From positions 1 through 56,431 of IMG/VR virus record IMGVR_UViG_3300045988_170861: DNA of 56,431 bases, one strand, 5' to 3'. Both the position numbers and the translations under genes were made by a program. The notes under the pieces were generated by a model. That model searched no databases and was not told the DNA's origin. It worked only from the letters and a program-made list of their open reading frames with translations. This document shows positions 1 to 56,431 of the stretch, in pieces. The number at the start of each line of letters is the position of its first letter. Position 1 is the first letter of the stretch. The stretch is from a virus.

Positions 1-99
1 AAAGTCCTTTTTTTGTACGTTCAAATTTTAATAATTTATAAAACATTTATATCCCTCCTTTAACTAAAGATTTTACAGCAATTTGTTGTAAAAAAAAAT
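1..99. repeat. 99-bp terminal identity with 56333..56431 (circular contig overlap); contains truncated N-terminus of cI-like gene on minus strand (1..46)
   Basis: Direct comparison: first 99 nt equal last 99 nt; rc of 1..46 encodes MFYKLLKFERTKKGL identical to start of ORF 56001..56378. Confidence 0.9.
74..90. promoter_or_regulatory. imperfect 17-bp palindrome TACAGCAATTTGTTGTA, candidate third operator near cI start
   Basis: 14/17 palindromic positions; lies ~30 bp upstream of cI-like gene start (junction coordinate). Confidence 0.35.
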
Positions 100-127
100 A
101 TTTTACTACAAAATTTATGCTTTTACA

Positions 128-156
128 TTGACAACTACATATTGTAGTGATATTAT
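128..156 (+). promoter_or_regulatory. sigma70-like promoter for cro-like gene: TTGACA-17-TATTAT, operator O1 ACTACATATTGTAGT (134..148) inside spacer
   Basis: Consensus -35/-10 hexamers with 17-bp spacer; perfect 15-bp palindrome between them. Confidence 0.6.
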
Positions 157-170
157 GAAAATATAATCAA

Positions 171-185
171 ACTACATTATGTAGT
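171..185. promoter_or_regulatory. operator O2 ACTACATTATGTAGT (perfect 15-bp palindrome)
   Basis: Second copy of ACTACA-N3-TGTAGT palindrome between -10 and RBS of cro-like gene. Confidence 0.6.
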
Positions 186-207
186 TATATAGTGAGGTGA
201 TTAATAT

Positions 208-414
208 ATGAAAAAGAACCTTCTAAAATTACTACGTGGGGAAAGAACTCAAAATGAAATGGCTAATATGTATGGAGTTAGTCAACAAACATGGTATTCT
301 TGGGAAATTGGTCGTACCGTACCAAATAATGAAACAATGTTAAAAATGGAGCAAGACTTTTCCATTCCTATGGAAGTCATTTTTTTTAACTCATTTAACT
401 ACAAAAACAAGTAA
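208..414 (+). CDS. Cro-like XRE-family HTH regulator (68 aa)
   Basis: HTH motif NEMANMYGVSQQTWYSWEIG; divergent from cI-like gene; RBS AGTGAGGTGA. Confidence 0.75.
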   Translation: MKKNLLKLLRGERTQNEMANMYGVSQQTWYSWEIGRTVPNNETMLKMEQDFSIPMEVIFFNSFNYKNK

Positions 415-435
415 AAAAGAATAAATAAACTTATA

Positions 436-552
436 CTTGCCGTGCAGTATAAGTCCGACAACAAAAATACTCCTCAATAACGTTGCATTAGAATTTCCGT
501 CCATAAATTTAAATTTCTCAAACTGCTGTTGTCGGACGTATAGTGCACGGCA
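436..552. repeat. long imperfect inverted repeat (about 26-bp arms CTTGCCGTGCAGTATAAGTCCGACAAC / GTTGTCGGACGTATAGTGCACGGCAG, ~52-bp spacer)
   Basis: Arms are reverse complements with 2 mismatches and 1 indel; sits between convergent genes 208..414(+) and 571..807(-). Confidence 0.6.
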
Positions 553-570
553 GAAAAAGTGAAAAAATAG

Positions 571-807
571 TCATTCTAAGATATTGCTTTCTTTTTCAAT
601 ACCTTCAAGAAATTGAGAAAGCGTAAGCCCAAAAACATTAGATATTTTAGCTAATGTAGAAATCTTAGGATTTTTACTTTCTCCTTGAACAATACTATTT
701 AAAGTAGATTGGGTAATACAAGCATTAAGAGCTAATTTATTAATAGAAATGTTCTTTTCTTGGCATAAAGCCTTTATTTTCGAAGCAACCCATTCATTAG
801 ATGTCAT
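571..807 (-). CDS. XRE-family HTH transcriptional regulator (78 aa)
   Basis: HTH motif LCQEKNISINKLALNACITQSTLNSIVQG. Confidence 0.7.
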   Translation of the reverse strand: MTSNEWVASKIKALCQEKNISINKLALNACITQSTLNSIVQGESKNPKISTLAKISNVFGLTLSQFLEGIEKESNILE

Positions 808-824
808 AATTATTTATTCCTTTC

Positions 825-931
825 AACGTATTTACGTTATAAGAATAACATTATTTTTTATAATCAATTAACGTAAAATCGTTGACTATTAAACGAAAAA
901 TCGTTACAATATTATTAACGATAAAACGTTA
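825..931. promoter_or_regulatory. operator cluster: four 14-bp AACG-N6-CGTT sites (825..838, 872..885, 892..905, 918..931) with promoter TTGACT(882..887)-17-TACAAT(905..910)
   Basis: Two perfect palindromes AACGTATTTACGTT and AACGAAAAATCGTT plus two half-site-conserved copies, in divergent intergenic region of second HTH pair. Confidence 0.55.
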
Positions 932-937
932 AAAGAG

Positions 938-1135
938 GTGATTAATTTGAAATTTGCAAAACATTTAAAGTTATTAAGAACAACAAATAAAATCAGTCAA
1001 AGAGAATTATCTGAATATATAGGCATACCACAAACAACATTAAGCGATTTAGAAAATGATAAATATGAACCATCATTATCTGTAGCTAAAAAAATTGCTA
1101 AATATTTTGGTAAAAAAATTGATGAATTAACTTAA
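938..1135 (+). CDS. XRE-family HTH regulator (65 aa, GTG start)
   Basis: HTH motif SQRELSEYIGIPQTTLSDLEN; RBS AAGAGGTG. Confidence 0.7.
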   Translation: MINLKFAKHLKLLRTTNKISQRELSEYIGIPQTTLSDLENDKYEPSLSVAKKIAKYFGKKIDELT

Positions 1136-1167
1136 TATGTTACAGGACAGCAGAAAGGAATATATGT

Positions 1168-1488
1168 ATGAACAACGTAATAAGCCTCATCGACCCACGA
1201 GAAGTATTGGAAAAAGCAAAAAAAGATATAGAGTTATTAACTCTTGTTTTGGAAAATACACTTGATGAAAACGCTCGTTTAAAAGAAATTATCACTGATA
1301 ATAAAAAAACTGAATTAATAACCGCTAAAGAAGCTAAAGAAATTTATGGATTATCTGAATACCAAATTAGAGAGCTTGGAAAACAAGGCATCATTGGTGA
1401 AGTTCCTTTTGGGGGCAGTAAAAAATTCATAGTCGATGACATCGAAGCATATATAAATAGCTTTAGGAAAACAGCAAAAGCTATTTAA
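1168..1488 (+). CDS. excisionase-type (HTH_17/MerR-like) DNA-binding protein
   Basis: C-terminal motif ITAKEAKEIYGLSEYQIRELGKQGII...KKFIVDDIEAYI typical of Xis-like HTH. Confidence 0.5.
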   Translation: MNNVISLIDPREVLEKAKKDIELLTLVLENTLDENARLKEIITDNKKTELITAKEAKEIYGLSEYQIRELGKQGIIGEVPFGGSKKFIVDDIEAYINSFRKTAKAI

Positions 1489-1518
1489 TATATTTTAACC
1501 TTGAAAGGTGGTGAGAAT

Positions 1519-1800
1519 ATGAATAAAAAAGAAAGTGTTTTGGACAATGAACTTTATACAGAAGTGATAATAAAAAAAATTGTTACTCCATATAAACGTA
1601 TTCGCGATAGATTAGGCATACCACCATCTATCGTTGCAGAAAAGTTGAATATAAGCTTGCCAAGTCTATATTCATACGAGAATAAAAATAGGCCCATACC
1701 AAAAGATGTGGTACGAGCCATGGATAAATTATACGGTTGTCAGGGAAGATTAATAGACTATTGGATAAATAATGACCCTTCTTCAACCTACACTATTTAA
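1519..1800 (+). CDS. HTH DNA-binding protein (ORF track start 1501; ATG 1519 has RBS AAGGTGGTGAG)
   Basis: HTH SIVAEKLNISLPSLYSYEN. Confidence 0.55.
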   Translation: MNKKESVLDNELYTEVIIKKIVTPYKRIRDRLGIPPSIVAEKLNISLPSLYSYENKNRPIPKDVVRAMDKLYGCQGRLIDYWINNDPSSTYTI

Positions 1801-1863
1801 CTATTAAATATTATACGGTAGACCGAAATAACATTCAATCATTTTAACACTTAACAATCAATT

Positions 1864-1887
1864 AAACCCCTCAAATCCGAGGGGTTT
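1864..1887 (+). terminator. stem-loop AAACCCCTC-N6-GAGGGGTTT
   Basis: 9-bp perfect GC-rich stem between regulatory HTH cluster and LysM gene; weak T-run. Confidence 0.5.
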
Positions 1888-1908
1888 AAACGAAAGGAGA
1901 AAAACCAA

Positions 1909-2223
1909 ATGAAAAAATTATATAAATACCGCAGATTAGCAGGTATTTTCTTATTAGCGGGTGCAGTAGCAATAGGAACGCATACACAAGCCAAAGACAT
2001 AAACAATCAACAAGATGAAATTTATTATGTTGTTCAACCTGGTGATACTCTTTGGAGTATAGCAAGTAAGCACTGCACCGATGAAGAAAATATACTGGAA
2101 TTCATTCACAGCATTAAAACTAAAAATAATATTATTTCAGCAAATTTAAACGTTGGGCAGAAAATAAAAATTGGCTCACGTCCCCACGAAAGCCAATTCT
2201 TAAACCAAAATAACGAAGACTAA
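1909..2223 (+). CDS. secreted LysM-domain protein
   Basis: N-terminal signal peptide, LysM motif YYVVQPGDTLWSIASKH...NLNVGQKIKIG. Confidence 0.7.
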   Translation: MKKLYKYRRLAGIFLLAGAVAIGTHTQAKDINNQQDEIYYVVQPGDTLWSIASKHCTDEENILEFIHSIKTKNNIISANLNVGQKIKIGSRPHESQFLNQNNED

Positions 2224-2265
2224 AATATATAACTTTTAACATCGTTATTATTTTAGCATAAAAAG

Positions 2266-2517
2266 GTGAAAACGACAATGAAAAACTTATATTATTTTAC
2301 TTTTGGTTGTGGCCAAGAGAACGAAGGCTTTGTTCAACCGATTTTAGCTAATAGTTGGGGAGAAGCTAGAGCCAAAATGGTTGAAATAAATGGCAATCAT
2401 TGGGCATTTCAATATACAGAAGCCCAATGGAATAAATGGAAAAAAGAAGTTATGGAAAAAAATATTCCAATCTCTATAGAAAAAGAATTACCAACAATAA
2501 CAACAGAAGGTGATTAA
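2266..2517 (+). CDS. hypothetical protein
   Basis: ORF with RBS AAAAGGTGAAA. Confidence 0.5.
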   Translation: MKTTMKNLYYFTFGCGQENEGFVQPILANSWGEARAKMVEINGNHWAFQYTEAQWNKWKKEVMEKNIPISIEKELPTITTEGD

Positions 2518-2692
2518 GATGTTCGATTATGACGAATTTGAAAATAAATGCTGCGAAGAATGTACTCATTCTTACATTTGTAGTGTTGGTGAATTAGCTT
2601 GTGATTATAACGACGAAACCGTCGTTAGTAATTATCAGGAAACTGAAAACTATATGTGTTGCGGTAGTTTTGGTTTTAGAAGGGAGATATAA
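2510..2692 (+). CDS. small Cys-rich hypothetical protein
   Basis: 8 Cys in 60 aa; overlapping start/stop coupling. Confidence 0.4.
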   Translation: MIKMFDYDEFENKCCEECTHSYICSVGELACDYNDETVVSNYQETENYMCCGSFGFRREI

Positions 2693-2694
2693 AT

Positions 2695-3642
2695 ATGCTC
2701 TACAAAAAAATTATGACGATCGAGCAAATGCAGGACGAAAAAGCATGGCTCGAAATGAGAATGAAAGGCATCGGCGGAAGTGAAGCTTCCGCTGTATGCG
2801 GGCTAAATAGATATAAAAGTCCTCATGCTCTTTGGCTTCAGAAAACAAATCAAGTAGAACATGAAGATTTATCAGACAACCAGTATATTTACTGGGGGCA
2901 TAAACTTGAACCAGTCATTGCTGATTGGTTTACTGAAACGACTGGTAAGAAAGTACAACGTGCTGGACTTATGCAGTCTATAGCGAACCCATTCATGCTG
3001 GCAAGTGTAGATAGACTTGTCGTAGGTGAAAATGCTGGCCTTGAAATAAAAACAGCGTCTGGTTACAAGTCTAAGGAATGGCAACTTGACGAAGTACCAG
3101 ACGAATATTATATCCAGTGCCAACATTACATGGCTGTTACTGGCTGTGATAAATGGTATATAGCTGTTTTAATCGGTGGTAATAACTGTATATGGAAAGA
3201 AATACCACGCAATGACGATGATATAAAAGAACTTATCGCCATTGAAAAAGATTTTTGGTACATGGTTATGAACAACATAGAGCCACCAATAGACGGCTCG
3301 CAGGCTTCTACAGAGGCATTAAATAAAAAGTTCATAGGTGGGCAAAAAGAACCTGTTGAGCTTCCCTCTACAGCAGAGGACAAAGCAAAAAAACTCCTTG
3401 AGCTTCAGGAGCAAGAAGGAAATATCAAGATTGATATTTCCTTACTTCAGAACGAAATCAAGGAAGAGATGGGCGACAATGAAGAAGCCTATCGAGGTAA
3501 CTATCAATTTTCTTGGAACACTGTTAAAGGCAGAACAAGCATTGATAGTAAAAAATTGAAACAAGAAAAACCAGATATATATATGGCATACCTTAAAACA
3601 GGTTCACCATCACGCCGTTTTTCTTGTAAATATGTTGATTAA
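2695..3642 (+). CDS. yqaJ: YqaJ-like viral recombinase-domain exonuclease (PD-(D/E)XK)
   Basis: N-terminal motif GIGGSEASAVCGLNRYKSPHALW characteristic of YqaJ/lambda-exo family; followed by RecT. Confidence 0.8.
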   Translation: MLYKKIMTIEQMQDEKAWLEMRMKGIGGSEASAVCGLNRYKSPHALWLQKTNQVEHEDLSDNQYIYWGHKLEPVIADWFTETTGKKVQRAGLMQSIANPFMLASVDRLVVGENAGLEIKTASGYKSKEWQLDEVPDEYYIQCQHYMAVTGCDKWYIAVLIGGNNCIWKEIPRNDDDIKELIAIEKDFWYMVMNNIEPPIDGSQASTEALNKKFIGGQKEPVELPSTAEDKAKKLLELQEQEGNIKIDISLLQNEIKEEMGDNEEAYRGNYQFSWNTVKGRTSIDSKKLKQEKPDIYMAYLKTGSPSRRFSCKYVD

Positions 3643-3659
3643 TAAGTGAGGATAAACAA

Positions 3660-3965
3660 ATGAAAGAAACATTTACTAAAGATGAAATGATAAACAGTTT
3701 AAAAAATGATTTACAAGCTCAAAATACATCAAATGATATATCTAATTTTATATTATTTGTTAGCGATGAAAAAGACAACATGTTAAAAATCGCTGGTGAA
3801 TGTGAAGATAATCAGATGATTGTTTTCTTAGCTAGTGGTATTAATGCTTTAGCTAAAACTTCTGGGCGATTAGTACCTGAAGTAGCACTTAATGTAATGT
3901 CTGCTGCTATATCACTTAGTTGTGAAGAAGAAAAAAATAACAAAAAAGAACAGGAAGGTGCTTAA
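3660..3965 (+). CDS. hypothetical protein
   Basis: ORF between yqaJ and recT. Confidence 0.45.
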   Translation: MKETFTKDEMINSLKNDLQAQNTSNDISNFILFVSDEKDNMLKIAGECEDNQMIVFLASGINALAKTSGRLVPEVALNVMSAAISLSCEEEKNNKKEQEGA

Positions 3966-3967
3966 TT

Positions 3968-4894
3968 ATGGCAACAACAAAAGGCGGATTACTCGCCAAA
4001 AACAAAACAGCAGTACAACAACAAGGAATGAATATTTCAGCTATGTTGAATAGCTACCTCGAAAGAGATGGCTTCAAACGTCGCTTCGATGAGCTTTTAG
4101 GAGCTAGAGCTCCTCAATTCGTATCAAGTATGGTTACTTTAATAAATGCTGATGATAAGCTAAAACAATGTTTTAACGACGCACCATTAACAATCATACA
4201 AGCTTGTTTAAAGGCAGCGACCTATGATTTACCAATCGATCCTAATCTTGGATATGCTTACATTGTACCATTTAATAATACAGTAAATGGTACAAAACGT
4301 ATGGAAGCGACTTTTATTATGGGCTATAAAGGTATGCATCAACTTGCATGCAGAAGCGGTGTATATCAAAAGATTAACGTCATGGACATTAGAGAAGGCG
4401 AACTCGTATCGTTTAACAGACTCACAGAGGATATCGAGTTTGATTGGATTCAGGACGAAGAAGAACGCAATTCAAGAAAAATTATCGGCTATGTTGGATA
4501 CTACAGATTAGTAAACGGTATGGAAAAAACCATTTTTATGAGTAAGCAAGAAGTAATCAATCACGAATTAAAATTCCGCAAAGGCCAGTACATGGGTAAA
4601 GGCTGGCGACAAGACTTTGATGCTATGGCACTTAAAACAGTTTACCGTAAATTGATTGGTAAATGGGGCGTTATGAGCATTGATTACAAAACAAAGCCAA
4701 CGCCTGGTATGGTTGCTCTGGCTGAAGCTGTAGCTACAGGCGATTTTGACGATGAAGAAAAATTAATTGCCGAAGCACCTAACAATGTAGATATGGAAAC
4801 AGGAGAAATCTTGTCTAACATGTCTAACAAAAACGAAGAAAAAGTAAACGTTGATGAACAACCAACACTAGCAGAAGCGGTTGATGATAAATGA
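3968..4894 (+). CDS. recT: RecT-family single-strand annealing protein
   Basis: Position after YqaJ exonuclease; RecT-like core; acidic C-terminal tail. Confidence 0.7.
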   Translation: MATTKGGLLAKNKTAVQQQGMNISAMLNSYLERDGFKRRFDELLGARAPQFVSSMVTLINADDKLKQCFNDAPLTIIQACLKAATYDLPIDPNLGYAYIVPFNNTVNGTKRMEATFIMGYKGMHQLACRSGVYQKINVMDIREGELVSFNRLTEDIEFDWIQDEEERNSRKIIGYVGYYRLVNGMEKTIFMSKQEVINHELKFRKGQYMGKGWRQDFDAMALKTVYRKLIGKWGVMSIDYKTKPTPGMVALAEAVATGDFDDEEKLIAEAPNNVDMETGEILSNMSNKNEEKVNVDEQPTLAEAVDDK

Positions 4895-5166
4895 AAACAT
4901 ATCTACAGTTAGCTATCTTGCTAACATGCAGAAAACAAAATATGACTTCTGTCATTGGTGCAGGGACCGTGGAAGATATCCACGGTTCTTTACCCAGTGA
5001 TTTTGAAGAATATAAAAGAGAAACCATAAGAAGGGCATTAAAAACTCTTTTAAGTAGGGGATATATAAATACTGGTTTAAAGATAGGTCATAAAAATAGT
5101 TATTACCTATCTAATAAGGGCTACAAAGAAACAGAAAAGGCAGGAGAAAAGAATGTTCAAGGATAG
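4891..5166 (+). CDS. winged-helix DNA-binding protein, candidate TubR-like partner of TubZ
   Basis: 91 aa, wHTH-like segment RETIRRALKTLLSRGYINTGLKIGHKNSYYL; immediately upstream of, and overlapping, the tubulin-like gene (ATGA coupling with recT). Confidence 0.4.
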   Translation: MKTYLQLAILLTCRKQNMTSVIGAGTVEDIHGSLPSDFEEYKRETIRRALKTLLSRGYINTGLKIGHKNSYYLSNKGYKETEKAGEKNVQG

Positions 5167-6175
5167 TATTTTAAATATTAGTTTTGGTCAAGGTGCTGGA
5201 AACATCGGACAATTGATGGAACAGCAAGGAATATTAAATCTTGCAATAAATACCAGCAAGCAAGACCTAGACACGCTAAACGTTAAACATAAATACTTAA
5301 TTAAAAACGGACAAGGCTGCGGAAAGGACCGCAGCAAATCAAAAAAATTAGTTATAAACGATTTTGAAAACATCTTATCAGTAATCAACAACATTTTAGA
5401 CAGTACCACTATAAAACATATATTCGTTGGTTTCACCATGGGCGGTGGCAGTGGTAGTGGCGGTGGTCCTATGCTTGCCAAATTAATTGCAAACGAATAT
5501 TCAAATATAAACGTTTGCGTATATACAGTAATACCATCTAAAAACGAGCCATTCAAGGCACAGTATAACGCCTGTGAATGCTACAAGGAGCTTACGACTA
5601 TGATAAGAAGTCTAGGCGGTGTATTTTTCTTAGATAATAACAAACACGAAAACAAATTCGTTATAAATAGATATTTTGTTGATGACCTTGTAGCATTTTT
5701 AAAAATACCTGATGAAGATAAATCTTTAAAGGGAAACATCGATGTTGAAGAAATGAATACAATATTGTCATGTAGTGGAATGATAAATATAGATGTAACA
5801 GATGAAAATAATAATAAAACAAAAGAAAATATTCTTACTGATATAGAACATAACGGTTTTGTAGAGTATATAGCGTTATCCAACGCTAAACAGAATCTAT
5901 TAAAAGATGTTCAGGCTTCTGTTGGTTATCCAATAGATGCATTCTACACATTCAACAATAGAAAAATAAATATAATCACACTTGCTGGACTTACTTTTCC
6001 AGTTACAGTAATGGAGGAAATGTTCAATACTGTAAATGAACGCTCAACCATGGTAAATAGAGAACAACATATAGATGATTTAAAACTAAACAATATATTC
6101 TCATCGTCTGGTAACAAAAAAGAAAGCAAAGAAAATAAACGCTCAAGAAAAGATATTTTCGCGGAATTTATTTAA
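5153..6175 (+). CDS. tubZ: tubulin/FtsZ-superfamily GTPase (TubZ/PhuZ-like)
   Basis: T1 loop GQGAGNIG and tubulin signature GGGSGSGGG (cf. GGGTGSG) in N-terminal domain. Confidence 0.8.
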   Translation: MFKDSILNISFGQGAGNIGQLMEQQGILNLAINTSKQDLDTLNVKHKYLIKNGQGCGKDRSKSKKLVINDFENILSVINNILDSTTIKHIFVGFTMGGGSGSGGGPMLAKLIANEYSNINVCVYTVIPSKNEPFKAQYNACECYKELTTMIRSLGGVFFLDNNKHENKFVINRYFVDDLVAFLKIPDEDKSLKGNIDVEEMNTILSCSGMINIDVTDENNNKTKENILTDIEHNGFVEYIALSNAKQNLLKDVQASVGYPIDAFYTFNNRKINIITLAGLTFPVTVMEEMFNTVNERSTMVNREQHIDDLKLNNIFSSSGNKKESKENKRSRKDIFAEFI

Positions 6176-6179
6176 TAGT

Positions 6180-6257
6180 AATGTAGTTTAAATGTAGTGT
6201 TGGTACTAGGTAAATGTAATATTAACGTAATCCTAGTACCAACTAAATGTAATGTAG
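6180..6257. repeat. five AATGTA(A/G) direct repeats plus perfect 12-bp inverted repeat GTTGGTACTAGG(6199..6210)/CCTAGTACCAAC(6232..6243)
   Basis: Seen directly; located between tubZ stop and rep gene start. Confidence 0.7.
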
Positions 6258-6288
6258 ACTGAATATTGAAAAAATAGGAGGTGCAAAC

Positions 6289-7275
6289 ATGAATAGATTA
6301 GAACTTATAGCCAACAATGTATTTGCAAGTAACTTCAATCACACGTTGCATGCATACATAGATATTGCAGGTGGTTTAGTAGAAGGTACATTACTTGGGC
6401 AAATTATGTATTGGTTTAGCCCTGATAAAAACGGCACCATACGTGCCCAAATAAAAAAAGACGGTGAATATTGGATTGCCAAAAAACGTTCCGATTGGTG
6501 GGACGAAATCCGTATAACAGATCGTCAATATGATAGAGCAATTAAAAGCTTGTTAGATAAAAATATTATCGTAATAGCTAAATATAAATTTTGTGGATTG
6601 CCAACACCTCATATTCGTCCTAACTATGAAAAAATAGGTGAGTTGCTTGACGAATATTTATGCAATATAAATTCCAAAATCGATACAAAAAAAAGTGCGC
6701 AAATAAGTGCGCAAAATACTACAGATGTGAAAACGGGAATTACACAAAGTGTAAAACGGGAATTACACAAAACGCAAAACGGGAATTACACAAAACGTAA
6801 TTCCCATATAACAGAGAATACTAACATAGAATACACAGAGAATAATAATAATATATGCGCAACTGAAACTTGCGCACAAGCACCTCAAACCATCGATGAA
6901 ATGTTTGATAAGTTTTGGAAAGCATACCCAAAACGTAAAGACAAGAAAAGAGCTTACAAGGTTTTCATGAAGATAAAGCCAGATGATAAGCTCTTAGAAA
7001 AAATGCTTTCTTGTATTGAGCGAGAAAAACAATCGCTAGATTGGCTAAAGGACAACGGTCAATACATTCCTTATCCTTCCTCGTGGCTAAATGGCGAACG
7101 ATGGAACGATGAGGATATAACGGATACGGTTACAATCATTGACAATAAGCCAAAAGCAGTACCAGTGGTAAAAAATGTTGCATTGGAAAGTCTAAGAAGT
7201 GCAGCAGAAAAAAGCACCAATACTCCAGCATTAGGAGATATTGGCGATATGTGGGGTGATGATGATGACTACTGA
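6289..7275 (+). CDS. replication initiator / phage replisome organizer (DnaD-like C-terminal domain)
   Basis: C-terminal motif FDKFWKAYPKRKDKKRAYKVFMKI typical of phage replisome organizer C-terminus; internal iterons. Confidence 0.65.
   Translation: MNRLELIANNVFASNFNHTLHAYIDIAGGLVEGTLLGQIMYWFSPDKNGTIRAQIKKDGEYWIAKKRSDWWDEIRITDRQYDRAIKSLLDKNIIVIAKYKFCGLPTPHIRPNYEKIGELLDEYLCNINSKIDTKKSAQISAQNTTDVKTGITQSVKRELHKTQNGNYTKRNSHITENTNIEYTENNNNICATETCAQAPQTIDEMFDKFWKAYPKRKDKKRAYKVFMKIKPDDKLLEKMLSCIEREKQSLDWLKDNGQYIPYPSSWLNGERWNDEDITDTVTIIDNKPKAVPVVKNVALESLRSAAEKSTNTPALGDIGDMWGDDDDY
6696..6805. repeat. origin-like iteron array inside rep gene: 2x GTGCGCAAA boxes (6696..6714) and 3x 19-bp AAAACGGGAATTACACAAA at 23-bp spacing (6730, 6753, 6776) plus inverted partial copy GTAATTCCC (6797..6805)
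   Basis: Direct repeats read from sequence; encode linker region of rep protein. Confidence 0.75.
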
Positions 7276-7852
7276 TGAAGCAAGCAAATTAATAGCCATA
7301 TTTACTTGCGTCATGCCAAATACACAGAAATTTGACTTAGAAAATGCTGCCCCAGTATGGTCATTAGTTTTGTCTGACATAACTTATGATGTCGGTAAAA
7401 TGGCAGTTATAAAGATTTTGCGTAAAAAACAAATATCAGTTTTACCTCTTCCAGGAGAGATACGCGAAGAGGCAAAAAACATTATGGCCAGCGTAAAAAA
7501 GAACGCACCACCAGATGTATATACTGCATGGGACGAAGTAAAGAGAAAATTAGGGAGCGTATCTCGAAACGGTATTGACTGGAGCCACCCAATTATCCGT
7601 CGTACCGTTCAGCTTATTGGTGCCTATGAAATAGCCACAGCGACCTATGATATATTTCCTAGGTTTGCTAAGGTTTATGAAAACCTCATAGCTAGAAAAG
7701 AAAATAACTACGAGAACAAAATATGCTATCAAATAGCACAGCAAAATTTAGACCTTTTCAACGGTATTGAAGCACCGATGACATTAACACAAAAAGCCAA
7801 TGAGAGAATGCTCAACGGTAAAGACGCAATTGAATTTGTAAAAGGAGCGTAA
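7241..7852 (+). CDS. hypothetical replication-module protein (possible helicase loader; alternative start 7259)
   Basis: Overlaps end of rep gene; no Walker motif. Confidence 0.4.
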   Translation: MAICGVMMMTTDEASKLIAIFTCVMPNTQKFDLENAAPVWSLVLSDITYDVGKMAVIKILRKKQISVLPLPGEIREEAKNIMASVKKNAPPDVYTAWDEVKRKLGSVSRNGIDWSHPIIRRTVQLIGAYEIATATYDIFPRFAKVYENLIARKENNYENKICYQIAQQNLDLFNGIEAPMTLTQKANERMLNGKDAIEFVKGA

Positions 7853-7857
7853 CAATT

Positions 7858-8256
7858 ATGGGCAAAATAGGAGAACCAGTAAAATGTGCAAATGATGGTT
7901 GCGATACTATATTTATTCGCAAAACATCAACAGAAAAATACTGTTGCGATGAATGCAAAAAAGAAGCCATAAATCGCAAGCGTCGTGAAAAAAGACATGG
8001 ACGAAGCAACTTCACACCAGGAGTAAGCCGTTGCGCTTATTGTGGCAAAGAGTTTTGGCAAAAAACAAAGAACAACATTTACTGCTGCGAAAAATGTTGT
8101 CGAAGAGCTTTGAAAAGAAAAGCCGCACAAGAAAAAGGCAAAGAAATAAAAACTAGAAAGCCTAAACAACAAATCCCAGAAAAACATATAATGCCAAAAG
8201 AATTGTTTGTTAGAAGATTAACAAATGATTTATTTTGGCACACAAATGAGGCATAA
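7858..8256 (+). CDS. basic zinc-ribbon protein with two CxxxGC...YCCxxC repeats
   Basis: Cys spacing CANDGC..YCCDEC and CAYCGK..YCCEKCC; Lys/Arg-rich. Confidence 0.5.
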   Translation: MGKIGEPVKCANDGCDTIFIRKTSTEKYCCDECKKEAINRKRREKRHGRSNFTPGVSRCAYCGKEFWQKTKNNIYCCEKCCRRALKRKAAQEKGKEIKTRKPKQQIPEKHIMPKELFVRRLTNDLFWHTNEA

Positions 8257-8258
8257 CG

Positions 8259-8736
8259 ATGACAGAAAAAGAAATGCAAATAATGCTGGGAAAGCATTTT
8301 GGTATAAAAAATATCTGCATACCAAATGTTTTGATGACTGGTGAATATAGACCAGAGATAGAAAAACTTGAGTCATTGAAAAAATCAAGCAAGATGTATG
8401 AAGCAGACTTAATATATATCACTAAATCTGGATATCTAACTGAAGTCGAAATAAAGGTCGATATAAACGACTTCAGGAGTGATTTTAACAAAAAAAGTAT
8501 ATCATTCTTCTCCGCTCGTAAGTGCTTTATATTATGCTTTCCCCGAAAAGCTATATAAAAAGCACAAAGATGAAATACAAGAGAGAGTAAAAGGAATTGC
8601 AGGAATAATAACAGTCTGTAACTATGAGTGCAAAGTTAAAACTAAAGCACCAAAAAGAAAAAATATTAAAGCTTTAACAGATACACAAATAAAAGACTTC
8701 ATGCGTATTGGCTGCATGAAGTGGTTTAAGGAGTAA
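8259..8736 (+). CDS. PD-(D/E)XK-nuclease-like protein, apparently split by a -1 frameshift in an A7 tract (8493..8499): ORFs 8259..8558 and 8479..8736
   Basis: Motif EADLIYITKSGYLTEVEIKV (D...E.K); two overlapping ORFs, second continues the protein in the -1 frame. Confidence 0.4.
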
Positions 8737-8741
8737 TAAAC

Positions 8742-8918
8742 ATGGATATGGATTTAAAAGATAAATTAGATTATATAGGAATTGTTAGTAATAGAATTTT
8801 AAATTATGTGAATAACGATCCAGAGGTAGCAGATTTTATGTTAAAAAACAAAATAGTAACTACAGATAAAGAAACTGGTTTATCTGTGGTTATAGCACTA
8901 AATAAAAACATGGAGTAA
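8742..8918 (+). CDS. small hypothetical protein (58 aa, below ORF-track cutoff)
   Basis: ATG with RBS AAGGAGTAA; fills otherwise empty 190-bp gap. Confidence 0.4.
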   Translation: MDMDLKDKLDYIGIVSNRILNYVNNDPEVADFMLKNKIVTTDKETGLSVVIALNKNME

Positions 8919-8923
8919 TAAAT

Positions 8924-9253
8924 ATGATAATAACAAGTAAAGATGATGATTTAACTATTATACCTTATAGCAACATACAAAAAATTGAATGTAAATATGC
9001 TGATGGTTTTGGGTATATAGACGTTGTATTTCCCAATGGTGAAACACTTACTGTATTGGAATATGAAAACAGCGACGAAAATATTTCAAAGTTTGTATAT
9101 CTTTATTGCAAAACTTTATTGATAGGAGCTGTGGGAACTGATGCAATTTTTAATACTGATGGTGCAATAAAAGAAGCATTAAGATCCTATCACACACATG
9201 ATGAAAACTATGAAGAAATAATTAACAGCAAATTATATAAAGGTGATGAATAA
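8924..9253 (+). CDS. hypothetical protein
   Basis: ORF, tight spacing in operon. Confidence 0.5.
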   Translation: MIITSKDDDLTIIPYSNIQKIECKYADGFGYIDVVFPNGETLTVLEYENSDENISKFVYLYCKTLLIGAVGTDAIFNTDGAIKEALRSYHTHDENYEEIINSKLYKGDE

Positions 9254-9255
9254 TT

Positions 9256-9507
9256 TTGGACGATTTACAAACTATGATTGTAAGTTTAGTAACAGCATTA
9301 GAAAATGACGATGTTACTTATATAAAAAATGCTGACACGTTTTGGAATAGGCTACTTGAAATATATAATAAACTCCCAAAAGAAAACATTGATGTTTGCA
9401 GGGATATAGATTGCATCGTATTTTGTCTAGGATTTAATACCGACAAAAAAGAAATAATAGAAAAACTAAAAGAAATTTATCGCAATGTATATGGTAAAAA
9501 CATTTAG
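9256..9507 (+). CDS. hypothetical protein
   Basis: ORF. Confidence 0.5.
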   Translation: MDDLQTMIVSLVTALENDDVTYIKNADTFWNRLLEIYNKLPKENIDVCRDIDCIVFCLGFNTDKKEIIEKLKEIYRNVYGKNI

Positions 9508-9524
9508 AAACAAGAGGTATACCG

Positions 9525-9905
9525 ATGAATAAAAAAGATATTTTGGACGAAATGATAAAAATTTTAAATACAATGCCAAATGATAAAATAGATGGCTTTG
9601 TTTTAGCTATTTCAGGTCATGAAGGCTATAACGCATTTACACAGATATCAGCTAGTATAGATGATTTAAAAATTAATACTAATGCATTTATATTAACAAA
9701 GTTTGTTCATGTTTTATTAGATAATATGAACAAATTTAACGAAGATGAAATTTTTAAACTAATGGAAAGTGCAAAGATACCGCCTGAAATATTAGTATTA
9801 TACAAAAAAATGACAGAGCGTACATCAGGATATAAAAATAACCAACAGCCTAATTGCTTCTTGATTGGTAAAAGAGAAATTAAACTTAGGAGATTAAAGC
9901 AATGA
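9525..9905 (+). CDS. hypothetical protein
   Basis: ORF with RBS GAGGTATACC. Confidence 0.5.
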   Translation: MNKKDILDEMIKILNTMPNDKIDGFVLAISGHEGYNAFTQISASIDDLKINTNAFILTKFVHVLLDNMNKFNEDEIFKLMESAKIPPEILVLYKKMTERTSGYKNNQQPNCFLIGKREIKLRRLKQ

Positions 9906-10168
9906 AAGTTCATGATATGTATTACCAAATAGATAACCTAATAAACAAAATAAATTTAAACGAGATTAAGCAGGAAGAAATAAAAAATGAATTAATACAC
10001 ATAAATAAAAACTTGAAAAGTGCTGTATTTCCAGAAAAAAAAGTATATATCGTTACTGATGAAGGATTTATTCAGGGCGTTTATTCCAAAAAAGAAGCAG
10101 CACAGAAAAGAGTTTTAGAAGGATTCGGCGGTCAGGCTGTCGAGTATTGGGTTGATGATGTTCTATGA
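9902..10168 (+). CDS. hypothetical protein
   Basis: ORF, ATGA coupling. Confidence 0.5.
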   Translation: MKVHDMYYQIDNLINKINLNEIKQEEIKNELIHINKNLKSAVFPEKKVYIVTDEGFIQGVYSKKEAAQKRVLEGFGGQAVEYWVDDVL

Positions 10169-10608
10169 AAGGCTGGGAAGATGTAACCGAGGAAGATATT
10201 TTAAAACTTAGCTACAGAAAAAATATAAAGCCCGTAGGCGATAGAAAAACAGTCGCAGGTAAAACTACAAGCAAGAATAAATATAACGCCGTTAAAACGG
10301 AAATAAACGGCATTAAATTTGATAGCAAAGCAGAAGCTCAATATTATTCAGAGCTTCTGCTCTTAAAAAAAGCTGGAGTTGTTAAATCTTTTGTCATGCA
10401 AAAAGACTTCACGCTCCAGGAGACATTTACAAGAGAAAACGGCGAGAGAATAAAAGCTACTCGCTATAGAGCTGACTTCGTGGTCAAGTATACAGACGGT
10501 CATGAAGAAGTAGTTGATGTAAAAGGAATGAAAACCAGAGTATACATCAACAAGAAAAAGCAGCTACTTGAAAAATATCCAAATATCATTTTCAAGGAAA
10601 TTGAATAA
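10165..10608 (+). CDS. DUF1064-family protein (predicted PD-(D/E)XK-like nuclease/resolvase)
   Basis: Pattern GIKFDSKAEAQYYSELLLLKKAG...RYRADFVV...EVVDVKG matches DUF1064 consensus. Confidence 0.55.
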   Translation: MKGWEDVTEEDILKLSYRKNIKPVGDRKTVAGKTTSKNKYNAVKTEINGIKFDSKAEAQYYSELLLLKKAGVVKSFVMQKDFTLQETFTRENGERIKATRYRADFVVKYTDGHEEVVDVKGMKTRVYINKKKQLLEKYPNIIFKEIE

Positions 10609-10622
10609 GGAGAGTATATTAA

Positions 10623-11564
10623 TTGAAAATATTATTAATTGATATTGATAGCCACAATTTCCCTAATTTATCGCTGATGAAGCTTTCATCATATTTAAAA
10701 AAGAATAATCATGATGTTAGTTTCAAAAAACTAACAAAAGCTGATAAGAAATATATTTTATATGGACAAGCACCTTTCTTTGAAAATGAATACGATGTAA
10801 TCTATGCTGCATGCGTATTTGAAGAAAATAGGGAAATAGCTAATATGCTTATTAATTTTGGCGTAATCGTCGGCGGTACAGGAATAACATTAAATCCTAG
10901 ATGCAACTTACCAGATAAAATTGAAAATATGTGTCCAGATTATGAACTATATGGAGATGAGTTTTCAGATATCGCTTACGGATTTCTTACTCGTGGCTGT
11001 ATTAGAAATTGCCCATTTTGTATAGTGTGCAAAAAGGAAGGTAATAAATCAGTAAAAGTAGCAAATTTAAATGATTTTTGGCAGGGTCAAAAAATAATAA
11101 AACTGCTTGACCCAAACTTACTAGCATGTGATGAACATATGGATTTATTAGAACAACTTATAAATTCAAAAGCTTATGTTGATTTTACTCAAGGTTTAGA
11201 TGCTAGGTTAATAAACCAAAATAATATTAATCTTTTAAAACAAGTAAAAGTAAAAGCTTTTCATTTTGCGTGGGATAATCCACGAGATGAAGAAATAAAA
11301 GAAAAGTTTTTGTTTATAAAAGAAAATTTAAAATTAAGTTATCGTTATTTAATGGTATATGTTTTGACAAATTATTGGAGTTCTTTTGATGAAGATTTAA
11401 AAAGAATTTATTGGCTTAGAGATAATGGGTTTGACCCTTATGTAATGATATATAACAAAGCCAATGCTCCACAAAATATAAAGCATATGCAAAGATGGGT
11501 TAACAATAAATGGATATTTAAAAGTACCAATAATTTTGAAGATTACAATCCGAAATTAAGATAA
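10623..11564 (+). CDS. radical SAM domain protein with N-terminal B12-binding-like region (TTG start)
   Basis: CxxxCxxC motif RGCIRNCPFC; N-terminus MKILLIDIDS...L.L..LSSYL resembles cobalamin-binding domain of class B radical SAM enzymes. Confidence 0.55.
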   Translation: MKILLIDIDSHNFPNLSLMKLSSYLKKNNHDVSFKKLTKADKKYILYGQAPFFENEYDVIYAACVFEENREIANMLINFGVIVGGTGITLNPRCNLPDKIENMCPDYELYGDEFSDIAYGFLTRGCIRNCPFCIVCKKEGNKSVKVANLNDFWQGQKIIKLLDPNLLACDEHMDLLEQLINSKAYVDFTQGLDARLINQNNINLLKQVKVKAFHFAWDNPRDEEIKEKFLFIKENLKLSYRYLMVYVLTNYWSSFDEDLKRIYWLRDNGFDPYVMIYNKANAPQNIKHMQRWVNNKWIFKSTNNFEDYNPKLR

Positions 11565-11577
11565 GGAGATTTAAATT

Positions 11578-11796
11578 ATGCCTGATATGATAGAAAGAAC
11601 AAAACAAAGACGTAAAGAAATACGAAAAAAACGTATCATTCAATCAATACAATTGTTTTTATATTTTATTTTTTGCTTATTCATTATGTTTATTAAAATA
11701 GTTGTTTTTGTTGGATTAATTTTTGCTGCCATATATTTTTGTATGTGGATTGTTGGTTATGATTTAATGGCTATTTTATCTAAACTATTACTGTAG
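11578..11796 (+). CDS. small membrane protein (2 TM)
   Basis: Basic N-terminus then two hydrophobic helices. Confidence 0.45.
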   Translation: MPDMIERTKQRRKEIRKKRIIQSIQLFLYFIFCLFIMFIKIVVFVGLIFAAIYFCMWIVGYDLMAILSKLLL

Positions 11797-11812
11797 ATAA
11801 AGGAGTATTGCT

Positions 11813-12628
11813 ATGAATAATATTAAACCAATATTGCGTTGGCCTGGTGCTAAATGGAGAATAGCAAAATGGATAGCGAGTTATTTTCCAATGCACGGCA
11901 CATATTTAGAACCGTTCTTTGGGAGCGGTGCCGTTTTCTTTACTAAAGCTCCATCAGGAACAGAAACCATAAACGACATCGATAATAACCTTATAAATTT
12001 ATTCAAGGTATGCAGAGATTATCCAATAGAATTAGCAAAAAAAATAGAAATGACACCTTATTCGAAAGCAGAGTATACATTCTGCAGAAGAAATTATGCA
12101 GATAAAAAATATACTGAAATCGAACGAGCTAGAATGTATTTAGTTGCTATCTGGCAAGGGTTCGGCGGTAAAACATATCAAGAAACAAGCTGGACCCATG
12201 ATAGAACAAATAGCGTATTCCGTCCAAAATATTGGGCGGAATTGCCAGATAGAATACTAAGTATAGTTAGCCGTCTTAAAATGGCTCAAATTGAAAATCG
12301 CGATGCATTAGAATTAATCCATATGTATAACAAAAAGAATTGTCTTATATATATGGATCCACCCTACTTGAAAGAAACAAGGTCTAATATGCATTATGAA
12401 CATGAAATGGCAAAAGAAAATGAACATAAGCAGTTATTAGAATTAATCTTAAAACATAAAGGACCTGTAGTCATGAGTAGCTACAGTAATAAACTTTACG
12501 ATGAAATTCTTGTTTTAGAACATGGTTGGGATAAACATTCTATACGAGTTCAAACAAATGCTGGACATAGTAGCATAGAGTGTATATACCTAAATTCAGT
12601 ATGCAACAGGGAGATAAATTTATTTTGA
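11813..12628 (+). CDS. dam: DNA N6-adenine methyltransferase (Dam-like, D12 class)
   Basis: Motif I EPFFGSGAV and motif IV DPPY. Confidence 0.85.
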   Translation: MNNIKPILRWPGAKWRIAKWIASYFPMHGTYLEPFFGSGAVFFTKAPSGTETINDIDNNLINLFKVCRDYPIELAKKIEMTPYSKAEYTFCRRNYADKKYTEIERARMYLVAIWQGFGGKTYQETSWTHDRTNSVFRPKYWAELPDRILSIVSRLKMAQIENRDALELIHMYNKKNCLIYMDPPYLKETRSNMHYEHEMAKENEHKQLLELILKHKGPVVMSSYSNKLYDEILVLEHGWDKHSIRVQTNAGHSSIECIYLNSVCNREINLF

Positions 12629-12927
12629 GCAATGAAATAGTAGTACACAAAATTATTAGGAATAAAATATATAGCACCAATGCAGAAGATGTTGTTTTAT
12701 GTTTAAAATTTGTATCAAATGTAGCACTGCTCCAGATAATACCTGGAGTATTTACCTATAATTACAAAATAAATAAAAGCAATGAAATATATATAATGCT
12801 AAGAGAAAATGGAATAACTATGGAAGTAAGCGATATAAACTATGGTAATCAAAAATTAATAACATTTTATAAAAATGGTGAAAAAATATTAGAATCAGAA
12901 CATACTTTTCACTATATCACTATATAG
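12625..12927 (+). CDS. hypothetical protein (TTG start overlapping dam stop; ORF track lists 12580)
   Basis: RBS AGGGAGA 10 nt upstream of TTG. Confidence 0.4.
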   Translation: MSNEIVVHKIIRNKIYSTNAEDVVLCLKFVSNVALLQIIPGVFTYNYKINKSNEIYIMLRENGITMEVSDINYGNQKLITFYKNGEKILESEHTFHYITI

Positions 12928-12943
12928 ATTAGGAGAATTAATA

Positions 12944-13366
12944 ATGATAGAACCTTATATAGATTATGATGCTAGAAATAAAGCTGAAAAAGCTAATGAA
13001 CGTTTAAAAAAATTAATAAATACAATAGTAAAAAATAATAATGATTTATTGTCAATAATTGATGAAACACCTGAAGAAAAATTACTACCAAGTAAATTCA
13101 CCTTATCTACAAGAACAGAAAAAATAAATGATATAACAAAAAAATATGAAGAATTTCTAAAAGCGGATAATAAATTTCCTGTTTTTAATTTAATAAATGG
13201 ATTTAGCGTTTTATTTTATAAGGATTTAGATAAATTAAAATTTAATGCTGGTGAAAAATGCTGTGATTTAATAGTAAGTTGCTTAAATTATTTGCAATGT
13301 AACTTTAGTAAAGATGAGCGAAATAATTTATTTAAGTTTGTTAATAATAAAAACAAGGAGCAATGA
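12944..13366 (+). CDS. hypothetical protein
   Basis: ORF. Confidence 0.5.
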   Translation: MIEPYIDYDARNKAEKANERLKKLINTIVKNNNDLLSIIDETPEEKLLPSKFTLSTRTEKINDITKKYEEFLKADNKFPVFNLINGFSVLFYKDLDKLKFNAGEKCCDLIVSCLNYLQCNFSKDERNNLFKFVNNKNKEQ

Positions 13367-13806
13367 TAATGAAAAACGAACATTTGATTGAAAGATTTAT
13401 GGAAGAAAATGGAATACAAATTGATGAAATAATAACAATTTCTGGTGATAATGAACTACAAGGTAAGTATATGTTTCAACGTGATAAATGGGGAAGATTA
13501 CATTTGTATAAAGATAATCAAATGTGTAACTTATCGGTTATAGCACAGTTTGTTTTTGGTTGTAAGATAAACATACAAAAAGAACCATTTGAACCAGAAG
13601 AAGGACAAACATACTATTATATTGCTTATAAAAATGGATATCAAAGAATTTTAATGGATCTATATTACAAAAGAGATTATATGTCTAGAATTAATTTTCT
13701 TATTGGTAATTGCTTCAGAACCAAACTTGAAGCACAAGCTAACGAAGATAAGATTTTAAAAATATTAGAAAATGAAAAACCATTAATTAATTTGAATGAG
13801 GTATAA
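13363..13806 (+). CDS. hypothetical protein, paralog A
   Basis: Shares N- and C-terminal blocks with next gene (ends GNCFRTKLEAQANEDKILKILENEKPLINLNEV). Confidence 0.55.
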   Translation: MIMKNEHLIERFMEENGIQIDEIITISGDNELQGKYMFQRDKWGRLHLYKDNQMCNLSVIAQFVFGCKINIQKEPFEPEEGQTYYYIAYKNGYQRILMDLYYKRDYMSRINFLIGNCFRTKLEAQANEDKILKILENEKPLINLNEV

Positions 13807-13809
13807 AAA

Positions 13810-14250
13810 ATGAAAAATGAAGATTTATTGAATAAATTTATGGTCGAAAATAATTTAAATTATGATGAGCCTTTTTTTGTTAGTATAGATAACAAAACGA
13901 AAAGATATAAAATAGTTAAATCTACAAATAACCACGTACCAGAAGTATATGTTTTTTCGTCATTATTAAATAGGTGGACATTAGCAGTGGAAGAAGCATT
14001 AACAAATATTTTATTTAATAATAACTTTAAAATCATATCGGCATGGAAGCCAAAACTAAATGAAGAATATTATTATTTTAATGGCAAAAATATTTATTGT
14101 TCTAGATGGGATAATTATTTTACTGATATAGCTTCATTTCTAACAGGAAATTGTTTTAAATCGGTAGAAGAAGCTGAAGCTAACAAAGAAAAAATAATGA
14201 AAATATTTAACCAAAATCAACCACTGATTTATTTAGATGAGGTAGTGTAA
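13810..14250 (+). CDS. hypothetical protein, paralog B
   Basis: Ends GNCFKSVEEAEANKEKIMKIFNQNQPLIYLDEVV; tandem duplicate of previous gene. Confidence 0.55.
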   Translation: MKNEDLLNKFMVENNLNYDEPFFVSIDNKTKRYKIVKSTNNHVPEVYVFSSLLNRWTLAVEEALTNILFNNNFKIISAWKPKLNEEYYYFNGKNIYCSRWDNYFTDIASFLTGNCFKSVEEAEANKEKIMKIFNQNQPLIYLDEVV

Positions 14251-14717
14251 TGAAATTTAAAACAAATAAAGAATACAGAGAAAAACAAGAACGTTCTACA
14301 GATGAAATTGCTAGATCTCTTCTTATGAAATCATTTCTTATTGACTCTACTACCGACAATAACACGCATAATTTTTTATTCAATAAACCATACAAGCTAG
14401 AAAGATATAGTAAAATGTCTTATGCTGGCATGGCAATATATGATATTTTACACATGGTAGAAAAGCAAAAAGAACAATGGGGCGATGAAAAACATTTATC
14501 GCCTCATCAATGGCTAGGACTTATAGCAGAAGAGATAGGCGAAATGACAGAGGCTGTCAATGAAACTTATTTACCAAACAGAACCAAAGAACATTTAGGC
14601 GGTATTGAACATATTCAAGAAGAAGCTATTCAGGCTATGGCTTTAATGGTTAGATTTCTTGAAAGTATAAACGAGGAACAAACAGATGCTGAATTTAAAG
14701 AAGAAGAAAAGGAGTGA
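14250..14717 (+). CDS. MazG-like nucleotide pyrophosphohydrolase
   Basis: EEIGEMTEAV acidic metal-binding helix pattern. Confidence 0.5.
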   Translation: MKFKTNKEYREKQERSTDEIARSLLMKSFLIDSTTDNNTHNFLFNKPYKLERYSKMSYAGMAIYDILHMVEKQKEQWGDEKHLSPHQWLGLIAEEIGEMTEAVNETYLPNRTKEHLGGIEHIQEEAIQAMALMVRFLESINEEQTDAEFKEEEKE

Positions 14718-14720
14718 TAA

Positions 14721-14895
14721 AGTGAAGTTAGTATATAAACCTTTTAGTAATGAAAATAAAATTAATATAGCGGTTGCTTCTAAGCAATCGCTATTAGCCT
14801 TAATAAAAATAATGAAAGAAAATAATTCATTTGATACTAGAAAAGGTAAATTGTTTTTAATAGATAGTAACCATGAGGAAGAAGTGATTATATGA
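14721..14895 (+). CDS. small hypothetical protein (GTG start after RBS AAGGAG; ORF track lists 14686)
   Basis: ORF overlapping MazG end. Confidence 0.35.
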
Positions 14896-15293
14896 ATAAA
14901 GTTATTTTAGCTGGAAGATTGACTAAAGACCCAGAAGTACGTTATACACAAACAGGAAAAGCAGTGGCGAGCTTCACTTTAGCTGTTAATCGTAGGTTTA
15001 CAAAAGAAAAAGATAAACAGCAAGCCGATTTTATTCCAATTGTTATATGGGATAAACTAGCTGAAGTATGTGGAAATTACCTGGTAAAAGGTACTCAAGT
15101 TTTAATTGAAGGTCGTATTCAAATACGAAACTACGATGCTAAAGATGGAAGTAAGCGTTATGTAACTGAAGTCATAGCTCAATCAGTTGAATTTATGGGG
15201 TCTAAATCTATAACTAATACTGGTGGTGCAGTTCCAGAAGCTGCTAAAAGTTTTGGAAGTGAAGTACCAGCAGATGAAGAAATTCCATTTTAA
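14892..15293 (+). CDS. ssb: single-stranded DNA-binding protein
   Basis: OB-fold SSB N-terminus MNKVILAGRLTKDPEVRYTQTGKAVASFTLAVNRRF and acidic tail DEEIPF. Confidence 0.9.
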   Translation: MNKVILAGRLTKDPEVRYTQTGKAVASFTLAVNRRFTKEKDKQQADFIPIVIWDKLAEVCGNYLVKGTQVLIEGRIQIRNYDAKDGSKRYVTEVIAQSVEFMGSKSITNTGGAVPEAAKSFGSEVPADEEIPF

Positions 15294-15339
15294 AAAATAA
15301 CTTCTTTAGTCAGGCAGGACTTAAAGGAGGAATGTATAT

Positions 15340-15828
15340 ATGTCATCATTATTGTTCGATAAAAGTATTATTTTCAAAAAAATTGAAAGTAATTTTAAAA
15401 TGTATTCTCAAATAAAAAAAGAATACGAATGTGTTTTAAATGAACGTAGGTTTGATTATAAAACTGGTGGAAGTAATGGCAAAGCTTTAATAAATGATAA
15501 AACAGCCAATGAAGCCATAAGAGAAATAGAGCCACCTTATATATCAAAAATTTATATAGATGTTTACGATAACAAAGGAAATGTTTTTATTAAAAAAATT
15601 AAAGACCCGCTAAAGTGGATCCAGCTTTATGAATGGGTGAAAGAAAACACCTTAAAAAATAAAATACAAAGTATTGTTTTTAATGGTAGATATATAAAAG
15701 GTGAAAACCATACCGTTACCACAGTAGAAAATAACATTTCAACTCAATTATATTTTGATGCTAGAAGCGAAATATTACATACCGCTTTAGCAGGAGCTTG
15801 TCAAATGGGCATTATAAAAGTTATGTAA
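15340..15828 (+). CDS. hypothetical protein
   Basis: ORF, last gene of plus-strand early arm. Confidence 0.5.
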   Translation: MSSLLFDKSIIFKKIESNFKMYSQIKKEYECVLNERRFDYKTGGSNGKALINDKTANEAIREIEPPYISKIYIDVYDNKGNVFIKKIKDPLKWIQLYEWVKENTLKNKIQSIVFNGRYIKGENHTVTTVENNISTQLYFDARSEILHTALAGACQMGIIKVM

Positions 15829-15839
15829 ATAAAAATAAA

Positions 15840-15865
15840 GGCTAGGAATATTAATTCCTAGCCTT
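15840..15865. terminator. bidirectional terminator hairpin AGGCTAGGAA-N6-TTCCTAGCCT (copy 1)
   Basis: 10-bp perfect stem flanked by A-run and T-run between convergent genes. Confidence 0.7.
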
Positions 15866-15868
15866 TTA

Positions 15869-16477
15869 TTAATGTAAATATTTCAACATTTGTACAAGAT
15901 ATTTACCTTTAAAATCAACTTCTTCATCAGCATCTAATGGTCTTTTATCAAATGCCACAAATCCATTTCTACTGTAAAATTCCTTTAATTTCTCATTATC
16001 TTCACATTCAAGATAAACTATTTTTCCACCAACAACAGCCTGTACTTTTTCTACTTCTTTACAAGCAAGTTCTAATAATTCATCACCTGTAATCAATGAG
16101 GGAAATCTTGTATTTTTCCCTAATTGAGCTATTAATGGAGCGGTTATAACATATATTTTAAAGTTTGGTTCATAAGTGCCAAATTTAGCAATCCTTTTTC
16201 GCATTGTATTACTAATAGCTTTTGACCTTGATTTTACTGAAAAATTTTTATTAGCAATAGTAAAATAGCCAGCAATTTCATATTTATTTTTATATGAAGC
16301 AAGAACTAATTGTGTTTTTGATAATCCTTTTTTAGAAAATTCTATTGCCTTACAATGCAAAAAATTGTCAACATCTGAATTTAAATTATTTTCAAATGTT
16401 GACAATATATTTTTTGTTTCATCTTCGGTTTTCTTTTTTAAAACATCATCTAATTTTACTAATAAATAACCTTCCAT
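15869..16477 (-). CDS. GNAT-family acetyltransferase, candidate TacT/AtaT-like toxin
   Basis: F.C....F......L..SY.......AGYFT segment and C-terminal GNAT motif B ECEDNEKLKEFYSRNGF; downstream of small partner gene. Confidence 0.5.
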   Translation of the reverse strand: MEGYLLVKLDDVLKKKTEDETKNILSTFENNLNSDVDNFLHCKAIEFSKKGLSKTQLVLASYKNKYEIAGYFTIANKNFSVKSRSKAISNTMRKRIAKFGTYEPNFKIYVITAPLIAQLGKNTRFPSLITGDELLELACKEVEKVQAVVGGKIVYLECEDNEKLKEFYSRNGFVAFDKRPLDADEEVDFKGKYLVQMLKYLH

Positions 16478-16493
16478 TCAACAACCCCTATTA

Positions 16494-16658
16494 TTAAAAA
16501 ATTCTATCAATGTCATCTTCTGTTGCAGTTCTATAACTCCTAGAAAATACAACTTCTTTTCTTGTTTTTCCTTTTGCATTTTCTAGTGCATTAATTAATG
16601 AACGACAACTTTTTTTATCTTTAATAACAATATTTTTTAAAATGCTCTTTGTTGCCAT
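16494..16658 (-). CDS. small protein (54 aa), candidate RHH/DUF1778-like antitoxin (ORF track extends to 16739 but that start lies inside the promoter)
   Basis: RBS GGGGGA 7 nt before ATG at 16658; precedes GNAT gene. Confidence 0.4.
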   Translation of the reverse strand: MATKSILKNIVIKDKKSCRSLINALENAKGKTRKEVVFSRSYRTATEDDIDRIF

Positions 16659-16663
16659 AATAA

Positions 16664-16779
16664 AGTCCCCCAAAAATACCACGCAAAAACCGTGCAAAAA
16701 ACATGCAAAATAACCTTTATATTTAAAGTATAATATCAAAAATATGTATTAGTCAATGAATTTTTACATTTTTATGTAA
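16664..16779 (-). promoter_or_regulatory. promoter TTGACT(16751..16756)-17-TATTAT for TA cassette, leader with three ~11-bp direct repeats (16664..16708) and palindrome TTACAT-N4-ATGTAA (16764..16779)
   Basis: Read from sequence on minus strand. Confidence 0.45.
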
Positions 16780-16807
16780 ATTATTTAATTAACTATATTT
16801 ATATAAA

Positions 16808-16833
16808 AGGCTAGGAACGTTAATTCCTAGCCT
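16808..16833. terminator. terminator hairpin AGGCTAGGAA-N6-TTCCTAGCCT (copy 2) at 3' end of giant gene
   Basis: Identical stem to 15840..15865, loop differs (CGTTAA vs TATTAA). Confidence 0.7.
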
Positions 16834-16839
16834 TTTATT

Positions 16840-19800
16840 TTACCAACTTAGAGCTTCTGCTCCTTGATAGTATTCTGGAGTATCTTTTTCTTTTAATCGT
16901 TCTCTTCTATCTTTTTTACGGTCTTTTCTAGCTTTTACTACTGTACTTCTTTTCACTCCTAACTCTTTTAATTTTTTTGCATATGGTGCAAGGTTTTCTT
17001 TTCGCTCTTCTGCATCAAGGTAATCATCAATAGCATTTTGTTTTTCTTTTGATGTCTTATTCATATTGTAATATTTAAGCGATCCTAATTCGGTATCTAT
17101 AGCTTCATTTGTAGATTTAAAGCCCATACCACGAATAATTCTACTCATAGCATCATCATATTTTGTTGTAATTCGTCCTCTTCCGTCCTTGCTTTCACCA
17201 ATAGCAGCGGTATATATATTATACATACCTGGTGATATAGAACGTAACATTCCTAAATTATCACCTTTTGTAGCATTTAAATAAAATTGAGCAATAGTAC
17301 CGCCAGTAGCACCTCCGAATTTTTCCATAGCTTTAATTACAGGGTTTGCATCTTTGTTATAATCTTCTCCTAATCCTGGTATTATATCATTCATACCAAC
17401 ACGAGAACTAATATCTATACCAACGTTACTCAAACCACCATACAATAATGTTCTTATAGCTACTCTTTCTGGCAAACTTGCGTCTTTACTAGCTTCTAAT
17501 AAAAATTGTCTTACTGCTTGTTTTGGACTTACTCCAAATACAGGTTCAGAAATCAAGCCAACAAGAGCCCATAATAAATCTTCTGCTGGTAAACCAAATG
17601 CACCCGCAAAGAAAATCCAACCACCCCAGAATGTAGCCTTTTGTTGCCATGTTGCGTCTTTTTTACCATTAAACGGAATAAAATCACGCATTAATTCAAA
17701 TTGTTTTATAGGATATTTCATAAACTGAAATAACACCTGGCTTATAATGCTTCCACGTCTGAATACGTTTGGAGCATCATTTACGCCATAATCAAAGTTA
17801 GCCTTACGGTTTATATCACGAGCATATTTAACAGCATCATCATGATTTTTATTTAATACATTTCTTGCTTTTCTATATGCTGCAAGAATAGTTGCACAAC
17901 GTGCTAATCTTTCTGAAGCTTTAAATAAAATCATTGAGCGGTCGCCCCATTTACCAAAGCTTGTTTTACTATAACCAGCACCACTATCAAGCCCTAATTC
18001 ATGAAGTACGCCCGTATCTTCCATGGCTTTTCTTTCATCAGGTTTTAATTTTGCTATTCTCTTTTCTGTTTGACTTTCTTTCAAAGCAGCGATATCTTTT
18101 GCAGCCTTCATTACTTCACTAGCAGCTTTTATAGGATTTTTATCTGTTAGTAATGCTGTCGTATTTAAAAGTTGTGTTAAATTAAGCATAGCCGATGACA
18201 CATTCCATACACCGAGTTTTAAAATAGATATTTTATTTGTTATATTACCAGCAACAGATAATGCAGCTCTTTCACCATAACGCGATGTAAATAAATATCT
18301 CCACAGTCTGCGATTATTGAGCCATGTACTTATAGAATTTTCTAATGCTGATGGATTACCGTTTACATCATTGATATAGTCTTTGATATATCTAGCTGTA
18401 CCATTAAGATATTTATTATCCGTACCAATTCTTCCATATATACGTTCAAAATAAGAAATGGCCTTAGGTTTAAATTCTGTTTCTAATGCTTCATATCTAC
18501 AAGCACTATTGAAGTAATGTCTTAACACCCAATTTAAATCTTTATCTTCATATCCTTTAGCACCTGTTCTATGCTGGATATTTCCAAAGAAACGATGTTT
18601 ACTAGAGCGTCTTACCTTGTTTTTATTATCACCTTTTTTATTCAAAAGTTGTTCGACATCATCAATACTCATATCAAATTCATTTGCAATACGTTCATTT
18701 ATTTTTTTATAAGCACCATCGCCAACCATTTCAGCATAATATTCTTCATCAATTCCGACCTCATTAAAATCAAATCGTTTAGGGTGAATTATTAACTTAG
18801 CATTTTCATTGTCTTTTAAATACTGTTCTGCTTTTTTATAGGCTTCTTTTACATTTCTTCCACTATCCACAGTTGTAGTAGTTCCATCATCATTTTGAAC
18901 TACTACATAGAAATCATGGAAAAAGTGTGGTACATATCCTTCTAATTTATTTACTTTTGGAATAGCTTCACGATATTTAACAGTGTATAGCTTGTTATTA
19001 TCAAGGTTTATTTTTTCGCCTTTTGGTGTACTGTAATCATCGCCGTAAATATGAGTGCTTCCATCTTTTTCCGTTACTCCTTCTTTTTCTTCTAAAATCT
19101 GGATAGCCTCATCTTTTCTAAGTGCTTCTAATTGGGCTTTGTTACAAACATCTTGTCTTATATGACTAGGGCGAATTTCATACGTTACCAAAACATCGTC
19201 CTTATCTTTTTCATTTTGAACCTCATCTAAGATATTGACGAATTTATTTTGTTTTAATCCTTCAAGTTTACTTTTAGAAATAATTTCTGATTTTGTTTGT
19301 ATTTGCGTTCTAGCTCTATTTATTAACTCATAGCACTCATTTAAAAGACCTCTAATAGCAATATATGCTTTAGCTGTACCTTTTTTTACTCCTGTTTCTT
19401 CTACGATTTTATCTGCACGTTTTTCAAAATCAGTTATGCCTTTTCCATACTCTTCGCTTAATGCATCACCTTTAAACATCAAATCATTTAATTCCTCTAT
19501 ATCCTTATCTTTGTTTTCAAGATAATCAAACGCTTCATTTAACTTTTTATTATAATAATGACGATTTTTAAGTTGTTTACGCATAGCATTATCAGCATAA
19601 TTAAATACGGGTTTAAATGCTACATACTTTTCGGCTAATCTTTCTGGTGATGATAATATAGATTCAAAACCACCAATATTACCAAGCTCATCAACTTTTT
19701 TATCATGTGCACTTTTACTGTATATCTTTATACGCTCATCTTTTTTATTTTTAGTAAATCTATTTTTAATATTTTTAAAAGCACCTTTAAAAATACCTGT

Positions 19801-22800
19801 AGCACTATCAACACTTTTATCATTGTCAGCAGAAAATTGAGAGTTATATTCGTCATCGTCAAATAAAACGCTCATATAATCCTCACCATATTGACGAATT
19901 AAAGACTCCTCTTCTTCTTTACCTATAGAATAAAAATCTCTATTATCATTAATTTTTATCTCGCCATTTTTTCCACGTTCAAATAGTTTATTTCCCTGAT
20001 TATCAACGATAGATGAAGATAGTTTCATAAAATTTTTAAACATAGATTTCTTCTGTGTATTAGTCAATCCAGCTTTAGGATTGTTTAAGAAATCAGTAAA
20101 TCTATTCATTAAATCACGAATAAATGAAATTAATCTTTTGGCCAAAGATTTATTTTCTTTGCCTAAATTTCTTAAATATTTAACACGTTTAACTACATCA
20201 TAAAAACCATCAGCCATCATTTCTTCAATAATTTTATCTTCAGATAATTTATCACCACGCCAAACAGTTTTACGATAATCCTCAATCTGTTTTGGTGTAA
20301 CTCTTTTCTTCATATCATTTAACATATCATTAAACAAACTAGGATTATTTCTGGCTATCCAATGGAATGTTTCATGCCAAAATACTTTAGGGTGGGACCA
20401 GTTACCATTTACATTAAGATATGTTGTACCGTGAGAGTGCCAACCTCTAAATCCTTTTGGACCTGTAAACCAATATATTGGAGTTCCCATTCTATCGCCG
20501 ATTGCAGATATTTCTTTTTCATAATCGCCAATTTTAACATTATCGAAATCAGCTTTTTCTCTAATATCTACATACTCATCTAATTTTTTATACATATCTT
20601 CAGCAAAAGAATAATTACTAGATTGTTCTTTATCTGTTATTCCTCTAACCGCATTAACAAATTTCTGTCTATCTTCTGATGACGAAAATAAAAAACCTTT
20701 AGCAAATCTACTATATCCACCGCCAGATTGTTTTGCTAATGATTTCAACTGCTGAAAATTCATTTGCTCTTTTACTTTTACACGATATTTTAATTCGCCA
20801 TTTCTAGTATCAGTATGAGTATCTAAAGTAAATTTGTCATCATCAACATTCTCAATACTACCAGAGCTACTATCAGATGAATTTCCTTTTTTTGCTTCTA
20901 TTTCTTTTTTCTTTTCTATCATAGATGTGATTATATCCGCAAATTCGTCAATAGTTTTGTCAGGATTAATTTCATAAGGTGATGTATTTTTTTTAGCAGC
21001 TAATTTATCATTTTTAAAAATATTTATGAAGCCATTGTATTTACCTTTATTATCGACATCATCTTTAGCTAGTGATTTTATTATTGGTTCAATATATTTT
21101 TTTACATTTTGTTTTAAATTTTGAGCACTACTATTTGATACTTCAGGTATCATTAAAAGCCTATTGCGCATTCTTAAAACAATTTTTCTCATATTACCAG
21201 TTGTAGTTTGTAGGTTTGAATCATACCCAAAATAATAATTGTAGATATCTTTTATATTATCTATTTTTTCTTTAGTATCTTTGTTAATGTGTATAGTATC
21301 TACATATTTAACTGGTTTTTCATTAGAGAAATCAAAGTCATCAACATTTATTGATTGTTCAGGCGATGATTTTTCTTTAGTGCTTTTTGTAGTTTTTATA
21401 CCTTCTTTTGTAAGGCTACCAACTATAATATGTTCATTCAAGAAATCAGCGTCATCTTTTTTAGGTGCATTTTCTTCTTTAACTACGTTATCGTCTTCGC
21501 TTTCAACTACGTTATCTGTCATATCCTCATCATAATTGTTATCAACATTATTATCTACACCTATATTTAATTTGCTGTTGATATCAGCTTGTTTAGCTAA
21601 TAATTCATTTAGTTTATCCTCATCAGCAAATTTCTTATTCATTTCTTTTGTTAGTTCTTTTTGTCTTTCGACAGATTGTTTTATTATATCGTTATTAGTT
21701 TCAACTATTTTTTGTGGCATATTATTTACTGTAGCTTCAATACTTCTAATAGAATTTTTAGCTTCATATGACCAATTATTTACCAATGTTAAAATTACTT
21801 CTCCACTCGTTTTTGTAGTATGTCCATAAAGAGTTGTAGAAGTAGGAACAAATCTAGCTTTTAAATCAAATCCAGCTATTTCACCTATTTTTGTATTATT
21901 TTTATTTTGTTCTTTCAATATTGGTTCTGTAATTTTATCTAATGCCAATTGTGCTTTTTTACGGTCAGTAAACAGCCTATTACCAATTTTAATTGAAAAG
22001 TTTTTACCGCTTATATCTTTATGTTGTTTAACATCAAGAGTAGCTTTTTCACTTGCTTTTGTAGCATTTTCAATTTTTCCTGGAAGCTTTTCTAATTCTC
22101 TTTTTATTCTTGATTGCTTCTTATCAAAAGAATTTTTTAAGCTAGTATATTTTCCAACCTCAGCATCAATAAGAACTTTTTCTGCCATTAATGGATTACC
22201 AGAAGCTAACGATTCAGCTTCGGCAAAACTCATTGCTAATACGTCGTTATCCTCAATAATACGTTGTGTAATATCAGCACTCAACGCTTCTGATATGAAA
22301 TGCTGCTTATTCTTTATTTTTTCCCACATATTAGCATCAAAGCTATCTTTTGTTACATACGTATATATCCCGACTTCTTTATTTTCATTTCCTTGTCGTA
22401 AAATACGTCCTTCTCGTTGCTCTATATCACGAGGTCGCCATGGGCAATCTAAATGATGTAATGCAACAAGTTTTTTTTGACAGTTAGTTCCTGCCCCCAT
22501 TTTTTCTGTTGAACCAATCAGCACACGCACTTTACCATTATTTACATTATCAAATAACTCTTGTTTTTTAGCCCTTGTTTTTGCGTCATGAATAAAAGCT
22601 ATTTCATTTTCTTTTATTCCTTTTTCTATTAGTTGTCGTTTTATTTCATGATATACATTAAATTTGCCATTAGATATATCGTTTTCATTATCTGTATCTA
22701 CATCAACATTATCATTATTTTTATCGCTAACTCCTGCTGGTGTAGATAAATCGCAAAATATAAGTTGTGCTCCTTTTGTACTATTACTATCTTTGTATTC

Positions 22801-25800
22801 TTTATAAACATTATCTACAAGTGAAGATATTTTTGTACCTGCTTGTGAAACTGGTACTTCTGGGTTTATTAATCTTACATCAAGACTAGCTTTTCGCAAT
22901 TCTCCTGTAAGTTTTAACATATTATCTTCTGTTGGGTCTACTTTTCTTTGGCGTATCATTTCTGCTCTATTTTTTACATCGTTAGTAATAAAATCTTTTA
23001 ATGCAGATGAAGCTTCTACCGAAACTACAATTCTTTTTCCAGTTTTCATTTTTGGTACTTTTAAATGTAAATCTTCTGGGCGTTTTACATCAGCAAATTT
23101 CCTAAACATTTTAACCATTTCTGGCTTATTAACAAATGCTGAAGCTTTATTTACAGCTCTATAACCATTTCCATCTGGATTTCTTTCTACAGTTTGAGTA
23201 ATATCTACAAATTGATTAGCCCAATTATCAAAATACAATAAATTATTTTTACGTAAATTATCCTCATCAAGATAACGCATCATTGTATACATTTCAGCAA
23301 GTGTATTTGATATCGGTGTACCAGTTGCAAAAACAACACCACGTCCGCCATTAGTTTTAGTTATATATTTTGTTTTTAAATACATATCCATAGAACGTTG
23401 ACTTCCTGTATTTGATAAACCTGCTACACGTTGCATTTTTGTTGTAAAAGATAAATTTTTAAATAAATCTGCTTCATCAACAAATATCTGGTCTATGCCT
23501 AATTCTTCAAAAGGTATAACCATGTCTTTTTTTTCTTCAGCAATATCTCGTTTTAATTTTGTTTTAAGATTAATTATTGATTTTTCAAGGTTACGAGTTA
23601 CCATGCTATCTAACAAACTTTTATCGCCTTGAGAATTTATTTCTCTTATAGCTTGCTCTAGTGAATTTTCTTGTTCTCTATAGAATTCATTATATGCTTC
23701 TGGCGACATTGGAATTCGCTTAAACATATCATGCGAAATAATTATTCCGTCCCAATCTTCTGTAGCTATTTGTGTTAAAATTCTTTGGCGTTGTGCAATT
23801 TTTTCTGATTTTCTTGAACTGTCCTTATCTTTTTTTGTTACTTCTGGTAAGTTTTCAGATGATACTATTAACAATTGAACATTAGGATAAATTTGTCTAA
23901 ATTCATTTGCGAACTGTTGTATCATATGTCCAGGAATAACAAATAATGGTTTTTTACAAATTCCTAAACGACGCATTTCCATTGCTGCTGTTTGCATAGT
24001 CCATGTTTTACCAGCACCAACACTATGAGCAAGTAAAGTATTTGAATTTTGCATTATACGCCATACAGCATCTTTTTGATGTTTTCTTAACGGTGGTGCT
24101 ATTAATGAATATCCTGGTAATATTAAATGTGAACCATCATATTCACGCAACTTCCAATTATTAAAGTTTGTATTGTAATAATCAAGTAATCTTTTTGTTC
24201 GCTTTTCGTCTGACCATATCCAATCATTAAATGCCTTTTTAATATTATCAATCATATTATTTGCAGCTGTTGTAGCATCATCATCAACGACTGATTTATT
24301 CTCACTAATAGTCTTTTTTATGACTGGTCGCTTTTGATTTAATGCTGCTTCTAGCAATTTATCAAAAGACCAACGGTTACTAATACCCCATGTTTCAGTA
24401 AACGAAACATTATTTTTAACCCAAGTATCAGCTTTAACTGCCCACTCACCATTAGCTGGCAAATAAATTACATCAATATAATCACTATTTACACCAACAG
24501 TTTCTGCTGCAAATTGTTTTATATCACTTGCTGGTATCCATGAAGCACCAAGATTAACTGTTATTTCTTCTGGAACAAGGTCAACTGGTTGAACTTTTTT
24601 GAGTGCCTCAATATTTTCTTTATAGCTACTATCTGTTTTCGCTACTTCTTCAGCTTGAGCTAATTTTTCACGTACATTGCCAGACAAATATTCATCTTGT
24701 GTTTCATATAATCCTGTCATCGGATTTTTATAAATAACGCCTTTGAGATTTTCAACTATTTCTTTTGGCTCTTTTCCAACTAAATTAGCCATATAATCAA
24801 TATCTACTTTTCCTTGTTCGCGTAAACTTATAGCTAGTGCGTCAGATGGGCTGTCAGCTTTTGTTGGTTTTTTTACTAATCCAACTGTTCGCATATTAAA
24901 AATATCTGATTTTCCAACAGTAACTTTTTTAGTCTTTTTATCTTCTGAATATCGTTCTATTGCCGATACCATTCCGTATTCTGGGTCAGTTGCAAGATAA
25001 CGAGAATTGTTTTTATTATTCAAATATCCGTTGTTTTCAACAAATGTATCATACAAAGTATTAAGTTCTGTTCTTATCTTTGAAATAGCTGTATCACTTA
25101 TTTTGTTATCAACTTGAGCTGACAATAATTGTTTTAATTTGTTTTTAACATTAACAAAATCTTTAACAAGTTTTTGCTTTGCTTTTGGAACTTCTTCTAA
25201 TTTACCATTTATATTTTGATATACTTTACCACTTTTACCAATAGTATAAGAATTATCTCTAAGCTTATTCGGTGCAAGATATTCCATTGTAGCCTGTTTA
25301 CTATCTTTTACAGGATTTAACAATGGCTCGTAAACATCTTCAGCTATTTTTTTTGTTATTTTTGATAACTTTTTAGGTAAATCAATATCCTTACCACTTA
25401 CATTTAAAGCATCGTTTCCATAACGACCAGAAATTGATGTAATTTTTCCAGCTACCATTTCAGGATTTTTTATATAATATTGGTTCATTTGAAACATACG
25501 TTCATCAACATCAATAAGGTCTGTTTCAATCCAATCTTTAGCATTAATATCTGCTTTTAATGGGTCAATGCGTTTCTTTAATATTATTATGTCAGAAATA
25601 ACATTTGTACCTGTATTATTTTTAAATGCTGTATCAGGTAACCTAATAGCACCTATTAAATCAGCTTTATCTTTTAAATATATACGTAAACGCTTTGAAT
25701 CATGACTATTATCCATAGTTCCTTTAGTAGTTATAAAAACAATCAATCCACCTGGTCTAACTTTATCCAAAGCTTTAGCAAAAAAGTAATTATGAATATC

Positions 25801-28800
25801 AAATTTATATTTATTGAATTTAGCATCGTGTACTCTAAATTGACCAAATGGAACATTACCAATAGCTAAATCAAAGAAGTTATCAGGAGAACTAAGTTTT
25901 TCAAATCCAGTGATATTAATATTAGCTTTTTGATAAAGTTGTGTAGCAATCTGACCACTTATTTTATCCAATTCTACGCCTGTTAAATATGAATTTCCCA
26001 TTATTTTTTCAGGCATAAGACCAAAGAAATTACCTACTCCCATTGATGGTTCAAGTATTTTACCGCCTTTAAATCCTAATCTATCAACAATTTTCCAAAT
26101 AGATTTTACTACATTAGGTGCTGTGTAATATGCAGAAAGCATAGACTCTTTAGCTGCTCTATATTCATCATCGGTTAATAATTCTTTTAATTCATTATTT
26201 GTTTTTTCATCAGAAAATACCGATGTCATTCCGCCCCAGCCACTATATTTTGCTAATGTTTTTTGTTCTGCAGACGTTGCTTTTCTACTTTCTATTTCTA
26301 ATTGTTTTAAAAGTTTTATTGCTTTTATATTATTTTTATATCGTTTTTCTTTACCACCTTCACCGACATTATCTTTATCTGACATTCTATAGTTAATAAG
26401 TGCAGGCTCATTACTTATTTCTTTTACCGTTTCTGTTGTTAAAGGTTCTATCTTTCGTTCATCATTTCCCAAGCCAGCATTTCCGCTTCCATTCTGCGTC
26501 TGGTCAACTCCAGATAATCGTCCGTTGGTGTCTGGTCGTTCATCAACATTTGTGTCAAGTCCTCGTGTTGATTGTCCCTCTCCTCGATTATTTTCTGTAC
26601 TTGTTGACGAAGATTTCCTTTCTTCTTCATTGCTTCCAGTTCCTTCGGATTGTTTACTTCCATTTGTAATATTTCCTCGTCTATTCTGTTCTTCATCGAG
26701 AACGCCATTATCTTTCACCTCATCAGTTTTATTTATTAAATTATTGTCTTTAGCATAATTATATATATTATCTATAACACGAACAATTGAATCAATAGTT
26801 CTACTTTCAACTGCTGAATATCTACCAACGCGAGGATTATTTTCCCATATATCACGGCGATTATCTTGTTCTTCTTTTGTTGTAGCTTTATTTATCCACT
26901 GTTCAACAGCTTCTGCTTCTTTTTCTTTTGCTATTTTATTTAAAGCTGAATACTTGTTACCAGCATATTTTAATGAGTTATCTATTTCATCTAATGTTAC
27001 ATCAAATTTTCTGTTAGAACCAAATAACAGTCTTTGACTTAATTCAGGAGAATCTACACTATCAAAATCTTTTTCTGTATAATTACTTTTTTTAGCATCT
27101 TTTGAAGTTAATGTTATTACATTTCCTCTTAAAAAACCATTATACATACCGATTTTATCATTAAATTTATAGATAATAGGATTTTTTTTGTTGCTTTTTT
27201 GTTCTTTAGTTTTTTCTTCTTTTTCTACATTTTCTTCTTGCGGTTTATTTTCTTCTTTAGTTTTTTCTTCTGTTACGTTAGTTTCCTTTACATCAACCTC
27301 TTTTTCTTTTGTAACTTTATCATTGCTTTGTTTTTCTTTATCTTTTGCTACTGCTTCTTCAATTGCTTGTTTTCTTGCTATTGCTGATTCAGCTAATATG
27401 TCATCAATTCCTAATCCTTTACCTTCTGGAGTAAATACTTTTTCCATCAAGTCTTTATATTTTTTTCTTATCTTAATTAACTTATTTTTAAGTTCTTCTT
27501 TTATATCATGGTCGTTTATAGCTTCTAAATCTTTAAATAATTGTTTTGTATATTCATCACCTTTTTTTACTTCTTCCACTGTAGGGTCTTTGAAGTTTTC
27601 TGGTATTTTTTCTATCTGTTCAGTAGAAGCTTCTTTTTCGCTTGATTTTTTTTGCTCTTTAACTTCTTCTTTATTATTTTTATTTAGTTTGTCTTTTAAG
27701 AAGTTGAAATAATCATGTTCTCCTTTAGTTATTTTTTCTTTTTTATCATCTTTAACTAAATAATAATTACTTCCATCTTTTTGAACATTATAACTGTCAT
27801 CGCTTATAGATTTTTCTATTCTTTCTTGACGAGAAATTTCACTATTAGGAAGTATTTTCTTTAATGTATTTGTAGCTTGTGATTTTTTTAATGATGTATC
27901 TAATGTATTGATATATTGATTAAAATATGGCTCTAAATCAATATTTTGATTTTGTTCAACGTTATTAGAAGGTTCTTCATTTACTATTTGTTCTCGTTGT
28001 TTTGGTGTCTTATATGAACCATAAACTTGCGGTGGTAATGTGAAATTTTTTGCAAACTCAACACCGCTTTTAATTAATTTATTTCTTCTAGCTTCTATTC
28101 TTGTTTGATTAGCGAGCTGAATTGGATTAAGAATTTTATTTTGTAGAATGTTGTTAGCTGTTGATGTTGATTCAACTTTTTGTACATTGTCATTAACAAC
28201 ATTATTTTGCTGTTGTTGTACTTGTTGATTATTAGCTATTTCATTAGCATAATTTTTCATCAAATATTGTTTTGCTTTTTGCTCATCTAAGAATTGATTA
28301 TCTTCATTATTATTTTTAAATAATGATTGTAATTTAGCTATTTCTTCTGGATTTCTACTTGTTTTAACTCGTTGTCTTGCAAACTCACGTAACCTATCAA
28401 GGTTAGGAGTTTCCATTTGAATTTTATTATTATTTGTAGATTTATTTTCGTTTGATGATGGTTTAACTGTATTAGTTGTTTTAATTGATTTAGTTAATGG
28501 TTCATTATTTTGTTTTTGTCTACTATTAACATAATCATAAATATTATCTTCTATACCTGGATAACGTTGTATTAATGCTCTTAAATTATCATCAGTAGCT
28601 TTAAATAGTTTATTTCCTCTTCCATCTATTATTGTTTTATCCTTAAAAAATTCTGTCGTTTCACCATCAGCATTATTAAGCATATCATTAGCAAAATCTA
28701 AAATAGAATTATCAAATTGTACGCTTGCTTCTGCTATATTTGTTTTACCTTTTGTTCCTAATCCACCTTTATATCCTTCTAAATGTAAATGATATCCACT

Positions 28801-30723
28801 GCCTACGTCATGAAATAATACATCTTCGAAAGCTCCTGTGTCCTCAAAACGTTTCCTTACAGCTTGTGCTTGTTCGTCTGTAATTCCGTTTGGTAAAACA
28901 ATATCTACTGCATCACCTTTTGTATGATATGAACCTTCAACGCCTCCAACTTCTCTATTATGTTCAGGTGTTCTATATGCTGATGAAATTGCTGAACCTT
29001 CTGCCATACCCATATCATCAAGAATACCACCAATATATGGTAATGCACTTTTAAATGCAGGAGTAAGTCCTTCTATTTGATTTTCTATTCCTGGTTGAAC
29101 AGATAAATTATACGTATGCATATTATATCTTGATAGTCCATCATCTTGTATTTCACCAGCAATACTTTCAATATTCGCTCCATACTCATTCGGGTCAGAA
29201 GAAAAATATCCATTATCATATAATACACGTGCAAAATCTTGTCCATTTTTTACATTGGATAAATCATAATGGCTTAATGTTTGTTTTGCATACTCATGAG
29301 CAAAATCTTCTATTGAATCAAAACTTTGTAACTCATTTGCTGTAGTATCCGTTCTTTTTAAGCCAGCAAAATTATTAGTTCTGTTAGCATTTCCAGCAGT
29401 AAATCTTCCACTTTCTAATGCCCATTGTGAATAAATATATTTTGTTAAATCTGGTCGTCCTATATCATCAGCAGCGATTTTTGCAGCTTCCCATGCTTTT
29501 TCATTTTCTACGCCTTTTGGTACACCTTGGTCTGTTACATATCTTGTATAAGAAGCAGCTCCGCTCATTGGTGCTCCTGTAAGTGCTCCTATAAGTAGAG
29601 AGTCAAGCTGGTCTTGACTAGCGTTCCAAGGCAACAATCCCCAATCTTTATCTGTTTGTGCATTTGAAATACCTTGCTGTACATACTCTTCTAAACCTTG
29701 TTGAGCCGATGTAGCTAATGTAGAAGGAACAGAACGATATGTCCCTTTAATTAATCTTTTAGGAATGCTTTCTCCTTCTACCGCAAGAGGCTTAAATATC
29801 TTTCCGCCAAGTAATCCATATTCAAGACCATTCGATATTGCCAATGATGGCAAATTCAATCCAGCAGTTTTCCAACCGCGTAAAAACGGATTGTCTAATC
29901 CTTCTTCTTTTGCTTGTCTTACTACATTACCACCTTCAGATAAACTTTCAGGTACAGATGTTATAGAACCTCTTATCATTGTTTCTAAAGCATCGTCGCT
30001 TAATCCACGTAAAAAAGGTAATTTTTTTAATGTCTGTGCTGCTGATGTTACTTTTGTAGCTGGTGCTAAGAATGAAGATGGATATAATGCAGCCATTGAG
30101 CCGACCATATTACCAACATCATAAGTCAAGCCAGATGGATTAGTTAAGTAATCTAGCGATAAAATATTATCTGCTCCACTATACTCTCTATCTCTTTTAT
30201 TTAATTTAGAAATAGCATTTAATTCATTTCCTGTTTTTTCTGCTCCGAATATATCAGCAATCCCACCAGCTACAGAACTTGCTCCACTAACAGCACCTTT
30301 ACCAAAATTATAATTATATTCAGCAGCAGTTGGTGCATATGTTTGTTGCATTGCGTGTTCAACTTCATTTGCACCAGCCAATCCACTAAATAATAAACTG
30401 ATAGGCGACTGATTAATTCCTAAATGTTTCAATTCTCCAAACGGCATTGCTCGTTCTAAACCTGCTACAGTATCTTTAAGTTTTTGTGGAATATATTCAT
30501 TATAAGTATCAGATATATTGTTTGCTACCCAATCATAATTATTAGAAATTCCATTTGCTACATATTCAGCATTATTAGAAATACCGCTGGCTATATCACC
30601 AGCGGTATCAAATATTTTATCTAATGTAGACTCATTTTCTTCTTGTCGTCTTTTTTCTTCTTCTGCGTTATATGTTCCAACAGGGCCTGTTGCTTTTATA
30701 AAGTTCTGTAAAAATTTAGACAT
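16840..30723 (-). CDS. giant polyvalent virion/ejection protein (4627 aa): glucosaminidase + M15 peptidase + N6A-MTase + SNF2 helicase + HExxH zincin + hydrophobic C-terminus
   Basis: Motifs YSQWALESGRF...NNFAGLK; SAYRTPEHNRE...H.H; ILEPSMGVGNFFG and NVPFG; AHSVGAGKT, FVDEAD, TGTPISN, QREGRILRQG; FWHETFHW. Confidence 0.85.
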   Translation of the reverse strand: MSKFLQNFIKATGPVGTYNAEEEKRRQEENESTLDKIFDTAGDIASGISNNAEYVANGISNNYDWVANNISDTYNEYIPQKLKDTVAGLERAMPFGELKHLGINQSPISLLFSGLAGANEVEHAMQQTYAPTAAEYNYNFGKGAVSGASSVAGGIADIFGAEKTGNELNAISKLNKRDREYSGADNILSLDYLTNPSGLTYDVGNMVGSMAALYPSSFLAPATKVTSAAQTLKKLPFLRGLSDDALETMIRGSITSVPESLSEGGNVVRQAKEEGLDNPFLRGWKTAGLNLPSLAISNGLEYGLLGGKIFKPLAVEGESIPKRLIKGTYRSVPSTLATSAQQGLEEYVQQGISNAQTDKDWGLLPWNASQDQLDSLLIGALTGAPMSGAASYTRYVTDQGVPKGVENEKAWEAAKIAADDIGRPDLTKYIYSQWALESGRFTAGNANRTNNFAGLKRTDTTANELQSFDSIEDFAHEYAKQTLSHYDLSNVKNGQDFARVLYDNGYFSSDPNEYGANIESIAGEIQDDGLSRYNMHTYNLSVQPGIENQIEGLTPAFKSALPYIGGILDDMGMAEGSAISSAYRTPEHNREVGGVEGSYHTKGDAVDIVLPNGITDEQAQAVRKRFEDTGAFEDVLFHDVGSGYHLHLEGYKGGLGTKGKTNIAEASVQFDNSILDFANDMLNNADGETTEFFKDKTIIDGRGNKLFKATDDNLRALIQRYPGIEDNIYDYVNSRQKQNNEPLTKSIKTTNTVKPSSNENKSTNNNKIQMETPNLDRLREFARQRVKTSRNPEEIAKLQSLFKNNNEDNQFLDEQKAKQYLMKNYANEIANNQQVQQQQNNVVNDNVQKVESTSTANNILQNKILNPIQLANQTRIEARRNKLIKSGVEFAKNFTLPPQVYGSYKTPKQREQIVNEEPSNNVEQNQNIDLEPYFNQYINTLDTSLKKSQATNTLKKILPNSEISRQERIEKSISDDSYNVQKDGSNYYLVKDDKKEKITKGEHDYFNFLKDKLNKNNKEEVKEQKKSSEKEASTEQIEKIPENFKDPTVEEVKKGDEYTKQLFKDLEAINDHDIKEELKNKLIKIRKKYKDLMEKVFTPEGKGLGIDDILAESAIARKQAIEEAVAKDKEKQSNDKVTKEKEVDVKETNVTEEKTKEENKPQEENVEKEEKTKEQKSNKKNPIIYKFNDKIGMYNGFLRGNVITLTSKDAKKSNYTEKDFDSVDSPELSQRLLFGSNRKFDVTLDEIDNSLKYAGNKYSALNKIAKEKEAEAVEQWINKATTKEEQDNRRDIWENNPRVGRYSAVESRTIDSIVRVIDNIYNYAKDNNLINKTDEVKDNGVLDEEQNRRGNITNGSKQSEGTGSNEEERKSSSTSTENNRGEGQSTRGLDTNVDERPDTNGRLSGVDQTQNGSGNAGLGNDERKIEPLTTETVKEISNEPALINYRMSDKDNVGEGGKEKRYKNNIKAIKLLKQLEIESRKATSAEQKTLAKYSGWGGMTSVFSDEKTNNELKELLTDDEYRAAKESMLSAYYTAPNVVKSIWKIVDRLGFKGGKILEPSMGVGNFFGLMPEKIMGNSYLTGVELDKISGQIATQLYQKANINITGFEKLSSPDNFFDLAIGNVPFGQFRVHDAKFNKYKFDIHNYFFAKALDKVRPGGLIVFITTKGTMDNSHDSKRLRIYLKDKADLIGAIRLPDTAFKNNTGTNVISDIIILKKRIDPLKADINAKDWIETDLIDVDERMFQMNQYYIKNPEMVAGKITSISGRYGNDALNVSGKDIDLPKKLSKITKKIAEDVYEPLLNPVKDSKQATMEYLAPNKLRDNSYTIGKSGKVYQNINGKLEEVPKAKQKLVKDFVNVKNKLKQLLSAQVDNKISDTAISKIRTELNTLYDTFVENNGYLNNKNNSRYLATDPEYGMVSAIERYSEDKKTKKVTVGKSDIFNMRTVGLVKKPTKADSPSDALAISLREQGKVDIDYMANLVGKEPKEIVENLKGVIYKNPMTGLYETQDEYLSGNVREKLAQAEEVAKTDSSYKENIEALKKVQPVDLVPEEITVNLGASWIPASDIKQFAAETVGVNSDYIDVIYLPANGEWAVKADTWVKNNVSFTETWGISNRWSFDKLLEAALNQKRPVIKKTISENKSVVDDDATTAANNMIDNIKKAFNDWIWSDEKRTKRLLDYYNTNFNNWKLREYDGSHLILPGYSLIAPPLRKHQKDAVWRIMQNSNTLLAHSVGAGKTWTMQTAAMEMRRLGICKKPLFVIPGHMIQQFANEFRQIYPNVQLLIVSSENLPEVTKKDKDSSRKSEKIAQRQRILTQIATEDWDGIIISHDMFKRIPMSPEAYNEFYREQENSLEQAIREINSQGDKSLLDSMVTRNLEKSIINLKTKLKRDIAEEKKDMVIPFEELGIDQIFVDEADLFKNLSFTTKMQRVAGLSNTGSQRSMDMYLKTKYITKTNGGRGVVFATGTPISNTLAEMYTMMRYLDEDNLRKNNLLYFDNWANQFVDITQTVERNPDGNGYRAVNKASAFVNKPEMVKMFRKFADVKRPEDLHLKVPKMKTGKRIVVSVEASSALKDFITNDVKNRAEMIRQRKVDPTEDNMLKLTGELRKASLDVRLINPEVPVSQAGTKISSLVDNVYKEYKDSNSTKGAQLIFCDLSTPAGVSDKNNDNVDVDTDNENDISNGKFNVYHEIKRQLIEKGIKENEIAFIHDAKTRAKKQELFDNVNNGKVRVLIGSTEKMGAGTNCQKKLVALHHLDCPWRPRDIEQREGRILRQGNENKEVGIYTYVTKDSFDANMWEKIKNKQHFISEALSADITQRIIEDNDVLAMSFAEAESLASGNPLMAEKVLIDAEVGKYTSLKNSFDKKQSRIKRELEKLPGKIENATKASEKATLDVKQHKDISGKNFSIKIGNRLFTDRKKAQLALDKITEPILKEQNKNNTKIGEIAGFDLKARFVPTSTTLYGHTTKTSGEVILTLVNNWSYEAKNSIRSIEATVNNMPQKIVETNNDIIKQSVERQKELTKEMNKKFADEDKLNELLAKQADINSKLNIGVDNNVDNNYDEDMTDNVVESEDDNVVKEENAPKKDDADFLNEHIIVGSLTKEGIKTTKSTKEKSSPEQSINVDDFDFSNEKPVKYVDTIHINKDTKEKIDNIKDIYNYYFGYDSNLQTTTGNMRKIVLRMRNRLLMIPEVSNSSAQNLKQNVKKYIEPIIKSLAKDDVDNKGKYNGFINIFKNDKLAAKKNTSPYEINPDKTIDEFADIITSMIEKKKEIEAKKGNSSDSSSGSIENVDDDKFTLDTHTDTRNGELKYRVKVKEQMNFQQLKSLAKQSGGGYSRFAKGFLFSSSEDRQKFVNAVRGITDKEQSSNYSFAEDMYKKLDEYVDIREKADFDNVKIGDYEKEISAIGDRMGTPIYWFTGPKGFRGWHSHGTTYLNVNGNWSHPKVFWHETFHWIARNNPSLFNDMLNDMKKRVTPKQIEDYRKTVWRGDKLSEDKIIEEMMADGFYDVVKRVKYLRNLGKENKSLAKRLISFIRDLMNRFTDFLNNPKAGLTNTQKKSMFKNFMKLSSSIVDNQGNKLFERGKNGEIKINDNRDFYSIGKEEEESLIRQYGEDYMSVLFDDDEYNSQFSADNDKSVDSATGIFKGAFKNIKNRFTKNKKDERIKIYSKSAHDKKVDELGNIGGFESILSSPERLAEKYVAFKPVFNYADNAMRKQLKNRHYYNKKLNEAFDYLENKDKDIEELNDLMFKGDALSEEYGKGITDFEKRADKIVEETGVKKGTAKAYIAIRGLLNECYELINRARTQIQTKSEIISKSKLEGLKQNKFVNILDEVQNEKDKDDVLVTYEIRPSHIRQDVCNKAQLEALRKDEAIQILEEKEGVTEKDGSTHIYGDDYSTPKGEKINLDNNKLYTVKYREAIPKVNKLEGYVPHFFHDFYVVVQNDDGTTTTVDSGRNVKEAYKKAEQYLKDNENAKLIIHPKRFDFNEVGIDEEYYAEMVGDGAYKKINERIANEFDMSIDDVEQLLNKKGDNKNKVRRSSKHRFFGNIQHRTGAKGYEDKDLNWVLRHYFNSACRYEALETEFKPKAISYFERIYGRIGTDNKYLNGTARYIKDYINDVNGNPSALENSISTWLNNRRLWRYLFTSRYGERAALSVAGNITNKISILKLGVWNVSSAMLNLTQLLNTTALLTDKNPIKAASEVMKAAKDIAALKESQTEKRIAKLKPDERKAMEDTGVLHELGLDSGAGYSKTSFGKWGDRSMILFKASERLARCATILAAYRKARNVLNKNHDDAVKYARDINRKANFDYGVNDAPNVFRRGSIISQVLFQFMKYPIKQFELMRDFIPFNGKKDATWQQKATFWGGWIFFAGAFGLPAEDLLWALVGLISEPVFGVSPKQAVRQFLLEASKDASLPERVAIRTLLYGGLSNVGIDISSRVGMNDIIPGLGEDYNKDANPVIKAMEKFGGATGGTIAQFYLNATKGDNLGMLRSISPGMYNIYTAAIGESKDGRGRITTKYDDAMSRIIRGMGFKSTNEAIDTELGSLKYYNMNKTSKEKQNAIDDYLDAEERKENLAPYAKKLKELGVKRSTVVKARKDRKKDRRERLKEKDTPEYYQGAEALSW

Positions 30724-30741
30724 AATATAATCTCCTTATTT

Positions 30742-32775
30742 TTAATATCCAGGAATTAATTCTTTTTTATATTTATCTGGTATTCCACTGAAATATTTTT
30801 CAGCCATATCGGTATATCCAGCTTCAAGTTCTCTCCGTCCTTCAAGTGCTAATATCATTGAATTGGCATACGTGCTATCTTCTTCGTCCATTTCTGGTAA
30901 GTATTTTGCTACCTCATTTTTAAAGTTATCAATGTCTTCAGCATCTAATGATTGTTTAGCTTTCGCATATCCTTCTGCTAACGGTCTTGACCAATCTGGT
31001 ACTTTATCAGATGACGAGTTATTATCACTATTAGGCATTTTACCAGTTAAAACATAAAGTAAGCCCTGTCCTTGGTCCCATACCCCAGCACTTACTAATT
31101 GTTGAGCAGCATCTTGACGGGCATTAGCTTTATTTTGTTCACTTTGATTTCTTATACTCATTTCCAATCTTGTTACATAATCTTTTACTTTAAGTTGTAA
31201 TCCCGTATTAAAAGCATTTACATCTTTTTGAGCTGCTGTTTCTCTAGCAAGCATATCAACAGATTGTTTATATTTTCTATCTATATTCGCTTGTGTAAAT
31301 TGTTGTGCTAAATTTGCCTTATCTATATCGCGTGCAAATCCCCATTGTTCTTTTGGTGAAGCAAATTGACTAGCATATAATTGAGCCATTTCAGGATTGT
31401 TTGCTAATGTTGCTTGTGATAATAAAGCAATACCCATACTATTTAAAGAACCATCTGGATTAACTCCTGTTGTATTCATGACATTTTGAAGATTATTCAT
31501 ATATTTTGCTTCATACTGCATAGCCATATCAGAAGCAAATTGACGTGCATAATCTTCTGGTATTCTTTTCTTTATAGCTTCTTGATATGCTCGTTGATAA
31601 AAATTATTAGGATTTACAGTAATATCAGGCTGTTTTAATAGTTCTTGTGGCGTTAAATTATTTATTTGTTCAGTTTCTTCCTGTTGTTTTTTAGCATTTT
31701 GTTGAGCTTGTTCACCTTGTATCATTCGTGCTAAATTTTCTAAGCTTACATCAGAGCCTGCTTCTGGAATTGATATTCCATTTTCGGCTGCTAATTGTCT
31801 AATAGCTTCTGCTCTCATATTCGCATTTTGCATATCTTGCGTATTATTATTTTGTTGAGCATTTGCATAGTCTTGTTTAGATTGTAAAACACCATTTAAT
31901 AATTGCATTTTTATATCATCATAAGTAGGATTATCAAAGTTTTTAACTTTATTTAAGCGGTTTTGTACTTCTTCAACTGTATTTTCTCCCCCTGCTACAT
32001 CTAATTTTATGCCGTATAAATAAGCAAGTTGTCTTGCTCCATTTGCCTGTTGTTGTGCTTGTTGCATTCCTTGGGTATCTCCATTTTGTTGTGCACTAGC
32101 ATATTTATTTTTAGCGTCAATTATTTGTTGATATAGCATTTGTTCAATAGATTGTCCATTATAAGAATTAGCCTCACCACCAGTTTTTAGTGATGAGGCC
32201 TGATAAAAAGAAGGTATACCAAATACATTTGAAATTGCATTGTTAACTACATTTTGACCTAAGTCAGACATTATATTATTACCACTTAACGAGCCATTAT
32301 CTTTTTGTGCTTCTTGCATTACCGCTTGATTGGTTAAGTTATTATTATTTTCATTTATTTGAGCTTGTGTTTGTGGCTGTTCTTGTTGTTGCCCTAATCT
32401 GCTTAAATCCATATTTTGATTGTTTGCTTGTGCAGCACTGTATATATCATATCCACTAATTGGAGTATTCAATAATTCTTCTTTTGTTTGTGGTACAAAT
32501 AATTCACCATTGGGCGAATATGCCTTAATTGCTGTATCAGTTAAACTATTACCTGTTGTATTTAAATTATCTGTAGCTAATGATTGATTATTATTTCCAG
32601 TTCCTGACATTTTATCTTGTAAATAATTTTGTATTTGTGGTTTTAAAAAATACTTTGAAATTAATGAGCCTGCTAAATATGCTGGATCTGCATTTTGCAT
32701 ACTCATCATCGATGCTATTTGATTTAATCTTTGTTGATACCAGTCTTGACCAGTTGAATTGTAATTTCCAGCCAT
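30742..32775 (-). CDS. Q/N-rich protein with internal tandem repeat, putative internal virion/ejection protein
   Basis: 677 aa, repeats KYASAQQNGDTQGMQQA... / QDYANAQQNNNTQDMQNA... Confidence 0.5.
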   Translation of the reverse strand: MAGNYNSTGQDWYQQRLNQIASMMSMQNADPAYLAGSLISKYFLKPQIQNYLQDKMSGTGNNNQSLATDNLNTTGNSLTDTAIKAYSPNGELFVPQTKEELLNTPISGYDIYSAAQANNQNMDLSRLGQQQEQPQTQAQINENNNNLTNQAVMQEAQKDNGSLSGNNIMSDLGQNVVNNAISNVFGIPSFYQASSLKTGGEANSYNGQSIEQMLYQQIIDAKNKYASAQQNGDTQGMQQAQQQANGARQLAYLYGIKLDVAGGENTVEEVQNRLNKVKNFDNPTYDDIKMQLLNGVLQSKQDYANAQQNNNTQDMQNANMRAEAIRQLAAENGISIPEAGSDVSLENLARMIQGEQAQQNAKKQQEETEQINNLTPQELLKQPDITVNPNNFYQRAYQEAIKKRIPEDYARQFASDMAMQYEAKYMNNLQNVMNTTGVNPDGSLNSMGIALLSQATLANNPEMAQLYASQFASPKEQWGFARDIDKANLAQQFTQANIDRKYKQSVDMLARETAAQKDVNAFNTGLQLKVKDYVTRLEMSIRNQSEQNKANARQDAAQQLVSAGVWDQGQGLLYVLTGKMPNSDNNSSSDKVPDWSRPLAEGYAKAKQSLDAEDIDNFKNEVAKYLPEMDEEDSTYANSMILALEGRRELEAGYTDMAEKYFSGIPDKYKKELIPGY

Positions 32776-32792
32776 TATTAAAAACTCCCTTC

Positions 32793-33512
32793 TTAAAATA
32801 ATCCGCCAAACAATCCACCAAGTAATCCGCCACCGCTAGTGGTTTGAGTAGTTGTAGTCGTTCCTTTACCTGCTAATGCATTAAGCGTTGAATTGCCTGA
32901 ACTTGCAAGCCCTGTTGAAGCATTCCACAAATTAAGTGCTGGCTGTTGAGCCGCTTCTTGTGCTCCTGCTGCTGTTGTTATTCCTGCCGATGCATTATTG
33001 ATATTTCCATTATTTATTCCATTTAATAAGTTCATGTAACTTTGTTGTTGTTGTGAAATAGTATTATTCACACTATCAGATAAATCTTTCATTCCTGTAG
33101 TTGTTACAGAACTATTCAATACACCATTATTAGCAAGTCCATTTAATAAATTACCCATACTATTTTGCGCTATGGTTGATACATTATTAGTTATATTGTC
33201 TAGTGCTGCTTGCGGTAATTGTCCATTAGCCAAAGCTTGATTATTTTGGTTTGCTTGATTTATTTGACTTTGTGCTTGATTATTAGCTGTGTTAAAATCA
33301 TATCGAACAGCACCTATTGAATTTTGCAGAATATTTTTAGCAGTATCATTGAGCCAAACTGCATTAGGTGCATATTGATTAGCTAAGTCAGCTTGAACTT
33401 TTTGCAGCTGTAGCTCATATTCTGTTGGTTGATACGATTGGTTGTTTACCGTTGTATTTCCTTTGAATAACTGCAAATCTATATAATAAATTTTAGGTTT
33501 GTATGCATGCAT
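32793..33512 (-). CDS. Q/N-rich protein with Gly-zipper C-terminus GGGLLGGLFGGLF; N-terminal Prp-type motif YIDLQLFKG; putative ejection protein
   Basis: Composition and motifs read from translation. Confidence 0.5.
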   Translation of the reverse strand: MHAYKPKIYYIDLQLFKGNTTVNNQSYQPTEYELQLQKVQADLANQYAPNAVWLNDTAKNILQNSIGAVRYDFNTANNQAQSQINQANQNNQALANGQLPQAALDNITNNVSTIAQNSMGNLLNGLANNGVLNSSVTTTGMKDLSDSVNNTISQQQQSYMNLLNGINNGNINNASAGITTAAGAQEAAQQPALNLWNASTGLASSGNSTLNALAGKGTTTTTQTTSGGGLLGGLFGGLF

Positions 33513-33533
33513 AACCTCACCTACTTTCTATAT

Positions 33534-34013
33534 CTAAATATCCCATGTTACATAATAAGAAATCCTTGTTATATCATCATGCATATGTACAGGTGATACA
33601 CGAGCCTTCTTACCTTCTTTGTTTTCTGCATAATAGATAAAAGAGCCGTCATTGAGCGGCTCTTTTTTAGTTATCTTATATCCCCAAAAACGAATATAAG
33701 CTTTTATATTTTCTCGTATGCATATTGTACCTAGTTTTTTTATCCCTAGCATTTGAGCAAATACTGTGGCAAAATCTCGCCAAAATTTGCCATCACCAGC
33801 CATTTGATAAATCATTAGCATACTATTATCTTGAGTAGTGCTAAATTCACAAAAGCCACGAGAAGGCAAATAAAAAAGCTTAAACCCTTCTTTTGGTTTA
33901 AACTTATCTTTTGTTTTTTGCTCATATTTTTTTATATATTCATCTAATATATTCATAAAATTCTCCATTAAATATAAAAGACAAGCAAATTGCTTGTCCT
34001 TTATATTATACAC
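33534..34013 (-). CDS. hypothetical protein
   Basis: ORF. Confidence 0.45.
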   Translation of the reverse strand: MYNIKDKQFACLLYLMENFMNILDEYIKKYEQKTKDKFKPKEGFKLFYLPSRGFCEFSTTQDNSMLMIYQMAGDGKFWRDFATVFAQMLGIKKLGTICIRENIKAYIRFWGYKITKKEPLNDGSFIYYAENKEGKKARVSPVHMHDDITRISYYVTWDI

Positions 34014-34392
34014 TTACTTTTTTAATTAATGCTTCTTGTAATGTTTTTGAAAAATTAATGTTTAATTCTTCGGCTTTGGCATTTAACCATGCAGGAATAG
34101 TACAATTTTTCTTTACAGTTTTTGTTCCAAATTTTTGACGATATATATCTATATCAACATCTACATATGATACAACGGCATTTTCAGGCAAAGTAAATTT
34201 GTTAGTATTAGGTCTAGCAAATATTTTACCCTCTTCTTTATGGTCTAAAATATATAAACTTATTACATCACGAGCCATTTCAATAGCTTCTACAAAAGTA
34301 TTTCCTTGAGTGTTAATTTCTAAATCAGGAACAGTTACAAAATAGCCACCATTATCTTTTTCAAAAATTACAGGATATGCTAATTTATTCAT
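34006..34392 (-). CDS. hicB: HicB-family antitoxin with C-terminal RHH
   Basis: YPVIFEKDNGGYFVTVPDL...GNTFVEAIEMARDVISLYI (UPF0150/HicB fold) plus RHH tail; RBS AGGGAGG. Confidence 0.8.
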   Translation of the reverse strand: MNKLAYPVIFEKDNGGYFVTVPDLEINTQGNTFVEAIEMARDVISLYILDHKEEGKIFARPNTNKFTLPENAVVSYVDVDIDIYRQKFGTKTVKKNCTIPAWLNAKAEELNINFSKTLQEALIKKVSV

Positions 34393-34425
34393 AAAAACAG
34401 CCTCCCTTTATTATAAAATGAGGAC

Positions 34426-34599
34426 TTATTTAAGTCCCCACTTTTTGATTATTCCTCTAGCTAATCGTTCATTTATATCAGGATGACGAGGAATATATTC
34501 TGTATTTACACCATTAGTATAAATATCATGATTTGCCCCGTTCCTTTTAAAATACCAACCATTAGCTTGAAGAATTTTAAGAAGTTCGCGTCTTTTCAT
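34426..34599 (-). CDS. hicA: HicA mRNA interferase toxin (57 aa; ORF track start 34647 is upstream of RBS AAGGAGGA)
   Basis: MKRRELLKILQANGWYFKRNGANHDIY...IPRHPDINERLARGIIKKWGL matches HicA (YcfA) motif. Confidence 0.8.
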   Translation of the reverse strand: MKRRELLKILQANGWYFKRNGANHDIYTNGVNTEYIPRHPDINERLARGIIKKWGLK

Positions 34600-34649
34600 T
34601 AGCTTCCTCCTTAAAAATATTATACGCCCAAATGCGTATAATATCAAGA

Positions 34650-35090
34650 TTAAAACTTAAATTTATAGCCTACCATTATATTTTTTTCATCAATGGCTAT
34701 CCATTTATTTTCAATATCGGCTGTTACAGCTATACCATTTTTGCTTATTCCTAATCCAATTGCATAATCATTATTGTTATTGTTTTCGTATTGCGTCAAT
34801 AATTGATTGGCATTCGCTAAGGATTGATTCAAAGTTTGAACTTGCGTCTGTAGCTGTTCCGATTGCGTTTTCAAGTTTTTCACTTGTGTCTGCGATATCT
34901 GAAGCTGTGTTTGCAATGTCTTGTTTTGCTCCTTCAGCTCGGTCAAGTTCGTTTCTAATTGCGTCAGTTGGCTTTCCGTTATCGTATAAGTCTTTTCTGT
35001 CGCTCCACAGACTGCACACATACAAGACCACAATAATAATACCGCCAATAATAATATATTTATATTTTTTAATCTTACTAAGCACATCAT
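34650..35090 (-). CDS. membrane-anchored coiled-coil protein (alternative overlapping frame 34777..35094 also encodes TM + helical protein)
   Basis: N-terminal hydrophobic segment, Q/T/L heptad region, non-repetitive C-terminal tail ...MVGYKFKF. Confidence 0.4.
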   Translation of the reverse strand: MMCLVRLKNINILLLAVLLLWSCMCAVCGATEKTYTITESQLTQLETNLTELKEQNKTLQTQLQISQTQVKNLKTQSEQLQTQVQTLNQSLANANQLLTQYENNNNNDYAIGLGISKNGIAVTADIENKWIAIDEKNIMVGYKFKF

Positions 35091-35335
35091 TCAAGTGTGT
35101 TCACTTCCATTTCTTCAATACAAGGATTTAATGCTCTAAGCCCTGTAAAATAAAGTACATCGCCCTGCATAAAGCAAAATTCAGGTACATTATCCAATAA
35201 TACCTGGTTAGGATTTTTAGATGTTTCAAAAATATCTTTAATCTTTGCTTTTGTAATACCTTCAATTGGTTCTTTACTTACAAGTTTAATAGTTTTAATC
35301 ATGATAAACACTCCTTCATTTTGTAACTTCCGCAT
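35087..35335 (-). CDS. hypothetical protein
   Basis: ORF. Confidence 0.45.
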   Translation of the reverse strand: MRKLQNEGVFIMIKTIKLVSKEPIEGITKAKIKDIFETSKNPNQVLLDNVPEFCFMQGDVLYFTGLRALNPCIEEMEVNTLE

Positions 35336-35930
35336 TATTTAATAATTGAATTATCTCATTGATTTTATTTTTTAATACATCTAGCGTGAGCGTATCTCCG
35401 CTTTCTGTAATTTGATTTATTTGAGGTTGTTGTATTATACCTACATGGTTTGTAGTTAAGAGTAAATTTGTTACCTCTTTAGACAAATTACTCAATATAA
35501 TAGTGTTTTCAGCTATCTTTTCCGAAATTATAGCATTATTAACCAGCTTTTCTGTAGTTATTGATAAATCTTTTATCATGCTTGTTTCAATTTTGTCATC
35601 AGCTAATAGCTTATCAACTACTTCTTTTGCAAGCTTAATTAAGGTAACAGCACCATCAACAATTTTTTCTGTACTTACAGAATTATCGTTTGGAATATTT
35701 CCTTCAGCTACTTTTAGCTTAGTTATCTCCCACCATGCTTTTAAATACTGCTCTTTCCGCCAAAAAGGTTTAGAAAATGGCTGATAATCTTTACCAGCCA
35801 TTGCCATTACGATTGAATATAAATATTGTTCTTCTAAATCTGTTGTCGGTTTTGGTAAATTATCTATTATATCCTGGTAATCATTCATAGTAGACACTGC
35901 AATCAAGCCCCATATTTCCAATTCGTTCAC
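35316..35930 (-). CDS. hypothetical protein
   Basis: ORF. Confidence 0.45.
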   Translation of the reverse strand: MNELEIWGLIAVSTMNDYQDIIDNLPKPTTDLEEQYLYSIVMAMAGKDYQPFSKPFWRKEQYLKAWWEITKLKVAEGNIPNDNSVSTEKIVDGAVTLIKLAKEVVDKLLADDKIETSMIKDLSITTEKLVNNAIISEKIAENTIILSNLSKEVTNLLLTTNHVGIIQQPQINQITESGDTLTLDVLKNKINEIIQLLNNAEVTK

Positions 35931-36468
35931 AATCGGTGTATTGCCACATTCGACATATACGATTAGGATTTTCTATAGCAAAGCTATTTTGATGATAATA
36001 TTGAGCTGACCAAATAGGTACATAATCAGGCAATGCTTTTAAGTCTATAATATTTGTGAGCCAATTATAAGAACTATATAAGCCTACATAGTTATACCCT
36101 TTTTCTAACAATGTACTGATAAAATTAGCAATAGGATAAACTACATTTAAATATCCTTCTAACATATCTTTATCTTCAGCATCATACCAAATACCGAGTT
36201 CAGGATTTTTCCCATTAAGATATGTCTTAATCTGTTTATCAACCCAATTAGCTTCTGCTACAGCTTCATTAATAGATGAAGCGTGTCCATAATAATAAAC
36301 GCCATAGCGTAATCCATACGCTACAGCGTTATTTACATGTTCTATAAACTTTTTATCAAGTTTATAATGTTCTCCTATTTTTAGAATAACTCCTTCAATC
36401 CCAGCATCTTTTACTGCTTGCCAATCGATCCATTCTTGCCAAGCCGAAACGTCAATTACTTTCATCAT
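35881..36468 (-). CDS. GH25 muramidase endolysin (catalytic domain only)
   Basis: N-terminal VIDVSAWQEWIDWQAVKDAGIEGVILKIGEH GH25 signature. Confidence 0.8.
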   Translation of the reverse strand: MMKVIDVSAWQEWIDWQAVKDAGIEGVILKIGEHYKLDKKFIEHVNNAVAYGLRYGVYYYGHASSINEAVAEANWVDKQIKTYLNGKNPELGIWYDAEDKDMLEGYLNVVYPIANFISTLLEKGYNYVGLYSSYNWLTNIIDLKALPDYVPIWSAQYYHQNSFAIENPNRICRMWQYTDCERIGNMGLDCSVYYE

Positions 36469-36721
36469 TAATCACCGCCAAATCAATATTTTCAATTTCT
36501 GCACGTTCTTCTAATACTTTTAATTTAGCTCTCATATAGATTAATTGTTCATATAAAAGCTCATAACTGCATTTAGGCTTAAATGGTAATGTTCCTGCTT
36601 TATAAGCTTTTAACATTTTTGCTAAACCTTCTGCTCTTTTTTTATCTTGATGATATTCAGCTTGAAATCTTTCTTTAAAATCAGCACTTAACATTAATTT
36701 AACAGTATCTTTTAATTCCAT
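36452..36721 (-). CDS. hypothetical protein
   Basis: ORF. Confidence 0.45.
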   Translation of the reverse strand: MELKDTVKLMLSADFKERFQAEYHQDKKRAEGLAKMLKAYKAGTLPFKPKCSYELLYEQLIYMRAKLKVLEERAEIENIDLAVINDESN

Positions 36722-36723
36722 AA

Positions 36724-36825
36724 TTATTTATCACTCCCAAAAATATATCCTACTGCAAAACCAAATAAAAAGAATCCACCGCAAATGCAATTAAATATTA
36801 ATTGCTTCATCGCTAATACGTCCAT
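36724..36825 (-). CDS. tiny hydrophobic ORF (33 aa, one TM) not in ORF track
   Basis: ATG with RBS AGGTGATAA; MDVLAMKQLIFNCICGGFFLFGFAVGYIFGSDK. Confidence 0.3.
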   Translation of the reverse strand: MDVLAMKQLIFNCICGGFFLFGFAVGYIFGSDK

Positions 36826-36827
36826 AA

Positions 36828-36944
36828 TTATTTATCACCTTTAAATCCACATTTAGCACATAACCATAAAAAGCCTAAAAAATCTTTCCATGCCTTACAT
36901 GGTTCAGCCTTAATTAATTTTACACTAACATAATTTCTAATCAT
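36828..36944 (-). CDS. tiny Cys-containing ORF (38 aa) not in ORF track
   Basis: ATG after AGAAGGA; stop overlaps RBS of next tiny ORF. Confidence 0.25.
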   Translation of the reverse strand: MIRNYVSVKLIKAEPCKAWKDFLGFLWLCAKCGFKGDK

Positions 36945-36963
36945 TATTAATCCTTCTTTCTTT

Positions 36964-37437
36964 TTATTTTCTAATTTTTTCTTTTTGTATGGCATACTGT
37001 GCTAAGTTATTCTTTAATTTAGTTGGAACTGGTACACCACAGTTTGTAGCATTTTCTAATATACTTAGGCCCTCGTTGGCAATATAAAACAAAATCGCAA
37101 TATCTCGCGTGATAGTTCCTTGATTGAAAACAATATCTGCCGTATGTGCCACCATAATAATAATGACGATGACAGCCTTTTTTGCTAATCCTCGCCAACC
37201 TTTTCTGCTATCAAGTTTTTTGTTTGGATTTATCCAGGCTGATAAAAGACCTGTTATATAATCTAACACCATTAATAATAGAATAGCTTCCCACAAGTTT
37301 GACCAGCTACCAAATAAATGACTACATATCGTCCCCACAGTAGCGAAACACGCTCCCCATTCAATCTCTAATCGGACTGGTATAATCGTCTTGCAAAACG
37401 AAACCATATCCGCCAAAAATTCCTGCATTTTAATCAC
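36964..37437 (-). CDS. phage holin (holin_4_1-like)
   Basis: Multiple TM segments and FYIANEGLSILEN motif. Confidence 0.75.
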   Translation of the reverse strand: MIKMQEFLADMVSFCKTIIPVRLEIEWGACFATVGTICSHLFGSWSNLWEAILLLMVLDYITGLLSAWINPNKKLDSRKGWRGLAKKAVIVIIIMVAHTADIVFNQGTITRDIAILFYIANEGLSILENATNCGVPVPTKLKNNLAQYAIQKEKIRK

Positions 37438-37441
37438 CTTC

Positions 37442-39580
37442 TTAAATTAAAAAATATGATTTACCAAAAATATTTAATAAATCTTCACTCAAGCAATATC
37501 CGAAATTTATACTGCCTTGTAAATCAGGGTGTACATTATCTGTTGTAGAAACTAGATATTTACTACAATCTATAATAATTATATTAATTTCTTCGTATGC
37601 TTCCGTTAAAATCTCTTTATTTTTACCATTAAGTGGAATTAAGCCAACTATAATTCTACCAGGATATTTATTTTTTATTCTATTTACGCAGTTTTTTACA
37701 ATTAGTTTATAACTTTCTAAATCAGTTACATTATCATTTGTGCCTAATTCAATAAGGATAAAATCTACTTTTTCATCAATGTGTTTATTACTACTATTAA
37801 GGCAATCTATATAAGAACCATTAGCATTATAAGCTGTTTCTTCTCCTTCGGTACCTTTTACAGGCAACCAATCCGAATTACTTTTACTTATATATCCAAT
37901 TCCACCTCTACCAATACTTACAAACCCACATTTTAAAAACTTACTCGTTTGACTTAAAAAATTTAAATGATGTGAATTTTTGTTATCTCCGTTAACATTC
38001 CAGCCTTCACTTATGCTATCACCAAAGCATAACCCTATTCTACATTCAGGTTTTACAGCTATAGCTTCACCATCAGCGTCAACGGTAATATCTTTTAAAT
38101 ATACTCCATTATTGCTTGCAAACATTGCTGTGTGCATAGATGTTATAACTACTTCTATATAGTGTTCTATATTTTTATCCAAATCAGAAATTGTAAAAGA
38201 TGTGCTATCTTCTATAACTACATAATCATTATTATCCACTTTATAAGCAAAGCGGAGCATATAATTAGTTGTATCAGAAAAATCAAAAGCTACTGTAGAT
38301 GTATTCTTAACTCTAGTAAAAATTTTAGCTCCAGCTAATGTTGTATACATTCCATTATCTGTTTTTATCCATCTTCCTAAAAAATAGCATTTATTACCAA
38401 TATCGCCAAAATCTCTTGCGTTTTTCCCTTCCGCTAATTTAGGCATATTATTTTTTAAATCTAAAAAATATCTATCATCTATTTTAATATTTTTATCAAT
38501 GTATATTCTTTGGTTTTTATTGTTATCGTTTTCTTTCAATAGATATAAAAAACCATTTTCAAGTGCAGTTATCGCACCACTTGTTCTTATATATAACGTA
38601 TCTTCTGTGGTGGTAAACGTGAATATAGTTCCGCTATGTTCTACAGCTTGTAAAAATTCTTTATTTTTATTATATAAATTTACGTTATACGCAAATATTT
38701 TATATGTTGTATTTGGCTCTACTAATATATAATCGGTTACAAAGTCATCATCACTGCCGTCAATTATACTTCCGTCATTTTTTAAATATTTGTTACTTGT
38801 ATAAGAAGATGATTTTAATAGATTTCCGTATCGGTTTATAAAATCAGTTTTATTATAACCAACAACTTTGTCATTTAAATTAGTGTTGTCAATTTTAACT
38901 AGAATTTCATCATTTAGAGAATGTCCTTTTATATCTTTAAATTTGTCCGAGTCTTTTAGTCCTTCAAATACAAACAAAGAATTGTTTTCGATTGCCTCTA
39001 TACCACCGCTTGTTCTTATATAAGTGGTATCCTCTGTTGTAGTAAACGTAAATACTAAACTTCCATCAGGAGATGTAATTGTTTTTATTTTGTTTTTATT
39101 TCTATTATATAAAACACAATTAAGACTAAAAACTTTGTATATTGTGCTTGGTTTTACTTCTATATAATCCGTAATAAAAGTTGTTTCGTTTTCAACAATG
39201 TTTCCAGTATCATCAAAATTTTTACCCTCAATTATTGAAGTTGTTTTTAGTAAATTACCTACAGCATTAAAAAAAGTCATTAAATTAGGACTCAAACTAT
39301 TTATTTCTATTTGTGTTGCTTGATATACACCACCACTTACCCATGTGCTACCATTCCAATAATTCCAATTTCCATCGTTTAGTGTTAAATAAATTCTAGT
39401 TTTATCCACATCTTCTGCACTTTGTAATGCTGCTAAATTATCACAAACTCCAGCAGGTGAGCCACTAGCGACTTTTTCAAGTTCTACTTTATCTGCTTTT
39501 AAACCAATATCGTTTCTAGCTTGTTTATCAGCAAGCTCATAATCAGTACCGCCAACATTTAAATAAGAAACTGTTTCCAT
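37442..39580 (-). CDS. tailspike/receptor-binding protein with tandem ~150-aa repeat and C-terminal SGNH/GDSL hydrolase domain
   Basis: Duplicated block ...TDYI(E/L)V(K/E)P(S/N)T(I/T)YK(V/I)F...FTFTTTEDT(T/L)YIRTSG...; GDSL motif LCFGDSISEGW. Confidence 0.65.
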   Translation of the reverse strand: METVSYLNVGGTDYELADKQARNDIGLKADKVELEKVASGSPAGVCDNLAALQSAEDVDKTRIYLTLNDGNWNYWNGSTWVSGGVYQATQIEINSLSPNLMTFFNAVGNLLKTTSIIEGKNFDDTGNIVENETTFITDYIEVKPSTIYKVFSLNCVLYNRNKNKIKTITSPDGSLVFTFTTTEDTTYIRTSGGIEAIENNSLFVFEGLKDSDKFKDIKGHSLNDEILVKIDNTNLNDKVVGYNKTDFINRYGNLLKSSSYTSNKYLKNDGSIIDGSDDDFVTDYILVEPNTTYKIFAYNVNLYNKNKEFLQAVEHSGTIFTFTTTEDTLYIRTSGAITALENGFLYLLKENDNNKNQRIYIDKNIKIDDRYFLDLKNNMPKLAEGKNARDFGDIGNKCYFLGRWIKTDNGMYTTLAGAKIFTRVKNTSTVAFDFSDTTNYMLRFAYKVDNNDYVVIEDSTSFTISDLDKNIEHYIEVVITSMHTAMFASNNGVYLKDITVDADGEAIAVKPECRIGLCFGDSISEGWNVNGDNKNSHHLNFLSQTSKFLKCGFVSIGRGGIGYISKSNSDWLPVKGTEGEETAYNANGSYIDCLNSSNKHIDEKVDFILIELGTNDNVTDLESYKLIVKNCVNRIKNKYPGRIIVGLIPLNGKNKEILTEAYEEINIIIIDCSKYLVSTTDNVHPDLQGSINFGYCLSEDLLNIFGKSYFLI

Positions 39581-40276
39581 TTATATCACCTTTTTTAAAT
39601 TTATTGTAATTTTATTTGATTTAAAATTTCCACTATAAACCATATCTTCAATATATAGAACATCATCAATAACAAAATTGGATACAGGAAATACTAGATG
39701 ACCTTTTACACATCTAAATCTTATTAATGCTTTTGACGCATTTATTAATTCTACTATTCCCATTCGTTCTGCTATTTCATTTACTTGTTCGGCAAAAACA
39801 CTTGCATTTTGTGCATAATTTTTTGCATTTTGTTCTGATTTTTCAACAGAATCTTTTATTTTAGTAATATTGTCTTGTATATTATTTGCAATATTTTCAA
39901 ACTCTCTACTTATATATTCTAGGTTTTCAACTTGGTCATTAAATTTATTTTCAATATTATCAACAGCACCAAAATATGGTTTTGTTATATTTCCAATTAA
40001 AACCCATTTACTATTTACATAAAAGTATAAATTACCATTTTCAATTTTAGCTTCATATTCAAATGGATTATTTTCATCTATTACTTGCCATGTAGCTAAT
40101 TTGTAAAGTAAATCATATATATTTAAGATTTCACCAATATATTTACCACCAAATAATCTAAAATCATCACCACGATGTTCTAAAATTAAAGGATATATTG
40201 GACTTAATTTTCCATTTCTAATTAATGGCAATGCTTCTGGCAATCCATATTTTCTTTCAATTATTTCATGTTCCAT
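39581..40276 (-). CDS. tail fiber/needle-like protein sharing N-terminal domain with next gene
   Basis: N-terminus LP.ALPLIRNG.L.PIYPL....RGD aligns with 40290..41522 product. Confidence 0.45.
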   Translation of the reverse strand: MEHEIIERKYGLPEALPLIRNGKLSPIYPLILEHRGDDFRLFGGKYIGEILNIYDLLYKLATWQVIDENNPFEYEAKIENGNLYFYVNSKWVLIGNITKPYFGAVDNIENKFNDQVENLEYISREFENIANNIQDNITKIKDSVEKSEQNAKNYAQNASVFAEQVNEIAERMGIVELINASKALIRFRCVKGHLVFPVSNFVIDDVLYIEDMVYSGNFKSNKITINLKKVI

Positions 40277-40289
40277 ATTCTTCCTTCCT

Positions 40290-41522
40290 TTATTTATTTA
40301 ATCCAACAGCAATATATTTTATTTTTGACTTTTTTTCATAATTTGAATAACTAATAATAAAATTATTATTTGTTTTTTCTGTAACATCTCCAAAAGATGG
40401 GAAAACAAATAAAATATTATTTTTAAATGCAGATGAAAAAGAAATTGTAGCTTGTGTATTATCATTTTCTCCTATATTTACTGTTGCAAATTTAATACAT
40501 ATGCCATTTGCAAATTCAATATTTATATCATCATTATTTGTAGTACTATCTAATATTCCGCCCCATAAATTAAAAAGATTATTTACAAATTTTGTATTTG
40601 CTATTTTAAGGCTGATATCTCCTGCTTCTGGTGTAGGTACTGTCGGCGATTCTTCAAAATTATCTATAATAAATTTGTTTTTATCTTTGTTTCCTTTTTC
40701 TAACGTTATAACGCCATCTTTAAAAGTAATATTGCTTATATATGTTTCATCAATCTTATTATTGTTATTATCATTTATTGCTTTAGTTGATATATCTGCT
40801 GTTCCCTTTAAATGACCATCTATTATTCCACTTATTGTTAAATCACCATTTACATTTACGTTCCCATTTACAGTACCACCAGTTAATGCTAAATATTTAT
40901 CTTGTTCTAAAATTCTTATAGCATATAAACCTTCTTTTAATTTTACAATCTCATAATCATCATCAACTACAGATTGAGCCATTTCTTTTACTACATAGAA
41001 TGCTGCCTTACCATCATTAAACGTTTCAGCTCCTTGTATATACAAACTCATTCCTGCTTGTATATCAGTTTCCTTTTTCATATCGTTGATAGTTTCATAT
41101 GTTCTAAGCGATATTTTTTGTGTAGCTTTTCTAGCATTTACCATAAATTGTTCTGCATCTTTAGCTGCATTTATAGCTTGTTTTGAACTATCTAATATTT
41201 CTTGAATATGTTCAGATACTGTTTCATTGTTTCCTAAATCTGGATTTAAAATATCAAATAAAAATATCCAACTATCATTTTGTTTGTTTCGTATATAAAA
41301 TTTATCATCTTCTATTTTTATAGAATAAGGAATATTGCCTACATTTTGAGATTGATTACTTATCAAGTTTGTTAATATTTTATATACATTTTCAAATTCC
41401 TTTGTATATTTACGTGCAAATTGTTCTGTATTATCGCCACGATATACAAAATTTAAAGGATAAATTATTTTCAATTCTCCATTTTGTATAGTTGGCAATG
41501 GTGATGGTAAATCATGTTGCAT
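40290..41522 (-). CDS. tail fiber-like structural protein
   Basis: Paralogous N-terminal domain; beta-rich C-terminus. Confidence 0.45.
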   Translation of the reverse strand: MQHDLPSPLPTIQNGELKIIYPLNFVYRGDNTEQFARKYTKEFENVYKILTNLISNQSQNVGNIPYSIKIEDDKFYIRNKQNDSWIFLFDILNPDLGNNETVSEHIQEILDSSKQAINAAKDAEQFMVNARKATQKISLRTYETINDMKKETDIQAGMSLYIQGAETFNDGKAAFYVVKEMAQSVVDDDYEIVKLKEGLYAIRILEQDKYLALTGGTVNGNVNVNGDLTISGIIDGHLKGTADISTKAINDNNNNKIDETYISNITFKDGVITLEKGNKDKNKFIIDNFEESPTVPTPEAGDISLKIANTKFVNNLFNLWGGILDSTTNNDDINIEFANGICIKFATVNIGENDNTQATISFSSAFKNNILFVFPSFGDVTEKTNNNFIISYSNYEKKSKIKYIAVGLNK

Positions 41523-41525
41523 TTA

Positions 41526-43043
41526 TTACACCTCCACAAAATCAATATATATATAATTAAGAATAAAACTTTCTCCCATACCACTACCACTTAATCTTAT
41601 ATTAGGTGCTCTATAAACTACTCGTGTTGTTCTTCTAATGGTTTCCATTAATGATATTTCAGTTTCATTATCATATACAGAATCATAACCATCTTTTATT
41701 TTTTCTGTAGATGGTACATAAATGTTTTTATTATTTCTATATCCTATTGGCTCATCATTATCAAAAATATCACGTCTATTACCATATATATAACTACTAG
41801 GAACAAAAGACGGTAATGGTATATAAATCTTACCTACATCAAAATGAGAGTTTGATGTATATTCATAATTCATTGGCGTAACACAAATAGTTATTCTTTT
41901 TACTAAATATTCATAGTTGGCTAAACGTGTTTTCATTCTTACCTTAAATATTAAAGGCTCATCATTATCATAAAATTTACCTGCATTTAACTTGCATATA
42001 GCATTTTCTTTTATCACATATACGTCATTATTTATAGATAATACATCAACCGCCACATCATTAAATTGTCTTTGAAAAAAAGCATTAGTATTGCAATCTA
42101 ACACGAGCACATAGCCATTTTCACCAATACACCATACCTGATTTAATGGTGGCACATAGCGAAGCTTTGTATTACTAGGTAGGTTTGCAATCTTACTGGC
42201 AACTTTAGAGCCTATATTTGTAGGTTTCATATCGCCATATTCTTGCGTTGTTTGAATGTTTTGTAATGATATATCGCTCATAATCAGAACACTATTAACC
42301 ATATTGCAATAACTAGCAGTACCTTTACAGAATATATTTCTTCCTAATTCACTAATTCGCCAATCTGGATATTCATTTTCTAAGCGGAAAACCATTCCAT
42401 TTGATTTTATGAATAAAATATCTTTACTCATATTGACCATGCCCATGATATGACCGCCAACTTTATATCCAATTTGAGCAAATAGACTTGCCGATGGGTC
42501 GTTTGAGTCTTGAGTCCAGTTGGTTTCATCACCAACTCCAGAAAATAATACCTGGTCTGTATCATCAAAAATGAGTACACGACCAGAACGAATATACACG
42601 CCGTTACAATGTTCTGGACTTGTTTCTATTGTTTCTACATCTTCAAGTCCCTTAGCATATTGAAGTTTACCGCCACTAGCAATCAAAAGACCATCTTCCC
42701 ACATAGCAGTTATTACTTCGCCTGTTCCCGTTAAAGTTCCAACTTCTTTTACTTCAGAAAAATTTTTTGTGGCCAGAATTTTATTATCTTCTGTAAATAA
42801 AATAAGTGCAGAATTTAAAATATCAAACGCTGCACTTTTAAATGTATATTCAGTTGTAGTATATAAAGTATCGGTGCCCTGCACTGTGCGAAGTAATTTA
42901 GAATTACTGTCTATTTCCATATTTATTACTTCAGCAAGTTCATTGTCTGCTATTAGATTTTCTGTACAGGATACATTAAGACCGCCAGTAAAGTCTTGCA
43001 ACATCACAGATTGTTGATTAGCATGTTTTGTAGATAATCTCAT
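41526..43043 (-). CDS. structural protein, putative tail hub (P22 gp10-like position)
   Basis: 505 aa, position after adaptor gene. Confidence 0.35.
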   Translation of the reverse strand: MRLSTKHANQQSVMLQDFTGGLNVSCTENLIADNELAEVINMEIDSNSKLLRTVQGTDTLYTTTEYTFKSAAFDILNSALILFTEDNKILATKNFSEVKEVGTLTGTGEVITAMWEDGLLIASGGKLQYAKGLEDVETIETSPEHCNGVYIRSGRVLIFDDTDQVLFSGVGDETNWTQDSNDPSASLFAQIGYKVGGHIMGMVNMSKDILFIKSNGMVFRLENEYPDWRISELGRNIFCKGTASYCNMVNSVLIMSDISLQNIQTTQEYGDMKPTNIGSKVASKIANLPSNTKLRYVPPLNQVWCIGENGYVLVLDCNTNAFFQRQFNDVAVDVLSINNDVYVIKENAICKLNAGKFYDNDEPLIFKVRMKTRLANYEYLVKRITICVTPMNYEYTSNSHFDVGKIYIPLPSFVPSSYIYGNRRDIFDNDEPIGYRNNKNIYVPSTEKIKDGYDSVYDNETEISLMETIRRTTRVVYRAPNIRLSGSGMGESFILNYIYIDFVEV

Positions 43044-43693
43044 TATAAATACCCCTTAATGCAATCATCATCGTTATCATTATCCCAATAACTTTTAATT
43101 TGATGTTGTGTATCTGGATAAGCATATAACATATCTTCAACTTGACTTGTTATCATTTGAGTTGTTGTCATCTCTTGTGTTGTATCAAATTCATTCGTCA
43201 TTGCTAATCTTACATTTGCATACTCAATTATTAATTTATGAAAATCATTTGGGAATGGTAATTCAGTATCATTTTCTAATGATACTTCTTCAAATTCTGG
43301 TACATATTGAATATCATAATTTACTTCTTTGTTTGGAATAGGATAAATATTTATTCCTAAAAATCCAACCATATAATATTGTTTAACATAATCGGACGTA
43401 AGACTAAAATCACTTATACACATTCTATTTGTAGGCAATAATCGTTTTCCATCTATTCTAACGTCTAAAATTCCAGCAATTTTATTTTTAGTAACAATTG
43501 ATTTTTCATATGCATTTATTTTTCCCTGTTCTTCTACAGATAATAAATTAGGGCGTATATTTTTAATAATACGCCCAACAAAATCAATTCCATCGTTTAT
43601 TGCCTGCAAAACAACAATATCATCATATCCAGTTTCTTGTTCATCATGAGCAAGAAATCTTATTTTTTGTATTGCCTTTCTTACAGTAGTCAT
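43043..43693 (-). CDS. putative head-tail adaptor protein
   Basis: Position directly downstream of capsid gene. Confidence 0.35.
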   Translation of the reverse strand: MTTVRKAIQKIRFLAHDEQETGYDDIVVLQAINDGIDFVGRIIKNIRPNLLSVEEQGKINAYEKSIVTKNKIAGILDVRIDGKRLLPTNRMCISDFSLTSDYVKQYYMVGFLGINIYPIPNKEVNYDIQYVPEFEEVSLENDTELPFPNDFHKLIIEYANVRLAMTNEFDTTQEMTTTQMITSQVEDMLYAYPDTQHQIKSYWDNDNDDDCIKGYL

Positions 43694-43707
43694 TTAAAAC
43701 ACCGCCA

Positions 43708-44787
43708 TTATGCAGCAGCATTATCATCAGCAGAAGATGTAAGAATGTTGATAGTAGCAAAATCAGTTTCTCCAACAGTAGGTAATGTGTATTTACATCT
43801 AGCAACACCAAGAATTTGAGAAAGTGCAACACCCCATTTATTATTGTAGTCGAAAGTATCTTCGTCCCAATGAGGTTTCGCAGCACGAGCGATAACACCT
43901 GCTTGTGGTCCTAACAATAAAGCGTGTCCTACCATAGCACTTCCTTCGCCTGTTTTTGTACGAGGACAAGTTTCTGATTCATGAACAACCACTTTATCCC
44001 AAATACCTAATGCACCACTGAAAATAGGATTTTTAAGTCCACGAATATTAGCATCTTTTTGTGCATTAAACCATTTTTCATCTTTTTTGAGGTCGCGTGC
44101 CTGGTATGGGTCAATTACCATTACATAATAATTTCCACCTTCGACATTTACAGTACGAATGATTGGATCTGCCATTTGTGCCATGCGTTTTGCCATACCA
44201 ATAACATCTGTATTAAATACATCAGTTGTCGTAATTGCACTTTCAGATGTTTTTTGGCCAGCATAAATAACACGGTTAGCTGTTGGACTATCAGTTAATA
44301 CTTTGAATATTTCTTTATCTAACCATTCAGCAACCTGTGTTTCGAGGGCAGCTTTAGCATCTTCACGCATTTTTAATGTGCTTTTTTGTTCTTCCATTCT
44401 ACCAGAAGATTTTACAGCCCAACGTTTTTGGTCAATTGTAACTCCAAATGCTTTATAGGTTAAATCTTGTTCGTGTCCTTCTAATTCATTATCGCCTGTG
44501 ATTGGATCGCCATTAAGTTTTAAAAGCAAATTAAACCATGCTTTATCACCTTTGGTTTTTGCAAGATTATCATCAATTTGAATAATAGAATTAGCATCAG
44601 TACCAGTGAATTTACCAAAGAAAATATTCTTCATAGCAGCTTTAATTGTTTTTTCTGCCCAATACTGTTTTACCAATTCACTTGGTACAGTAATTCCGAA
44701 TAGCTGAATATTTACTTTGATACAATGCGGTTTTTTCTTAGTATGAGCTACTACCGCCAAAAGCTGTTTTGTGTTTGTTGTTTCCAT
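43708..44787 (-). CDS. major capsid protein (start METTNTK with RBS AAAGGTG; ORF track extends to 44880)
   Basis: Position after scaffold; size 359 aa; N-terminal Prp-type motif KVNIQLFG. Confidence 0.65.
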   Translation of the reverse strand: METTNTKQLLAVVAHTKKKPHCIKVNIQLFGITVPSELVKQYWAEKTIKAAMKNIFFGKFTGTDANSIIQIDDNLAKTKGDKAWFNLLLKLNGDPITGDNELEGHEQDLTYKAFGVTIDQKRWAVKSSGRMEEQKSTLKMREDAKAALETQVAEWLDKEIFKVLTDSPTANRVIYAGQKTSESAITTTDVFNTDVIGMAKRMAQMADPIIRTVNVEGGNYYVMVIDPYQARDLKKDEKWFNAQKDANIRGLKNPIFSGALGIWDKVVVHESETCPRTKTGEGSAMVGHALLLGPQAGVIARAAKPHWDEDTFDYNNKWGVALSQILGVARCKYTLPTVGETDFATINILTSSADDNAAA

Positions 44788-44818
44788 AAAAAAACACACC
44801 TTTCTTAAAAATATATAT

Positions 44819-46027
44819 TTATAAAAGCATACCTTTTTCAATTTGTTGTTGAATATTAGGTGGTATTTCATCAATAGCACCTCTATTTAAGGCATCTTTT
44901 ATTTTATCAATTGTCCAAATATTGCCCTTGTTGGAGCCACTACCTTGAAGTTGACTAACTCTAGGCATTTTATTTTTTTTATTAATTTGTTCCTTTACTT
45001 TAGTAGTATTATCCTTAGTAGAGATATTATTATTACTATTAAAATCTGTTACACTTTTATTCCAAAAAGAACGAAGAACCATCATATCACTTGCATTACC
45101 TACACCAGCATTTACTTTTGCATAAGCTTCTCGAATAGCTGTTTGTTCATAAGGAGAATATTTTTTAAGTCCTTTACCAGTAGCGTAATTCATTATATTT
45201 TTATAGTTTTCAGTTCCTTTAATTTCATTTACAAATTTCTGCGTTTCATCAGCGATGGCCCTAGACATGGTTTGCTGATATTGCATTCTGTTTTGCAATT
45301 CGATGTATTTATTATTAACATCTTGCATAACCATATTTCTTGCCATAGATTTTGCCTGTTCATAACGCATTTTATTTGTATCGTCATCATCGGCATATTC
45401 AAGTGCGTCAATTTCATCTTTATTTAATCCAGAAATTTTAATTGCCCTTTCTTGAATTAAATTATTTATTGTTTGGGCAAGTTCAGGTGTTATTTTAAAT
45501 CCCTGCATATTAGCATTTTGATTAACTGAAATACCTTGATTAAACTGCATATTATGTTGAGCAGTATTATTAATTACATTATTATTTTGTTGTTGATTCT
45601 GATTATTTTTTAACGCATCTAATTCAGCCTTAGCTTTCTCATACAGAGCCTTAAAATCTTCTTGTAATTCTGTTTTATCATCGGAATTATCTTCTTTATT
45701 ATCAGGATTATTTTCTTCTGCAGAATTATTATCAGCGGTAGTTTCGATATTATTTTCTTGTGGTTCAGCTTCATCATCATTTTGTTGATGTTCAAGTTCA
45801 TTATTGACATCATCAGAATAATTTACTTCACCATTTATACGTTTTGCATATTCTTCAAGCTCACCATCTTCAATACCGAAAATATCATTATATGCAGATA
45901 AATCTTCATCATTATTTTGAGTGCTATCACTTACGTTGTTATTTGTATTATCATCATCGCTAAAAAGCTTAATATCAACATATAAATATTTAACCAATTC
46001 AATCACTCCTCGTTTTGAGATAAACAA
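44819..46027 (-). CDS. scaffolding protein
   Basis: Acidic, helical, N/Q-rich; N-terminal motif YVDIKLFS; between portal and capsid. Confidence 0.5.
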   Translation of the reverse strand: MFISKRGVIELVKYLYVDIKLFSDDDNTNNNVSDSTQNNDEDLSAYNDIFGIEDGELEEYAKRINGEVNYSDDVNNELEHQQNDDEAEPQENNIETTADNNSAEENNPDNKEDNSDDKTELQEDFKALYEKAKAELDALKNNQNQQQNNNVINNTAQHNMQFNQGISVNQNANMQGFKITPELAQTINNLIQERAIKISGLNKDEIDALEYADDDDTNKMRYEQAKSMARNMVMQDVNNKYIELQNRMQYQQTMSRAIADETQKFVNEIKGTENYKNIMNYATGKGLKKYSPYEQTAIREAYAKVNAGVGNASDMMVLRSFWNKSVTDFNSNNNISTKDNTTKVKEQINKKNKMPRVSQLQGSGSNKGNIWTIDKIKDALNRGAIDEIPPNIQQQIEKGMLL

Positions 46028-46359
46028 TTACTAATTACACTTTTGATATCATCTTTAACATCAACAGCATTTACCTCGTGATAAATACGTAAAGATACAT
46101 CTAATAATTCACTAGAATTAGGCAGTTGCTGCCTTTTAATTTTTTCCAATGTAAAACATGCAGTGTCAATTAACTTCTGTCTTAAATCATCTATTGTTAA
46201 GGCAGGAGCAATCTTACACTGCATGTCCTTTTTTTCCTCGATATTTTTTTCTTCAACATTTTTAGATTTTGTTTTCTTTTTCTGTTCTACTACTTTAGGA
46301 ATAACCACATCTCCACTAAAGTCAACTTCTACTTTCTTTTCTGGATTTCTTCTAGTCAT
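46003..46359 (-). CDS. hypothetical head-module protein
   Basis: ORF. Confidence 0.4.
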   Translation of the reverse strand: MTRRNPEKKVEVDFSGDVVIPKVVEQKKKTKSKNVEEKNIEEKKDMQCKIAPALTIDDLRQKLIDTACFTLEKIKRQQLPNSSELLDVSLRIYHEVNAVDVKDDIKSVISNCLSQNEE

Positions 46360-46372
46360 ATTTTTTTACTCC

Positions 46373-48544
46373 TTAATTTGTATTATTTCCGCCAATAGCT
46401 CTTTGTGCTGCTATCCTGCGTTGTAAATTGTTTAATTGTTCTTGCGTCATTTGTTGCGGATTTCCAGCGTTTGCTTGTTGCTGTACTAACGATTGTGCCT
46501 GTTGTGCTTCTTCTTGTACTGCTACTTTTGGAGCCATTGTTTTTACATAAAGTTCCATCATATATTGTGCAAGTTGTGGGTCGACTAAATTTTCTTTAGC
46601 AAGCATAGCAAGTTGTACAGGGAGTGGAACATCTTTAATATTAATAGATTTATTAGTCCTATTGTTTTGGGCTTGTACAAGCTGTAACTGCTGTTGCATT
46701 TGTGCCTGTTGTGCCTGTTGCTGTGCCTGCTGTCGCTGTTGATATCTTTGCTTGATTTCTTCTTTTCCTGGAACATCAGATAAATCAATCAACATATCAA
46801 AGACCATATCACCAGGAATACCAAGTTTAGATATGGCGTCGCAAAGTGCCCAGAATTTAGCTTCTCTAACAGTAGAACTAGCATTTATATCTGCAATTAC
46901 AACATCAAATTCTCCTTGACTTAGGTCATTTAGAGTTTGCGTTATGACACCTCTTAACGGGTCATTTATCTGTTGTTTTTGGTTTACGGTCATGAAGTTG
47001 TATGAGCCATTAGGACCTTCAATTCTATATACTTTTTCTTCTGTGTAATACTGTGGAATAATTCCTTTATGTCCACGCTTACCCCAAAGCCTATAAACAA
47101 TACCCTTCTTCATACTGCGCAATGCATCGAATAATGGTATTAAATTAGTAATAGCCTGCTTTTGTTGTAGCTCAATACTTCTACCACTAGCAGAAGAATT
47201 TATATCTGTACCAAGCATTGCTTCATTTATGCCTGTAACTTCCTTCATGTCATTTGCTGAGTCTTGAATAGCTTGAACAAGAGATAGCGGAGGATTAGGC
47301 GGTAAAATTTCTCTCATTTTGTTTAGGTTTTTTACCTCTAATAAAGCTCCAGCTTTAGAAGCATTATGAGAAAAATTATGTTTTTGATTAGAATCCATAG
47401 CTTCTTTTTCATAAATCCAGCCACTATGACTAGATTTAGAAACAATATCTATAAATTCACTTCTACGTTTATTGAGCTCTCGTTGCGGGTCTTTAGCTGC
47501 CGTAACAATACCTTGTGGCATTTTATTTTCATCATTGCGATAAACAACAAAAGGAACAAAAGGAAACTCACCGTGTTCGTATGGACTTTCCATATCTTCC
47601 AATTTTACATCATCAAAGAATGCGCATACGCGGACCTGTGTTTTAAATCCTGTAGTTTTTCCTATTACATTTTGCTGTAAATACATCATTTCTTCCAAAG
47701 ACATTTGCTGCTCATCATCATTTGTCAATTCAAGTGTCGTACCGTTTGATAAATAATATATATTCCTCATTACTCTAACTTTATACCAACATTCGCATAG
47801 ACGAATTTTCTTTTTATCTCGTTGGTAATAAAGTCTAGTGTTATATTCCTCCTGTTCGTTTTTGTCGTACTCATCAATTTTAGCCAATATTATATCCTTA
47901 TATTCTGGATATACTTCGCACAACTTATCCTTATCTATCCATTTTGCGCGTATGATATATTTACTATCTTCAAATTCGCGCTTTCTGGATTCAGGGTCTA
48001 TATAAATATCAAATGGACTTACATCTTTTACAAATGCTTCACCTTCACCGTCTATTTCCTCATCATATTCGTAACCAACTTCTACCCAGCCAAGACCAGA
48101 TATACAACCTTTTTCAAATGTAGCACTTTCGCAAATTTCATAATTGCTTCGGTCCATAACATATTTTGTCATGGCTTTTCGTACTTCACAAAGTTGTGCA
48201 TCATCATTAGTGCGTGGAAGAAAATCTATATCATTGCGATTGTTGCGCTGGTAACCACTAAGCATATTTATCATCGGACGTATTTTATTTATGGTTACAA
48301 CTGGTCTACCCATTTTTTTTAGTTTTTCAACATCGCCCTCGCTCCACTGTTTACCTTCAACAAAGTCAAAACACTCATGAGCTTCTTTTCGCCAATCGTT
48401 CATGTATTCAACACTTTCACGAAACCATTGAGTAAACTTCATGATGTCATAATCATTGCTATCTATAGAAGGTATTTTATTTTCTGCTTTCACACTATCT
48501 AAAGGGTCTGTTACCGTCCTAGCGTCTGGCATTATAGCCATCAA
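46373..48544 (-). CDS. portal protein (723 aa, long Q-rich C-terminal helix as in P22 gp1)
   Basis: Portal-family N-terminal region; position after terminase/Prp. Confidence 0.75.
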   Translation of the reverse strand: MMAIMPDARTVTDPLDSVKAENKIPSIDSNDYDIMKFTQWFRESVEYMNDWRKEAHECFDFVEGKQWSEGDVEKLKKMGRPVVTINKIRPMINMLSGYQRNNRNDIDFLPRTNDDAQLCEVRKAMTKYVMDRSNYEICESATFEKGCISGLGWVEVGYEYDEEIDGEGEAFVKDVSPFDIYIDPESRKREFEDSKYIIRAKWIDKDKLCEVYPEYKDIILAKIDEYDKNEQEEYNTRLYYQRDKKKIRLCECWYKVRVMRNIYYLSNGTTLELTNDDEQQMSLEEMMYLQQNVIGKTTGFKTQVRVCAFFDDVKLEDMESPYEHGEFPFVPFVVYRNDENKMPQGIVTAAKDPQRELNKRRSEFIDIVSKSSHSGWIYEKEAMDSNQKHNFSHNASKAGALLEVKNLNKMREILPPNPPLSLVQAIQDSANDMKEVTGINEAMLGTDINSSASGRSIELQQKQAITNLIPLFDALRSMKKGIVYRLWGKRGHKGIIPQYYTEEKVYRIEGPNGSYNFMTVNQKQQINDPLRGVITQTLNDLSQGEFDVVIADINASSTVREAKFWALCDAISKLGIPGDMVFDMLIDLSDVPGKEEIKQRYQQRQQAQQQAQQAQMQQQLQLVQAQNNRTNKSINIKDVPLPVQLAMLAKENLVDPQLAQYMMELYVKTMAPKVAVQEEAQQAQSLVQQQANAGNPQQMTQEQLNNLQRRIAAQRAIGGNNTN

Positions 48545-48547
48545 TCA

Positions 48548-48871
48548 TCACCCCGCTTCATTGTTTGTTTTAAAGCATTGGGGATATTGTTCACTTAAGT
48601 TTTTTAGATGTAAATATGCTGCGTCAATTAAAGCCCTAGTCTGTGGGATATCTTTTACAGTAAAAACAAAATGACCAGGACGGCAATATTTAACGTCAAT
48701 ATCATCTTCGCTTTTTACTTGGCTTATACAACCATTAACCGCCATAAAACAAGCGCTACTGACAGAAGCACAAACAATATCTGGCTTTCCTGGTAATGCA
48801 AAATTTGCATGACCTCTAACCATTAAACCCAATCTTCCCTTTTGTTTTTTTATAAGTTTATATTCAATCAA
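48548..48871 (-). CDS. prp: Prp-like cysteine protease (DUF464, ribosomal-processing protease family)
   Basis: GHANFALPGKPDIVCASVSSA...GHFVF aligns with Prp catalytic His/Cys motifs. Confidence 0.8.
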   Translation of the reverse strand: MIEYKLIKKQKGRLGLMVRGHANFALPGKPDIVCASVSSACFMAVNGCISQVKSEDDIDVKYCRPGHFVFTVKDIPQTRALIDAAYLHLKNLSEQYPQCFKTNNEAG

Positions 48872-48892
48872 ATTAACAACTCCTTAAAAAAA

Positions 48893-50305
48893 TTATGCTG
48901 ACCAACCTGTGGTATCTGTAGGTAATCCACCATTATATTTACTTTCTTTTCGTGGTGGTAACGGTCTTTCGCTGGCGTATGGATTTTCTAAACAGAAATA
49001 AATTGTTGCGTCTGCTGAATGGTCCTCACCTTTTGTATCATATTTTTCAGGATCGTGTTCATCAAACGTTAGCATTGGTATCGTTCTAATAGCATGAACA
49101 CAATTACTAAAAAAATAAATTGCTGGCTTTTGATTTCCATTTTTATCAAATGTACCTTCTAGTCTACGACGAAATTCTTCTGCACCATGTTCTCTACCTT
49201 TTTTACATGGTGAAAAACGTTCCCTATTGGCATTGTACAAAACATCATTTATCTGGTCTGCAATAGAAACAGACGTGTCATCTTTTCCAGCAACTCCAAT
49301 TTTGGCCCAACATGCACTATCTAAAACAGCCTTATAAATTTCTTCATCTATTGGTTCAAGTTCAATTATTTTTTTAGCAACTTCTACTGTCGTTTCTCCT
49401 GTTCCGACATTAGGTTTACCGCCATATCCATATAATTCACGATATACGTAAGCATTACCGTCATAGTCAATGGCAATCCAATAGCAAGCGTAAGGTCTAC
49501 TACTTCCCCAATCCATAACACGCCACTTAGTCCAATTGGTTGGTATCTTAAACGGCTTAATAACATGCAGGCTATCTCGCCACTGTTTAAAGAATTGTCC
49601 GCCATCTATTCCCCAATCACCTAATCCAGCAACTTTGTACCTATCTGGGTCATCTCGCTTCATGCGTTCAAACATTCGCTTATCTGCTTCATCTAAAAAT
49701 TCATTGCACAAGTAATTTGTTGTTATCGCTAGAATGTCGGGGTCATCAACAATATCAAAAAACCTGCGCTTAACAAAATGAGCAGAACTCCACGGATTCA
49801 TAGATATTGTTATCTGTTTAAAATATCCAGGAGGAACAGCACCACGAATACTCTCGTCTACACGATTGAATGCTTCTTCGTCATTTATTTCGCTGCACTC
49901 TTCTAGCCAAACCCAACACAGAACGCCAATATCTACTGTTACAGACGTTAGTTTATATGGGTCATCTAAACCACGCAGAATTATTTTTTGTCCTGTTGGT
50001 ATGTAGATTATTTCCATCGGATTAACTTTTGTTTTCCATAAACTATCTACTCCCAAGCGATGAATTGCCCATTTAAGCTGCTGGAAGCATGAGTTATACA
50101 AAGTATTACCTGTTTTGCGAACAACTAAAGTATTAGCCAAAGGATATTTCATCATACGCGTTATTATGTTCAAGGCAATAGTTGCAGACTTTTTAGAAGC
50201 ACGAGAACCTTTAACAACACGATAACGACCCTCAAATCGCCAAAAAGCTGTGTATCCGCCGCCAACAATCTTTTTTAAAGATAATTTACGAATACTACTA
50301 CTCAT
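48893..50305 (-). CDS. terL: terminase large subunit
   Basis: Walker A-like VKGSRASKKS, Walker B VWLEE, C-terminal RNaseH-like nuclease VMDWGSS. Confidence 0.85.
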   Translation of the reverse strand: MSSSIRKLSLKKIVGGGYTAFWRFEGRYRVVKGSRASKKSATIALNIITRMMKYPLANTLVVRKTGNTLYNSCFQQLKWAIHRLGVDSLWKTKVNPMEIIYIPTGQKIILRGLDDPYKLTSVTVDIGVLCWVWLEECSEINDEEAFNRVDESIRGAVPPGYFKQITISMNPWSSAHFVKRRFFDIVDDPDILAITTNYLCNEFLDEADKRMFERMKRDDPDRYKVAGLGDWGIDGGQFFKQWRDSLHVIKPFKIPTNWTKWRVMDWGSSRPYACYWIAIDYDGNAYVYRELYGYGGKPNVGTGETTVEVAKKIIELEPIDEEIYKAVLDSACWAKIGVAGKDDTSVSIADQINDVLYNANRERFSPCKKGREHGAEEFRRRLEGTFDKNGNQKPAIYFFSNCVHAIRTIPMLTFDEHDPEKYDTKGEDHSADATIYFCLENPYASERPLPPRKESKYNGGLPTDTTGWSA

Positions 50306-50750
50306 CTAAATCATCTACTAAATCATCGACAAATTGAACAATCATTTGCTGCTGTCCACCATCAACTTCAATTTTGTTGCTGAATAATTGATATCTTTTA
50401 GCTAACTGGTCCGCAGCTTTTAATCTGTCTTGCAAACTCGGATCCAATCCAAATGCGTCTTTTTCTTTACCACGCATTACACGTGTATAAAATCTTAATA
50501 CCTCATCTTTGTCTGCAATCAGTGCATCGTGTTTAGCTTCCGTTATTGCATCTACATATTTTTTTATCTTAGGATTTTTGAGCATTCTAGTTGCTTCTTT
50601 AAATGCTGTTTCTTTTGTACACTTATAACCAGCCTGCTCATATGCCTCTCGTTTGTTGGCAAGCTGAACAAATAATTCACAGAACGTTCGCTGTTTTTCT
50701 GTTAGTTTTAAATCCTTAGCAAGTTGTGTTAAGTTTTCATTTTCCATCAC
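50298..50750 (-). CDS. terS: terminase small subunit
   Basis: N-terminal LT.KQR.FCELFV...AYEQAGY pattern of Terminase_2 family; position upstream of terL. Confidence 0.65.
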   Translation of the reverse strand: MMENENLTQLAKDLKLTEKQRTFCELFVQLANKREAYEQAGYKCTKETAFKEATRMLKNPKIKKYVDAITEAKHDALIADKDEVLRFYTRVMRGKEKDAFGLDPSLQDRLKAADQLAKRYQLFSNKIEVDGGQQQMIVQFVDDLVDDLDE

Positions 50751-51019
50751 CCATCACCTCGCTGCTTGTTAGGCTGAAGCTTGCGCATTAGTTCCTTTCT
50801 GTCTAATTTAAAAAGCTCTACAAGTTGCCGTAAAAATACTGGCTCACTCGCAGAGCTTAAAATATCTTTTTTATTTTTTGTGCATCTTAGTTTTAAGATG
50901 TAAAACTTTCTTTCTTTTTCTGGAGAGAAAATTTCTTGCCTAGATAAGAGCAAAATTAATCCTGTTTTCTGCTCCATAGCTTTTATAACTTTTTTTATGC
51001 TTTTTAGGTATTTTCCCAT
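50747..51019 (-). CDS. hypothetical protein (possible late regulator)
   Basis: ORF. Confidence 0.4.
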   Translation of the reverse strand: MGKYLKSIKKVIKAMEQKTGLILLLSRQEIFSPEKERKFYILKLRCTKNKKDILSSASEPVFLRQLVELFKLDRKELMRKLQPNKQRGDG

Positions 51020-51073
51020 AAAAACACCTCAAATACTTAAATTTTCTCGTTTTCTTGAAAATTTTGAGCTTCT

Positions 51074-51154
51074 TAGAGCCGTTTTAAGCGTTTTTCTTTT
51101 AGTTGTTAATATGATTATACCTGCAAAAATAAGACACTCTTAAAACAGCTCTAA
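51074..51154. repeat. 16-bp inverted repeat TTAGAGCCGTTTTAAG / CTTAAAACAGCTCTAA (1 mismatch) with ~49-bp spacer
   Basis: Read from sequence; spans 3' end of 51151..51687 gene and the gap upstream of the late genes. Confidence 0.5.
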
Positions 51155-51687
51155 TTTTTAGAATTAAATTTAGAAATAACCCAATTCGGCAAAATTCTAT
51201 CCAAATCACGTTTAAACATGATGTATAAATTATAATTAAGCCAGCAACCACAGAAAAATACCGTTGGACACATAAAATATTTTTTATAGCACATAAAAGG
51301 AAACTTAAAATTTTTCTCAACCGTTTTTTCCATCGCGTGCAACTTAATCATTTTATTTATAAATCTTACACATGAACGTTCGGAAATTTCCAGAAGCTTT
51401 GCAATGTGTTTAATTTGCATTGGTTTAATATTATTGCCACTGCGATATACTAACAAATTTGTATTAGCTTGTAAGTGTTTAGAAAGCTTAAACATTTTTC
51501 CAATATCTGCGTCAGTTAGTTCTTCATGCATATTGCTGGGAAAAATGCTGATACGATTTTTTTGTGATGTAAAATAATATCCCTTTTCTGCATCAAATTT
51601 ATTTTTAACATAAAACTCCTTTTGCTTTACGACTTCACCAGTGGCAGTATCTATTAGACTTTGCTTAACAACAACATCTTTACCCAT
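51151..51687 (-). CDS. HTH DNA-binding protein, RepL-like (Firmicute plasmid replication protein family) or late regulator
   Basis: N-terminal ...TGEVV...FYVK pattern and C-terminal HTH IKHIAKLLEISERSCVRFINKMIKL resembling RepL. Confidence 0.4.
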   Translation of the reverse strand: MGKDVVVKQSLIDTATGEVVKQKEFYVKNKFDAEKGYYFTSQKNRISIFPSNMHEELTDADIGKMFKLSKHLQANTNLLVYRSGNNIKPMQIKHIAKLLEISERSCVRFINKMIKLHAMEKTVEKNFKFPFMCYKKYFMCPTVFFCGCWLNYNLYIMFKRDLDRILPNWVISKFNSKN

Positions 51688-51715
51688 TAAAAATACTCCT
51701 TTCTTTTATTTGTTT

Positions 51716-51841
51716 TGCGCAAATGCGCAATCTTAAATTAAGTGCGCAATTTCTATGCAGATAAAAAACGTGCGCAAATAAAATACGCAAATGCGCAATC
51801 TAATTAGTTATTTTAGGGGGAAACGTTTTTTTAATGCGCAA
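51716..51841. repeat. array of 6 TGCGCAA boxes plus 1 TACGCAA variant (51716, 51725, 51744, 51771, 51784v, 51792, 51835)
   Basis: Palindromic core TGCGCA repeated; same box occurs twice inside rep gene at 6696..6714. Confidence 0.75.
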
Positions 51842-52028
51842 TTGTACAAATACAACCAACTTTTTTTAACTGCATAAAATAACCATTTTAGCTATTAAAA
51901 ATACACAATTTTAGTGTCAATAAAAAAACCGCCATAAACTCTTATAATTTAAGAGGAAATGACGGCTTTTTATGATTAAAAATGATAATGCATCTATATA
52001 TAATATATAGTAAAAATGAGCAAAACAA

Positions 52029-52059
52029 AAAGCGTATACCAGATGATGATATACGCTTT
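52029..52059 (-). terminator. hairpin AAAGCGTATA-N11-TATACGCTTT followed by U-run on minus strand
   Basis: 10-bp perfect stem; minus-strand downstream sequence TTTTGTTTTGCTCATTTTT. Confidence 0.35.
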
Positions 52060-52162
52060 AAATACGAAGGAATATTTTTATATATTATACACCAAAAAAC
52101 ACACCAGTGATTACACTAATAAAAAAATTGTGCTATCATATAAATAAAAAAGGAGAATTAAT

Positions 52163-52684
52163 ATGAACAATATATTAAAACTTGTACAAGAACACTATAC
52201 TTCTAATAATATCGTTTTTGAAAATCCTTTACATCTTGAAGTAGATGATATTCAAATAGATAATAGTTCCAAAGATGATTTATTTGAAAAAGATTTAGAT
52301 GAAGCACTTTTATTATTTTTTAATAAAAATAACAATTTATTTTATAAAAAATTCAGCACTAATCCCGATGAAGCTTCAGAAAATGTTGAAATTAGTAAAA
52401 TCATAAATGATTATCTTTGTCAAATGTTAGATATTGTAACTTATAGCTTATACTTAAAAATGAAAAACATATCTCCAAATGAATTTAACAATTTTATAAA
52501 TAAGTTTAAAACAAATAGTACATTTATTTCAAACCTATTAGAATACGGTGTAAAAATCACATATGATGAAAAAAGATTAATTTTAAGCATCGAATATTAC
52601 AATACAATTTCTGTAATTACCTACATTAATGAAAAACTATCGTGGTATTCTCTAAAAGAACTTCCTAATTTAAAACTCATATAA
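52163..52684 (+). CDS. hypothetical protein, lone plus-strand cargo gene next to attP
   Basis: Own promoter with extended -10 TGCTATCAT; RBS AAAGGAGAA. Confidence 0.5.
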   Translation: MNNILKLVQEHYTSNNIVFENPLHLEVDDIQIDNSSKDDLFEKDLDEALLLFFNKNNNLFYKKFSTNPDEASENVEISKIINDYLCQMLDIVTYSLYLKMKNISPNEFNNFINKFKTNSTFISNLLEYGVKITYDEKRLILSIEYYNTISVITYINEKLSWYSLKELPNLKLI

Positions 52685-52709
52685 AAATGAATTTAATTAT
52701 ATTTATTTT

Positions 52710-52933
52710 GTTACCATTTTGTTACCATTTTACTTACAACCACTCAAAAAAATTAATATCGTTTAAAAAAATAATATTATAAAATACTCGTTTTTTAACA
52801 TATTTTACCATACAAAAAATATAAAAAGCCATTCATGAGTTTATCGGTAAATCCTGCTTTTTCTAAAACATCTTTATTTATAAGCATTTAAAGCATATAT
52901 AAAATAAATTTGTTACCATTTTGTTACCGATTT
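52710..52933. repeat. attP-like region: tandem GTTACCATTTT x2 at 52710..52731 and again at 52912..52933 (direct), flanking ~180-bp AT-rich segment abutting integrase stop
   Basis: Direct repeats read from sequence. Confidence 0.6.
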
Positions 52934-54143
52934 ATTTTTGCATATATCGCTCAAAAATTGCAGCCGCATCATTCTTTAACTTATCTGTTATGTGAAGATA
53001 AATTTTTCTAGTAGTTTCATCACTATCATGTCCAAGTCTTTCTTGTATTACTTCTAAAGGAACACCAGCTTCTGCTAACAAAGATACATGAGTATGACGG
53101 AATAGATGTGCATGTAAATGCTTTTTAAAGATATGGATATTATCTATATTTCTAAAAACCGCATTTAATGCAGGCGGTATAACAGGTTGTTCCCAATCTC
53201 GTGCTCGTGAGTATTTAGTAAAAACATAATCTTCTTTATCTCTTTTAGATTGCGTCCTATATTTTAACCGCTGCTCCAATTGTTTTATTTTCCATGCTTT
53301 TAAAATTGATATCAATGTATCACCAATTATTATTTTTCTGATACTAGATTTATTTTTTGGTGTATCTTGTCTTTTGTAATTATTATAGCTTTCTGCGAAC
53401 ATAGAAGATTTAATATATATTGTTTTATTATTAAAATCTACATCTTCCCACAGTAAAGCACAAGCTTCTGCTACTCTAACCCCTGTATATGCTAATGTTG
53501 CACAAATAGCATATACATACATTGTTTTAAAAGATTTTCGCGGTAAGCATGAATAATTAGACAAATATTCTAAAACATTTTTTAATTCATCTTTTGTCAA
53601 ATAAAGCTCATCAATGTTTTTAGGCGGTAATATTTTATCTTTAGGTAAAATAGCCTTAAGTGCTGGATTATTTATAATAATGTTATATCTGTTAGCATAA
53701 ATAAAAACCTTTCTAGCTACTTGATGAAAATTTTCTACAGTAGAATCTTTTTTATCTTTGGCATAAGTATTTATCAAATTCTGATAATCATAAGCTGTAA
53801 TATCTTTCATTTTTTTGTAGCCAAAAAAATTTTTTAAAAATGTTATAACATATTTATATCGCCTTTGTGTTGGCAGTTTTAAATTATGTCTATAATCACT
53901 ATACCATTCATCTATAAAATCAATAAAACTTATCTGTGATTCAATAACATTTTCTCCAAGTAAAAGTTTATTTATAACTGGTTGTGCAGCTGCTCTAGCT
54001 TCTTTGGCTGTTTTAAAGCCACTTTTAGTAATACATTTTCTTTTCCCTGTTACTGGATCGCGACCTGCTTCTATTCTATATGTGTAGGTAATTCCTTTTT
54101 TTCCTTGCCTTTTGTAAACTAATATTTTTCCTTGTGTAGCCAA
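52932..54143 (-). CDS. int: tyrosine integrase with Tn916-like arm-binding N-terminal domain
   Basis: N-terminus KILVYKRQGKKGITYTYRIEAGRDPVTGKRK; catalytic R (TGVRVAE), HxxR (LHAHLFRHT), Y (RKIYLH). Confidence 0.9.
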   Translation of the reverse strand: MATQGKILVYKRQGKKGITYTYRIEAGRDPVTGKRKCITKSGFKTAKEARAAAQPVINKLLLGENVIESQISFIDFIDEWYSDYRHNLKLPTQRRYKYVITFLKNFFGYKKMKDITAYDYQNLINTYAKDKKDSTVENFHQVARKVFIYANRYNIIINNPALKAILPKDKILPPKNIDELYLTKDELKNVLEYLSNYSCLPRKSFKTMYVYAICATLAYTGVRVAEACALLWEDVDFNNKTIYIKSSMFAESYNNYKRQDTPKNKSSIRKIIIGDTLISILKAWKIKQLEQRLKYRTQSKRDKEDYVFTKYSRARDWEQPVIPPALNAVFRNIDNIHIFKKHLHAHLFRHTHVSLLAEAGVPLEVIQERLGHDSDETTRKIYLHITDKLKNDAAAIFERYMQK

Positions 54144-54324
54144 AAATACATCACCCTTTCTATGTCGGGGCGAATATGATATAATCTTAATTGTTTTTAC
54201 TGGTTATAAACATATCCTGCCTGACATGAATAGCACCGCAAGTACGGTGCTATTTTTATTTTGATAATAATATATTGTATTTCTCCCTCATGTACGTTAT
54301 AATGTACATAAGGGAGATGATTAT

Positions 54325-54573
54325 ATGACTATAACAAATGTTACTAATTTTAGACAAAATATATTTGAAATGCTTGAAAACACAATAAAGTACAATGACT
54401 TACTAAATATTACTACTAAATTTGGTAATGCTGTTGTACTCAGTGAGGAAGATTATCATGGTTTAATAGAAACACTTGCTATTTTATCTAATCCTGAAAT
54501 GAAAGATAAAATCATAGAAGGGAAAAATACTCCACTTGAAGATTGTGTATCTGAAAGTGAGGTTGAATGGTAA
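54325..54573 (+). CDS. Phd/YefM-family antitoxin
   Basis: NFRQNIFEML...AVVLSEEDYHGLIETLAILSNPE matches YefM fold. Confidence 0.8.
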   Translation: MTITNVTNFRQNIFEMLENTIKYNDLLNITTKFGNAVVLSEEDYHGLIETLAILSNPEMKDKIIEGKNTPLEDCVSESEVEW

Positions 54574-54840
54574 TTATATAAAATTGTTTATACTAAGACT
54601 GCTATAAAAGATATTCCAAAATTAAAATCGGCTCATCTTGATAAAAAGGCTAAATTATTAATTGATTTAATTGCACAAAATCCTTATAAAACTCCACCCA
54701 GTTATGAAAAATTAATTGGCATATTAGACGGAGTATACTCTAGAAGAATAAACATTCAACACAGGTTAGTTTATCAAGTTTATGAAGAAGAAAAAATTAT
54801 AAAAGTAATTAGTTTATGGTCGCATTATGAACGAGTTTAA
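54574..54840 (+). CDS. YoeB/Txe-family toxin homolog with no ATG/GTG/TTG start, in frame directly after the Phd TAA stop
   Basis: Translation ...KIVYTKTAIKDIPKL...GVYSRRINIQHRLVYQVYEEEKIIKVISLWSHY matches YoeB/Txe; no Met codon anywhere in frame. Confidence 0.6.
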   Translation, partial: LYKIVYTKTAIKDIPKLKSAHLDKKAKLLIDLIAQNPYKTPPSYEKLIGILDGVYSRRINIQHRLVYQVYEEEKIIKVISLWSHYERV

Positions 54841-54983
54841 AACTTATGGTATAATATAGATATAACATTCCATGGCACAAATGGGAATGTTAGAACATGC
54901 ACATATTCAATCCTGTTACAATTAAATATGCGTTACGTTTTTTTGTTTCATTCAATACCACACAGGAACCGTATCAAAGAAAA

Positions 54984-55010
54984 GTCTAGCCAAAAGGTTA
55001 GGCTTTTTTT
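54984..55010 (+). terminator. rho-independent terminator (AGCC-loop-GGCT + T7)
   Basis: Short GC stem followed by TTTTTTT. Confidence 0.5.
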
Positions 55011-55011
55011 A

Positions 55012-55422
55012 TTACCATATACTATCACCATTTAATTTATTTTCTACCTCATTTAATCTATCATCTAAATCACCTAAATCAGTAGTGCCAAAAGAATATC
55101 CTTCAATATCTTGTATATCGTCTTGAGCTTCGCTGACATTATCTTCTGCTTCAGATACTCTCATTTCAGCATCAGATAATCTGCTTTCTAAATCTTGAAC
55201 ATAAGCTTCGTTATCAGCTTTTGTGCTTTCCAAATCCTCAATACGATACTCTAATGAATTAACATCGCTCTTTACCTTTTTTACATTTTTAGTCAAACCA
55301 GCTGTAGTATCTTGTAAGACTTTTATTTCTTGTTGCTGGTTATAAACAACACCAATTAAAATAACAATTAAAATAATAAATATTATATTTAATTTTTTAG
55401 TATTCATAAAATCCCTTCTCAA
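55012..55422 (-). CDS. membrane-anchored coiled-coil protein
   Basis: N-terminal TM IIFIILIVILIGVV then acidic heptad repeats. Confidence 0.5.
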   Translation of the reverse strand: MRRDFMNTKKLNIIFIILIVILIGVVYNQQQEIKVLQDTTAGLTKNVKKVKSDVNSLEYRIEDLESTKADNEAYVQDLESRLSDAEMRVSEAEDNVSEAQDDIQDIEGYSFGTTDLGDLDDRLNEVENKLNGDSIW

Positions 55423-55434
55423 TAAAAAGCTTTA

Positions 55435-55947
55435 TTAAATATCTTTTTTGACAAACTCTGTCATATGAGTAGAAAAATAATGATATGTAATATCTTTACT
55501 CCATTGGTCAAGATATAAAAACTCCTCCATGTTTATTATATTTCTATGGCTCAACGCTTTATATCTATTAATCAAATATTTTGCATTAGTTTCTTTATCA
55601 TTGGGTAATGCTAAAAACGAATTCACCGATGAAACTAGACGCCATATTAAGACAATGATACATAGTATCCCTAATATTGTATTATCAAAATAAAACATTG
55701 CTATTCCATCAAATAATGTTAGTAATGTCCCAATACTTATTGTTGTACTAGTATAATGTTTTCCATATGGTGCTAAATAATAATTAATATTAGCCGTATA
55801 GTAAAATCTAATATCATCATCTCCAGCAAAAGAAGCATCTAATATTTCAGAAGCTTTATTCATTAAAGCTCGTTTTGTTTGAATTGCTCCGATAAAATGA
55901 ATAGTCGTAAAAATTAACACAATAGCACCTAAAATAATACTAAACAT
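55435..55947 (-). CDS. integral membrane protein (3-4 TM), lysogeny-side accessory gene
   Basis: Hydrophobic segments; located between repressor and attP. Confidence 0.5.
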   Translation of the reverse strand: MFSIILGAIVLIFTTIHFIGAIQTKRALMNKASEILDASFAGDDDIRFYYTANINYYLAPYGKHYTSTTISIGTLLTLFDGIAMFYFDNTILGILCIIVLIWRLVSSVNSFLALPNDKETNAKYLINRYKALSHRNIINMEEFLYLDQWSKDITYHYFSTHMTEFVKKDI

Positions 55948-56000
55948 AAATATACCTTCTTTATTAATTTATTTTCTTTTCCATAAACTTTCTGGAATAA

Positions 56001-56378
56001 TTATGATATTTCCCTCATATCTAACTTACTTTTTTCAGCTTCTAACATATCATCGTATGCAATCTCTATTCGCATTGCTATTTTTCTTTTCACCTCATTT
56101 GGTAAATGAGAATATTTATTAAATATTTCAATATCATCAGAAGAAAAACATTCTAATTCTTCTGTATTTTTTTTATTGAAACTATTTGACATTCCTAATA
56201 AATAATCTGTAGATACATTAAAAAAATTAGCAATCTTTACCAATGTTTCTAAATCTGGAGAAGTTCTTCCCGTTTCCCAACTGCCTATTGTTTGTTGAGA
56301 TATTCCTAATATTTTTGCTAGTGCCATTTGAGAAAGTCCTTTTTTTGTACGTTCAAATTTTAATAATTTATAAAACAT
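56001..56378 (-). CDS. cI-like XRE-family repressor (125 aa)
   Basis: HTH LSQMALAKILGISQQTIGSWETG; divergent from cro-like gene across operator region at the circular junction. Confidence 0.8.
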   Translation of the reverse strand: MFYKLLKFERTKKGLSQMALAKILGISQQTIGSWETGRTSPDLETLVKIANFFNVSTDYLLGMSNSFNKKNTEELECFSSDDIEIFNKYSHLPNEVKRKIAMRIEIAYDDMLEAEKSKLDMREIS

Positions 56379-56431
56379 TTATATCCCTCCTTTAACTAAA
56401 GATTTTACAGCAATTTGTTGTAAAAAAAAAT

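What the first reader, a model, noticed from the sequence alone, without database searches (positions are those of the whole stretch)
16840..30723. 4627-aa single ORF encoding a multi-enzyme polyvalent protein at the end of the late operon
One uninterrupted 13.9-kb reading frame fuses at least five enzymatic modules (FlgJ-type glucosaminidase, M15 zinc peptidase, N6-adenine DNA methyltransferase, SNF2-family helicase, HExxH zincin) with long K/E-rich linkers and a hydrophobic C-terminus. This matches the concept of virion-packaged polyvalent proteins, which phages and conjugative elements inject to neutralise host defences. This particular domain order and size is unusual for a 56-kb temperate phage, where it takes up 25% of the genome.
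Basis: partly seen in the sequence, partly recalled or inferred. Interest (0 to 1): 0.9.

Follow-up and report, generated by a model that had tools for sequence, protein, structure and literature searches.

The report
Giant DarB-like polyvalent phage protein
This 4,627-residue gene is real, and it is a new gut-bacterium (Megamonas-type) member of a known class of giant proteins that phages carry in the virion to breach the cell wall and shield their DNA; closely related phages have swapped its enzyme-carrying middle while keeping both ends.

Summary
The ORF (16840-30723, minus strand, 4,627 aa, 524 kDa, 24.6% of the window) is confirmed. Four of the five proposed enzyme modules are well supported: GH73 glucosaminidase, M15 peptidase, and a P1-DarB-type methyltransferase followed by an SF2 helicase. 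The fifth, the HExxH peptidase, rests on an invariant motif and predicted topology.

The "polyvalent virion protein" reading holds, but the claim that it is unusual does not. Podoviruses of about 60 kb (Bcep22/JC1, PEp14, SopranoGao, Atu_ph08) each devote 21-25% of their genome to a 4,400-4,900-aa DarB-like protein, and JC1's was found in virions by mass spectrometry. The window protein shares the DarB core with them. It also shares the C-terminal "PLxRFG" module (hhalign 99.4%, E 3e-21), which occurs in 6,317 protein clusters and is almost always at the C-terminus.

The new observation concerns three near-identical Megamonas-type relatives (90-98% flanking DNA identity). They keep the N-terminal 400 aa and the C-terminal 1,350 aa. 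In two of them the 8.7-kb middle is replaced by non-homologous but functionally analogous modules (an SLT hydrolase, and a helicase followed by a methyltransferase). The third is a chimera of both versions. I read the ends as a conserved delivery framework and the middle as exchangeable cargo.

Verdict: a new member of a known kind, of moderate interest.

The parts
16840..30723 (-). Whole ORF: 4,627 aa, 524 kDa polyvalent protein
30732..30737 (-). Shine-Dalgarno AAGGAG, 8 nt upstream of the ATG
29527..30723 (-). N-terminal conserved module (aa 1-399), Gly/Ala/Ser-rich with no known domain. It is 77-79% identical in close relatives whose next module differs. Proposed role: packaging or ejection.
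   Evidence: no homology to proteobacterial N-termini
29149..29442 (-). GH73/FlgJ-type glucosaminidase domain (aa 428-525, 'ALESG')
28777..28992 (-). M15 (LAS-type) zinc peptidase (aa 578-649; H-x6-D and H-x-H zinc motifs)
28138..28734 (-). Segment after the hydrolase (aa 664-862) that is 43.5% identical in relatives carrying a different hydrolase; the only patch of DNA similarity inside the replaced region (28240-28452, 78%)
26404..28026 (-). Low-complexity K/E/N/Q-rich linker (aa 900-1440; up to 39% K+E)
20671..27375 (-). DarB-like core (aa 1117-3351), phrog_10089 at 1,660 bits, collinear with P1 DarB
25570..26229 (-). N6-adenine methyltransferase domain (aa 1499-1718; motif I at 1558, motif IV NVPFG at 1623)
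22018..24093 (-). SF2 helicase (aa 2211-2902; GAGKT 2236, DEAD 2416, ResIII, Helicase_C)
20847..29545 (-). Replaced segment: about 8.7 kb with no DNA similarity to the near-identical relative rel1 (apart from one 213-nt patch), although the flanks are 90-98% identical
20638..20847 (-). Small domain of about 65 aa (aa 3293-3362, 'THTDTRNGELKYRVKV...GGGYSRFAKGFLFSS') at the start of the conserved C-terminal block; it recurs at other positions in other family members
19864..20613 (-). HExxH (zincin-like) domain (aa 3371-3620; HETFH at 3450, EEMMAD at 3500)
   Evidence: fold searches not significant
16843..19323 (-). C-terminal module (aa 3801-4627), homologous to the C-terminal 'PLxRFG' region of proteobacterial giant DarB-like proteins. 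The motif here is GYVPHFFHDFYVVV (aa 3929-3942). A hydrophobic segment lies at aa 4370-4388, followed by a basic tail.
15837..15866 (-). Intrinsic-terminator-like hairpin (13-bp stem plus T-run) that closes the minus-strand unit two genes after the giant ORF
30742..32775 (-). Upstream 677-aa gene of unknown function; co-linear and 83-86% identical in the close relatives

Best explanation
The gene encodes a virion-carried polyvalent ejection protein of a short-tailed temperate phage, probably of Megamonas (a diderm Firmicute). It belongs to the same class as the giant 'DarB-like / PLxRFG' proteins of Bcep22-, PEp14- and SopranoGao-type podoviruses.

Proposed mechanism, with the status of each step:
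1. The protein is made late and incorporated into the capsid. This is inferred from the class member JC1 gp69 and from P1 DarB.
2. At infection it leaves through the portal and tail with the DNA. The conserved N-terminal (about 400 aa) and C-terminal (about 1,350 aa) blocks supply the packaging, ejection and envelope functions. This is inferred from their conservation, the fixed terminal position and a conserved hydrophobic segment.
3. The glucosaminidase and M15 domains cut the glycan and peptide bonds of peptidoglycan locally. The domains are shown; the activity is inferred.
4. The DarB-type methyltransferase and helicase act on the incoming DNA to protect it from type I restriction, as P1 DarB does. 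Homology is shown; the function is inferred.
5. The conserved HExxH domain may process the polypeptide. This is inferred from Iyer et al. 2017.

The middle of the protein is exchangeable cargo. Closely related phages carry non-homologous but functionally analogous modules between identical ends. This is shown.
For: Phage context: integrase, small and large terminase subunits, portal, major capsid protein, SU10-type adaptor, holin and GH25 endolysin are present, with no tape measure or tail tube.

DarB homology: three collinear alignments to P1 DarB (E 7e-30, 5e-17, 3e-13), and phrog_10089 'DarB-like antirestriction' at 1,660 bits.

Same class as known giants: 35-37% identity over about 1,700 aa to PEp14 gp27 and SopranoGao gp06, plus a second alignment in the C-terminal region. 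A profile-profile comparison of the C-terminal modules gives 99.4% probability, E 3.3e-21, over 574 columns, with PHFFH aligned on PLxRFG. Those genes have similar sizes and also close the virion gene block.

Virion association of a class member and of DarB: JC1 gp69 gave 51 unique peptides from CsCl-purified virions (PMC9144972). P1 DarB is a head protein with an N-terminal packaging signal (PMC9024508).

Family breadth: 6,317 clusters carry the C-terminal module, and it ends within 35 aa of the C-terminus in 148 of the top 150. Their upstream domains are the polyvalent-protein set.

Cargo exchange: the window and rel1 are 98% identical over 14685-20846 and 89-91% identical over 29546-32485, with nothing alignable between. 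Rel1 and rel2 carry SLT, LPD3 (rel1 only), and a helicase followed by an NPPY methyltransferase (phrog_10691) in that position. Rel3, from a Megamonas MAG, combines the window's glucosaminidase+M15 module (87-94% identity) with the rel1-type helicase and methyltransferase (78-85%).

Zincin: the catalytic residues are invariant in 19 homologues at 29-58% identity, and the AF2 model (pLDDT 77) has the helix, three-strand sheet, HExxH helix and Glu helix expected of the fold.
Against: There is no experimental evidence for this phage: packaging, ejection, methylation, helicase activity, antirestriction and proteolysis are all inferred.

The other virion genes show no BLAST similarity to those of PEp14 or SopranoGao, so common ancestry is shown only for the giant protein.

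The N-terminal module has no detectable homologue in the proteobacterial giants (hhalign 17.6%).

The C-terminal module has no structural match (model pLDDT 63.6; best Foldseek E 0.26), so its role is deduced from position and conservation alone.

Fold searches for the zincin domain were not significant.

Here the gene lies after the lysis cassette, whereas in PEp14 and SopranoGao it lies before it. In Atu_ph08 it sits elsewhere in the virion block.

The exact cargo combination in the window was found in no other sample.
Confidence: 0.8

Rival explanations
1. The protein is a cytoplasmic late enzyme that is never packaged. It would methylate or remodel progeny DNA and help lysis from within, and its size would simply reflect gene fusion.
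For: No virion data exist for this phage. The gene lies after the holin and endolysin genes rather than among the head and tail genes. The phage has another methyltransferase on the other strand (11813-12628), which shows that it uses DNA methylation generally.
Against: Proteins of this class and the founding member DarB are virion proteins (JC1 gp69; P1 DarB). Peptidoglycan hydrolases fused to DNA enzymes make sense only for an entry protein, and a separate GH25 endolysin with its holin already provides lysis. The conserved terminal modules, with the C-terminal one shared across phyla, point to a structural or delivery role.
Confidence: 0.07
2. It is mainly a structural protein, either a tape-measure-like tail protein or the inner-membrane component of the ejection channel as in T7 gp16. 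On this view the enzyme domains are accessories and antirestriction is not its function.
For: No tape measure or other obvious ejection proteins were identified. The protein has N-terminal peptidoglycan hydrolases like T7 gp16 and tape-measure-associated lysins, and phrog_342 'internal virion protein with endolysin domain' hits the relative's SLT region. The C-terminal module is helical with a conserved hydrophobic segment. Short family members of 1,460-2,000 aa lack the methyltransferase and helicase cargo.
Against: This does not exclude the main explanation: the framework may well form part of the channel. But both cargo versions keep a methyltransferase and a helicase despite being non-homologous, which argues for selection on that function. 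There is no sequence or fold similarity to any solved ejection or tape-measure protein, and none to N4 gp50.
Confidence: 0.1
3. The ORF is an assembly chimera or a fusion of several genes created by sequencing errors.
For: The exact product is not recorded elsewhere, and no other contig holds this DarB core at more than 49% identity. One relative (L008) has the equivalent gene split into 3,116 and 1,187 aa by a frame change.
Against: The frame stays open for 13.9 kb across both junctions in AT-rich DNA (P about 1e-175). Four independent relatives and dozens of more distant loci have single ORFs of 3,300 to more than 4,100 aa with the same ends. DarB-type cores occur on this same C-terminal module in other contigs (L017, L018, L021, L027). 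The junctions fall at domain boundaries.
Confidence: 0.03

Closest known systems
Giant 'DarB-like antirestriction / PLxRFG' virion proteins of roughly 60-kb podoviruses (Burkholderia Bcep22 gp75 and JC1 gp69; Erwinia PEp14 gp27; Klebsiella SopranoGao gp06; Agrobacterium Atu_ph08 gp21)
   Same: Size is similar (4,369-4,914 aa against 4,627), as is the share of the genome (21-25%). In PEp14 and SopranoGao the gene closes the virion gene block. All have an N-proximal peptidoglycan hydrolase, a DarB-type methyltransferase followed by a helicase (35-37% identity over about 1,700 aa to PEp14 and SopranoGao), and a homologous C-terminal module (hhalign 99.4%). Several of these phages are temperate and carry an integrase.
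   Different: The host is a low-GC diderm Firmicute rather than a proteobacterium. The hydrolase is GH73 plus M15 rather than a lytic transglycosylase. The PLxRFG motif is replaced by PHFFH. The N-terminal module is not detectably homologous. The remaining virion genes are unrelated at BLAST level. The gene follows the lysis cassette rather than preceding it, as it does in PEp14 and SopranoGao.
Phage P1 DarB (2,255 aa)
   Same: The methyltransferase, helicase N-lobe and helicase C-lobe are collinear, with motifs I and IV and the helicase motifs conserved. P1 DarB is packaged in the head and protects incoming DNA from type I restriction.
   Different: P1 DarB lacks peptidoglycan hydrolases, the zincin domain and the C-terminal module. 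It is half the size, belongs to a myovirus, and needs the partner proteins DarA, Hdf, DdrA, DdrB and Ulx. No genes with such annotations were found among the window genes scanned; a direct search for them was not made.
Polyvalent proteins as defined by Iyer, Burroughs, Anand, de Souza and Aravind 2017 (PMC5512222)
   Same: Unrelated enzymatic domains lie in one polypeptide encoded next to packaging genes. A zincin-like metallopeptidase acts as a hub domain. The combination of methyltransferase, SF2 helicase and peptidoglycan hydrolase is typical. That paper's own example comes from a Negativicutes prophage (Acetonema longum). Relatives of the window protein carry the ART-PolyVal, LPD3, ddrB-ParB, MuF_C and PBECR1 domains.
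   Different: This is a concept rather than a sequence family. The window protein itself hits none of the Pfam LPD or PolyVal models.
Coliphage N4 virion RNA polymerase gp50 (3,500 aa)
   Same: It is a giant enzyme ejected by a podovirus, with the enzymatic cargo in the middle, a terminal region needed for injection and another for encapsidation, and an HExxH domain in the latter (PMC13434306).
   Different: There is no detectable sequence or profile homology to the window's zincin or C-terminal module, and the cargo is an RNA polymerase. It is an analogue, not a relative.

Membership tests
DarB family (P1 DarB-type methyltransferase-helicase) | N-terminal gamma-type N6-adenine methyltransferase with motif I (xPxxGxGxF) and motif IV (N/D-P/V-P-F/Y) | tested here: met
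   EPSMGVGNFF at aa 1558 and GNVPFG at aa 1623; 31% identity to P1 DarB residues 58-275, E 7e-30
DarB family (P1 DarB-type methyltransferase-helicase) | An SF2 helicase follows the methyltransferase, collinear with P1 DarB | tested here: met
   Alignments to DarB residues 596-1123 (E 5e-17) and 1466-1648 (E 3e-13); ResIII, Helicase_C, GAGKT and DEAD present
DarB family (P1 DarB-type methyltransferase-helicase) | Packaged in the virion and protects incoming DNA from type I restriction | not testable with these tools
   Only precedent is available: P1 DarB and JC1 gp69
Giant DarB-like / PLxRFG virion proteins of Bcep22/PEp14-type podoviruses | Homologous C-terminal module of about 700 aa that begins at the PLxRFG motif | tested here: met
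   hhalign of A1 against A2 gives 99.4% probability, E 3.3e-21, over 574 columns. The motif position is conserved but reads PHFFH instead of PLxRFG. No NCBIfam model other than the two weak helicase matches reached E 0.1.
Giant DarB-like / PLxRFG virion proteins of Bcep22/PEp14-type podoviruses | A single ORF of more than 4,000 aa associated with the virion gene block of a roughly 60-kb short-tailed phage | tested here: met
   4,627 aa; the minus-strand block runs terminase, portal, capsid, adaptor, fibre, lysis genes, then this gene; no tape measure or tail tube. The position relative to the lysis genes differs from PEp14 and SopranoGao.
Giant DarB-like / PLxRFG virion proteins of Bcep22/PEp14-type podoviruses | The rest of the virion module is homologous (same phage lineage) | tested here: not met
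   No tblastn hit (E 1e-2) from any window protein to the PEp14 or SopranoGao regions fetched, which hold their tail, internal-virion and lysis genes. So this is the same protein class but not the same phage genus or lineage.
Polyvalent proteins (Iyer et al. 2017) | At least two unrelated effector or enzymatic domains in one polypeptide, encoded in a phage packaging or late-gene context | tested here: met
   Four to five unrelated catalytic domains in a phage late-gene block
Polyvalent proteins (Iyer et al. 2017) | Zincin-like metallopeptidase domain (three-stranded sheet, HExxH helix, downstream Glu helix) | tested here: inconclusive
SNF2 family helicases | SNF2-type N-lobe (Pfam SNF2-rel_dom) together with Helicase_C | tested here: inconclusive
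   Pfam gives ResIII and DEAD, not SNF2-rel_dom. DISARM DrmD (SNF2-like) matches only the C-lobe, at 50.7 bits against a cut-off of 610. It is best described as an SF2 helicase of the DarB type.
N4-like virion RNA polymerase framework | Homology of the zincin and encapsidation region to the C-terminal 1,400 aa of gp50 | tested here: not met
   hmmsearch and hhalign of A1 and A4 against N4 gp50 gave probabilities of 0.3% or less

The most novel reading that the evidence does not exclude
The N-terminal block (about 400 aa) and the C-terminal block (about 1,350 aa: small domain, zincin and PLxRFG-like module) may form a generic framework for packaging and ejection. On this reading the space between them is a cargo bay that tolerates in-frame replacement of close to 3,000 residues. 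Co-circulating Megamonas phages would then exchange whole anti-defence and cell-wall modules by recombination at domain boundaries, much as polymorphic toxins or tail-fibre cassettes are exchanged. The 6,317-cluster family would be a natural protein-injection platform that could be reprogrammed.
Probability: 0.4. Interest if true: 0.6.

Novelty: new member of a known kind. Interest (0 to 1): 0.38.

Why it matters
The finding extends the Bcep22/PEp14-type giant DarB-like virion proteins to temperate phages of a common human-gut Negativicute. It also shows that the C-terminal 'PLxRFG' module, in a divergent PHFFH form, is the shared anchor of a very large family of giant phage proteins.

The comparison of four near-identical phages is a natural experiment. 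It separates the parts that must be kept (both ends) from the parts that are interchangeable (the hydrolase type, and the methyltransferase/helicase type and order). Two non-homologous solutions keep the same set of functions, which suggests that selection acts on delivering a wall-cutting activity together with a DNA methylase and helicase activity.

This gives concrete boundaries (aa ~400, ~905 and ~3290) for engineering cargo swaps, and for testing how a 0.5-MDa protein is packaged and ejected. None of this is a new principle: polyvalent proteins, DarB antirestriction and giant ejected proteins are all established.

Tried and rejected
- Megablast of the gene against phage and plasmid records found nothing. 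tblastn of the N-terminal 700 aa and the C-terminal 1,277 aa against phage records also found nothing.
- A whole-protein search of the 5.8-billion-protein collection timed out. A search with aa 3281-3800 found nothing. An exact-product look-up found nothing.
- PDB sequence search of the whole protein gave only a weak methyltransferase hit, 2f8l, E 0.03. A profile of the zincin region against the PDB gave nothing meaningful.
- The AF2 model of the C-terminal module was only moderate (pLDDT 63.6). Foldseek against the PDB gave no match (best E 0.26, TM 0.11 or less), and the helical transporters in the list are noise.
- Homology of the N-terminal module to the N-termini of the proteobacterial giants is rejected (hhalign 17.6%).
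- Homology of the framework to N4 gp50 is rejected.
- Shared ancestry of the other virion genes with PEp14 or SopranoGao is not detected.
- The upstream 677-aa and 239-aa genes and the downstream 81-aa and acetyltransferase genes were tested as conserved partners. They are conserved only among the close relatives.
- A search for a donor of the DarB cargo found a nearest match of only 49% identity.
- The metagenome scan returned only duplicates of rel1 and rel2.
- No tRNA genes and no notable tandem repeats were found in the gene.
- Promoter and terminator scans between the lysis genes and the giant gene were not informative about the transcription unit.
Full report
**Observation.** The window holds an uninterrupted ORF on the minus strand from 30723 to 16840. 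It starts with ATG and encodes 4,627 aa. From the window's base composition, a stop is expected about every 12 codons, so an open frame of this length has a chance probability of about 1e-175. A canonical AAGGAG lies 8 nt upstream of the start, 18 nt after the stop of the preceding gene. The product is 524 kDa, and the gene takes up 24.6% of the window.

**Domains.**
- Pfam places a GH73/FlgJ-type glucosaminidase at aa 428-525 and a Peptidase_M15_3 at aa 578-626, both above their curated cut-offs. The expected catalytic or zinc motifs are present: ALESG, YHTKGDAVD and HLH.
- aa 1117-3351 score 1,660 bits against PHROG 10089, 'DarB-like antirestriction'.
- A direct comparison with P1 DarB gives three collinear alignments. 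The methyltransferase is 31% identical (E 7e-30) and includes motif I and the NVPFG motif IV. The helicase N-lobe gives E 5e-17 and the helicase C-lobe E 3e-13.
- Pfam calls the helicase ResIII plus Helicase_C. SNF2 affinity is limited to a sub-threshold DrmD match on the C-lobe, so 'SF2 helicase of the DarB type' is the safer name.
- HETFH at aa 3450 lies in a domain found upstream of the C-terminal module in about 45 of 170 retrieved family members. In 19 sequences at 29-58% identity, W-H-E-x-x-H and a downstream E-M-x-x-D are invariant.
- An AF2 model of this domain (pLDDT 77, pTM 0.68) shows a helix, a three-stranded sheet, the HExxH helix and a Glu-bearing helix. That is the zincin core as described in PMC5512222.
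- K/E-rich linkers are real. The C-terminus is not simply hydrophobic: there is one candidate membrane segment at aa 4370-4388, and the last 60 aa are basic.

**Context.** The element is a phage.
- It has an integrase (52932-54143). On the plus strand there are a RecE/RecT pair, replication genes, SSB, a radical SAM gene and a separate methyltransferase.
- On the minus strand it has small and large terminase subunits, a Prp-like protease, portal, major capsid protein, an SU10-type adaptor, large tail or fibre genes, a holin, a GH25 endolysin, small genes including a HicB-like one, genes of 239 and 677 aa, the giant gene, an 81-aa gene and an acetyltransferase. A strong terminator follows at 15866-15837.
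- No tape measure or tail tube was found, which suggests a short-tailed phage.
- A close relative lies in a MAG labelled as uncultured Megamonas sp., so the host is probably a Negativicute, a diderm Firmicute.

**This is a known kind.** tblastn of the core against phage records finds 152 records.
- The best annotated ones are giant genes: PEp14 gp27 (4,914 aa, 24.3% of the genome), SopranoGao gp06 (4,369 aa, 21.3%) and Atu_ph08 gp21 (4,877 aa, 24.8%). All are annotated 'DarB-like antirestriction' or 'PLxRFG protein'. In PEp14 and SopranoGao the gene follows internal-virion and structural genes and precedes the lysis cassette.
- Burkholderia phage JC1 gp69 (4,515 aa, 22.1% of the genome) was detected in CsCl-purified virions with 51 unique peptides. 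Such a gene is described as common to Bcep22-like and many Ralstonia phages (PMC9144972). JC1 itself was not compared here; it is cited as a member of the same annotated class.
- The window protein aligns with PEp14 and SopranoGao in the DarB core (35-37% over about 1,700 aa) and also near the C-terminus (E about 1e-9).
- A profile-profile comparison of the C-terminal modules gives 99.4% probability, E 3.3e-21, over 574 columns. It starts where 'GYVPHFFHDFYVVV' aligns on 'PYFPLARFGNLFVTV'.
- An exhaustive profile search finds this module in 6,317 cluster representatives (3,383 at E 1e-10 or better). In 148 of the best 150 it ends within 35 aa of the C-terminus. Of those 150, 78 are at least 3,000 aa, 44 are at least 4,000 aa, and the largest is 5,855 aa.
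- Thirteen other giants carrying this module contain SLT, M15, glucosaminidase, NlpC/P60, ddrB-ParB, ART-PolyVal, LPD3, MuF_C, PBECR1, Zeta toxin and various helicases and methyltransferases. This is the domain vocabulary of polyvalent proteins.

The size and genome share are typical of the class, not unusual.

**What the relatives add.** IMG/VR, metagenome and MAG scans give three close relatives.
- DNA identity to rel1 is 98% from 14685 to 20846 and 89-91% from 29546 to 32485. Between those points, inside the ORF, nothing aligns except a 213-nt patch.
- At protein level, aa 1-399 (77-79%) and aa 3281-4627 (96-97%) are conserved, but the middle is not.
- Rel1 (4,348 aa) carries an SLT transglycosylase, LPD3, a ResIII/Helicase_C helicase and then an NPPY methyltransferase (phrog_10691). 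The order is helicase then methyltransferase, the opposite of DarB. Rel2 (3,944 aa) is similar but lacks LPD3 and has a further insertion.
- Rel3, from the Megamonas MAG, joins the window's glucosaminidase+M15 module (87-94%) to the rel1-type helicase and methyltransferase (78-85%).
- So at least two cargo positions assort independently. The breakpoints are at about aa 400, 905 and 3290, at domain boundaries in low-complexity linkers.
- In 28 more distant loci from contigs that are mostly 55-60 kb, the same C-terminal module follows DarB-type cargo, rel1-type cargo or other cargo, and some ORFs are only 1,460-2,500 aa.
- The window's own DarB core has no relative closer than 49% identity in IMG/VR. 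The donor is unknown, and this exact combination is seen only here.

**Mechanism.** The best-supported account is a virion-carried ejection protein.
- The conserved ends would provide incorporation and exit. Two precedents fit: the N-terminal 30 aa of P1 DarB suffice for capsid targeting, and N4 vRNAP uses terminal regions for injection and encapsidation.
- The hydrolases would open the peptidoglycan.
- The methyltransferase and helicase would protect incoming DNA, as DarB does.
- The zincin may process the chain.
- Only the homologies, the architecture and the cargo exchange are shown. All activities are inferred.
- N4 gp50 is an analogue and not a relative. The C-terminal module has no structural match, and the N-terminal module has no detectable counterpart in the proteobacterial giants.

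**Verdict.** The feature is real and its general nature was read correctly, but it was overrated as unusual. It is a new member, from a Negativicutes-infecting phage, of the known giant DarB-like polyvalent virion proteins. The useful secondary result is that the ends are conserved while the middle has been exchanged among near-identical phages. Interest is moderate.

Noticed in passing
window 5153-6175 (+): A 340-aa protein matches phrog_17961 and, weakly, 'tubulin PhuZ' (E 1.2e-6). A TubZ/PhuZ-like tubulin in a 56-kb integrase-bearing phage could indicate a plasmid-like partition or DNA-positioning function.
   Followed up: no
window 10623-12628 (+): A radical SAM protein (phrog_9298, E 1e-87) lies next to a separate DNA methyltransferase (phrog_56). 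This may be a second, expressed-in-cell DNA modification module, independent of the virion methyltransferase.
   Followed up: no
window 48548-48871 (-): A Prp-type cysteine protease gene (PF04327, E 1e-16) sits between the large terminase and the portal. It may process capsid or scaffold proteins, or even the giant protein.
   Followed up: no
window 33534-37437 (-): The lysis cassette (holin 36964-37437, GH25 endolysin 35881-36468) lies upstream of the giant gene rather than after it. Between them are a HicB-like antitoxin gene (34006-34392) and a perfect bidirectional terminator-like hairpin at 33639-33666. This suggests that the 239-aa gene, the 677-aa gene, the giant gene, the 81-aa gene and the acetyltransferase form a separate transcription unit.
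   Followed up: partly
window 15869-16477 (-): An acetyltransferase (phrog_1758) lies two genes downstream of the giant gene and is 100% conserved in rel1. The proteobacterial phages also have an acyl-CoA N-acyltransferase near their giant gene (SopranoGao gp10, Atu_ph08 gp24, Itty13 gp07), but tblastn against the SopranoGao region that holds gp10 found no similarity; the other two were not compared.
   Followed up: partly
L008 664-13564; L010/L011 7775-13780: In a Logan contig, the equivalent gene is split into 3,116 aa (SLT, ddrB-ParB, helicase) and 1,187 aa, with both frames open over about 110 nt. This could be a frameshift or a sequencing error. That prophage lies next to glyQ/glyS. In two other bacterial contigs, only a 705-aa helicase fragment and a 1,259-aa C-terminal module remain beside glyQ/glyS, which looks like a decayed prophage at the same site.
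   Followed up: partly
window 20638-20847 (aa 3293-3362); also L019, L020, L022, L027: A domain of about 65 aa ('THTDTRNGELKYRVKV...GGGYSRFAKGFLFSS') marks the start of the conserved C-terminal block. It recurs at other positions, sometimes twice, in other family members. It has no Pfam match and may be an adaptor or junction domain.
   Followed up: partly
L043 (Pseudomonas phage Itty13, NC_070969.1 161-11419): The tblastn match to the DarB-like core (84% coverage, 36.7% identity) lies on the strand opposite to three annotated 'hypothetical protein' CDSs (gp01-gp03). The public annotation seems to have missed the giant gene and called ORFs on the wrong strand.
   Followed up: partly
rel2/rel3 (L013 about aa 2595-2700 of the ORF; L007): Even inside the conserved C-terminal block, rel2 and rel3 carry an extra insertion of about 110 aa between the small domain and the zincin. 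It is absent from the window and from rel1, so modular variation extends into the conserved framework.
   Followed up: no

What the first reader, a model, noticed from the sequence alone, without database searches (positions are those of the whole stretch)
22236..26346. DarB-like methyltransferase-helicase core inside the giant protein, separate from the early Dam gene
The N6A-MTase motif I (EPSMGVGNFFG) and motif IV (NVPFG), at nt ~25566..26346, are followed by all SF2/SNF2 helicase motifs (AHSVGAGKT, FVDEAD, TGTPISN, QREGRILRQG) at nt ~22236..24126. This architecture parallels phage P1 DarB, a packaged anti-restriction methylase-helicase. The phage also encodes a stand-alone Dam at 11813..12628, so it carries two adenine methylases, one virion-borne and one expressed early.
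Basis: partly seen in the sequence, partly recalled or inferred. Interest (0 to 1): 0.75.

Follow-up and report, generated by a model that had tools for sequence, protein, structure and literature searches.

The report
DarB-like methylase-helicase cassette in giant phage protein
The motifs are real and form a well-known DarB-type DNA-methylase/helicase module inside a 4,627-residue phage particle protein; the less ordinary point is that near-identical sister phages carry a different methylase/helicase pair at the same place in the gene.

Summary
Observation confirmed. The catalytic residues are invariant across 63 homologues. The region aligns colinearly with phage P1 DarB (MTase E=1e-27; helicase lobes 4e-16 and 8e-13). 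It matches PHROG 10089, "DarB-like antirestriction". An AlphaFold model (pLDDT 88) matches gamma-class N6-adenine DNA methyltransferases. The stand-alone MTase at 11813..12628 is a D12-class enzyme with an intact DPPY motif.

This is a new member of a known kind: the LPD36–MTase–SNF2 "dyad" of polyvalent proteins (Iyer 2017), as found in the giant virion proteins of Bcep22, PEp14 and SopranoGao-type phages. The host here is probably Megamonas (Negativicutes). Virion packaging, methylation and anti-restriction are inferred, not shown.

New here: the dyad sits in a ~7.4 kb in-frame cassette (about 20847..28239). Phages 91–98% identical in the flanking parts of the gene carry an unrelated helicase→NPPY-MTase dyad instead. 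Four scaffold clades each contain two dyad types, and the same alternation occurs between cultured phages SopranoGao and Parlo. All 15 giant proteins examined carry some MTase plus SF2-helicase pair. The genome also strongly avoids GATC and CCGG. Interest is moderate.

The parts
16840..30723 (-). Giant ORF of 4627 aa, a polyvalent virion/ejection-type protein. It is the last large gene of the minus-strand structural operon.
   Evidence: ORF list and translation. RBS AAGGAG at 30732-30737; the start codon lies 18 nt after the stop of the upstream ORF. Upstream on the same strand are TerS, TerL, portal, major head protein, tail, holin and endolysin genes.
20847..28239 (-). In-frame exchangeable cassette (aa ~829-3292) that contains the DarB-type dyad. 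Both edges lie in polar low-complexity linkers.
   Evidence: blastn against L003, L004 and L015 gives 91-98% identity up to nt 20846 (20617-20843 for L004 and L015). It gives 78-92% identity from nt 28006/28240 onward, and nothing in between.
25564..26427 (-). LPD36-like helical domain (GWGG, aa 1495-1498) plus a gamma-class N6-adenine DNA methyltransferase. It carries the T-x-P cap at aa 1534-1536, motif I EPSMGVGNFFG and motif IV NVPFG.
   Evidence: BLASTP against P1 DarB gives E=1e-27. The AlphaFold model has pLDDT 88.4. Foldseek's top hits are M.BseCI, BsaXI, type I HsdM, CamA and M.TaqI, E about 1e-10. A profile search of PDB hits TaqI and HsdM.
24232..25563 (-). Region of about 440 aa between the MTase and the helicase, conserved in the family. 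Its function is unknown; it may be a target-recognition or DNA-binding region.
   Evidence: It has many invariant columns in alignment A1. It is 39-41% identical in L005 and L011. A beta-rich sub-domain follows the MTase core in the model.
22018..24231 (-). SWI2/SNF2-type SF2 ATPase/translocase with motif I AHSVGAGKT, motif II FVDEAD, motif III TGTPISN and motif VI QREGRILRQG.
   Evidence: Pfam ResIII and Helicase_C. BLASTP against DarB gives 4e-16 and 8e-13. A profile search of PDB hits ISWI, INO80 and RapA. The C-lobe hits DISARM DrmD.
29149..29442 (-). Glucosaminidase (peptidoglycan hydrolase) domain, aa 428-525.
   Evidence: Pfam PF01832, E=1.1e-8, above its cut-off.
28846..28992 (-). Peptidase_M15_3 (cell-wall peptidase) domain, aa 578-626.
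   Evidence: Pfam PF08291, E=1.4e-9. L003 and L004 have an SLT transglycosylase at this place instead.
16843..19026 (-). Conserved C-terminal scaffold (aa ~3900-4627). It carries the motifs GYVPHFFHDF and HRFFGN and one hydrophobic segment at aa 4370-4388.
   Evidence: It is 92-98% identical in L003, L004 and L015, and 32-38% identical in three further clades. The motifs are conserved in all clades. BLASTP against SopranoGao gp06 gives E=9e-10. An HMM of the scaffold hits gp06 3982-4203, E=1e-12 at Z=1e6.
11813..12628 (+). Stand-alone D12-class (Dam-family) N6-adenine DNA methyltransferase of 271 aa, with FFGSG and DPPY motifs.
   Evidence: Pfam PF02086 E=1.2e-28. TIGR00571 scores 93.4 bits, below its cut-off of 114.85. 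PADLOC MTase_II E=8e-76. Translation.
15837..15866 (-). Terminator-like hairpin (13-bp stem plus a T run). It closes the minus-strand operon after the giant gene and the acetyltransferase gene (15869..16477).
   Evidence: The acetyltransferase matches phrog_1758.

Best explanation
Nucleotides ~22018-26427 encode a DarB-type module. It consists of an LPD36-like helical domain, a gamma-class N6-adenine DNA methyltransferase and a SWI2/SNF2-type ATPase. This is the 'DNA methylase-helicase dyad' of polyvalent proteins.

The module is in-frame cargo inside a 4,627-aa protein of a temperate, probably podovirus-like phage of Megamonas/Selenomonadales. The protein also carries N-terminal cell-wall hydrolases and a conserved C-terminal scaffold.

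The likely course of events is inferred, not shown:
1. The giant protein is made late and packaged into the particle.
2. It is ejected with the DNA, and the hydrolase domains open the wall.
3. The ATPase tracks along the entering double-stranded DNA while the methylase modifies adenines.
4. The genome thereby escapes host restriction that cannot be escaped by avoiding sites. By analogy with P1 DarB this would be type I systems.

The separate D12-class methylase, made inside the infected cell, and the strong avoidance of GATC and CCGG are independent layers of the same defence.

The dyad is an exchangeable cassette. Sister phages carry a non-orthologous helicase→MTase dyad or an MTase→Strawberry-notch dyad at the same place. 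What is conserved is therefore 'a methylase plus a translocase', not this particular family.
For: Shown here:
- The motifs are present and the catalytic residues are invariant in 63 homologues.
- The region is colinear with P1 DarB in three blocks.
- It matches PHROG 10089 'DarB-like antirestriction', 1660 bits.
- The structure model has pLDDT 88, and its fold matches are all N6-adenine DNA MTases.
- A profile search of PDB hits ISWI, INO80 and RapA for the helicase and TaqI and HsdM for the MTase.
- The LPD36 GxGU motif is present as GWGG, and the T-x-P cap is conserved (the defining features are in PMC5512222).
- The gene is the last large gene of the structural operon, with a tight junction to the upstream ORF and a terminator downstream.
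- N-terminal Glucosaminidase and M15 peptidase domains are present.
- The whole protein is colinear with SopranoGao gp06, both in the core (37% identity over 1700 aa) and in the C-terminus (E=9e-10).
- The core is 32% identical to Bcep22 gp75 over 1700 aa.
- All 15 related giant proteins whose central region was recovered hold an MTase plus an SF2 helicase: seven DarB-type, seven helicase→MTase and one MTase→Strawberry notch.
- GATC occurs 17 times against 125-140 expected, and CCGG 0 times against 23.

From the literature:
- P1 DarB is a head protein that protects against EcoB and EcoK (PMC9024508; PMC12810830).
- JC1 gp69, a 4515-aa DarB-like protein, was found in purified virions with 51 unique peptides (PMC9144972).
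- The translocate-and-methylate model is proposed in PMC5512222.
Against: - No experiment exists on this phage. Packaging, ejection, methylation, ATPase activity and any anti-restriction effect are all inferred.
- In none of the papers read here is DNA methylation by DarB shown; those that mention it present it as a prediction or model.
- P1 needs DarA, Hdf, DdrA, DdrB and Ulx to package DarB. None has a homologue here, so packaging must work differently.
- The C-terminal scaffold is only distantly related to that of cultured phages. A database-wide tblastn gives E from 1e-5 to 8e-4, and the scaffold HMM does not hit Bcep22 gp75.
- The literal PLxRFG motif is absent.
- The sequence specificity of the methylase is unknown.
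Confidence: 0.62

Rival explanations
1. Genome-entry motor. The SNF2 ATPase, delivered by the ejected giant protein, mainly pulls the phage DNA into the cell, as RNA polymerases do for T7 and N4. The methylase is secondary or serves as a DNA clamp.
For: A helicase is present in all 15 related giant proteins. The protein has the build of an ejection protein, with wall hydrolases at the N-terminus and a conserved C-terminal part containing a hydrophobic segment. No tape-measure or sheath genes were found among the ORFs scanned, which suggests a short-tailed phage that needs an internalisation mechanism.
Against: A methylase with intact catalytic motifs (NVPF or NPPY) accompanies the helicase in every cassette type. 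A pure motor would not require that. The same dyad is common on conjugative elements that transfer DNA by other means: the best hit P0001 carries an ArdC-N domain (PMC5512222). The P1 darB phenotype described in the papers read is restriction sensitivity.
Confidence: 0.13
2. Protection without methylation. The module binds the incoming DNA and travels along it, physically blocking or displacing type I restriction complexes. The methylase fold serves only for DNA or base recognition.
For: DarB protection acts in cis on the DNA it is ejected with (PMC5512222). The papers read here describe Dar proteins as binding or protecting the DNA, and none reports a demonstrated methylation mark.
Against: The SAM-binding motif I (ExxxGxGxF) and the catalytic N-x-P-F are invariant across 63 sequences that are only 30-50% identical. 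That is unexpected for a non-catalytic fold. The replacement cassettes keep canonical NPPY and LEPSAGHG motifs.
Confidence: 0.13
3. The module acts in the producing cell, not after ejection. The giant protein is made late and methylates progeny DNA before or during packaging. Its presence in the particle, if any, is incidental or purely structural.
For: The gene lies in the late structural operon, so the enzyme coexists with replicating and packaging DNA.
Against: The phage already has a soluble D12 methylase for that job. Fusion to wall hydrolases and a conserved scaffold makes sense only for a delivered protein. Homologues are found in purified virions.
Confidence: 0.08
4. Not anti-restriction at all. 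The dyad marks or remodels DNA for another purpose, such as discriminating self from host DNA, controlling early transcription, or countering BREX/DISARM-like systems.
For: The helicase C-lobe resembles DISARM DrmD and Dpd helicases. Iyer et al. also mention discrimination of invasive from host DNA as a possibility.
Against: The DrmD similarity is weak (50 bits against a cut-off of 610) and reflects shared SNF2 ancestry. No evidence in this window points to such a role.
Confidence: 0.04

Closest known systems
Phage P1 DarB (2255 aa; defence against restriction, head-internal protein)
   Same: The domain order is the same: LPD36-like region, gamma-class N6A MTase with GNVPFG, then an SNF2-type helicase. 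Similarity is significant and colinear in three blocks: 29% identity with E=1e-27, then 4e-16 and 8e-13.
   Different: DarB is a free-standing protein packaged through an N-terminal signal, with help from DarA, Hdf, DdrA, DdrB and Ulx. None of those has a homologue here. Here the module is internal (aa 1433-2902) to a protein twice as long, which also has wall hydrolases and a C-terminal scaffold. P1 is a myovirus of E. coli. This is a Negativicutes phage in which no sheath or tape-measure gene was detected.
Giant 'DarB-like antirestriction / PLxRFG' virion proteins of Bcep22, JC1, PEp14, PBC5, Atu_ph08, VvAW1 and SopranoGao (PHROG 10089)
   Same: All are single ORFs of more than 4000 aa at the end of the virion module, with an N-terminal wall hydrolase and a central DarB dyad. 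The core is 37% identical to SopranoGao gp06 and 32% to Bcep22 gp75 over about 1700 aa. The C-terminus is related to SopranoGao gp06 (E=9e-10 by BLASTP; 1e-12 by HMM). Atu_ph08 likewise has a hydrolase followed by a peptidase at its N-terminus. JC1 gp69 is proven to be virion-associated.
   Different: The host phylum differs (Negativicutes against Proteobacteria) and the genome is about 30% GC. The literal PLxRFG motif is replaced by PHFFHD. No scaffold similarity to Bcep22 gp75 was detectable. The lysis genes sit in the middle of the operon rather than after the giant gene.
LPD36–adenine MTase–SWI2/SNF2 module of polyvalent proteins (Iyer, Burroughs, Anand, de Souza, Aravind 2017, PMC5512222)
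   Same: All the sequence features they list are present: the GxGU motif, a T-P-type cap, an N-P/V-P-F/Y motif, and an SNF2-clade ATPase on the C-terminal side. The best database hits (53% identity) are polyvalent proteins carrying ArdC-N and MPTase domains.
   Different: In the passages read, that paper describes the module's spread and its shuffling across architectures. It does not describe allelic replacement between near-identical phages by a reverse-order dyad, which is what is seen here.
Helicase→MTase giant proteins (PHROG 10691/5143), e.g. Serratia phage Parlo gp81, Klebsiella vB_KpnP_ZX1 and Pseudomonas Skulduggery, also annotated 'DarB-like'
   Same: They occupy the same slot in the same kind of scaffold. 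Sister phages L003, L004 and L015 of this window carry this type.
   Different: The domain order is reversed, with the helicase (GTGTGKT, DESH, QCEGRIYRVG) before the MTase (TPEP, LEPSAGHG, NPPYG). There is only faint MTase-level similarity to the window's cassette (25% identity, E=1e-5). The window does not carry this type.

Membership tests
DarB-type methylase-helicase dyad (P1 DarB / polyvalent-protein LPD36-MTase-SNF2 module) | Gamma-class N6-adenine MTase: the SAM motif I precedes the catalytic N-[PV]-P-[FY] motif, within an EcoKI/TaqI-like fold. | tested here: met
   EPSMGVGNFFG lies at aa 1558 and NVPFG at aa 1623, and both are invariant in 63 homologues. The AlphaFold model (pLDDT 88.4) matches M.BseCI, BsaXI, HsdM, CamA and TaqI. 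A profile search hits TaqI and HsdM.
DarB-type methylase-helicase dyad (P1 DarB / polyvalent-protein LPD36-MTase-SNF2 module) | An N-terminal helical LPD36 domain with a GxGU motif, and a T-P cap helix before the MTase core. | tested here: met
   GWGG lies at aa 1495-1498; G1495 and G1497 are invariant. T1534 is invariant and P1536 is present in 61 of 63 sequences. In this branch the cap reads T-x-P (TAP here, TSP in most), against TP in DarB. The model shows helices before the Rossmann core.
DarB-type methylase-helicase dyad (P1 DarB / polyvalent-protein LPD36-MTase-SNF2 module) | An SF2 / SWI2-SNF2-clade ATPase fused C-terminal to the MTase, with motifs I, II, III and VI intact. | tested here: met
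   Pfam ResIII and Helicase_C. The motifs GAGKT, DEAD, TGTP and QREGRILRQG have conserved key residues. A profile search hits ISWI, INO80 and RapA.
DarB-type methylase-helicase dyad (P1 DarB / polyvalent-protein LPD36-MTase-SNF2 module) | Significant, colinear sequence similarity to P1 DarB itself. | tested here: met
   Three ordered BLASTP blocks with E=1e-27, 4e-16 and 8e-13.
DarB-type methylase-helicase dyad (P1 DarB / polyvalent-protein LPD36-MTase-SNF2 module) | Packaged in the virion and released into the cell with the DNA. | not testable with these tools
   There is only indirect support: the gene's position in the structural operon and proteomics of the homologue JC1 gp69.
DarB-type methylase-helicase dyad (P1 DarB / polyvalent-protein LPD36-MTase-SNF2 module) | [quoted passage not shown] | not testable with these tools
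   This needs plating assays. It is known only for P1.
P1 Dar system (multi-protein) | The accessory proteins DarA, Hdf, DdrA, DdrB and Ulx are encoded alongside DarB. | tested here: not met
   tblastn of the five P1 proteins against the window gave no hit below E=0.79. The phage therefore has a DarB-like module but not a P1-type Dar system.
Bcep22/PEp14-type giant virion protein ('PLxRFG protein', PHROG 10089) | A single ORF of more than 3500 aa at the distal end of the virion module, with an N-terminal peptidoglycan hydrolase and a central DarB dyad. | tested here: met
   The ORF encodes 4627 aa. Glucosaminidase and M15 domains are present. phrog_10089 matches aa 1117-3351. The gene order is shown.
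Bcep22/PEp14-type giant virion protein ('PLxRFG protein', PHROG 10089) | The PLxRFG motif or domain in the C-terminal third. | tested here: not met
   No PLxRFG string is present and there is no NCBIfam hit. By eye, a comparable place carries GY[IV]PHFFHD, which is conserved in all four Negativicutes clades. That equivalence was not established by alignment.
Bcep22/PEp14-type giant virion protein ('PLxRFG protein', PHROG 10089) | A homologous C-terminal scaffold. | tested here: inconclusive
   It is related to SopranoGao gp06 (BLASTP E=9e-10; HMM E=1e-12 over gp06 3982-4203) and to Parlo gp81 (E=2e-6). It was not detected against Bcep22 gp75 and shows only weakly in a database-wide tblastn.
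Dam (GATC-specific orphan adenine methylase), for the stand-alone gene 11813..12628 | A D12-class N6A MTase fold with FxGxG and DPPY motifs. | tested here: met
   PF02086 E=1.2e-28, 101 bits against a cut-off of 22. FFGSG and DPPY are visible in the translation.
Dam (GATC-specific orphan adenine methylase), for the stand-alone gene 11813..12628 | Reaches the curated Dam-family score, with GATC specificity. | tested here: not met
   TIGR00571 scores 93.4 bits, below its cut-off of 114.85. The E. coli-type equivalog scores 43.7 against 441. Specificity is not testable here. GATC is strongly depleted in the genome.

The most novel reading that the evidence does not exclude
The methylase-helicase dyad of these giant particle proteins is a balanced polymorphism. 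At least three non-orthologous dyads are kept as interchangeable in-frame alleles within each phage lineage: MTase→SNF2 ('DarB-type'), helicase→NPPY-MTase, and MTase→Strawberry notch.

The proposed reason is that each writes a different methylation pattern or evades a different host system. One allele would protect against some R-M systems but expose the phage to methylation-dependent or other defences, so that host diversity maintains all of them. The window carries a DarB-type allele whose nearest known relative is only 52-53% identical, set in a scaffold 98% identical to a phage with the other allele.

If this is right, these phages are natural near-isogenic pairs for finally working out what DarB-type modules do.
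Probability: 0.3. Interest if true: 0.65.

Novelty: new member of a known kind. Interest (0 to 1): 0.4.

Why it matters
**The finding as given.** It extends a known anti-restriction architecture, the DarB-type dyad inside a giant virion protein, to prophages of gut Negativicutes (Megamonas). That is useful for annotation but not surprising.

**The cassette alternation.** In the papers read here, no biochemical mechanism of DarB has been demonstrated. The alternation gives a handle on it. Phages with near-identical scaffolds but different dyads, including the cultured phages SopranoGao and Parlo, allow direct comparison of methylation patterns and host ranges. The strict retention of 'a methylase plus a translocase' argues that both activities are needed together.

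**Annotation.** Current annotation lumps two unrelated modules under the single name 'DarB-like'.

Tried and rejected
- **Megablast of the region against 50,697 phage records:** no match. The phage has no close cultured relative.
- **phmmer of the whole protein against PDB sequences:** nothing. Only a profile search and a fold search reached solved structures.
- **Protein search with the full 4627-aa query:** timed out. It was repeated with the 1470-aa core.
- **First literature search ('DarB' or 'PLxRFG'):** swamped by darbepoetin and the unrelated B. subtilis DarB.
- **Key papers not held:** Gill et al. 2011 (PMC3187461) and Piya et al. 2017 (PMC6011833) are not in the library. Their content is cited only second-hand.
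- **Is the HExxH at aa 3450 the conserved zincin peptidase of polyvalent proteins?** It is found only in the window's own clade, is not aligned in the other three clades, has no Pfam hit and shows no significant similarity to SopranoGao's HExxH region. This is left open.
- **Is the C-terminal scaffold a PLxRFG domain?** The literal motif is absent and NCBIfam is silent.
- **P1 Dar accessory proteins:** none found.
- **tRNAs:** none.
- **Promoter scan near the 3' end of the gene:** no more sites than in shuffled sequence, so it is uninformative.

Full report
**1. What is in the sequence**

The finding lies inside one uninterrupted ORF, 16840..30723 on the minus strand, encoding 4627 aa.
- MTase motif I, EPSMGVGNFFG: aa 1558-1568 (nt 26020-26052)
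- MTase motif IV, NVPFG: aa 1623-1627 (nt 25843-25857)
- Walker A, AHSVGAGKT: aa 2232-2240
- FVDEAD: aa 2414-2419
- TGTPISN: aa 2467-2473
- QREGRILRQG: aa 2769-2778

I aligned the region with 60 database homologues, P1 DarB and SopranoGao gp06. The catalytic residues are invariant: N, P, F and G of NVPFG; G, G, K and T of Walker A; D and E of motif II; T and P of motif III; Q, R, G, R, R and G of motif VI. Pfam calls ResIII and Helicase_C above their cut-offs, and also a Glucosaminidase domain (aa 428-525) and a Peptidase_M15_3 domain (aa 578-626) near the N-terminus.

**2. Identity of the module**

BLASTP against P1 DarB, translated from NC_005856, gives three ordered blocks:
- aa 1433-1718 to DarB 21-275: 29% identity, E=1e-27
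- aa 2165-2485 to DarB 788-1123: E=4e-16
- aa 2730-2902 to DarB 1470-1648: E=8e-13

The best PHROG is phrog_10089, 'DarB-like antirestriction', at 1660 bits over aa 1117-3351. An AlphaFold2 model of aa 1433-1830, built on 62 sequences, has mean pLDDT 88.4. Its Foldseek matches in the PDB are all N6-adenine DNA methyltransferases of the gamma/EcoKI-TaqI kind: M.BseCI, BsaXI, type I HsdM, CamA, M.TaqI and M.EcoKI, with E about 1e-10. A profile of the whole module finds ISWI, INO80 and RapA for the helicase and TaqI and HsdM for the methylase among solved structures. No DarB-type protein was found among solved structures by sequence.

Iyer et al. 2017 use several sequence features to define the 'DNA methylase-helicase dyad' of polyvalent proteins. 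They are all present:
- an N-terminal LPD36 domain with GxGU (here GWGG, aa 1495-1498)
- a T-P-type cap (here T-A-P)
- an N-P/V-P-F/Y motif
- an SNF2-clade ATPase on the C-terminal side

**3. Context**

The window is a temperate phage. The minus strand carries the integrase (52932..54143), TerS, TerL, portal, major head protein, tail proteins, holin, endolysin and three unknown ORFs. The giant gene follows, then an acetyltransferase and a strong terminator-like hairpin at 15837-15866. The giant gene has an AAGGAG ribosome-binding site and starts 18 nt after the preceding ORF. No tape-measure or sheath gene was detected.

The plus strand carries RecE, RecT, a TubZ-like tubulin, a replication initiator, a radical-SAM-like protein and the stand-alone methylase at 11813..12628. 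That methylase is a D12-class enzyme (PF02086, E=1.2e-28) with FFGSG and DPPY motifs. It scores below NCBIfam's Dam cut-off, 93.4 against 114.85 bits. The statement 'two adenine methylases' is therefore correct. 'Dam' in the sense of GATC specificity is unproven, and 'expressed early' rests on position alone.

The closest relatives come from a Megamonas MAG, other Selenomonadales and Acidaminococcus. The host is thus very probably a Negativicute.

**4. How it relates to what is known**

tblastn places the core at about 37-42% identity in uncultured gut phages and in giant genes annotated 'DarB-like antirestriction', 'PLxRFG protein' or 'DNA methylase'. The phages include VvAW1, SopranoGao, LASTA, PEp14, PBC5, Atu_ph08 and POI1126.

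The whole protein is colinear with SopranoGao gp06 (4369 aa). The core is 37% identical over 1700 aa, and the C-terminus matches at E=9e-10. A scaffold HMM hits gp06 3982-4203 at E=1e-12. The core is 32% identical to Bcep22 gp75, but scaffold similarity to gp75 was not detected.

From the literature:
- JC1 gp69 (4515 aa) was found in CsCl-purified virions with 51 unique peptides. Lessieviruses, like this phage, lack DarA-type helpers.
- Atu_ph08's giant protein also has a wall hydrolase followed by a peptidase at its N-terminus.
- P1 DarB is a head protein of about 40 copies, packaged through an N-terminal signal, and needed against EcoB and EcoK.

The five P1 accessory proteins have no homologue in the window. 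The literal PLxRFG motif is absent. By eye, a comparable place carries GY[IV]PHFFHD, followed by RHRFxGN, and both are conserved in four clades. That positional equivalence was not established by alignment.

More than 8000 database proteins share the core, the best at 53% identity. The module is ubiquitous, and this copy is a divergent one. The finding is therefore a new member of a known kind.

**5.

I searched with the C-terminal 1028 aa alone and recovered 17 loci.

*Closest relatives.* Three of the loci are 91-98% identical to the window at the DNA level: L003 from an isolate genome, L004, and L015 from a Megamonas MAG. The identity runs from downstream of the gene up to nt 20846 (20617-20843 for L004 and L015). 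It resumes at 78-92% from nt 28006/28240 to the start of the gene. There is no similarity across the ~7.4 kb in between.

*What they carry instead.* Their giant proteins (4348, 3944 and at least 4361 aa) carry a different dyad in the reverse order. The helicase comes first, with GTGTGKT, DESH and QCEGRIYRVG. The methylase follows, with TPEP, LEPSAGHG and NPPYG. This dyad belongs to PHROG 10691/5143. L003 also has an LPD3 domain. L003 and L004 have an SLT transglycosylase where the window and L015 have Glucosaminidase plus M15.

*Four clades, each with two dyad types.* The C-terminal scaffolds fall into four clades. Identity is 78-98% within a clade and 32-38% between clades. Members marked D have the DarB-type dyad and members marked H have the helicase→MTase dyad:
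- window (D) with L003, L004 and L015 (H)
- L005, L007 and L009 (D) with L006 (H)
- L011 (D) with L010, L012 and L017 (H)
- L014 (D) with L013, which has a third type: an MTase followed by a Strawberry-notch helicase (AAA_34 plus Helicase_C_4)

DNA comparisons within clades show the same picture of conserved flanks and a replaced centre. All 15 giant proteins whose central region was recovered hold a methylase plus an SF2 helicase.

*The same alternation in cultured phages.* Serratia phage Parlo gp81 (H-type) shares 47% N-terminal and 67% C-terminal identity with Klebsiella phage SopranoGao gp06 (D-type), with the centre replaced. Both are annotated 'DarB-like'.

*Origin of the window's allele.* The nearest D-type relative of the window's core is only 52% identical in IMG/VR. 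The donor of this allele has therefore not been sampled.

*Where the breakpoints lie.* The cassette edges lie in long polar, low-complexity stretches. These would tolerate in-frame recombination.

**6. Mechanism**

*Shown:* homology, intact catalytic motifs, the fold, the operon position, the wall-hydrolase fusion and the cassette pattern.

*Inferred:* the protein is packaged and ejected. The hydrolases help cross the wall. The SNF2 motor tracks the entering duplex while the methylase modifies adenines, which protects the genome in cis. This is the model proposed for DarB-type dyads.

A methylase with intact motifs always accompanies the helicase, whichever family supplies them. That argues that methylation, not translocation alone, is selected. 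It weighs against a pure DNA-import motor and against a purely steric shield, although neither is excluded. In none of the papers I could read is methylation by DarB demonstrated.

The genome also shows strong passive avoidance. GATC occurs 17 times against 125-140 expected, with a single site in the whole 13.9-kb giant gene. CCGG occurs 0 times against 23 expected. GGCC and GCGC are at about 0.4 of expectation. This phage therefore lives under heavy type II pressure and handles it by avoiding sites. An enzymatic system would be most useful against type I or type III enzymes, whose sites cannot easily be avoided. That last step is inference.

**7. Verdict**

- Novelty is low for the module itself: it is a new member of a known kind.
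- Interest is moderate. The cassette alternation was not described in the papers I searched. It provides natural near-isogenic pairs for solving the open question of what DarB-type modules actually do.

Noticed in passing
window 20847..28239; loci L003-L017: The DarB-type dyad is an in-frame cassette. Phages 91-98% identical in the flanking parts of the giant gene carry a reverse-order helicase→NPPY-MTase dyad instead. Four scaffold clades each contain two dyad types.
   Followed up: yes
L013:1901-12700: This giant protein carries a third dyad type, an MTase followed by a Strawberry-notch-like helicase (Pfam AAA_34 E=1.5e-118 and Helicase_C_4 E=4.6e-86). Its scaffold is 78% identical to that of L014, which carries the DarB-type dyad.
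   Followed up: partly
L021 (Serratia phage Parlo gp81) against L002 (Klebsiella phage SopranoGao gp06): The same alternation occurs in cultured phages. Their scaffolds are 47% (N-terminal) and 67% (C-terminal) identical, while the centre is H-type in Parlo and D-type in SopranoGao. Both are annotated 'DarB-like antirestriction' although the modules are unrelated.
   Followed up: partly
whole window: There is strong avoidance of short palindromes. GATC occurs 17 times against 125-140 expected, with only one site (17081) inside the 13.9-kb giant gene. CCGG occurs 0 times against 23 expected. GGCC and GCGC are at about 0.4 of expectation. This looks like a restriction-avoidance signature, and it is notable next to a Dam-family methylase gene.
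   Followed up: partly
window 28846..29442 against L003/L004 aa 387-487: The N-terminal lytic domain is also exchangeable. The window and L015 have Glucosaminidase plus M15 peptidase. L003 and L004 have an SLT lytic transglycosylase in an otherwise 78%-identical N-terminal part.
   Followed up: partly
window 20362..20376 (aa 3450, WHETFHW): An HExxH motif lies in a segment that is 92-93% conserved in L003, L004 and L015 but is not alignable in the other three clades. It may be a zincin-like peptidase that could process the giant protein. It has no Pfam hit. SopranoGao gp06 has an HExxH (aa 3286) at a comparable position, but the similarity is not significant.
   Followed up: partly
window 18900..18960 and 18583..18597: Two motifs, GY[IV]PHFFHD[FYW] and RHRF[FYM]GN, are conserved across all four Negativicutes scaffold clades despite only 32-38% overall identity. 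By eye the first sits at a place comparable to the PLxRFG motif of proteobacterial giant proteins.
   Followed up: partly
window 5153..6175 (+): A TubZ-like tubulin gene is present (Pfam Tubulin E=4e-15 and TubZ_C_3 E=1.7e-7), in a phage that also has an integrase (52932..54143). This may be a segregation or positioning system, as in some Clostridium and Bacillus phages and plasmids.
   Followed up: no
window 10623..11564 (+): A 313-aa ORF matches phrog_9298 'radical SAM domain protein' (E=1e-87) but has no Pfam or NCBIfam hit. It lies directly upstream of the D12 methylase. The pair is absent from L003 and present in L004.
   Followed up: no
window 15869..16477 (-): An acetyltransferase gene (phrog_1758, E=8e-47) lies directly downstream of the giant gene and before the operon terminator. 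It is absent from L004. Acyl-CoA N-acyltransferase genes are also annotated in the virion modules of Bcep22, SopranoGao and Parlo. Homology between these and the window's gene was not tested.
   Followed up: no
window 35881..37437 (-): The holin and endolysin genes sit in the middle of the structural operon, between the neck/tail genes and the tail-fibre, unknown and giant genes. In Bcep22, SopranoGao, Parlo and PEp14 they lie after the giant gene.
   Followed up: no

Follow-up and report, generated by a model that had tools for sequence, protein, structure and literature searches.

The two genes that directly precede a 4,627-aa polyvalent gene in the late operon of a gut (Megamonas) podovirus prophage, here called A (239 aa) and B (677 aa), are real, conserved genes that probably encode internal head or ejection (pilot) proteins. 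They belong to a block with the order 159-aa gene, A, B and giant DarB-like polyvalent gene, which we interpret as the counterpart of the 14-7-20-16 block of P22 and the 13-14-15-16 block of T7, whose arrangement it appears to mirror. No structural proteins of short-tailed phages are less well understood than the ejection proteins, whose study has been confined almost entirely to phages of Proteobacteria and cyanobacteria. The phage analyzed here is a temperate podovirus whose portal is of the P22 type and whose adaptor is of the SU10 type, and the hosts named for the A family are nearly all Negativicutes, abundant gut bacteria of Firmicute ancestry that possess an outer membrane and, besides being diderm, use the Prp protease. 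The window, that is, the whole 56,431-nt stretch of DNA analyzed (IMG/VR record IMGVR_UViG_3300045988_170861, positions 1 to 56,431), contains the following elements of the block, listed in the direction of transcription.

33534–34013, minus strand: 159-aa gene, in the position of P22 gp14 and T7 gp13, paired with A.
32793–33512, minus strand: gene A, 239 aa, an ORF with a Shine-Dalgarno sequence and 557 homologues; putative pro-protein and P22 gp7 analogue by position and features.
33465–33512, minus strand: leader of A, 16 residues, with the Prp-type motif IDLQLF at its end and a predicted cut before K17 (motif scan and leaders of homologues).
32796–32834, minus strand: C-terminal glycine-zipper tail of A, GGGLLGGLFGGLF (sequence, 12-nt tandem array and conservation in homologues).
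30742–32775, minus strand: gene B, 677 aa, an ORF with a Shine-Dalgarno sequence and 104 homologues; helical, in the position of P22 gp20 and T7 gp15.
31732–32151, minus strand: two copies of a repeat of about 61 aa in B, at residues ~209–270 and ~287–348 (Smith-Waterman alignment and DNA repeat).
16840–30723, minus strand: giant gene encoding a 4,627-aa DarB-like large polyvalent protein, in the gp16 position (Pfam and homology to Bcep22 gp75).

A sequence-only reading of the window had already delimited the 239-aa and 677-aa ORFs, which both lie on the minus strand exactly where it put them, and had correctly located them after the lysis cassette and before the giant gene. Its further proposal, that they are candidates for an ejection or internal complex paralleling that of P22, is borne out at the level of a candidate by gene order, protein sizes, gp7-like termini, the homology of the giant protein to Bcep22 gp75 and the virion neighbors of phage JC1. 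A and B are separated from their neighbors by spacers of 17–21 nt, each is preceded by a Shine-Dalgarno sequence, and the giant gene starts 18 nt past B, while a scan for promoters and terminators inside the block returned nothing decisive. The 159-aa gene probably starts at Met16 or Met20, which would yield a protein of about 140 aa. The 557 homologues of A are conserved over their whole length, with 38 invariant columns in an alignment of 50 homologues, and the A family comprises 389 clusters at 50% identity. A homologue of the 159-aa gene accompanies A at all 97 loci surveyed, comprising 17 of 17 genome or metagenome loci, where it is immediately upstream, and 80 of 80 viral contigs. The rest of the block is kept in each locus whose flank extends that far, with a B-like gene directly 5' of a giant (>2,300 aa) polyvalent gene, and a profile of the B central domain matches the ORF directly before the giant gene at 11 other loci (E 6e-23 to 7e-8). 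Weak similarity links the first 60 aa of B to a separate ORF of 150–230 aa in relatives, and B is apparently a fusion of two genes that relatives keep apart.

The amino acid composition of both proteins is unusual. Gln and Asn make up 26.4% of A and 22.6% of B, about twice the content of their neighbors (13.3% in the pooled late-region proteins and 11.8% in the giant protein), in agreement with the Q/N richness previously ascribed to them, and charged residues (DEKR) are very scarce in A (7.5%). The sequence-only reading had labeled them prion-like, which would make them Q/N-rich amyloid formers that act through self-templating aggregation. The criterion of Michelitsch and Weissman (2000) for prion-like domains is reportedly 30 or more Q/N within a stretch of 80 residues, and the best 80-residue window holds exactly 30 in A and in B, in the former case on a background of very low charge. 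This threshold is barely reached, however, and in this AT-rich genome comparable values are seen in the giant protein (31), the scaffold protein (29) and the spanin (28). Moreover, A and B belong to well-conserved helical families with many invariant positions, in which conservation extends position by position over hundreds of homologues, including higher-GC relatives, and helices are predicted, as opposed to drifting low-complexity sequence. The prion-like label is hence not retained, and we regard an amyloid function as exceedingly improbable. The internal repeats reported along with it are genuine: the 61-aa duplication of B attains a Smith-Waterman score of 113 (33 ± 6 in shuffles) and is visible in the DNA as a 58-nt repeat with a spacing of 234 nt, some B homologues have a single copy of the repeat, and the tail of A is encoded by a tandem 12-nt unit.

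Searches against reference collections place neither protein in a described family. A has no match in Pfam, PHROG or, by profile search, among PDB sequences; B has none in Pfam or PHROG, and its profile search of PDB sequences gave E ~1 at best. Pfam, PHROGs and NCBIfam, queried with both proteins and nine relatives of the A or B type, gave nothing or only chance-level matches, and 50,697 phage records contained no tblastn match to A or to B. The AlphaFold2 model of A is all-helical but unusable (pLDDT 39). That of B is also helical, with a mean pLDDT of 59.5 and block means mostly of ~70–90 at residues 205–360 and 520–677; Foldseek found no PDB structure at E <= 0.001 for it, including T7 gp15 and DEV gp72, and only generic helical repeats at E >= 0.08, and its one significant match in BFVD is an uncharacterized protein of another gut phage. 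Transmembrane helices are predicted neither in B nor in A (maximum 19-residue Kyte-Doolittle mean of 0.57), and A has no predicted signal peptide. The 159-aa gene has no Pfam match, and hhalign comparisons with P22 gp14, T7 gp13 and Bcep22 gp69 were not significant. The idea that it encodes a GNAT acyltransferase like Bcep22 gp69, perhaps modifying the new N-terminus of A, was discarded for want of Pfam or hhalign support.

Both termini of A are distinctive. The N-terminus carries the Prp-type motif that the sequence-only reading had pointed out, in the form MHAYKPKIYYIDLQLF followed by KGN, with IDLQLF at residues 11–16. The recognition motif established for ribosomal protein L27 and Prp is (D/N)LQ(F/L)F', with cleavage after the final Phe (PMC9405229), and A presents it within about its first 20 residues. 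The phage also encodes a Prp protease of its own, and a scan of the coding strand in the window recovered only three Prp-type motifs, each near an N-terminus: those of A, of the scaffold-position protein and of the major capsid protein. The elements outside the block are as follows.

48548–48871, minus strand: phage-encoded Prp cysteine protease (PF04327, E 1.3e-16), between the large terminase and portal genes.
45962–45979, minus strand: VDIKLF motif followed by S, at the N-terminus of the scaffold-position protein (gene 44819–46027; motif scan).
44698–44715, minus strand: VNIQLF motif followed by G, in the leader of the major capsid protein (gene 43708–44880; motif scan).

The catalytic residues of the phage Prp, read from its sequence against H22/D31/C34 of SaPrp, are His21, Asp31 and Cys34. 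The major capsid protein belongs to PF13252, and the capsid proteins of relatives begin at the mature N-terminus predicted for it. Leaders ending in [DN]LQ[LM]F ahead of [KG]GG are kept in many A homologues, and the N-terminal variants of the family comprise LQLF followed by KGG, GGKGG, and a leaderless MGKKGG. In the 80 viral contigs, the presence of the leader motif on A is only loosely associated with the motif on head proteins, a covariation that was scored with a crude regular expression on data that are not independent and is positive but weak.

Known Prp substrates offer a close parallel. Like A, ribosomal protein L27 and two proteins of phage 80alpha, its capsid and scaffold proteins, which Prp processes (PMC5744158), have an N-terminal extension of ~9–16 residues that ends in (D/N)LQ(F/L)F. 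In the known substrates it is cut after Phe, as is predicted for A, and they enter large assemblies, as the candidate assignment of A would have it. The window system differs from them in that the phage itself carries the protease gene and in that the predicted cut is followed by Lys, Gly or Ser, where known substrates have Ala. A Prp-type leader has furthermore been found on a major tail protein of phage phi13 (PMC5744158). Because tail proteins of other phages carry it, the Prp motif can be taken as a marker of assembly proteins, but not specifically of head-internal ones.

The phi13 case bears on a second reading, in which A, B or both would be external tail parts, such as a plug, a needle, a nozzle extension or a fiber-associated protein. 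Tail and fiber genes do lie upstream of A and B, and half of the A-family members weakly match a "minor capsid protein 2" model, although such matches convey only a generic structural flavor. The tail and fiber genes are nevertheless separated from A and B by the lysis cassette and a toxin-antitoxin pair, the linkage of A and B is invariably to a giant internal protein, and their all-helical, low-confidence predictions are at odds with the beta-rich nature of tail fiber and needle proteins. An external location is consequently a poor prospect in our assessment.

The C-terminus of A ends in the glycine zipper described in the earlier reading, and of the two proteins it is the 239-aa one that bears it. 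The GGLL/GGLF tail is encoded by 3.1 copies of the 12-nt unit at 32796–32832, and in GGGLLGGLFGGLF the glycines, spaced i, i+4, i+8, follow the GxxxGxxxG pattern. Among the 120 closest A homologues, nearly all end in a similar tail with this pattern conserved, while the wider family includes a second C-terminal class in its place. The hydrophobicity of A is mild and confined to its last 13–15 residues, so that the tail differs from a transmembrane glycine zipper with its membrane-spanning helix of about 20 residues: the hydrophobic stretch, at 13 residues, is too short for a bilayer-spanning helix and follows a Thr-rich polar run. Comparable tails are found in Bcep22 gp70, in 933W p70 and in P22 gp7 (...GGGIGLLGSLF), the last of which, like A, combines a glycine zipper with a final LF.

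A tail of this kind might alternatively act on the host membrane late in infection, making A a membrane-active lysis accessory or the precursor of a bacteriocin-like peptide. In the window, the genes for holin, endolysin and spanin do lie upstream of A, and the 933W protein that ends in such a tail bears the annotation "bacteriocin". Between the spanin gene and A, however, the window contains a HicA/HicB pair and the conserved 159-aa gene, and in relatives A is found not beside the lysis genes but always beside the 159-aa gene and the giant gene, its conserved neighbors. Furthermore, the phi24B homologue of the "bacteriocin" has been detected in virion preparations, and A has neither signal peptide nor transmembrane helix. 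A role in lysis or as a bacteriocin is thus very improbable.

The giant protein supplies a link to characterized virions. Pfam models identify peptidoglycan hydrolases near its N-terminus (a glucosaminidase at residues 428–525 and an M15 peptidase at residues 578–626) together with a helicase core, and its 32% identity with Bcep22 gp75 over 1,702 aa makes it a true homologue of that protein. Mass spectrometry of CsCl-purified virions of the related phage JC1 identified its DarB-like protein together with gp64, gp67 and gp68, which are encoded just before it (PMC9144972), and phi24B likewise carries its polyvalent protein in the virion. The DarB-like nature of the giant protein nonetheless admits another role for its neighbors: as with DarA, Hdf, DdrA and DdrB of P1, A and B could be head-internal helpers that load a giant antirestriction protein, in which case they would be virion proteins serving packaging and protection and not a conduit. 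This would be in keeping with the constant association of A and the B-like gene with the giant gene, with the lack of predicted transmembrane helices in either protein and with the requirement of P1 DarB for several other head proteins for its incorporation (cited in PMC9144972). Against it, P22 has the same small-medium-large block without a DarB-like protein, and its gp7 shares the distinctive termini of A; homologues of the Dar accessory proteins are not known in Bcep22-like phages (PMC9144972); and a podovirus infecting a diderm host needs an envelope-spanning device, for which the late operon shows no further candidate genes. We therefore consider a loading function unlikely, if the least so of these alternatives.

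Taken as ejection proteins, A, B and the giant protein suggest the following sequence of events. A would be made as a pro-protein with a 16-residue leader ending in the Prp recognition motif, and phage-encoded or host Prp would remove this leader during procapsid assembly, exposing a Lys/Gly N-terminus that resembles the one on mature P22 gp7. Mature A, helical and almost uncharged, would then be packaged in the head along with B and the giant protein, and all three would leave through the portal and tail at infection. A may lengthen the tail channel at the outer membrane, with its C-terminal glycine-zipper tail oligomerizing or inserting, and B may form the periplasmic tube, while the giant protein would cut the cell wall with its glucosaminidase and M15 peptidase domains and subsequently shield the incoming DNA with its methylase/helicase part.

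The block represents a sequence-defined candidate ejectosome for phages of the Negativicutes, and it draws attention to a protein family of 389 clusters at 50% identity that is missing from Pfam, PHROGs and cultured-phage records. To our knowledge, no ejection-type protein has been described as a Prp substrate, and the leader of A suggests that the phage substrates of Prp may reach beyond capsid and scaffold proteins. It also suggests that the removal of a gp7-type pro-peptide could be a conserved requirement entrusted to different proteases according to the host, and the organization of the block suggests that giant DarB-like polyvalent proteins may substitute for gp16. In practical terms, the leader motif, the KGG mature end and the glycine-zipper tail can serve as markers for metagenome annotation.

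P22 is among the closest known systems. In this phage, gp7*, gp20 and gp16 form a trans-envelope channel (PMC13622523). The window block (159-239-677-4627 aa) follows the same order as P22 14-7-20-16 (151-229-471-609 aa), but sizes are similar for the first three genes only, the 609-aa gp16 being replaced by a 4,627-aa polyvalent enzyme. A occupies the gp7-type position, that of a protein of ~200–240 aa encoded after a gene of ~150 aa and before gp20- and gp16-like genes. Both gp7 and A are rich in Gln, Asn, Ala and Gly, and charged residues amount to 10.5% in gp7 against 7.5% in A. Removal of the 20-residue leader of gp7 leaves Lys-Gly-Gly-Lys-Gly at its N-terminus, and the predicted mature end of A is KG(N/G). 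The two differ in leader protease, OpdA for gp7 and, as its Prp-type site predicts, Prp for A, and in host, an enterobacterium for P22 and a diderm Firmicute for the window phage.

By sequence, A and B have no significant match among known ejection proteins. The Pfam models P22_gp7 and Inj_translocase (PF25688 and PF16928) have no match in A or B, and PF25688 found none in 50 A-family members even at E <= 10, while scoring P22 gp7 itself at 9e-129. The hhalign comparisons of the A, B and 159-aa families with P22 gp7, gp20 and gp14 were not significant, the P22 alignments being too shallow (Neff ~1.2). A broadened A profile nonetheless ranked gp7 first among 303 ORFs of P22, 933W, Bcep22 and T7, colinear from end to end, with a score of only 9.7 bits that exceeds those of 999–1000 of 1000 shuffles yet is equaled by unrelated decoy ORFs. 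Sequence homology between A and gp7 is at most suggestive. We tentatively entertain the possibility, short of an even chance, that the A family is truly a very distant homologue of gp7, that leader removal to a Lys/Gly N-terminus is a general activation or assembly step, and that Prp was borrowed for it in phages of diderm Firmicutes. If so, the gp14/7/20/16 ejectosome would reach into the Negativicutes and end there in a polyvalent enzyme of 4,600 residues, and the always-adjacent 159-aa gene would encode the gp14-equivalent assembly factor. Enterobacterial phages would then rely on OpdA and those of diderm Firmicutes on the L27-maturing Prp, of which they carry their own copy, and an ejection protein would constitute a new class of Prp substrate.

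The Bcep22-like phages (Lessievirus), whose portal, in Bcep22, is related to that of the window phage, have parallel blocks in Bcep22 (gp69-gp70-gp74-gp75) and JC1 (gp63-gp64-gp68-gp69). In these, a gene of ~145 aa is followed by a protein of ~330 aa with a Gly/Ala zipper at its C-terminus (...GLMGGLGTIAGAGIMAF), and a protein of ~510–530 aa is encoded directly 5' of the giant gene, as B is in the window. There are differences too: hhalign detects no similarity between A and Bcep22 gp70 or between B and Bcep22 gp74; gp70 has a hydrophobic segment at its N-terminus where A has a Prp leader; the Bcep22 block is interrupted by a gene for PAPS reductase; and the ~145-aa gene of Bcep22 is annotated as an acetyltransferase, an assignment that found no support for the 159-aa gene of the window.

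T7 (gp13-gp14-gp15-gp16) and N4 (gp52-gp51-gp50) share with the window block a small-medium-large operon whose largest product carries a cell-wall hydrolase, in the window the peptidoglycan hydrolase domains of the giant protein. Their internal proteins are, like A and B, helical, conformationally plastic and poorly predicted as AlphaFold monomers, and N4 ejects a giant multidomain enzyme, to which the giant polyvalent protein of the window may be compared. T7 differs in that its gp14-type proteins have several predicted membrane helices, where A has none, and in having no propeptide processing of the kind proposed for A. Ejection operons have been defined by a gp14-like protein of 181–240 aa, a gp15-like protein of 431–982 aa and a larger cell-wall-hydrolase protein, and it is usually their sizes and synteny, not their sequences, by which they are matched (PMC8954989). 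As analyzed here, with putative gp14-like and gp15-like members of 239 and 677 aa, the window block fits this definition.

The 56.4 kb window corresponds to a temperate podovirus-type genome (G+C ~30%), with an early plus-strand region encoding YqaJ/RecT, a TubZ-like tubulin and a Dam methylase. The minus-strand late operon starts with integrase, small and large terminase, Prp cysteine protease, P22-type portal and a scaffold-position protein, continues with capsid (PF13252), SU10-type adaptor, tail and fibre proteins, followed by holin, GH25 endolysin, Rz-like spanin and a HicA/HicB pair, and ends with a block comprising a 159-aa gene, a 239-aa ORF (A), a 677-aa ORF (B) and a 4,627-aa gene (the giant gene).

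Window features (coordinates, strand, description)
48548-48871 (-), Prp cysteine protease of the L27-processing type (PF04327), between large terminase and portal
46373-48544 (-), portal
36452-36721 (-), crAss001_48-like small protein, between holin and endolysin
35316-35930 (-), 204-aa ORF with tail-fibre-like repeats, overlapping the endolysin gene start
34650-35094 (-), spanin region
34006-34647 (-), HicA toxin/HicB antitoxin pair, inserted between spanin and conserved block
34647-34619, strong promoter-like site (11/12 matches), by the HicA/HicB pair
33534-34013 (-), 159-aa gene, likely true start Met16 or Met20
32793-33512 (-), A
30742-32775 (-), B
16840-30723 (-), giant gene, DarB-like polyvalent protein
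5153-6175 (+), TubZ-like tubulin/FtsZ GTPase (PF00091 and TubZ_C_3)

The TubZ-like GTPase, which this phage combines with an integrase, hints at plasmid-like partition or intracellular positioning. The portal carries a long Gln-rich C-terminal extension (residues ~605-720; QQRQQAQQQAQQAQMQQQLQLVQAQ...), which recalls the barrel of the P22 portal. Unlike the usual embedded Rz/Rz1 layout, the spanin region holds two ORFs in different frames that overlap almost fully, with starts 4 nt apart: the longer (146 aa) matches Rz weakly and combines a coiled coil with a signal-like, Cys-rich N-terminus, and the shorter (105 aa) has a transmembrane segment at its N-terminus. In the related contig L002, a YoeB/RelB pair occupies a place comparable to that of HicA/HicB upstream of the block, and two relatives, L003 (7563-8537 and 5057-7177) and L004, carry by their tail genes a diversity-generating retroelement, absent from the window, with a reverse transcriptase and an mtd-like receptor-binding protein.

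The proposal of the sequence-only reading that A and B are parts of an internal or ejection complex is the best-supported reading, and one we regard as fairly probable; the strongest evidence for it is genomic context. The 159-aa gene, in which no Pfam domain was detected, accompanies A in all 97 related loci examined, a tighter link than that between A and B: it sits directly upstream of A in each of the 17 genome or metagenome loci, and the 80 viral contigs with A all contain a homologue. Downstream of A, relatives show zero to two small genes, a B-like gene and then a giant gene (>2,300 aa, the flanks ending inside it) with an N-terminal SLT or glucosaminidase domain, helicase domains and LPD38. 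A profile of the central domain of B matches, in 11 other loci, the gene that immediately precedes the giant one (E 6e-23 to 7e-8) and, because the first 60 residues of B weakly match a separate 150-230-aa gene of relatives, B of the Megamonas phages looks like a gene fusion. The reported position of A and B, after the lysis cassette and before the giant gene, is correct for the window, but the cassette lies outside the neighbourhood conserved in relatives. Named hosts of the A family (Megamonas, Selenomonas, Acidaminococcus, Megasphaera, Anaerovibrio and Phascolarctobacterium) are all Negativicutes, which are Firmicutes with an outer membrane; where other taxa are assigned, in a few cases, the source is a metagenome bin.

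Both ORFs lie at the coordinates first given, have ribosome-binding sites, with spacers of 17-21 nt, and belong to conserved families. Homologues of A number 557 at the 90% cluster level, with 389 clusters at 50% identity, and an alignment of 50 sequences contains 38 invariant columns, with conservation of the leader, the mature N-terminus KGGxTTVxNTSTYTPTEYELQLQ, a Thr-rich run, motifs including GVLNSSVT and AAQEAAQQPALNLWNASLGL, and the glycine-zipper tail. In the wider family, about one third (e.g., P0229, P0245 and P0249) lack this tail and carry an extra C-terminal region of ~130 aa ending in ...YYANGF(V/I)AKGGTxEW. The leader also varies: in some members it is missing (MGKKGG...), and in others a long one of another type takes its place, ending in ...YFRHCRF|KGG. 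B has 104 homologues, those named being from Megamonas funiformis, with conserved N-terminus and central domain. Searches with the two proteins against Pfam, PHROGs, NCBIfam, PDB sequences and 50,697 deposited phage genomes yielded no match. In AlphaFold2 models, both come out all-helical (pLDDT 39 for A and 59.5 for B, with two more confident regions in B), and no significant structural match turned up in the PDB. The Gln/Asn enrichment first noticed is genuine (26% in A and 23% in B vs. 13% in pooled late proteins), as are the internal repeat of B, a 61-aa duplication (score 113 vs. 33 ± 6 for shuffles) visible in the DNA as a 58-nt repeat spaced by 234 nt, the glycine-zipper tail of A, GGGLLGGLFGGLF, whose coding DNA consists of 3.1 copies of a 12-nt unit, and the Prp-type N-terminus of A, MHAYKPKIYYIDLQLF|KGN. 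The label "prion-like" was dropped, since A and B are conserved position by position and predicted to be helical, and the mark of 30 Q/N per 80 residues, which both just reach, is also reached by the giant protein and nearly so by scaffold and spanin.

On the coding strand of the window, the Prp-site pattern has only three matches, each at an N-terminus (bars mark predicted cut sites): in the scaffold-position protein (VDIKLF|S), the capsid (VNIQLF|G) and A (IDLQLF|K). The phage Prp retains the catalytic His21, Asp31 and Cys34. The portal has its closest cultured relatives in Bcep22-like, Ralstonia and Stx (933W-type) podoviruses, and the giant protein, which bears cell-wall hydrolase domains at residues 428-626, shares 32% identity over 1,702 residues with the DarB-like gp75 of Bcep22. 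There, gp75 follows gp69 (143 aa), gp70 (331 aa, ending in ...GLMGGLGTIAGAGIMAF) and gp74 (532 aa). CsCl-purified JC1 virions contain the counterparts gp64, gp67, gp68 and gp69 (PMC9144972), which makes the giant protein homologous to a virion-borne protein. In 933W, a similar block, with a 218-aa protein starting MGGSKGGG, precedes a 2,806-aa LPD5 protein. The same block includes an 83-aa 933W protein annotated as 'bacteriocin' (L101, the 933W locus, 23468-23719), with a glycine-zipper tail (...AVIGGIAGSLF) like those of P22 gp7 and A. The giant protein of phi24B is virion-borne, and because the phi24B homologue of the 83-aa protein, the 'bacteriocin homolog', was also detected in a virion preparation, where it was set aside as a contaminant, the 83-aa protein may be a genuine ejection protein.

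Under the ejection reading, A would be cut after Phe16 by Prp while the head assembles, and A, B and the giant protein would be packaged in the head. At infection they would leave through the tail and form a conduit across outer membrane, periplasm and inner membrane, with the glycine-zipper tail of A possibly mediating oligomerisation or membrane contact. Three points count against this course of events: A has no predicted transmembrane helix, Prp-type leaders are found also on tail proteins of other phages, and the leader motifs of A and of the head proteins coincide only loosely across relatives. The main rival explanation assigns A and B a Dar-type role in loading the giant protein, itself DarB-like.

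The ejection reading has a parallel in P22, where genes 14 (151 aa), 7 (229 aa), 20 (471 aa) and 16 (609 aa) follow the same order as the window block. There, the channel across the envelope is made of processed gp7, gp20 and gp16 (PMC13622523). A review of ejection proteins describes the same operon logic, with size and synteny, not sequence, usually serving to identify homologues (PMC8954989). The host protease OpdA removes 20 N-terminal residues from gp7, which then starts Lys-Gly-Gly-Lys-Gly, has only 10.5% charged residues and ends in ...GGGIGLLGSLF; A shares with it a leader (with a predicted cut in A) preceding a Lys-Gly start, few charged residues and a glycine-zipper end. No link emerged between the 159-aa family and P22 gp14, T7 gp13 or the acetyltransferase that Bcep22 encodes in the corresponding place, the Pfam gp7 model matched no A-family member tested, and hhalign between the A family and gp7 was not significant. 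A broadened A profile ranked gp7 first of 303 ORFs from P22, 933W, Bcep22 and T7, in a colinear alignment extending to a shared C-terminal LF; the 933W glycine-zipper protein came second. The gp7 score, 9.7 bits, lies above all 1,000 plain shuffles; with block-preserving shuffles, ~1 per 1,000 scored higher, or at most 4 per 1,000 when composition correction was left off. Since unrelated ORFs of related loci reach similar scores, the evidence for homology of A to gp7 is only suggestive. A and B are unannotated, widespread families that appear to carry the gp14/7/20/16 logic over to phages infecting diderm Firmicutes, with a Prp-type propeptide on the gp7 analogue.

Follow-up and report, generated by a model that had tools for sequence, protein, structure and literature searches.

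A probable autonomous hicAB toxin-antitoxin cassette carried by part of a Megamonas prophage population

Among HicAB systems of solved structure, those of Streptococcus pneumoniae (PDB 5yrz) and the HicB of 9svk are the best matches to a gene pair that we have analyzed in a Megamonas prophage. Like that pair, both systems have the toxin gene first in the operon, a small HicA whose catalytic histidine is conserved, and a HicB in which an N-terminal neutralizing domain is followed by a C-terminal RHH tail; a 2024 review gives the DNA-binding domain of S. pneumoniae HicB as RHH (PMC11594946). According to the same review, RHH-type HicB proteins of Yersinia pestis and Burkholderia pseudomallei repress transcription via palindromes that overlap the -10 box, and the catalytic histidine of E. 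coli HicA is numbered His23 (PMC11594946). Prophage-borne pairs include those of Paracoccus phage vB_PbeS_Pben1, B. pseudomallei and Mycobacteriophage Adephagia (gp90/91) (PMC11594946), as well as HicAB2 of Pseudomonas putida prophage P1, a complete hicAB in a prophage of ~55 kb that has been shown to be toxic and neutralizable (PMC12894663). On IncI2 mcr-1 plasmids, the hairpin within HicA^T^B increases the toxin:antitoxin ratio, and competition between replicons/plasmids depends on it (Lin et al. 2025, PMC11878559).

How does the Megamonas locus compare? The window, by which we mean the whole stretch of viral DNA analyzed (56,431 nucleotides of IMG/VR record IMGVR_UViG_3300045988_170861), carries a pair that is distant from 5yrz and 9svk, is prophage-borne, and resides in a diderm Firmicute host (Negativicutes). 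Like the prophage pairs compiled in the review (PMC11594946), it consists of temperate-phage accessory genes; like P. putida HicAB2, it is complete. It is set apart from other prophage-borne HicAB by a different carrier phage and by the fact that both the insertion junctions and the empty site can be seen. No isolated phage has a portal more than 27% identical to the one here, a Megablast of positions 30000-40000 of the window against deposited phages gave no match, and by these comparisons the phage is one without a close isolated relative.

The first-pass annotation had placed a complete HicA-HicB pair at 34006-34599, and these coordinates proved exact, with both proteins above the Pfam thresholds. 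The toxin gene hicA (34426-34599, minus strand) encodes 57 aa, MKRRELLKILQANGWYFKRNGANHDIYTNGVNTEYIPRHPDINERLARGIIKKWGLK, of which residues 4-56 match Pfam HicA_toxin PF07927 (E = 6.7e-10, 39.4 bits, cut-off 27); it also matches the PHROG family phrog_353 'toxin' (1.3e-16). Its best match among solved structures is weak (E = 0.025, to 5yrz, whose chain 5yrz_B aligns with it), while E. coli K-12 HicA (PDB 6hpb; 58 aa, with G-x-x-H and PRHP motifs) aligns with it end to end, so that His24 pairs with the GSNH histidine of 6hpb_A. This histidine is invariant in all 52 aligned HicA sequences, and G14, W15, P37 and H39 are likewise conserved in the aligned family; every invariant residue is retained. 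HicA is predicted to be a ribosome-independent mRNA interferase. The identities of both proteins are already public, since RefSeq annotates HicA as WP_282927999.1, named HicA family toxin, and HicB as WP_282927998.1; an NCBIfam search returned no match for either.

The antitoxin gene hicB (34006-34392, minus strand; 128 aa) follows hicA on the same strand after a gap of 33 nt. Its product matches Pfam HicB_lk_antitox PF15919 (E = 4.3e-9, 37 bits, cut-off 27) and PHROG phrog_497 'HicB-like' (1.5e-32), and 146 deposited phage records contain homologs that are 37-44% identical to it. The RHH tail that had been proposed for HicB is borne out by alignment of residues ~93-126 to the C-terminal region of solved HicB proteins (9svk_B, 2.8e-13; 5yrz_A, 1e-9), and residues 96-126 score 21.4 bits against Pfam CcdA, an RHH family, just under its threshold of 22.4. 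HicB is accordingly predicted to combine an N-terminal HicA-neutralizing domain with a C-terminal RHH-type DNA-binding tail at about residues 93-126. Homology to solved HicB N-domains supports a partial RNase H-like fold for its N-terminus; a single-sequence AlphaFold model had a mean pLDDT of 38, too low for use. The idea that HicB alone serves as an anti-defence antitoxin mimic was rejected, as an intact and conserved HicA accompanies it. The strong ribosome-binding sites described earlier for both genes are present: GGAGG at 34606-34610 for hicA and GGGAGG at 34401-34406 for hicB, each 6-8 nt 5' of its ATG.

Upstream of hicA lies the best sigma-70 match in positions 30000-38000 of the window (11 of 12 positions; minus strand, 34619-34647), with a -35 box TTGATA at 34647-34642, a 17-nt spacer, and a -10 box TATAAT at 34624-34619. 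A perfect 11-nt inverted repeat, ATATTATACGC-N6-GCGTATAATAT (34617-34644, no strand assigned), spans the promoter spacer and the -10 box and is a putative operator for HicB. The arrangement recurs in relatives: TTGACA/TATAAT is equally far from hicA in ~50 distant, non-redundant homologous loci, and ATRCGY-type repeats fill the same spacer in nearly all of them. The loci that share this layout along with hicAB include chromosomal, non-prophage sites. Because further copies of the palindrome could point to regulation of phage genes by HicB, we searched the whole window for them; the only exact copy is the one at the hicA promoter, and matches with three mismatches occur at chance level. The E. 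coli K-12 operon, with its two promoters and CRP control (PMC11594946), is organized differently. Directly 3' of the hicB stop codon is a hairpin resembling an intrinsic terminator (33971-34007, minus strand), with a 17-bp stem extended by an A/U tract; its folding energy is -19.5 kcal/mol (z = -6.35), none of 200 shuffles folds as well, and we predict it to be a strong terminator. Nothing meaningful came from a tRNA scan or from Rfam, whether run at gathering thresholds or permissively over the locus.

Is the module still active? A decayed remnant, with intact reading frames and a toxin that no longer works, is conceivable given that decay of toxin-antitoxin genes does occur in this genome: in the phd-yoeB pair at 54325-54840 the toxin lacks a start codon, TTG having become TTA here. 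We regard it as highly improbable for hicAB: besides the invariant HicA residues, the pair retains an intact ribosome-binding site for each gene, an intact promoter and an intact operator-like palindrome, and its protein sequence is unchanged on more than 230 contigs. The count of three toxin-antitoxin modules given for this genome needs revision: hicAB stands and phd-yoeB is real apart from its lost toxin start, but the pair at 15869-16739 is at most a putative module. Its only family match is PHROG 'acetyltransferase'; Pfam and NCBIfam give none, and comparison with solved structures gives nothing significant.

A second hairpin, of 13 bp, covers the final codons of hicA together with its stop codon (34415-34444, minus strand; -15.6 kcal/mol, z = -5.8) and is followed by UUUU and then by the hicB ribosome-binding site. 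Compensatory changes, including one at the wobble base of a Gly codon, maintain it in 11 distinct homologs. The pairs were counted after anchoring on this conserved Gly codon, because loop lengths differ and a MAFFT alignment of the spacer left the 3' arms out of register. Homologs with a short hicA-hicB gap are without the hairpin. We consider it a candidate internal attenuator or terminator. The resemblance to HicA^T^B (PMC11878559) is one of layout: in both, hicA precedes hicB, each gene has a GGAGG ribosome-binding site, a hairpin and short U tract separate hicA from the hicB ribosome-binding site, and a terminator, canonical there and predicted here, lies past hicB. The Megamonas stem has a lower G+C content and extends over the stop codon, its role in termination is a prediction, and the pair is carried by a prophage and not by a plasmid.

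As the first-pass annotation had it, the cassette shares the strand of the late genes and follows the lysis genes; on its other side is the cluster encoding giant proteins. On its 5' side are the holin gene (36964-37437), the GH25 endolysin gene (35881-36468) and p146 (34650-35090, minus strand); p146 has an N-terminal membrane/signal segment and a coiled coil, and its weak match to a PHROG Rz-like spanin (6e-5) makes it spanin-like. On its 3' side are p140 (33534-33956, minus strand), p239, p677 and then an ORF of 4627 aa. The real start of p140 is MNILDEY at 33956, and p140 has no match in Pfam, PHROG or NCBIfam. PADLOC also returned coiled-coil matches for a neighbouring ORF, which are compositional noise. 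Public gene calls would place hicAB inside an 'intergenic' region of 178 nt; we rejected this placement, as the p146 frame ends 2 nt short of the -35 box and varies in the manner of coding sequence, with a bias to third codon positions.

In near-identical prophages of Megamonas funiformis the cassette is missing, and the gap runs precisely from the p146 stop codon to the p140 start codon. Alignment to these hicAB-less relatives (L021-L031) mapped the junctions and delimits a present/absent segment of 693 bp (33957-34649, minus strand) that contains, in order, the promoter/operator, hicA, the hairpin, hicB, the terminator and the ribosome-binding site now serving p140. Homology to the hicAB-less phages restarts at the p140 start codon; on the other side, the identity of p146 to its hicAB-less relatives drops from 100% to ~65% between 34950 and 34650, the 3' ~300 bp of the gene being a divergent allele linked to hicAB. 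With a predicted promoter and terminator of its own and a patchy presence among close phages, the pair merits the label of moron that it had been given, and both of its families carry the PHROGs label 'moron, auxiliary metabolic gene and host takeover'. The proposed co-transcription with the late operon survives in part: the cassette's own promoter, palindrome and terminator speak against dependence on it, but read-through from the late operon into hicAB may still occur because we found no terminator between the p146 stop and hicA.

Could hicAB then serve the lytic cycle? Most of its expression would then have to come from late lysis-operon transcripts that read through, with HicA acting late for host mRNA shut-off, competitor exclusion or anti-defence. 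The shared strand, the unterminated 2-nt step from the p146 stop to the -35 box, and an internal hairpin that would favor HicA over HicB on read-through transcripts all suit such a function. Yet promoter and repeat are conserved together with hicAB in chromosomal loci outside phages, the near-identical phages without the pair are at least as common, so that hicAB is dispensable for lytic growth, and uncontrolled HicA would cut the late mRNAs of the phage as well. We therefore judge this explanation very unlikely.

How has the cassette spread? HicA and HicB occur in 460-480 collection blocks, compared with 1005 for an identical neighboring gene at 35087-35302, and hicAB is missing at all 10 of the places listed for that neighbor (longest contigs, near-duplicate neighborhoods collapsed); about half of the prophage population carries the cassette. 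Identical HicA is found on 243 contigs across many human cohorts. From hicA to the p140 ribosome-binding site, 11 copies show no variable site while their flanks vary by ~2%, a lack of diversity that is partly a selection effect, as loci were retrieved by exact HicB/HicA protein identity, which left synonymous sites free to vary. Carriage by half of the population and the invariance of the 11 copies suggest a recently spread moron. The closest relatives of hicAB are scattered in unrelated chromosomal sites. This dispersal, the zero nucleotide variation, which fits recent spread, and the absence of the cassette from about half of the population might also be expected of a selfish passenger that moves by recombination between co-infecting phages, benefits neither phage nor host and is hard to lose. 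Its high frequency across so many contigs and cohorts suggests at least the absence of a cost, and such a passenger is hard to tell apart from an addiction module; we think this explanation unlikely.

The reading that we prefer, and consider likely from the gene content and organization of the locus, is that hicAB is a working, self-contained type II toxin-antitoxin cassette, which some members of a population of temperate podovirus-like prophages of Megamonas funiformis/hypermegale have gained as a moron. In the lysogen, host RNA polymerase would transcribe hicAB from the cassette's own promoter. Joined into dimers or tetramers by its RHH tail, HicB would bind the palindrome and repress the promoter, with its N-terminal domain covering the active site of HicA, and the intercistronic hairpin would lower hicB relative to hicA. 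HicA set free would cut mRNA, and growth would stop.

What would the prophage gain? Addiction-type retention together with competition seems to us the most likely biological consequence, a tentative choice that we hold at somewhat less than an even chance. Cells that lose a hicAB-bearing prophage would be arrested, as would those in which a variant without hicAB takes over its attachment site. Against this, P. putida P1 HicAB2, the sole prophage HicAB tested for retention and defence roles, had no effect on prophage stability (PMC12894663). Alternatively, a superinfecting phage might trigger the prophage HicAB, HicA arresting the cell before the phage cycle is completed. Such defence is known for several type II toxin-antitoxin systems, defence islands are enriched in HicA domains (PMC10865869), and defence genes are frequent among prophage morons. 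An abortive-infection or anti-defence role had also been suggested at the outset, but no family in PADLOC-DB 2.0 matches HicA or HicB at E <= 0.01, and the literature offers no experimental case of phage defence by HicAB: the 2024 review states that experimental proof is absent and that none of the phages tested was a target of the HicAB-like gp90/91 of Adephagia (PMC11594946), and HicAB2 gave P. putida no phage resistance (PMC12894663). We found no support for the suggestion, and abortive infection seems to us a somewhat unlikely role.

The analogy with HicA^T^B raises a more specific possibility, which we offer as speculation and think quite unlikely: were the stop-codon hairpin a working internal terminator, it would keep the module toxin-rich and make hicAB a weapon in phage-versus-phage competition. 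If so, the homo-immune variant that lacks the pair, which is equally common and uses the same attachment site, would be unable to replace a hicAB-bearing prophage, and this would account for the recent, invariant spread through the Megamonas phage population. Conservation of the hairpin in many Firmicute hicAB loci suggests that the internal-terminator design reported in 2025 for plasmid hicAB extends beyond plasmids of Enterobacteria. Prophage HicAB pairs are well documented, which limits the wider importance of one more. Nevertheless, a very common human-gut Megamonas prophage that exists in two near-identical forms, one 693-bp toxin-antitoxin cassette apart, amounts to a clean natural experiment, and, with the junctions mapped, comparison of natural lysogens with and without hicAB would test directly whether a prophage HicAB serves retention, competition, defence or no purpose.

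The first-pass annotation had reported a complete HicA-HicB pair with strong ribosome-binding sites within the late operon, and both points are borne out. On the minus strand, intact ORFs at 34426-34599 and 34006-34392 encode family-typical proteins of 57 and 128 aa, each preceded by a GGAGG-type site. HicA matches Pfam HicA_toxin at 39.4 bits (threshold 27) and PHROG phrog_353 "toxin" at 1.3e-16, and HicB matches HicB_lk_antitox at 37 bits (threshold 27) and phrog_497 "HicB-like" at 1.5e-32, both families falling in the PHROGs category "moron". HicB aligns over its full length with a HicB-family chain (9svk_B, 2.8e-13) and S. pneumoniae HicB (5yrz_A, 1e-9), including its C-terminal block, which in the S. 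pneumoniae protein is the RHH DNA-binding domain (PMC11594946). HicA aligns end to end with the E. coli (6hpb_A) and S. pneumoniae toxins. When these two solved proteins, the window HicA and 49 sequences from related loci were aligned, His24 was invariant (52/52) and G14, W15, P37 and H39 nearly so; His24 pairs with the GSNH histidine of E. coli HicA, numbered His23 and among the histidines important for RNase activity (PMC11594946). Exact-sequence look-up returns RefSeq HicA and HicB family proteins of Megamonas funiformis (WP_282927999.1, WP_282927998.1), and M. hypermegale is the species given for a 91%-identical HicA. Identical HicA and HicB occur on 243 and 234 contigs, respectively, chromosome-sized ones among them. 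The pair is real and correctly named but ordinary, and RefSeq already labels both proteins HicA and HicB. The closest HicB among species-representative genomes, 73% identical, lies on a Candidatus Megamonas gallistercoris contig (L071 3308-3691) beside tryptophan-synthesis-like genes. It has no hicA ahead of it; the gene immediately upstream is a 622-aa ORF with an N-terminus similar to the window ORF 10623-11564.

Where does the pair lie? The window, about 30% G+C, represents a temperate phage genome. An integrase is encoded at 52932-54143 and divergent XRE-type regulators straddle the ends; the plus strand holds the early genes, as far as about 15.8 kb, and the minus strand a long late block. 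This block runs from terminase, portal, capsid, SU10-type adaptor and tail fibres to the holin (36964-37437) and GH25 endolysin (35881-36468), followed by three small ORFs, hicA, hicB, p140, p239, p677 and a single 4627-aa ORF (16840-30723, minus strand) that takes up a quarter of the genome. Counterparts of the latter in relatives carry SLT (or glucosaminidase), ResIII/helicase C and LPD38 "polyvalent protein" domains; in some relatives the counterpart is two separate genes. A second variable spot (36469-36963, minus strand) lies between the holin and a crAss001_48/"Sequestin"-domain gene (36452-36721), and holds Phage_gp49_66, DUF6275, a 188-aa ORF or nothing, depending on the relative (L001-L020, between holin and endolysin). 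Among the early genes, 5153-6175 (plus strand) adjoins YqaJ exonuclease and RecT genes and encodes a GGGSGSGG motif, and the relatives' gene at the equivalent position matches Pfam Tubulin; this 56-kb temperate phage may thus carry a gene of the tubulin family (TubZ/PhuZ-like). Exact-sequence look-ups of HicA, HicB and flanking chromosomal genes identify the host as Megamonas, M. funiformis also being named for the genes beside the integrated prophage (dapF, rqc2). At three loci (L151, L152, L154 8342-8611) the prophage is integrated at the host rqc2/NFACT gene, since its integrase directly adjoins it. At another (L156) the phd-yoeB-integrase arm adjoins a different host gene, which implies that at least two attachment sites, or at least two integrase alleles, are in use.

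The pair had also been counted as one of three toxin-antitoxin modules, of which only hicAB is complete. A phd/yoeB pair is present on the plus strand, comprising a Phd/YefM antitoxin gene (54325-54573, Pfam 6.1e-9) and, directly after it in the same frame, an 88-aa YoeB/ParE-like ORF (54574-54840). In relatives this toxin, with Pfam YoeB_toxin/ParE_toxin matches, starts at a TTG directly after the phd stop codon. The window has TTA at this position and no ATG, GTG or TTG start for the ORF, so the toxin is probably silenced in this copy. The identical Phd protein also occurs at another Megamonas site (L153, L155), next to an 88-aa YoeB-like gene; there the surroundings are housekeeping genes, and the integrase-like gene nearby is a different one. 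The third module is a candidate only: beyond the giant gene, where the late strand ends (15869-16739, minus strand), a 55-aa ORF of the unknown small family phrog_3291 (16494-16661) precedes the gene for a 202-aa protein matching PHROG "acetyltransferase" at 7.7e-47 (15869-16477). The two could be a GNAT-type toxin-antitoxin pair, but they gave no Pfam or NCBIfam family match and no significant solved-structure match.

Do the signals around hicAB belong to the phage or to the pair? The best sigma-70 match within 8 kb around the locus (11/12, TTGATA-17-TATAAT, 34647-34619, minus strand) immediately precedes hicA, although such matches are as numerous in the region as in shuffles and a single one in A+T-rich DNA means little alone. 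A perfect 11-nt inverted repeat, ATATTATACGC-N6-GCGTATAATAT (34617-34644), spans the promoter spacer and -10 box and has no other exact copy in the window. We compared the 75 nt upstream of hicA at 50 non-redundant homologous loci (HicA identity 29 to 74%); with few exceptions, TTGACA and TATAAT occur at an equal distance from the start codon, with ATRCGY-type repeats occupying the spacer. The closest cassette relatives, in Phascolarctobacterium and Fusicatenibacter genomes (HicA 72-74%, HicB 54-65% identical), do not share the phage flanks, and at both Phascolarctobacterium loci examined hicAB lies among housekeeping genes such as that for aspartyl-tRNA synthetase, not in a prophage. Because the layout is kept in homologous loci, including relatives without the phage flanks, the predicted promoter and its repeat are portable and belong to hicAB rather than to the phage. 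RHH-type HicB of Y. pestis and B. pseudomallei represses via palindromes overlapping the -10 box (PMC11594946), a position shared by the window palindrome, which HicB would likewise bind.

Two hairpins complete the unit. The first, of 13 bp (34415-34444, -15.6 kcal/mol, z = -5.8), spans the last hicA codons and stop codon and is followed by UUUU and the hicB ribosome-binding site. Eleven distinct homologues, compared by anchoring on the Gly codon conserved in the C-terminal G-L motif of HicA, have a hairpin at the equivalent place despite differing arm sequences; it is absent where only a very short gap separates hicA from hicB. Within the Gly codon, both G-C pairs are kept almost without exception, the wobble position forms A-U, G-C, C-G, U-G or U-A depending on the locus, and the preceding codon shows compensatory changes too. 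This layout is that of plasmid "HicA^T^B" operons, in which Lin et al. found that an internal terminator raises hicA mRNA about 10-fold above hicB mRNA and is required for plasmid-plasmid competition (PMC11878559); the window hairpin is a candidate for the same function. The second, a 17-bp terminator-like hairpin with A/U-tract extensions (33971-34007, -19.5 kcal/mol, z = -6.35), directly follows the hicB stop. Judged by its sequence, then, the pair is a self-contained cassette with a promoter and operator-like palindrome, an internal hairpin and a terminator-like hairpin.

An IMG/VR scan with the downstream protein p239 recovered 11 close relatives (flanking proteins about 90-99% identical) without hicA and hicB, in which the upstream ORF p146 and the downstream ORF p140 are separated by 56-130 bp. 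Homology continues through the p146 stop codon (TAA, 34650-34652), beyond which the window has the -35 box whereas the relatives have a short spacer with its own hairpin (GCCAUUUUUCCCACGUGGGAAAAAUGG, -19.9 kcal/mol). It restarts at the p140 start codon, with an abrupt right junction; on the left, identity to hicAB-less relatives declines gradually, from 100% at ~34950 to ~65% at 34650. Recombination therefore brought in the cassette along with a divergent p146 3' end. The empty site has its own terminator-like hairpin (L021 5420-5560; L022 5495-5560), the loop of which holds about 75 extra nt in one group of hicAB-less prophages.

Upstream, two ORFs, p146 (34650-35090) and p105 (34777-35094), overlap in different frames within 34650-35094 (minus strand). 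The former has a membrane or signal segment, a coiled coil and weak Rz-like spanin matches, and the latter a TM segment and a coiled coil. Both frames are open in 24 distinct relatives; public gene calls choose p105, yet outside the overlap the variation falls preferentially at third codon positions of p146. A spanin-like pair would be plausible here, given that Megamonas is one of the Negativicutes, a group with an outer membrane.

How common is the cassette? The identical protein of a small gene at 35087-35302 is found in 1005 collection blocks versus 460-480 for HicA and HicB, so that roughly half of the prophage population carries the cassette, an order of magnitude only since blocks do not equal contigs. 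None of the 10 places displayed for that gene has hicAB; they come from its longest contigs, after near-duplicate neighbourhoods were merged. Among 11 hicAB-positive sequences, the 643 nt between the hicA start and the p140 ribosome-binding site are invariant, two sites vary in the promoter, and p146, p140 and p239 differ by ~2% on average pairwise; retrieval by exact protein identity removed non-synonymous variants but left synonymous sites free to vary. The lack of variation fits recent spread. The first-pass annotation had suggested co-transcription with the late genes, which may occur, as no terminator lies ahead of hicA, but is unnecessary to account for expression; the phage itself can do without the cassette.

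What would the cassette do in a lysogen? By analogy with its family, it would be transcribed from its own promoter, HicB would bind the palindrome and autorepress, and its N-domain would neutralise HicA; free HicA would cleave mRNA and arrest growth. We rank retention and competition slightly first as the probable role, because the layout matches an operon that drives replicon competition (PMC11878559) and two homo-immune phage forms coexist. Abortive infection, proposed for HicAB from genomic context (PMC10865869), comes second: it has been experimentally shown for no HicAB (PMC11594946), PADLOC has no matching model for HicA or HicB, and HicAB2 of P. putida prophage P1 is toxic yet affects neither stability nor defence (PMC12894663). 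Third, the pair may be a selfish passenger. Beyond the first reading of the locus, the analysis points to an autonomous cassette, maps its empty site in sister prophages, and offers evidence for its recent spread.
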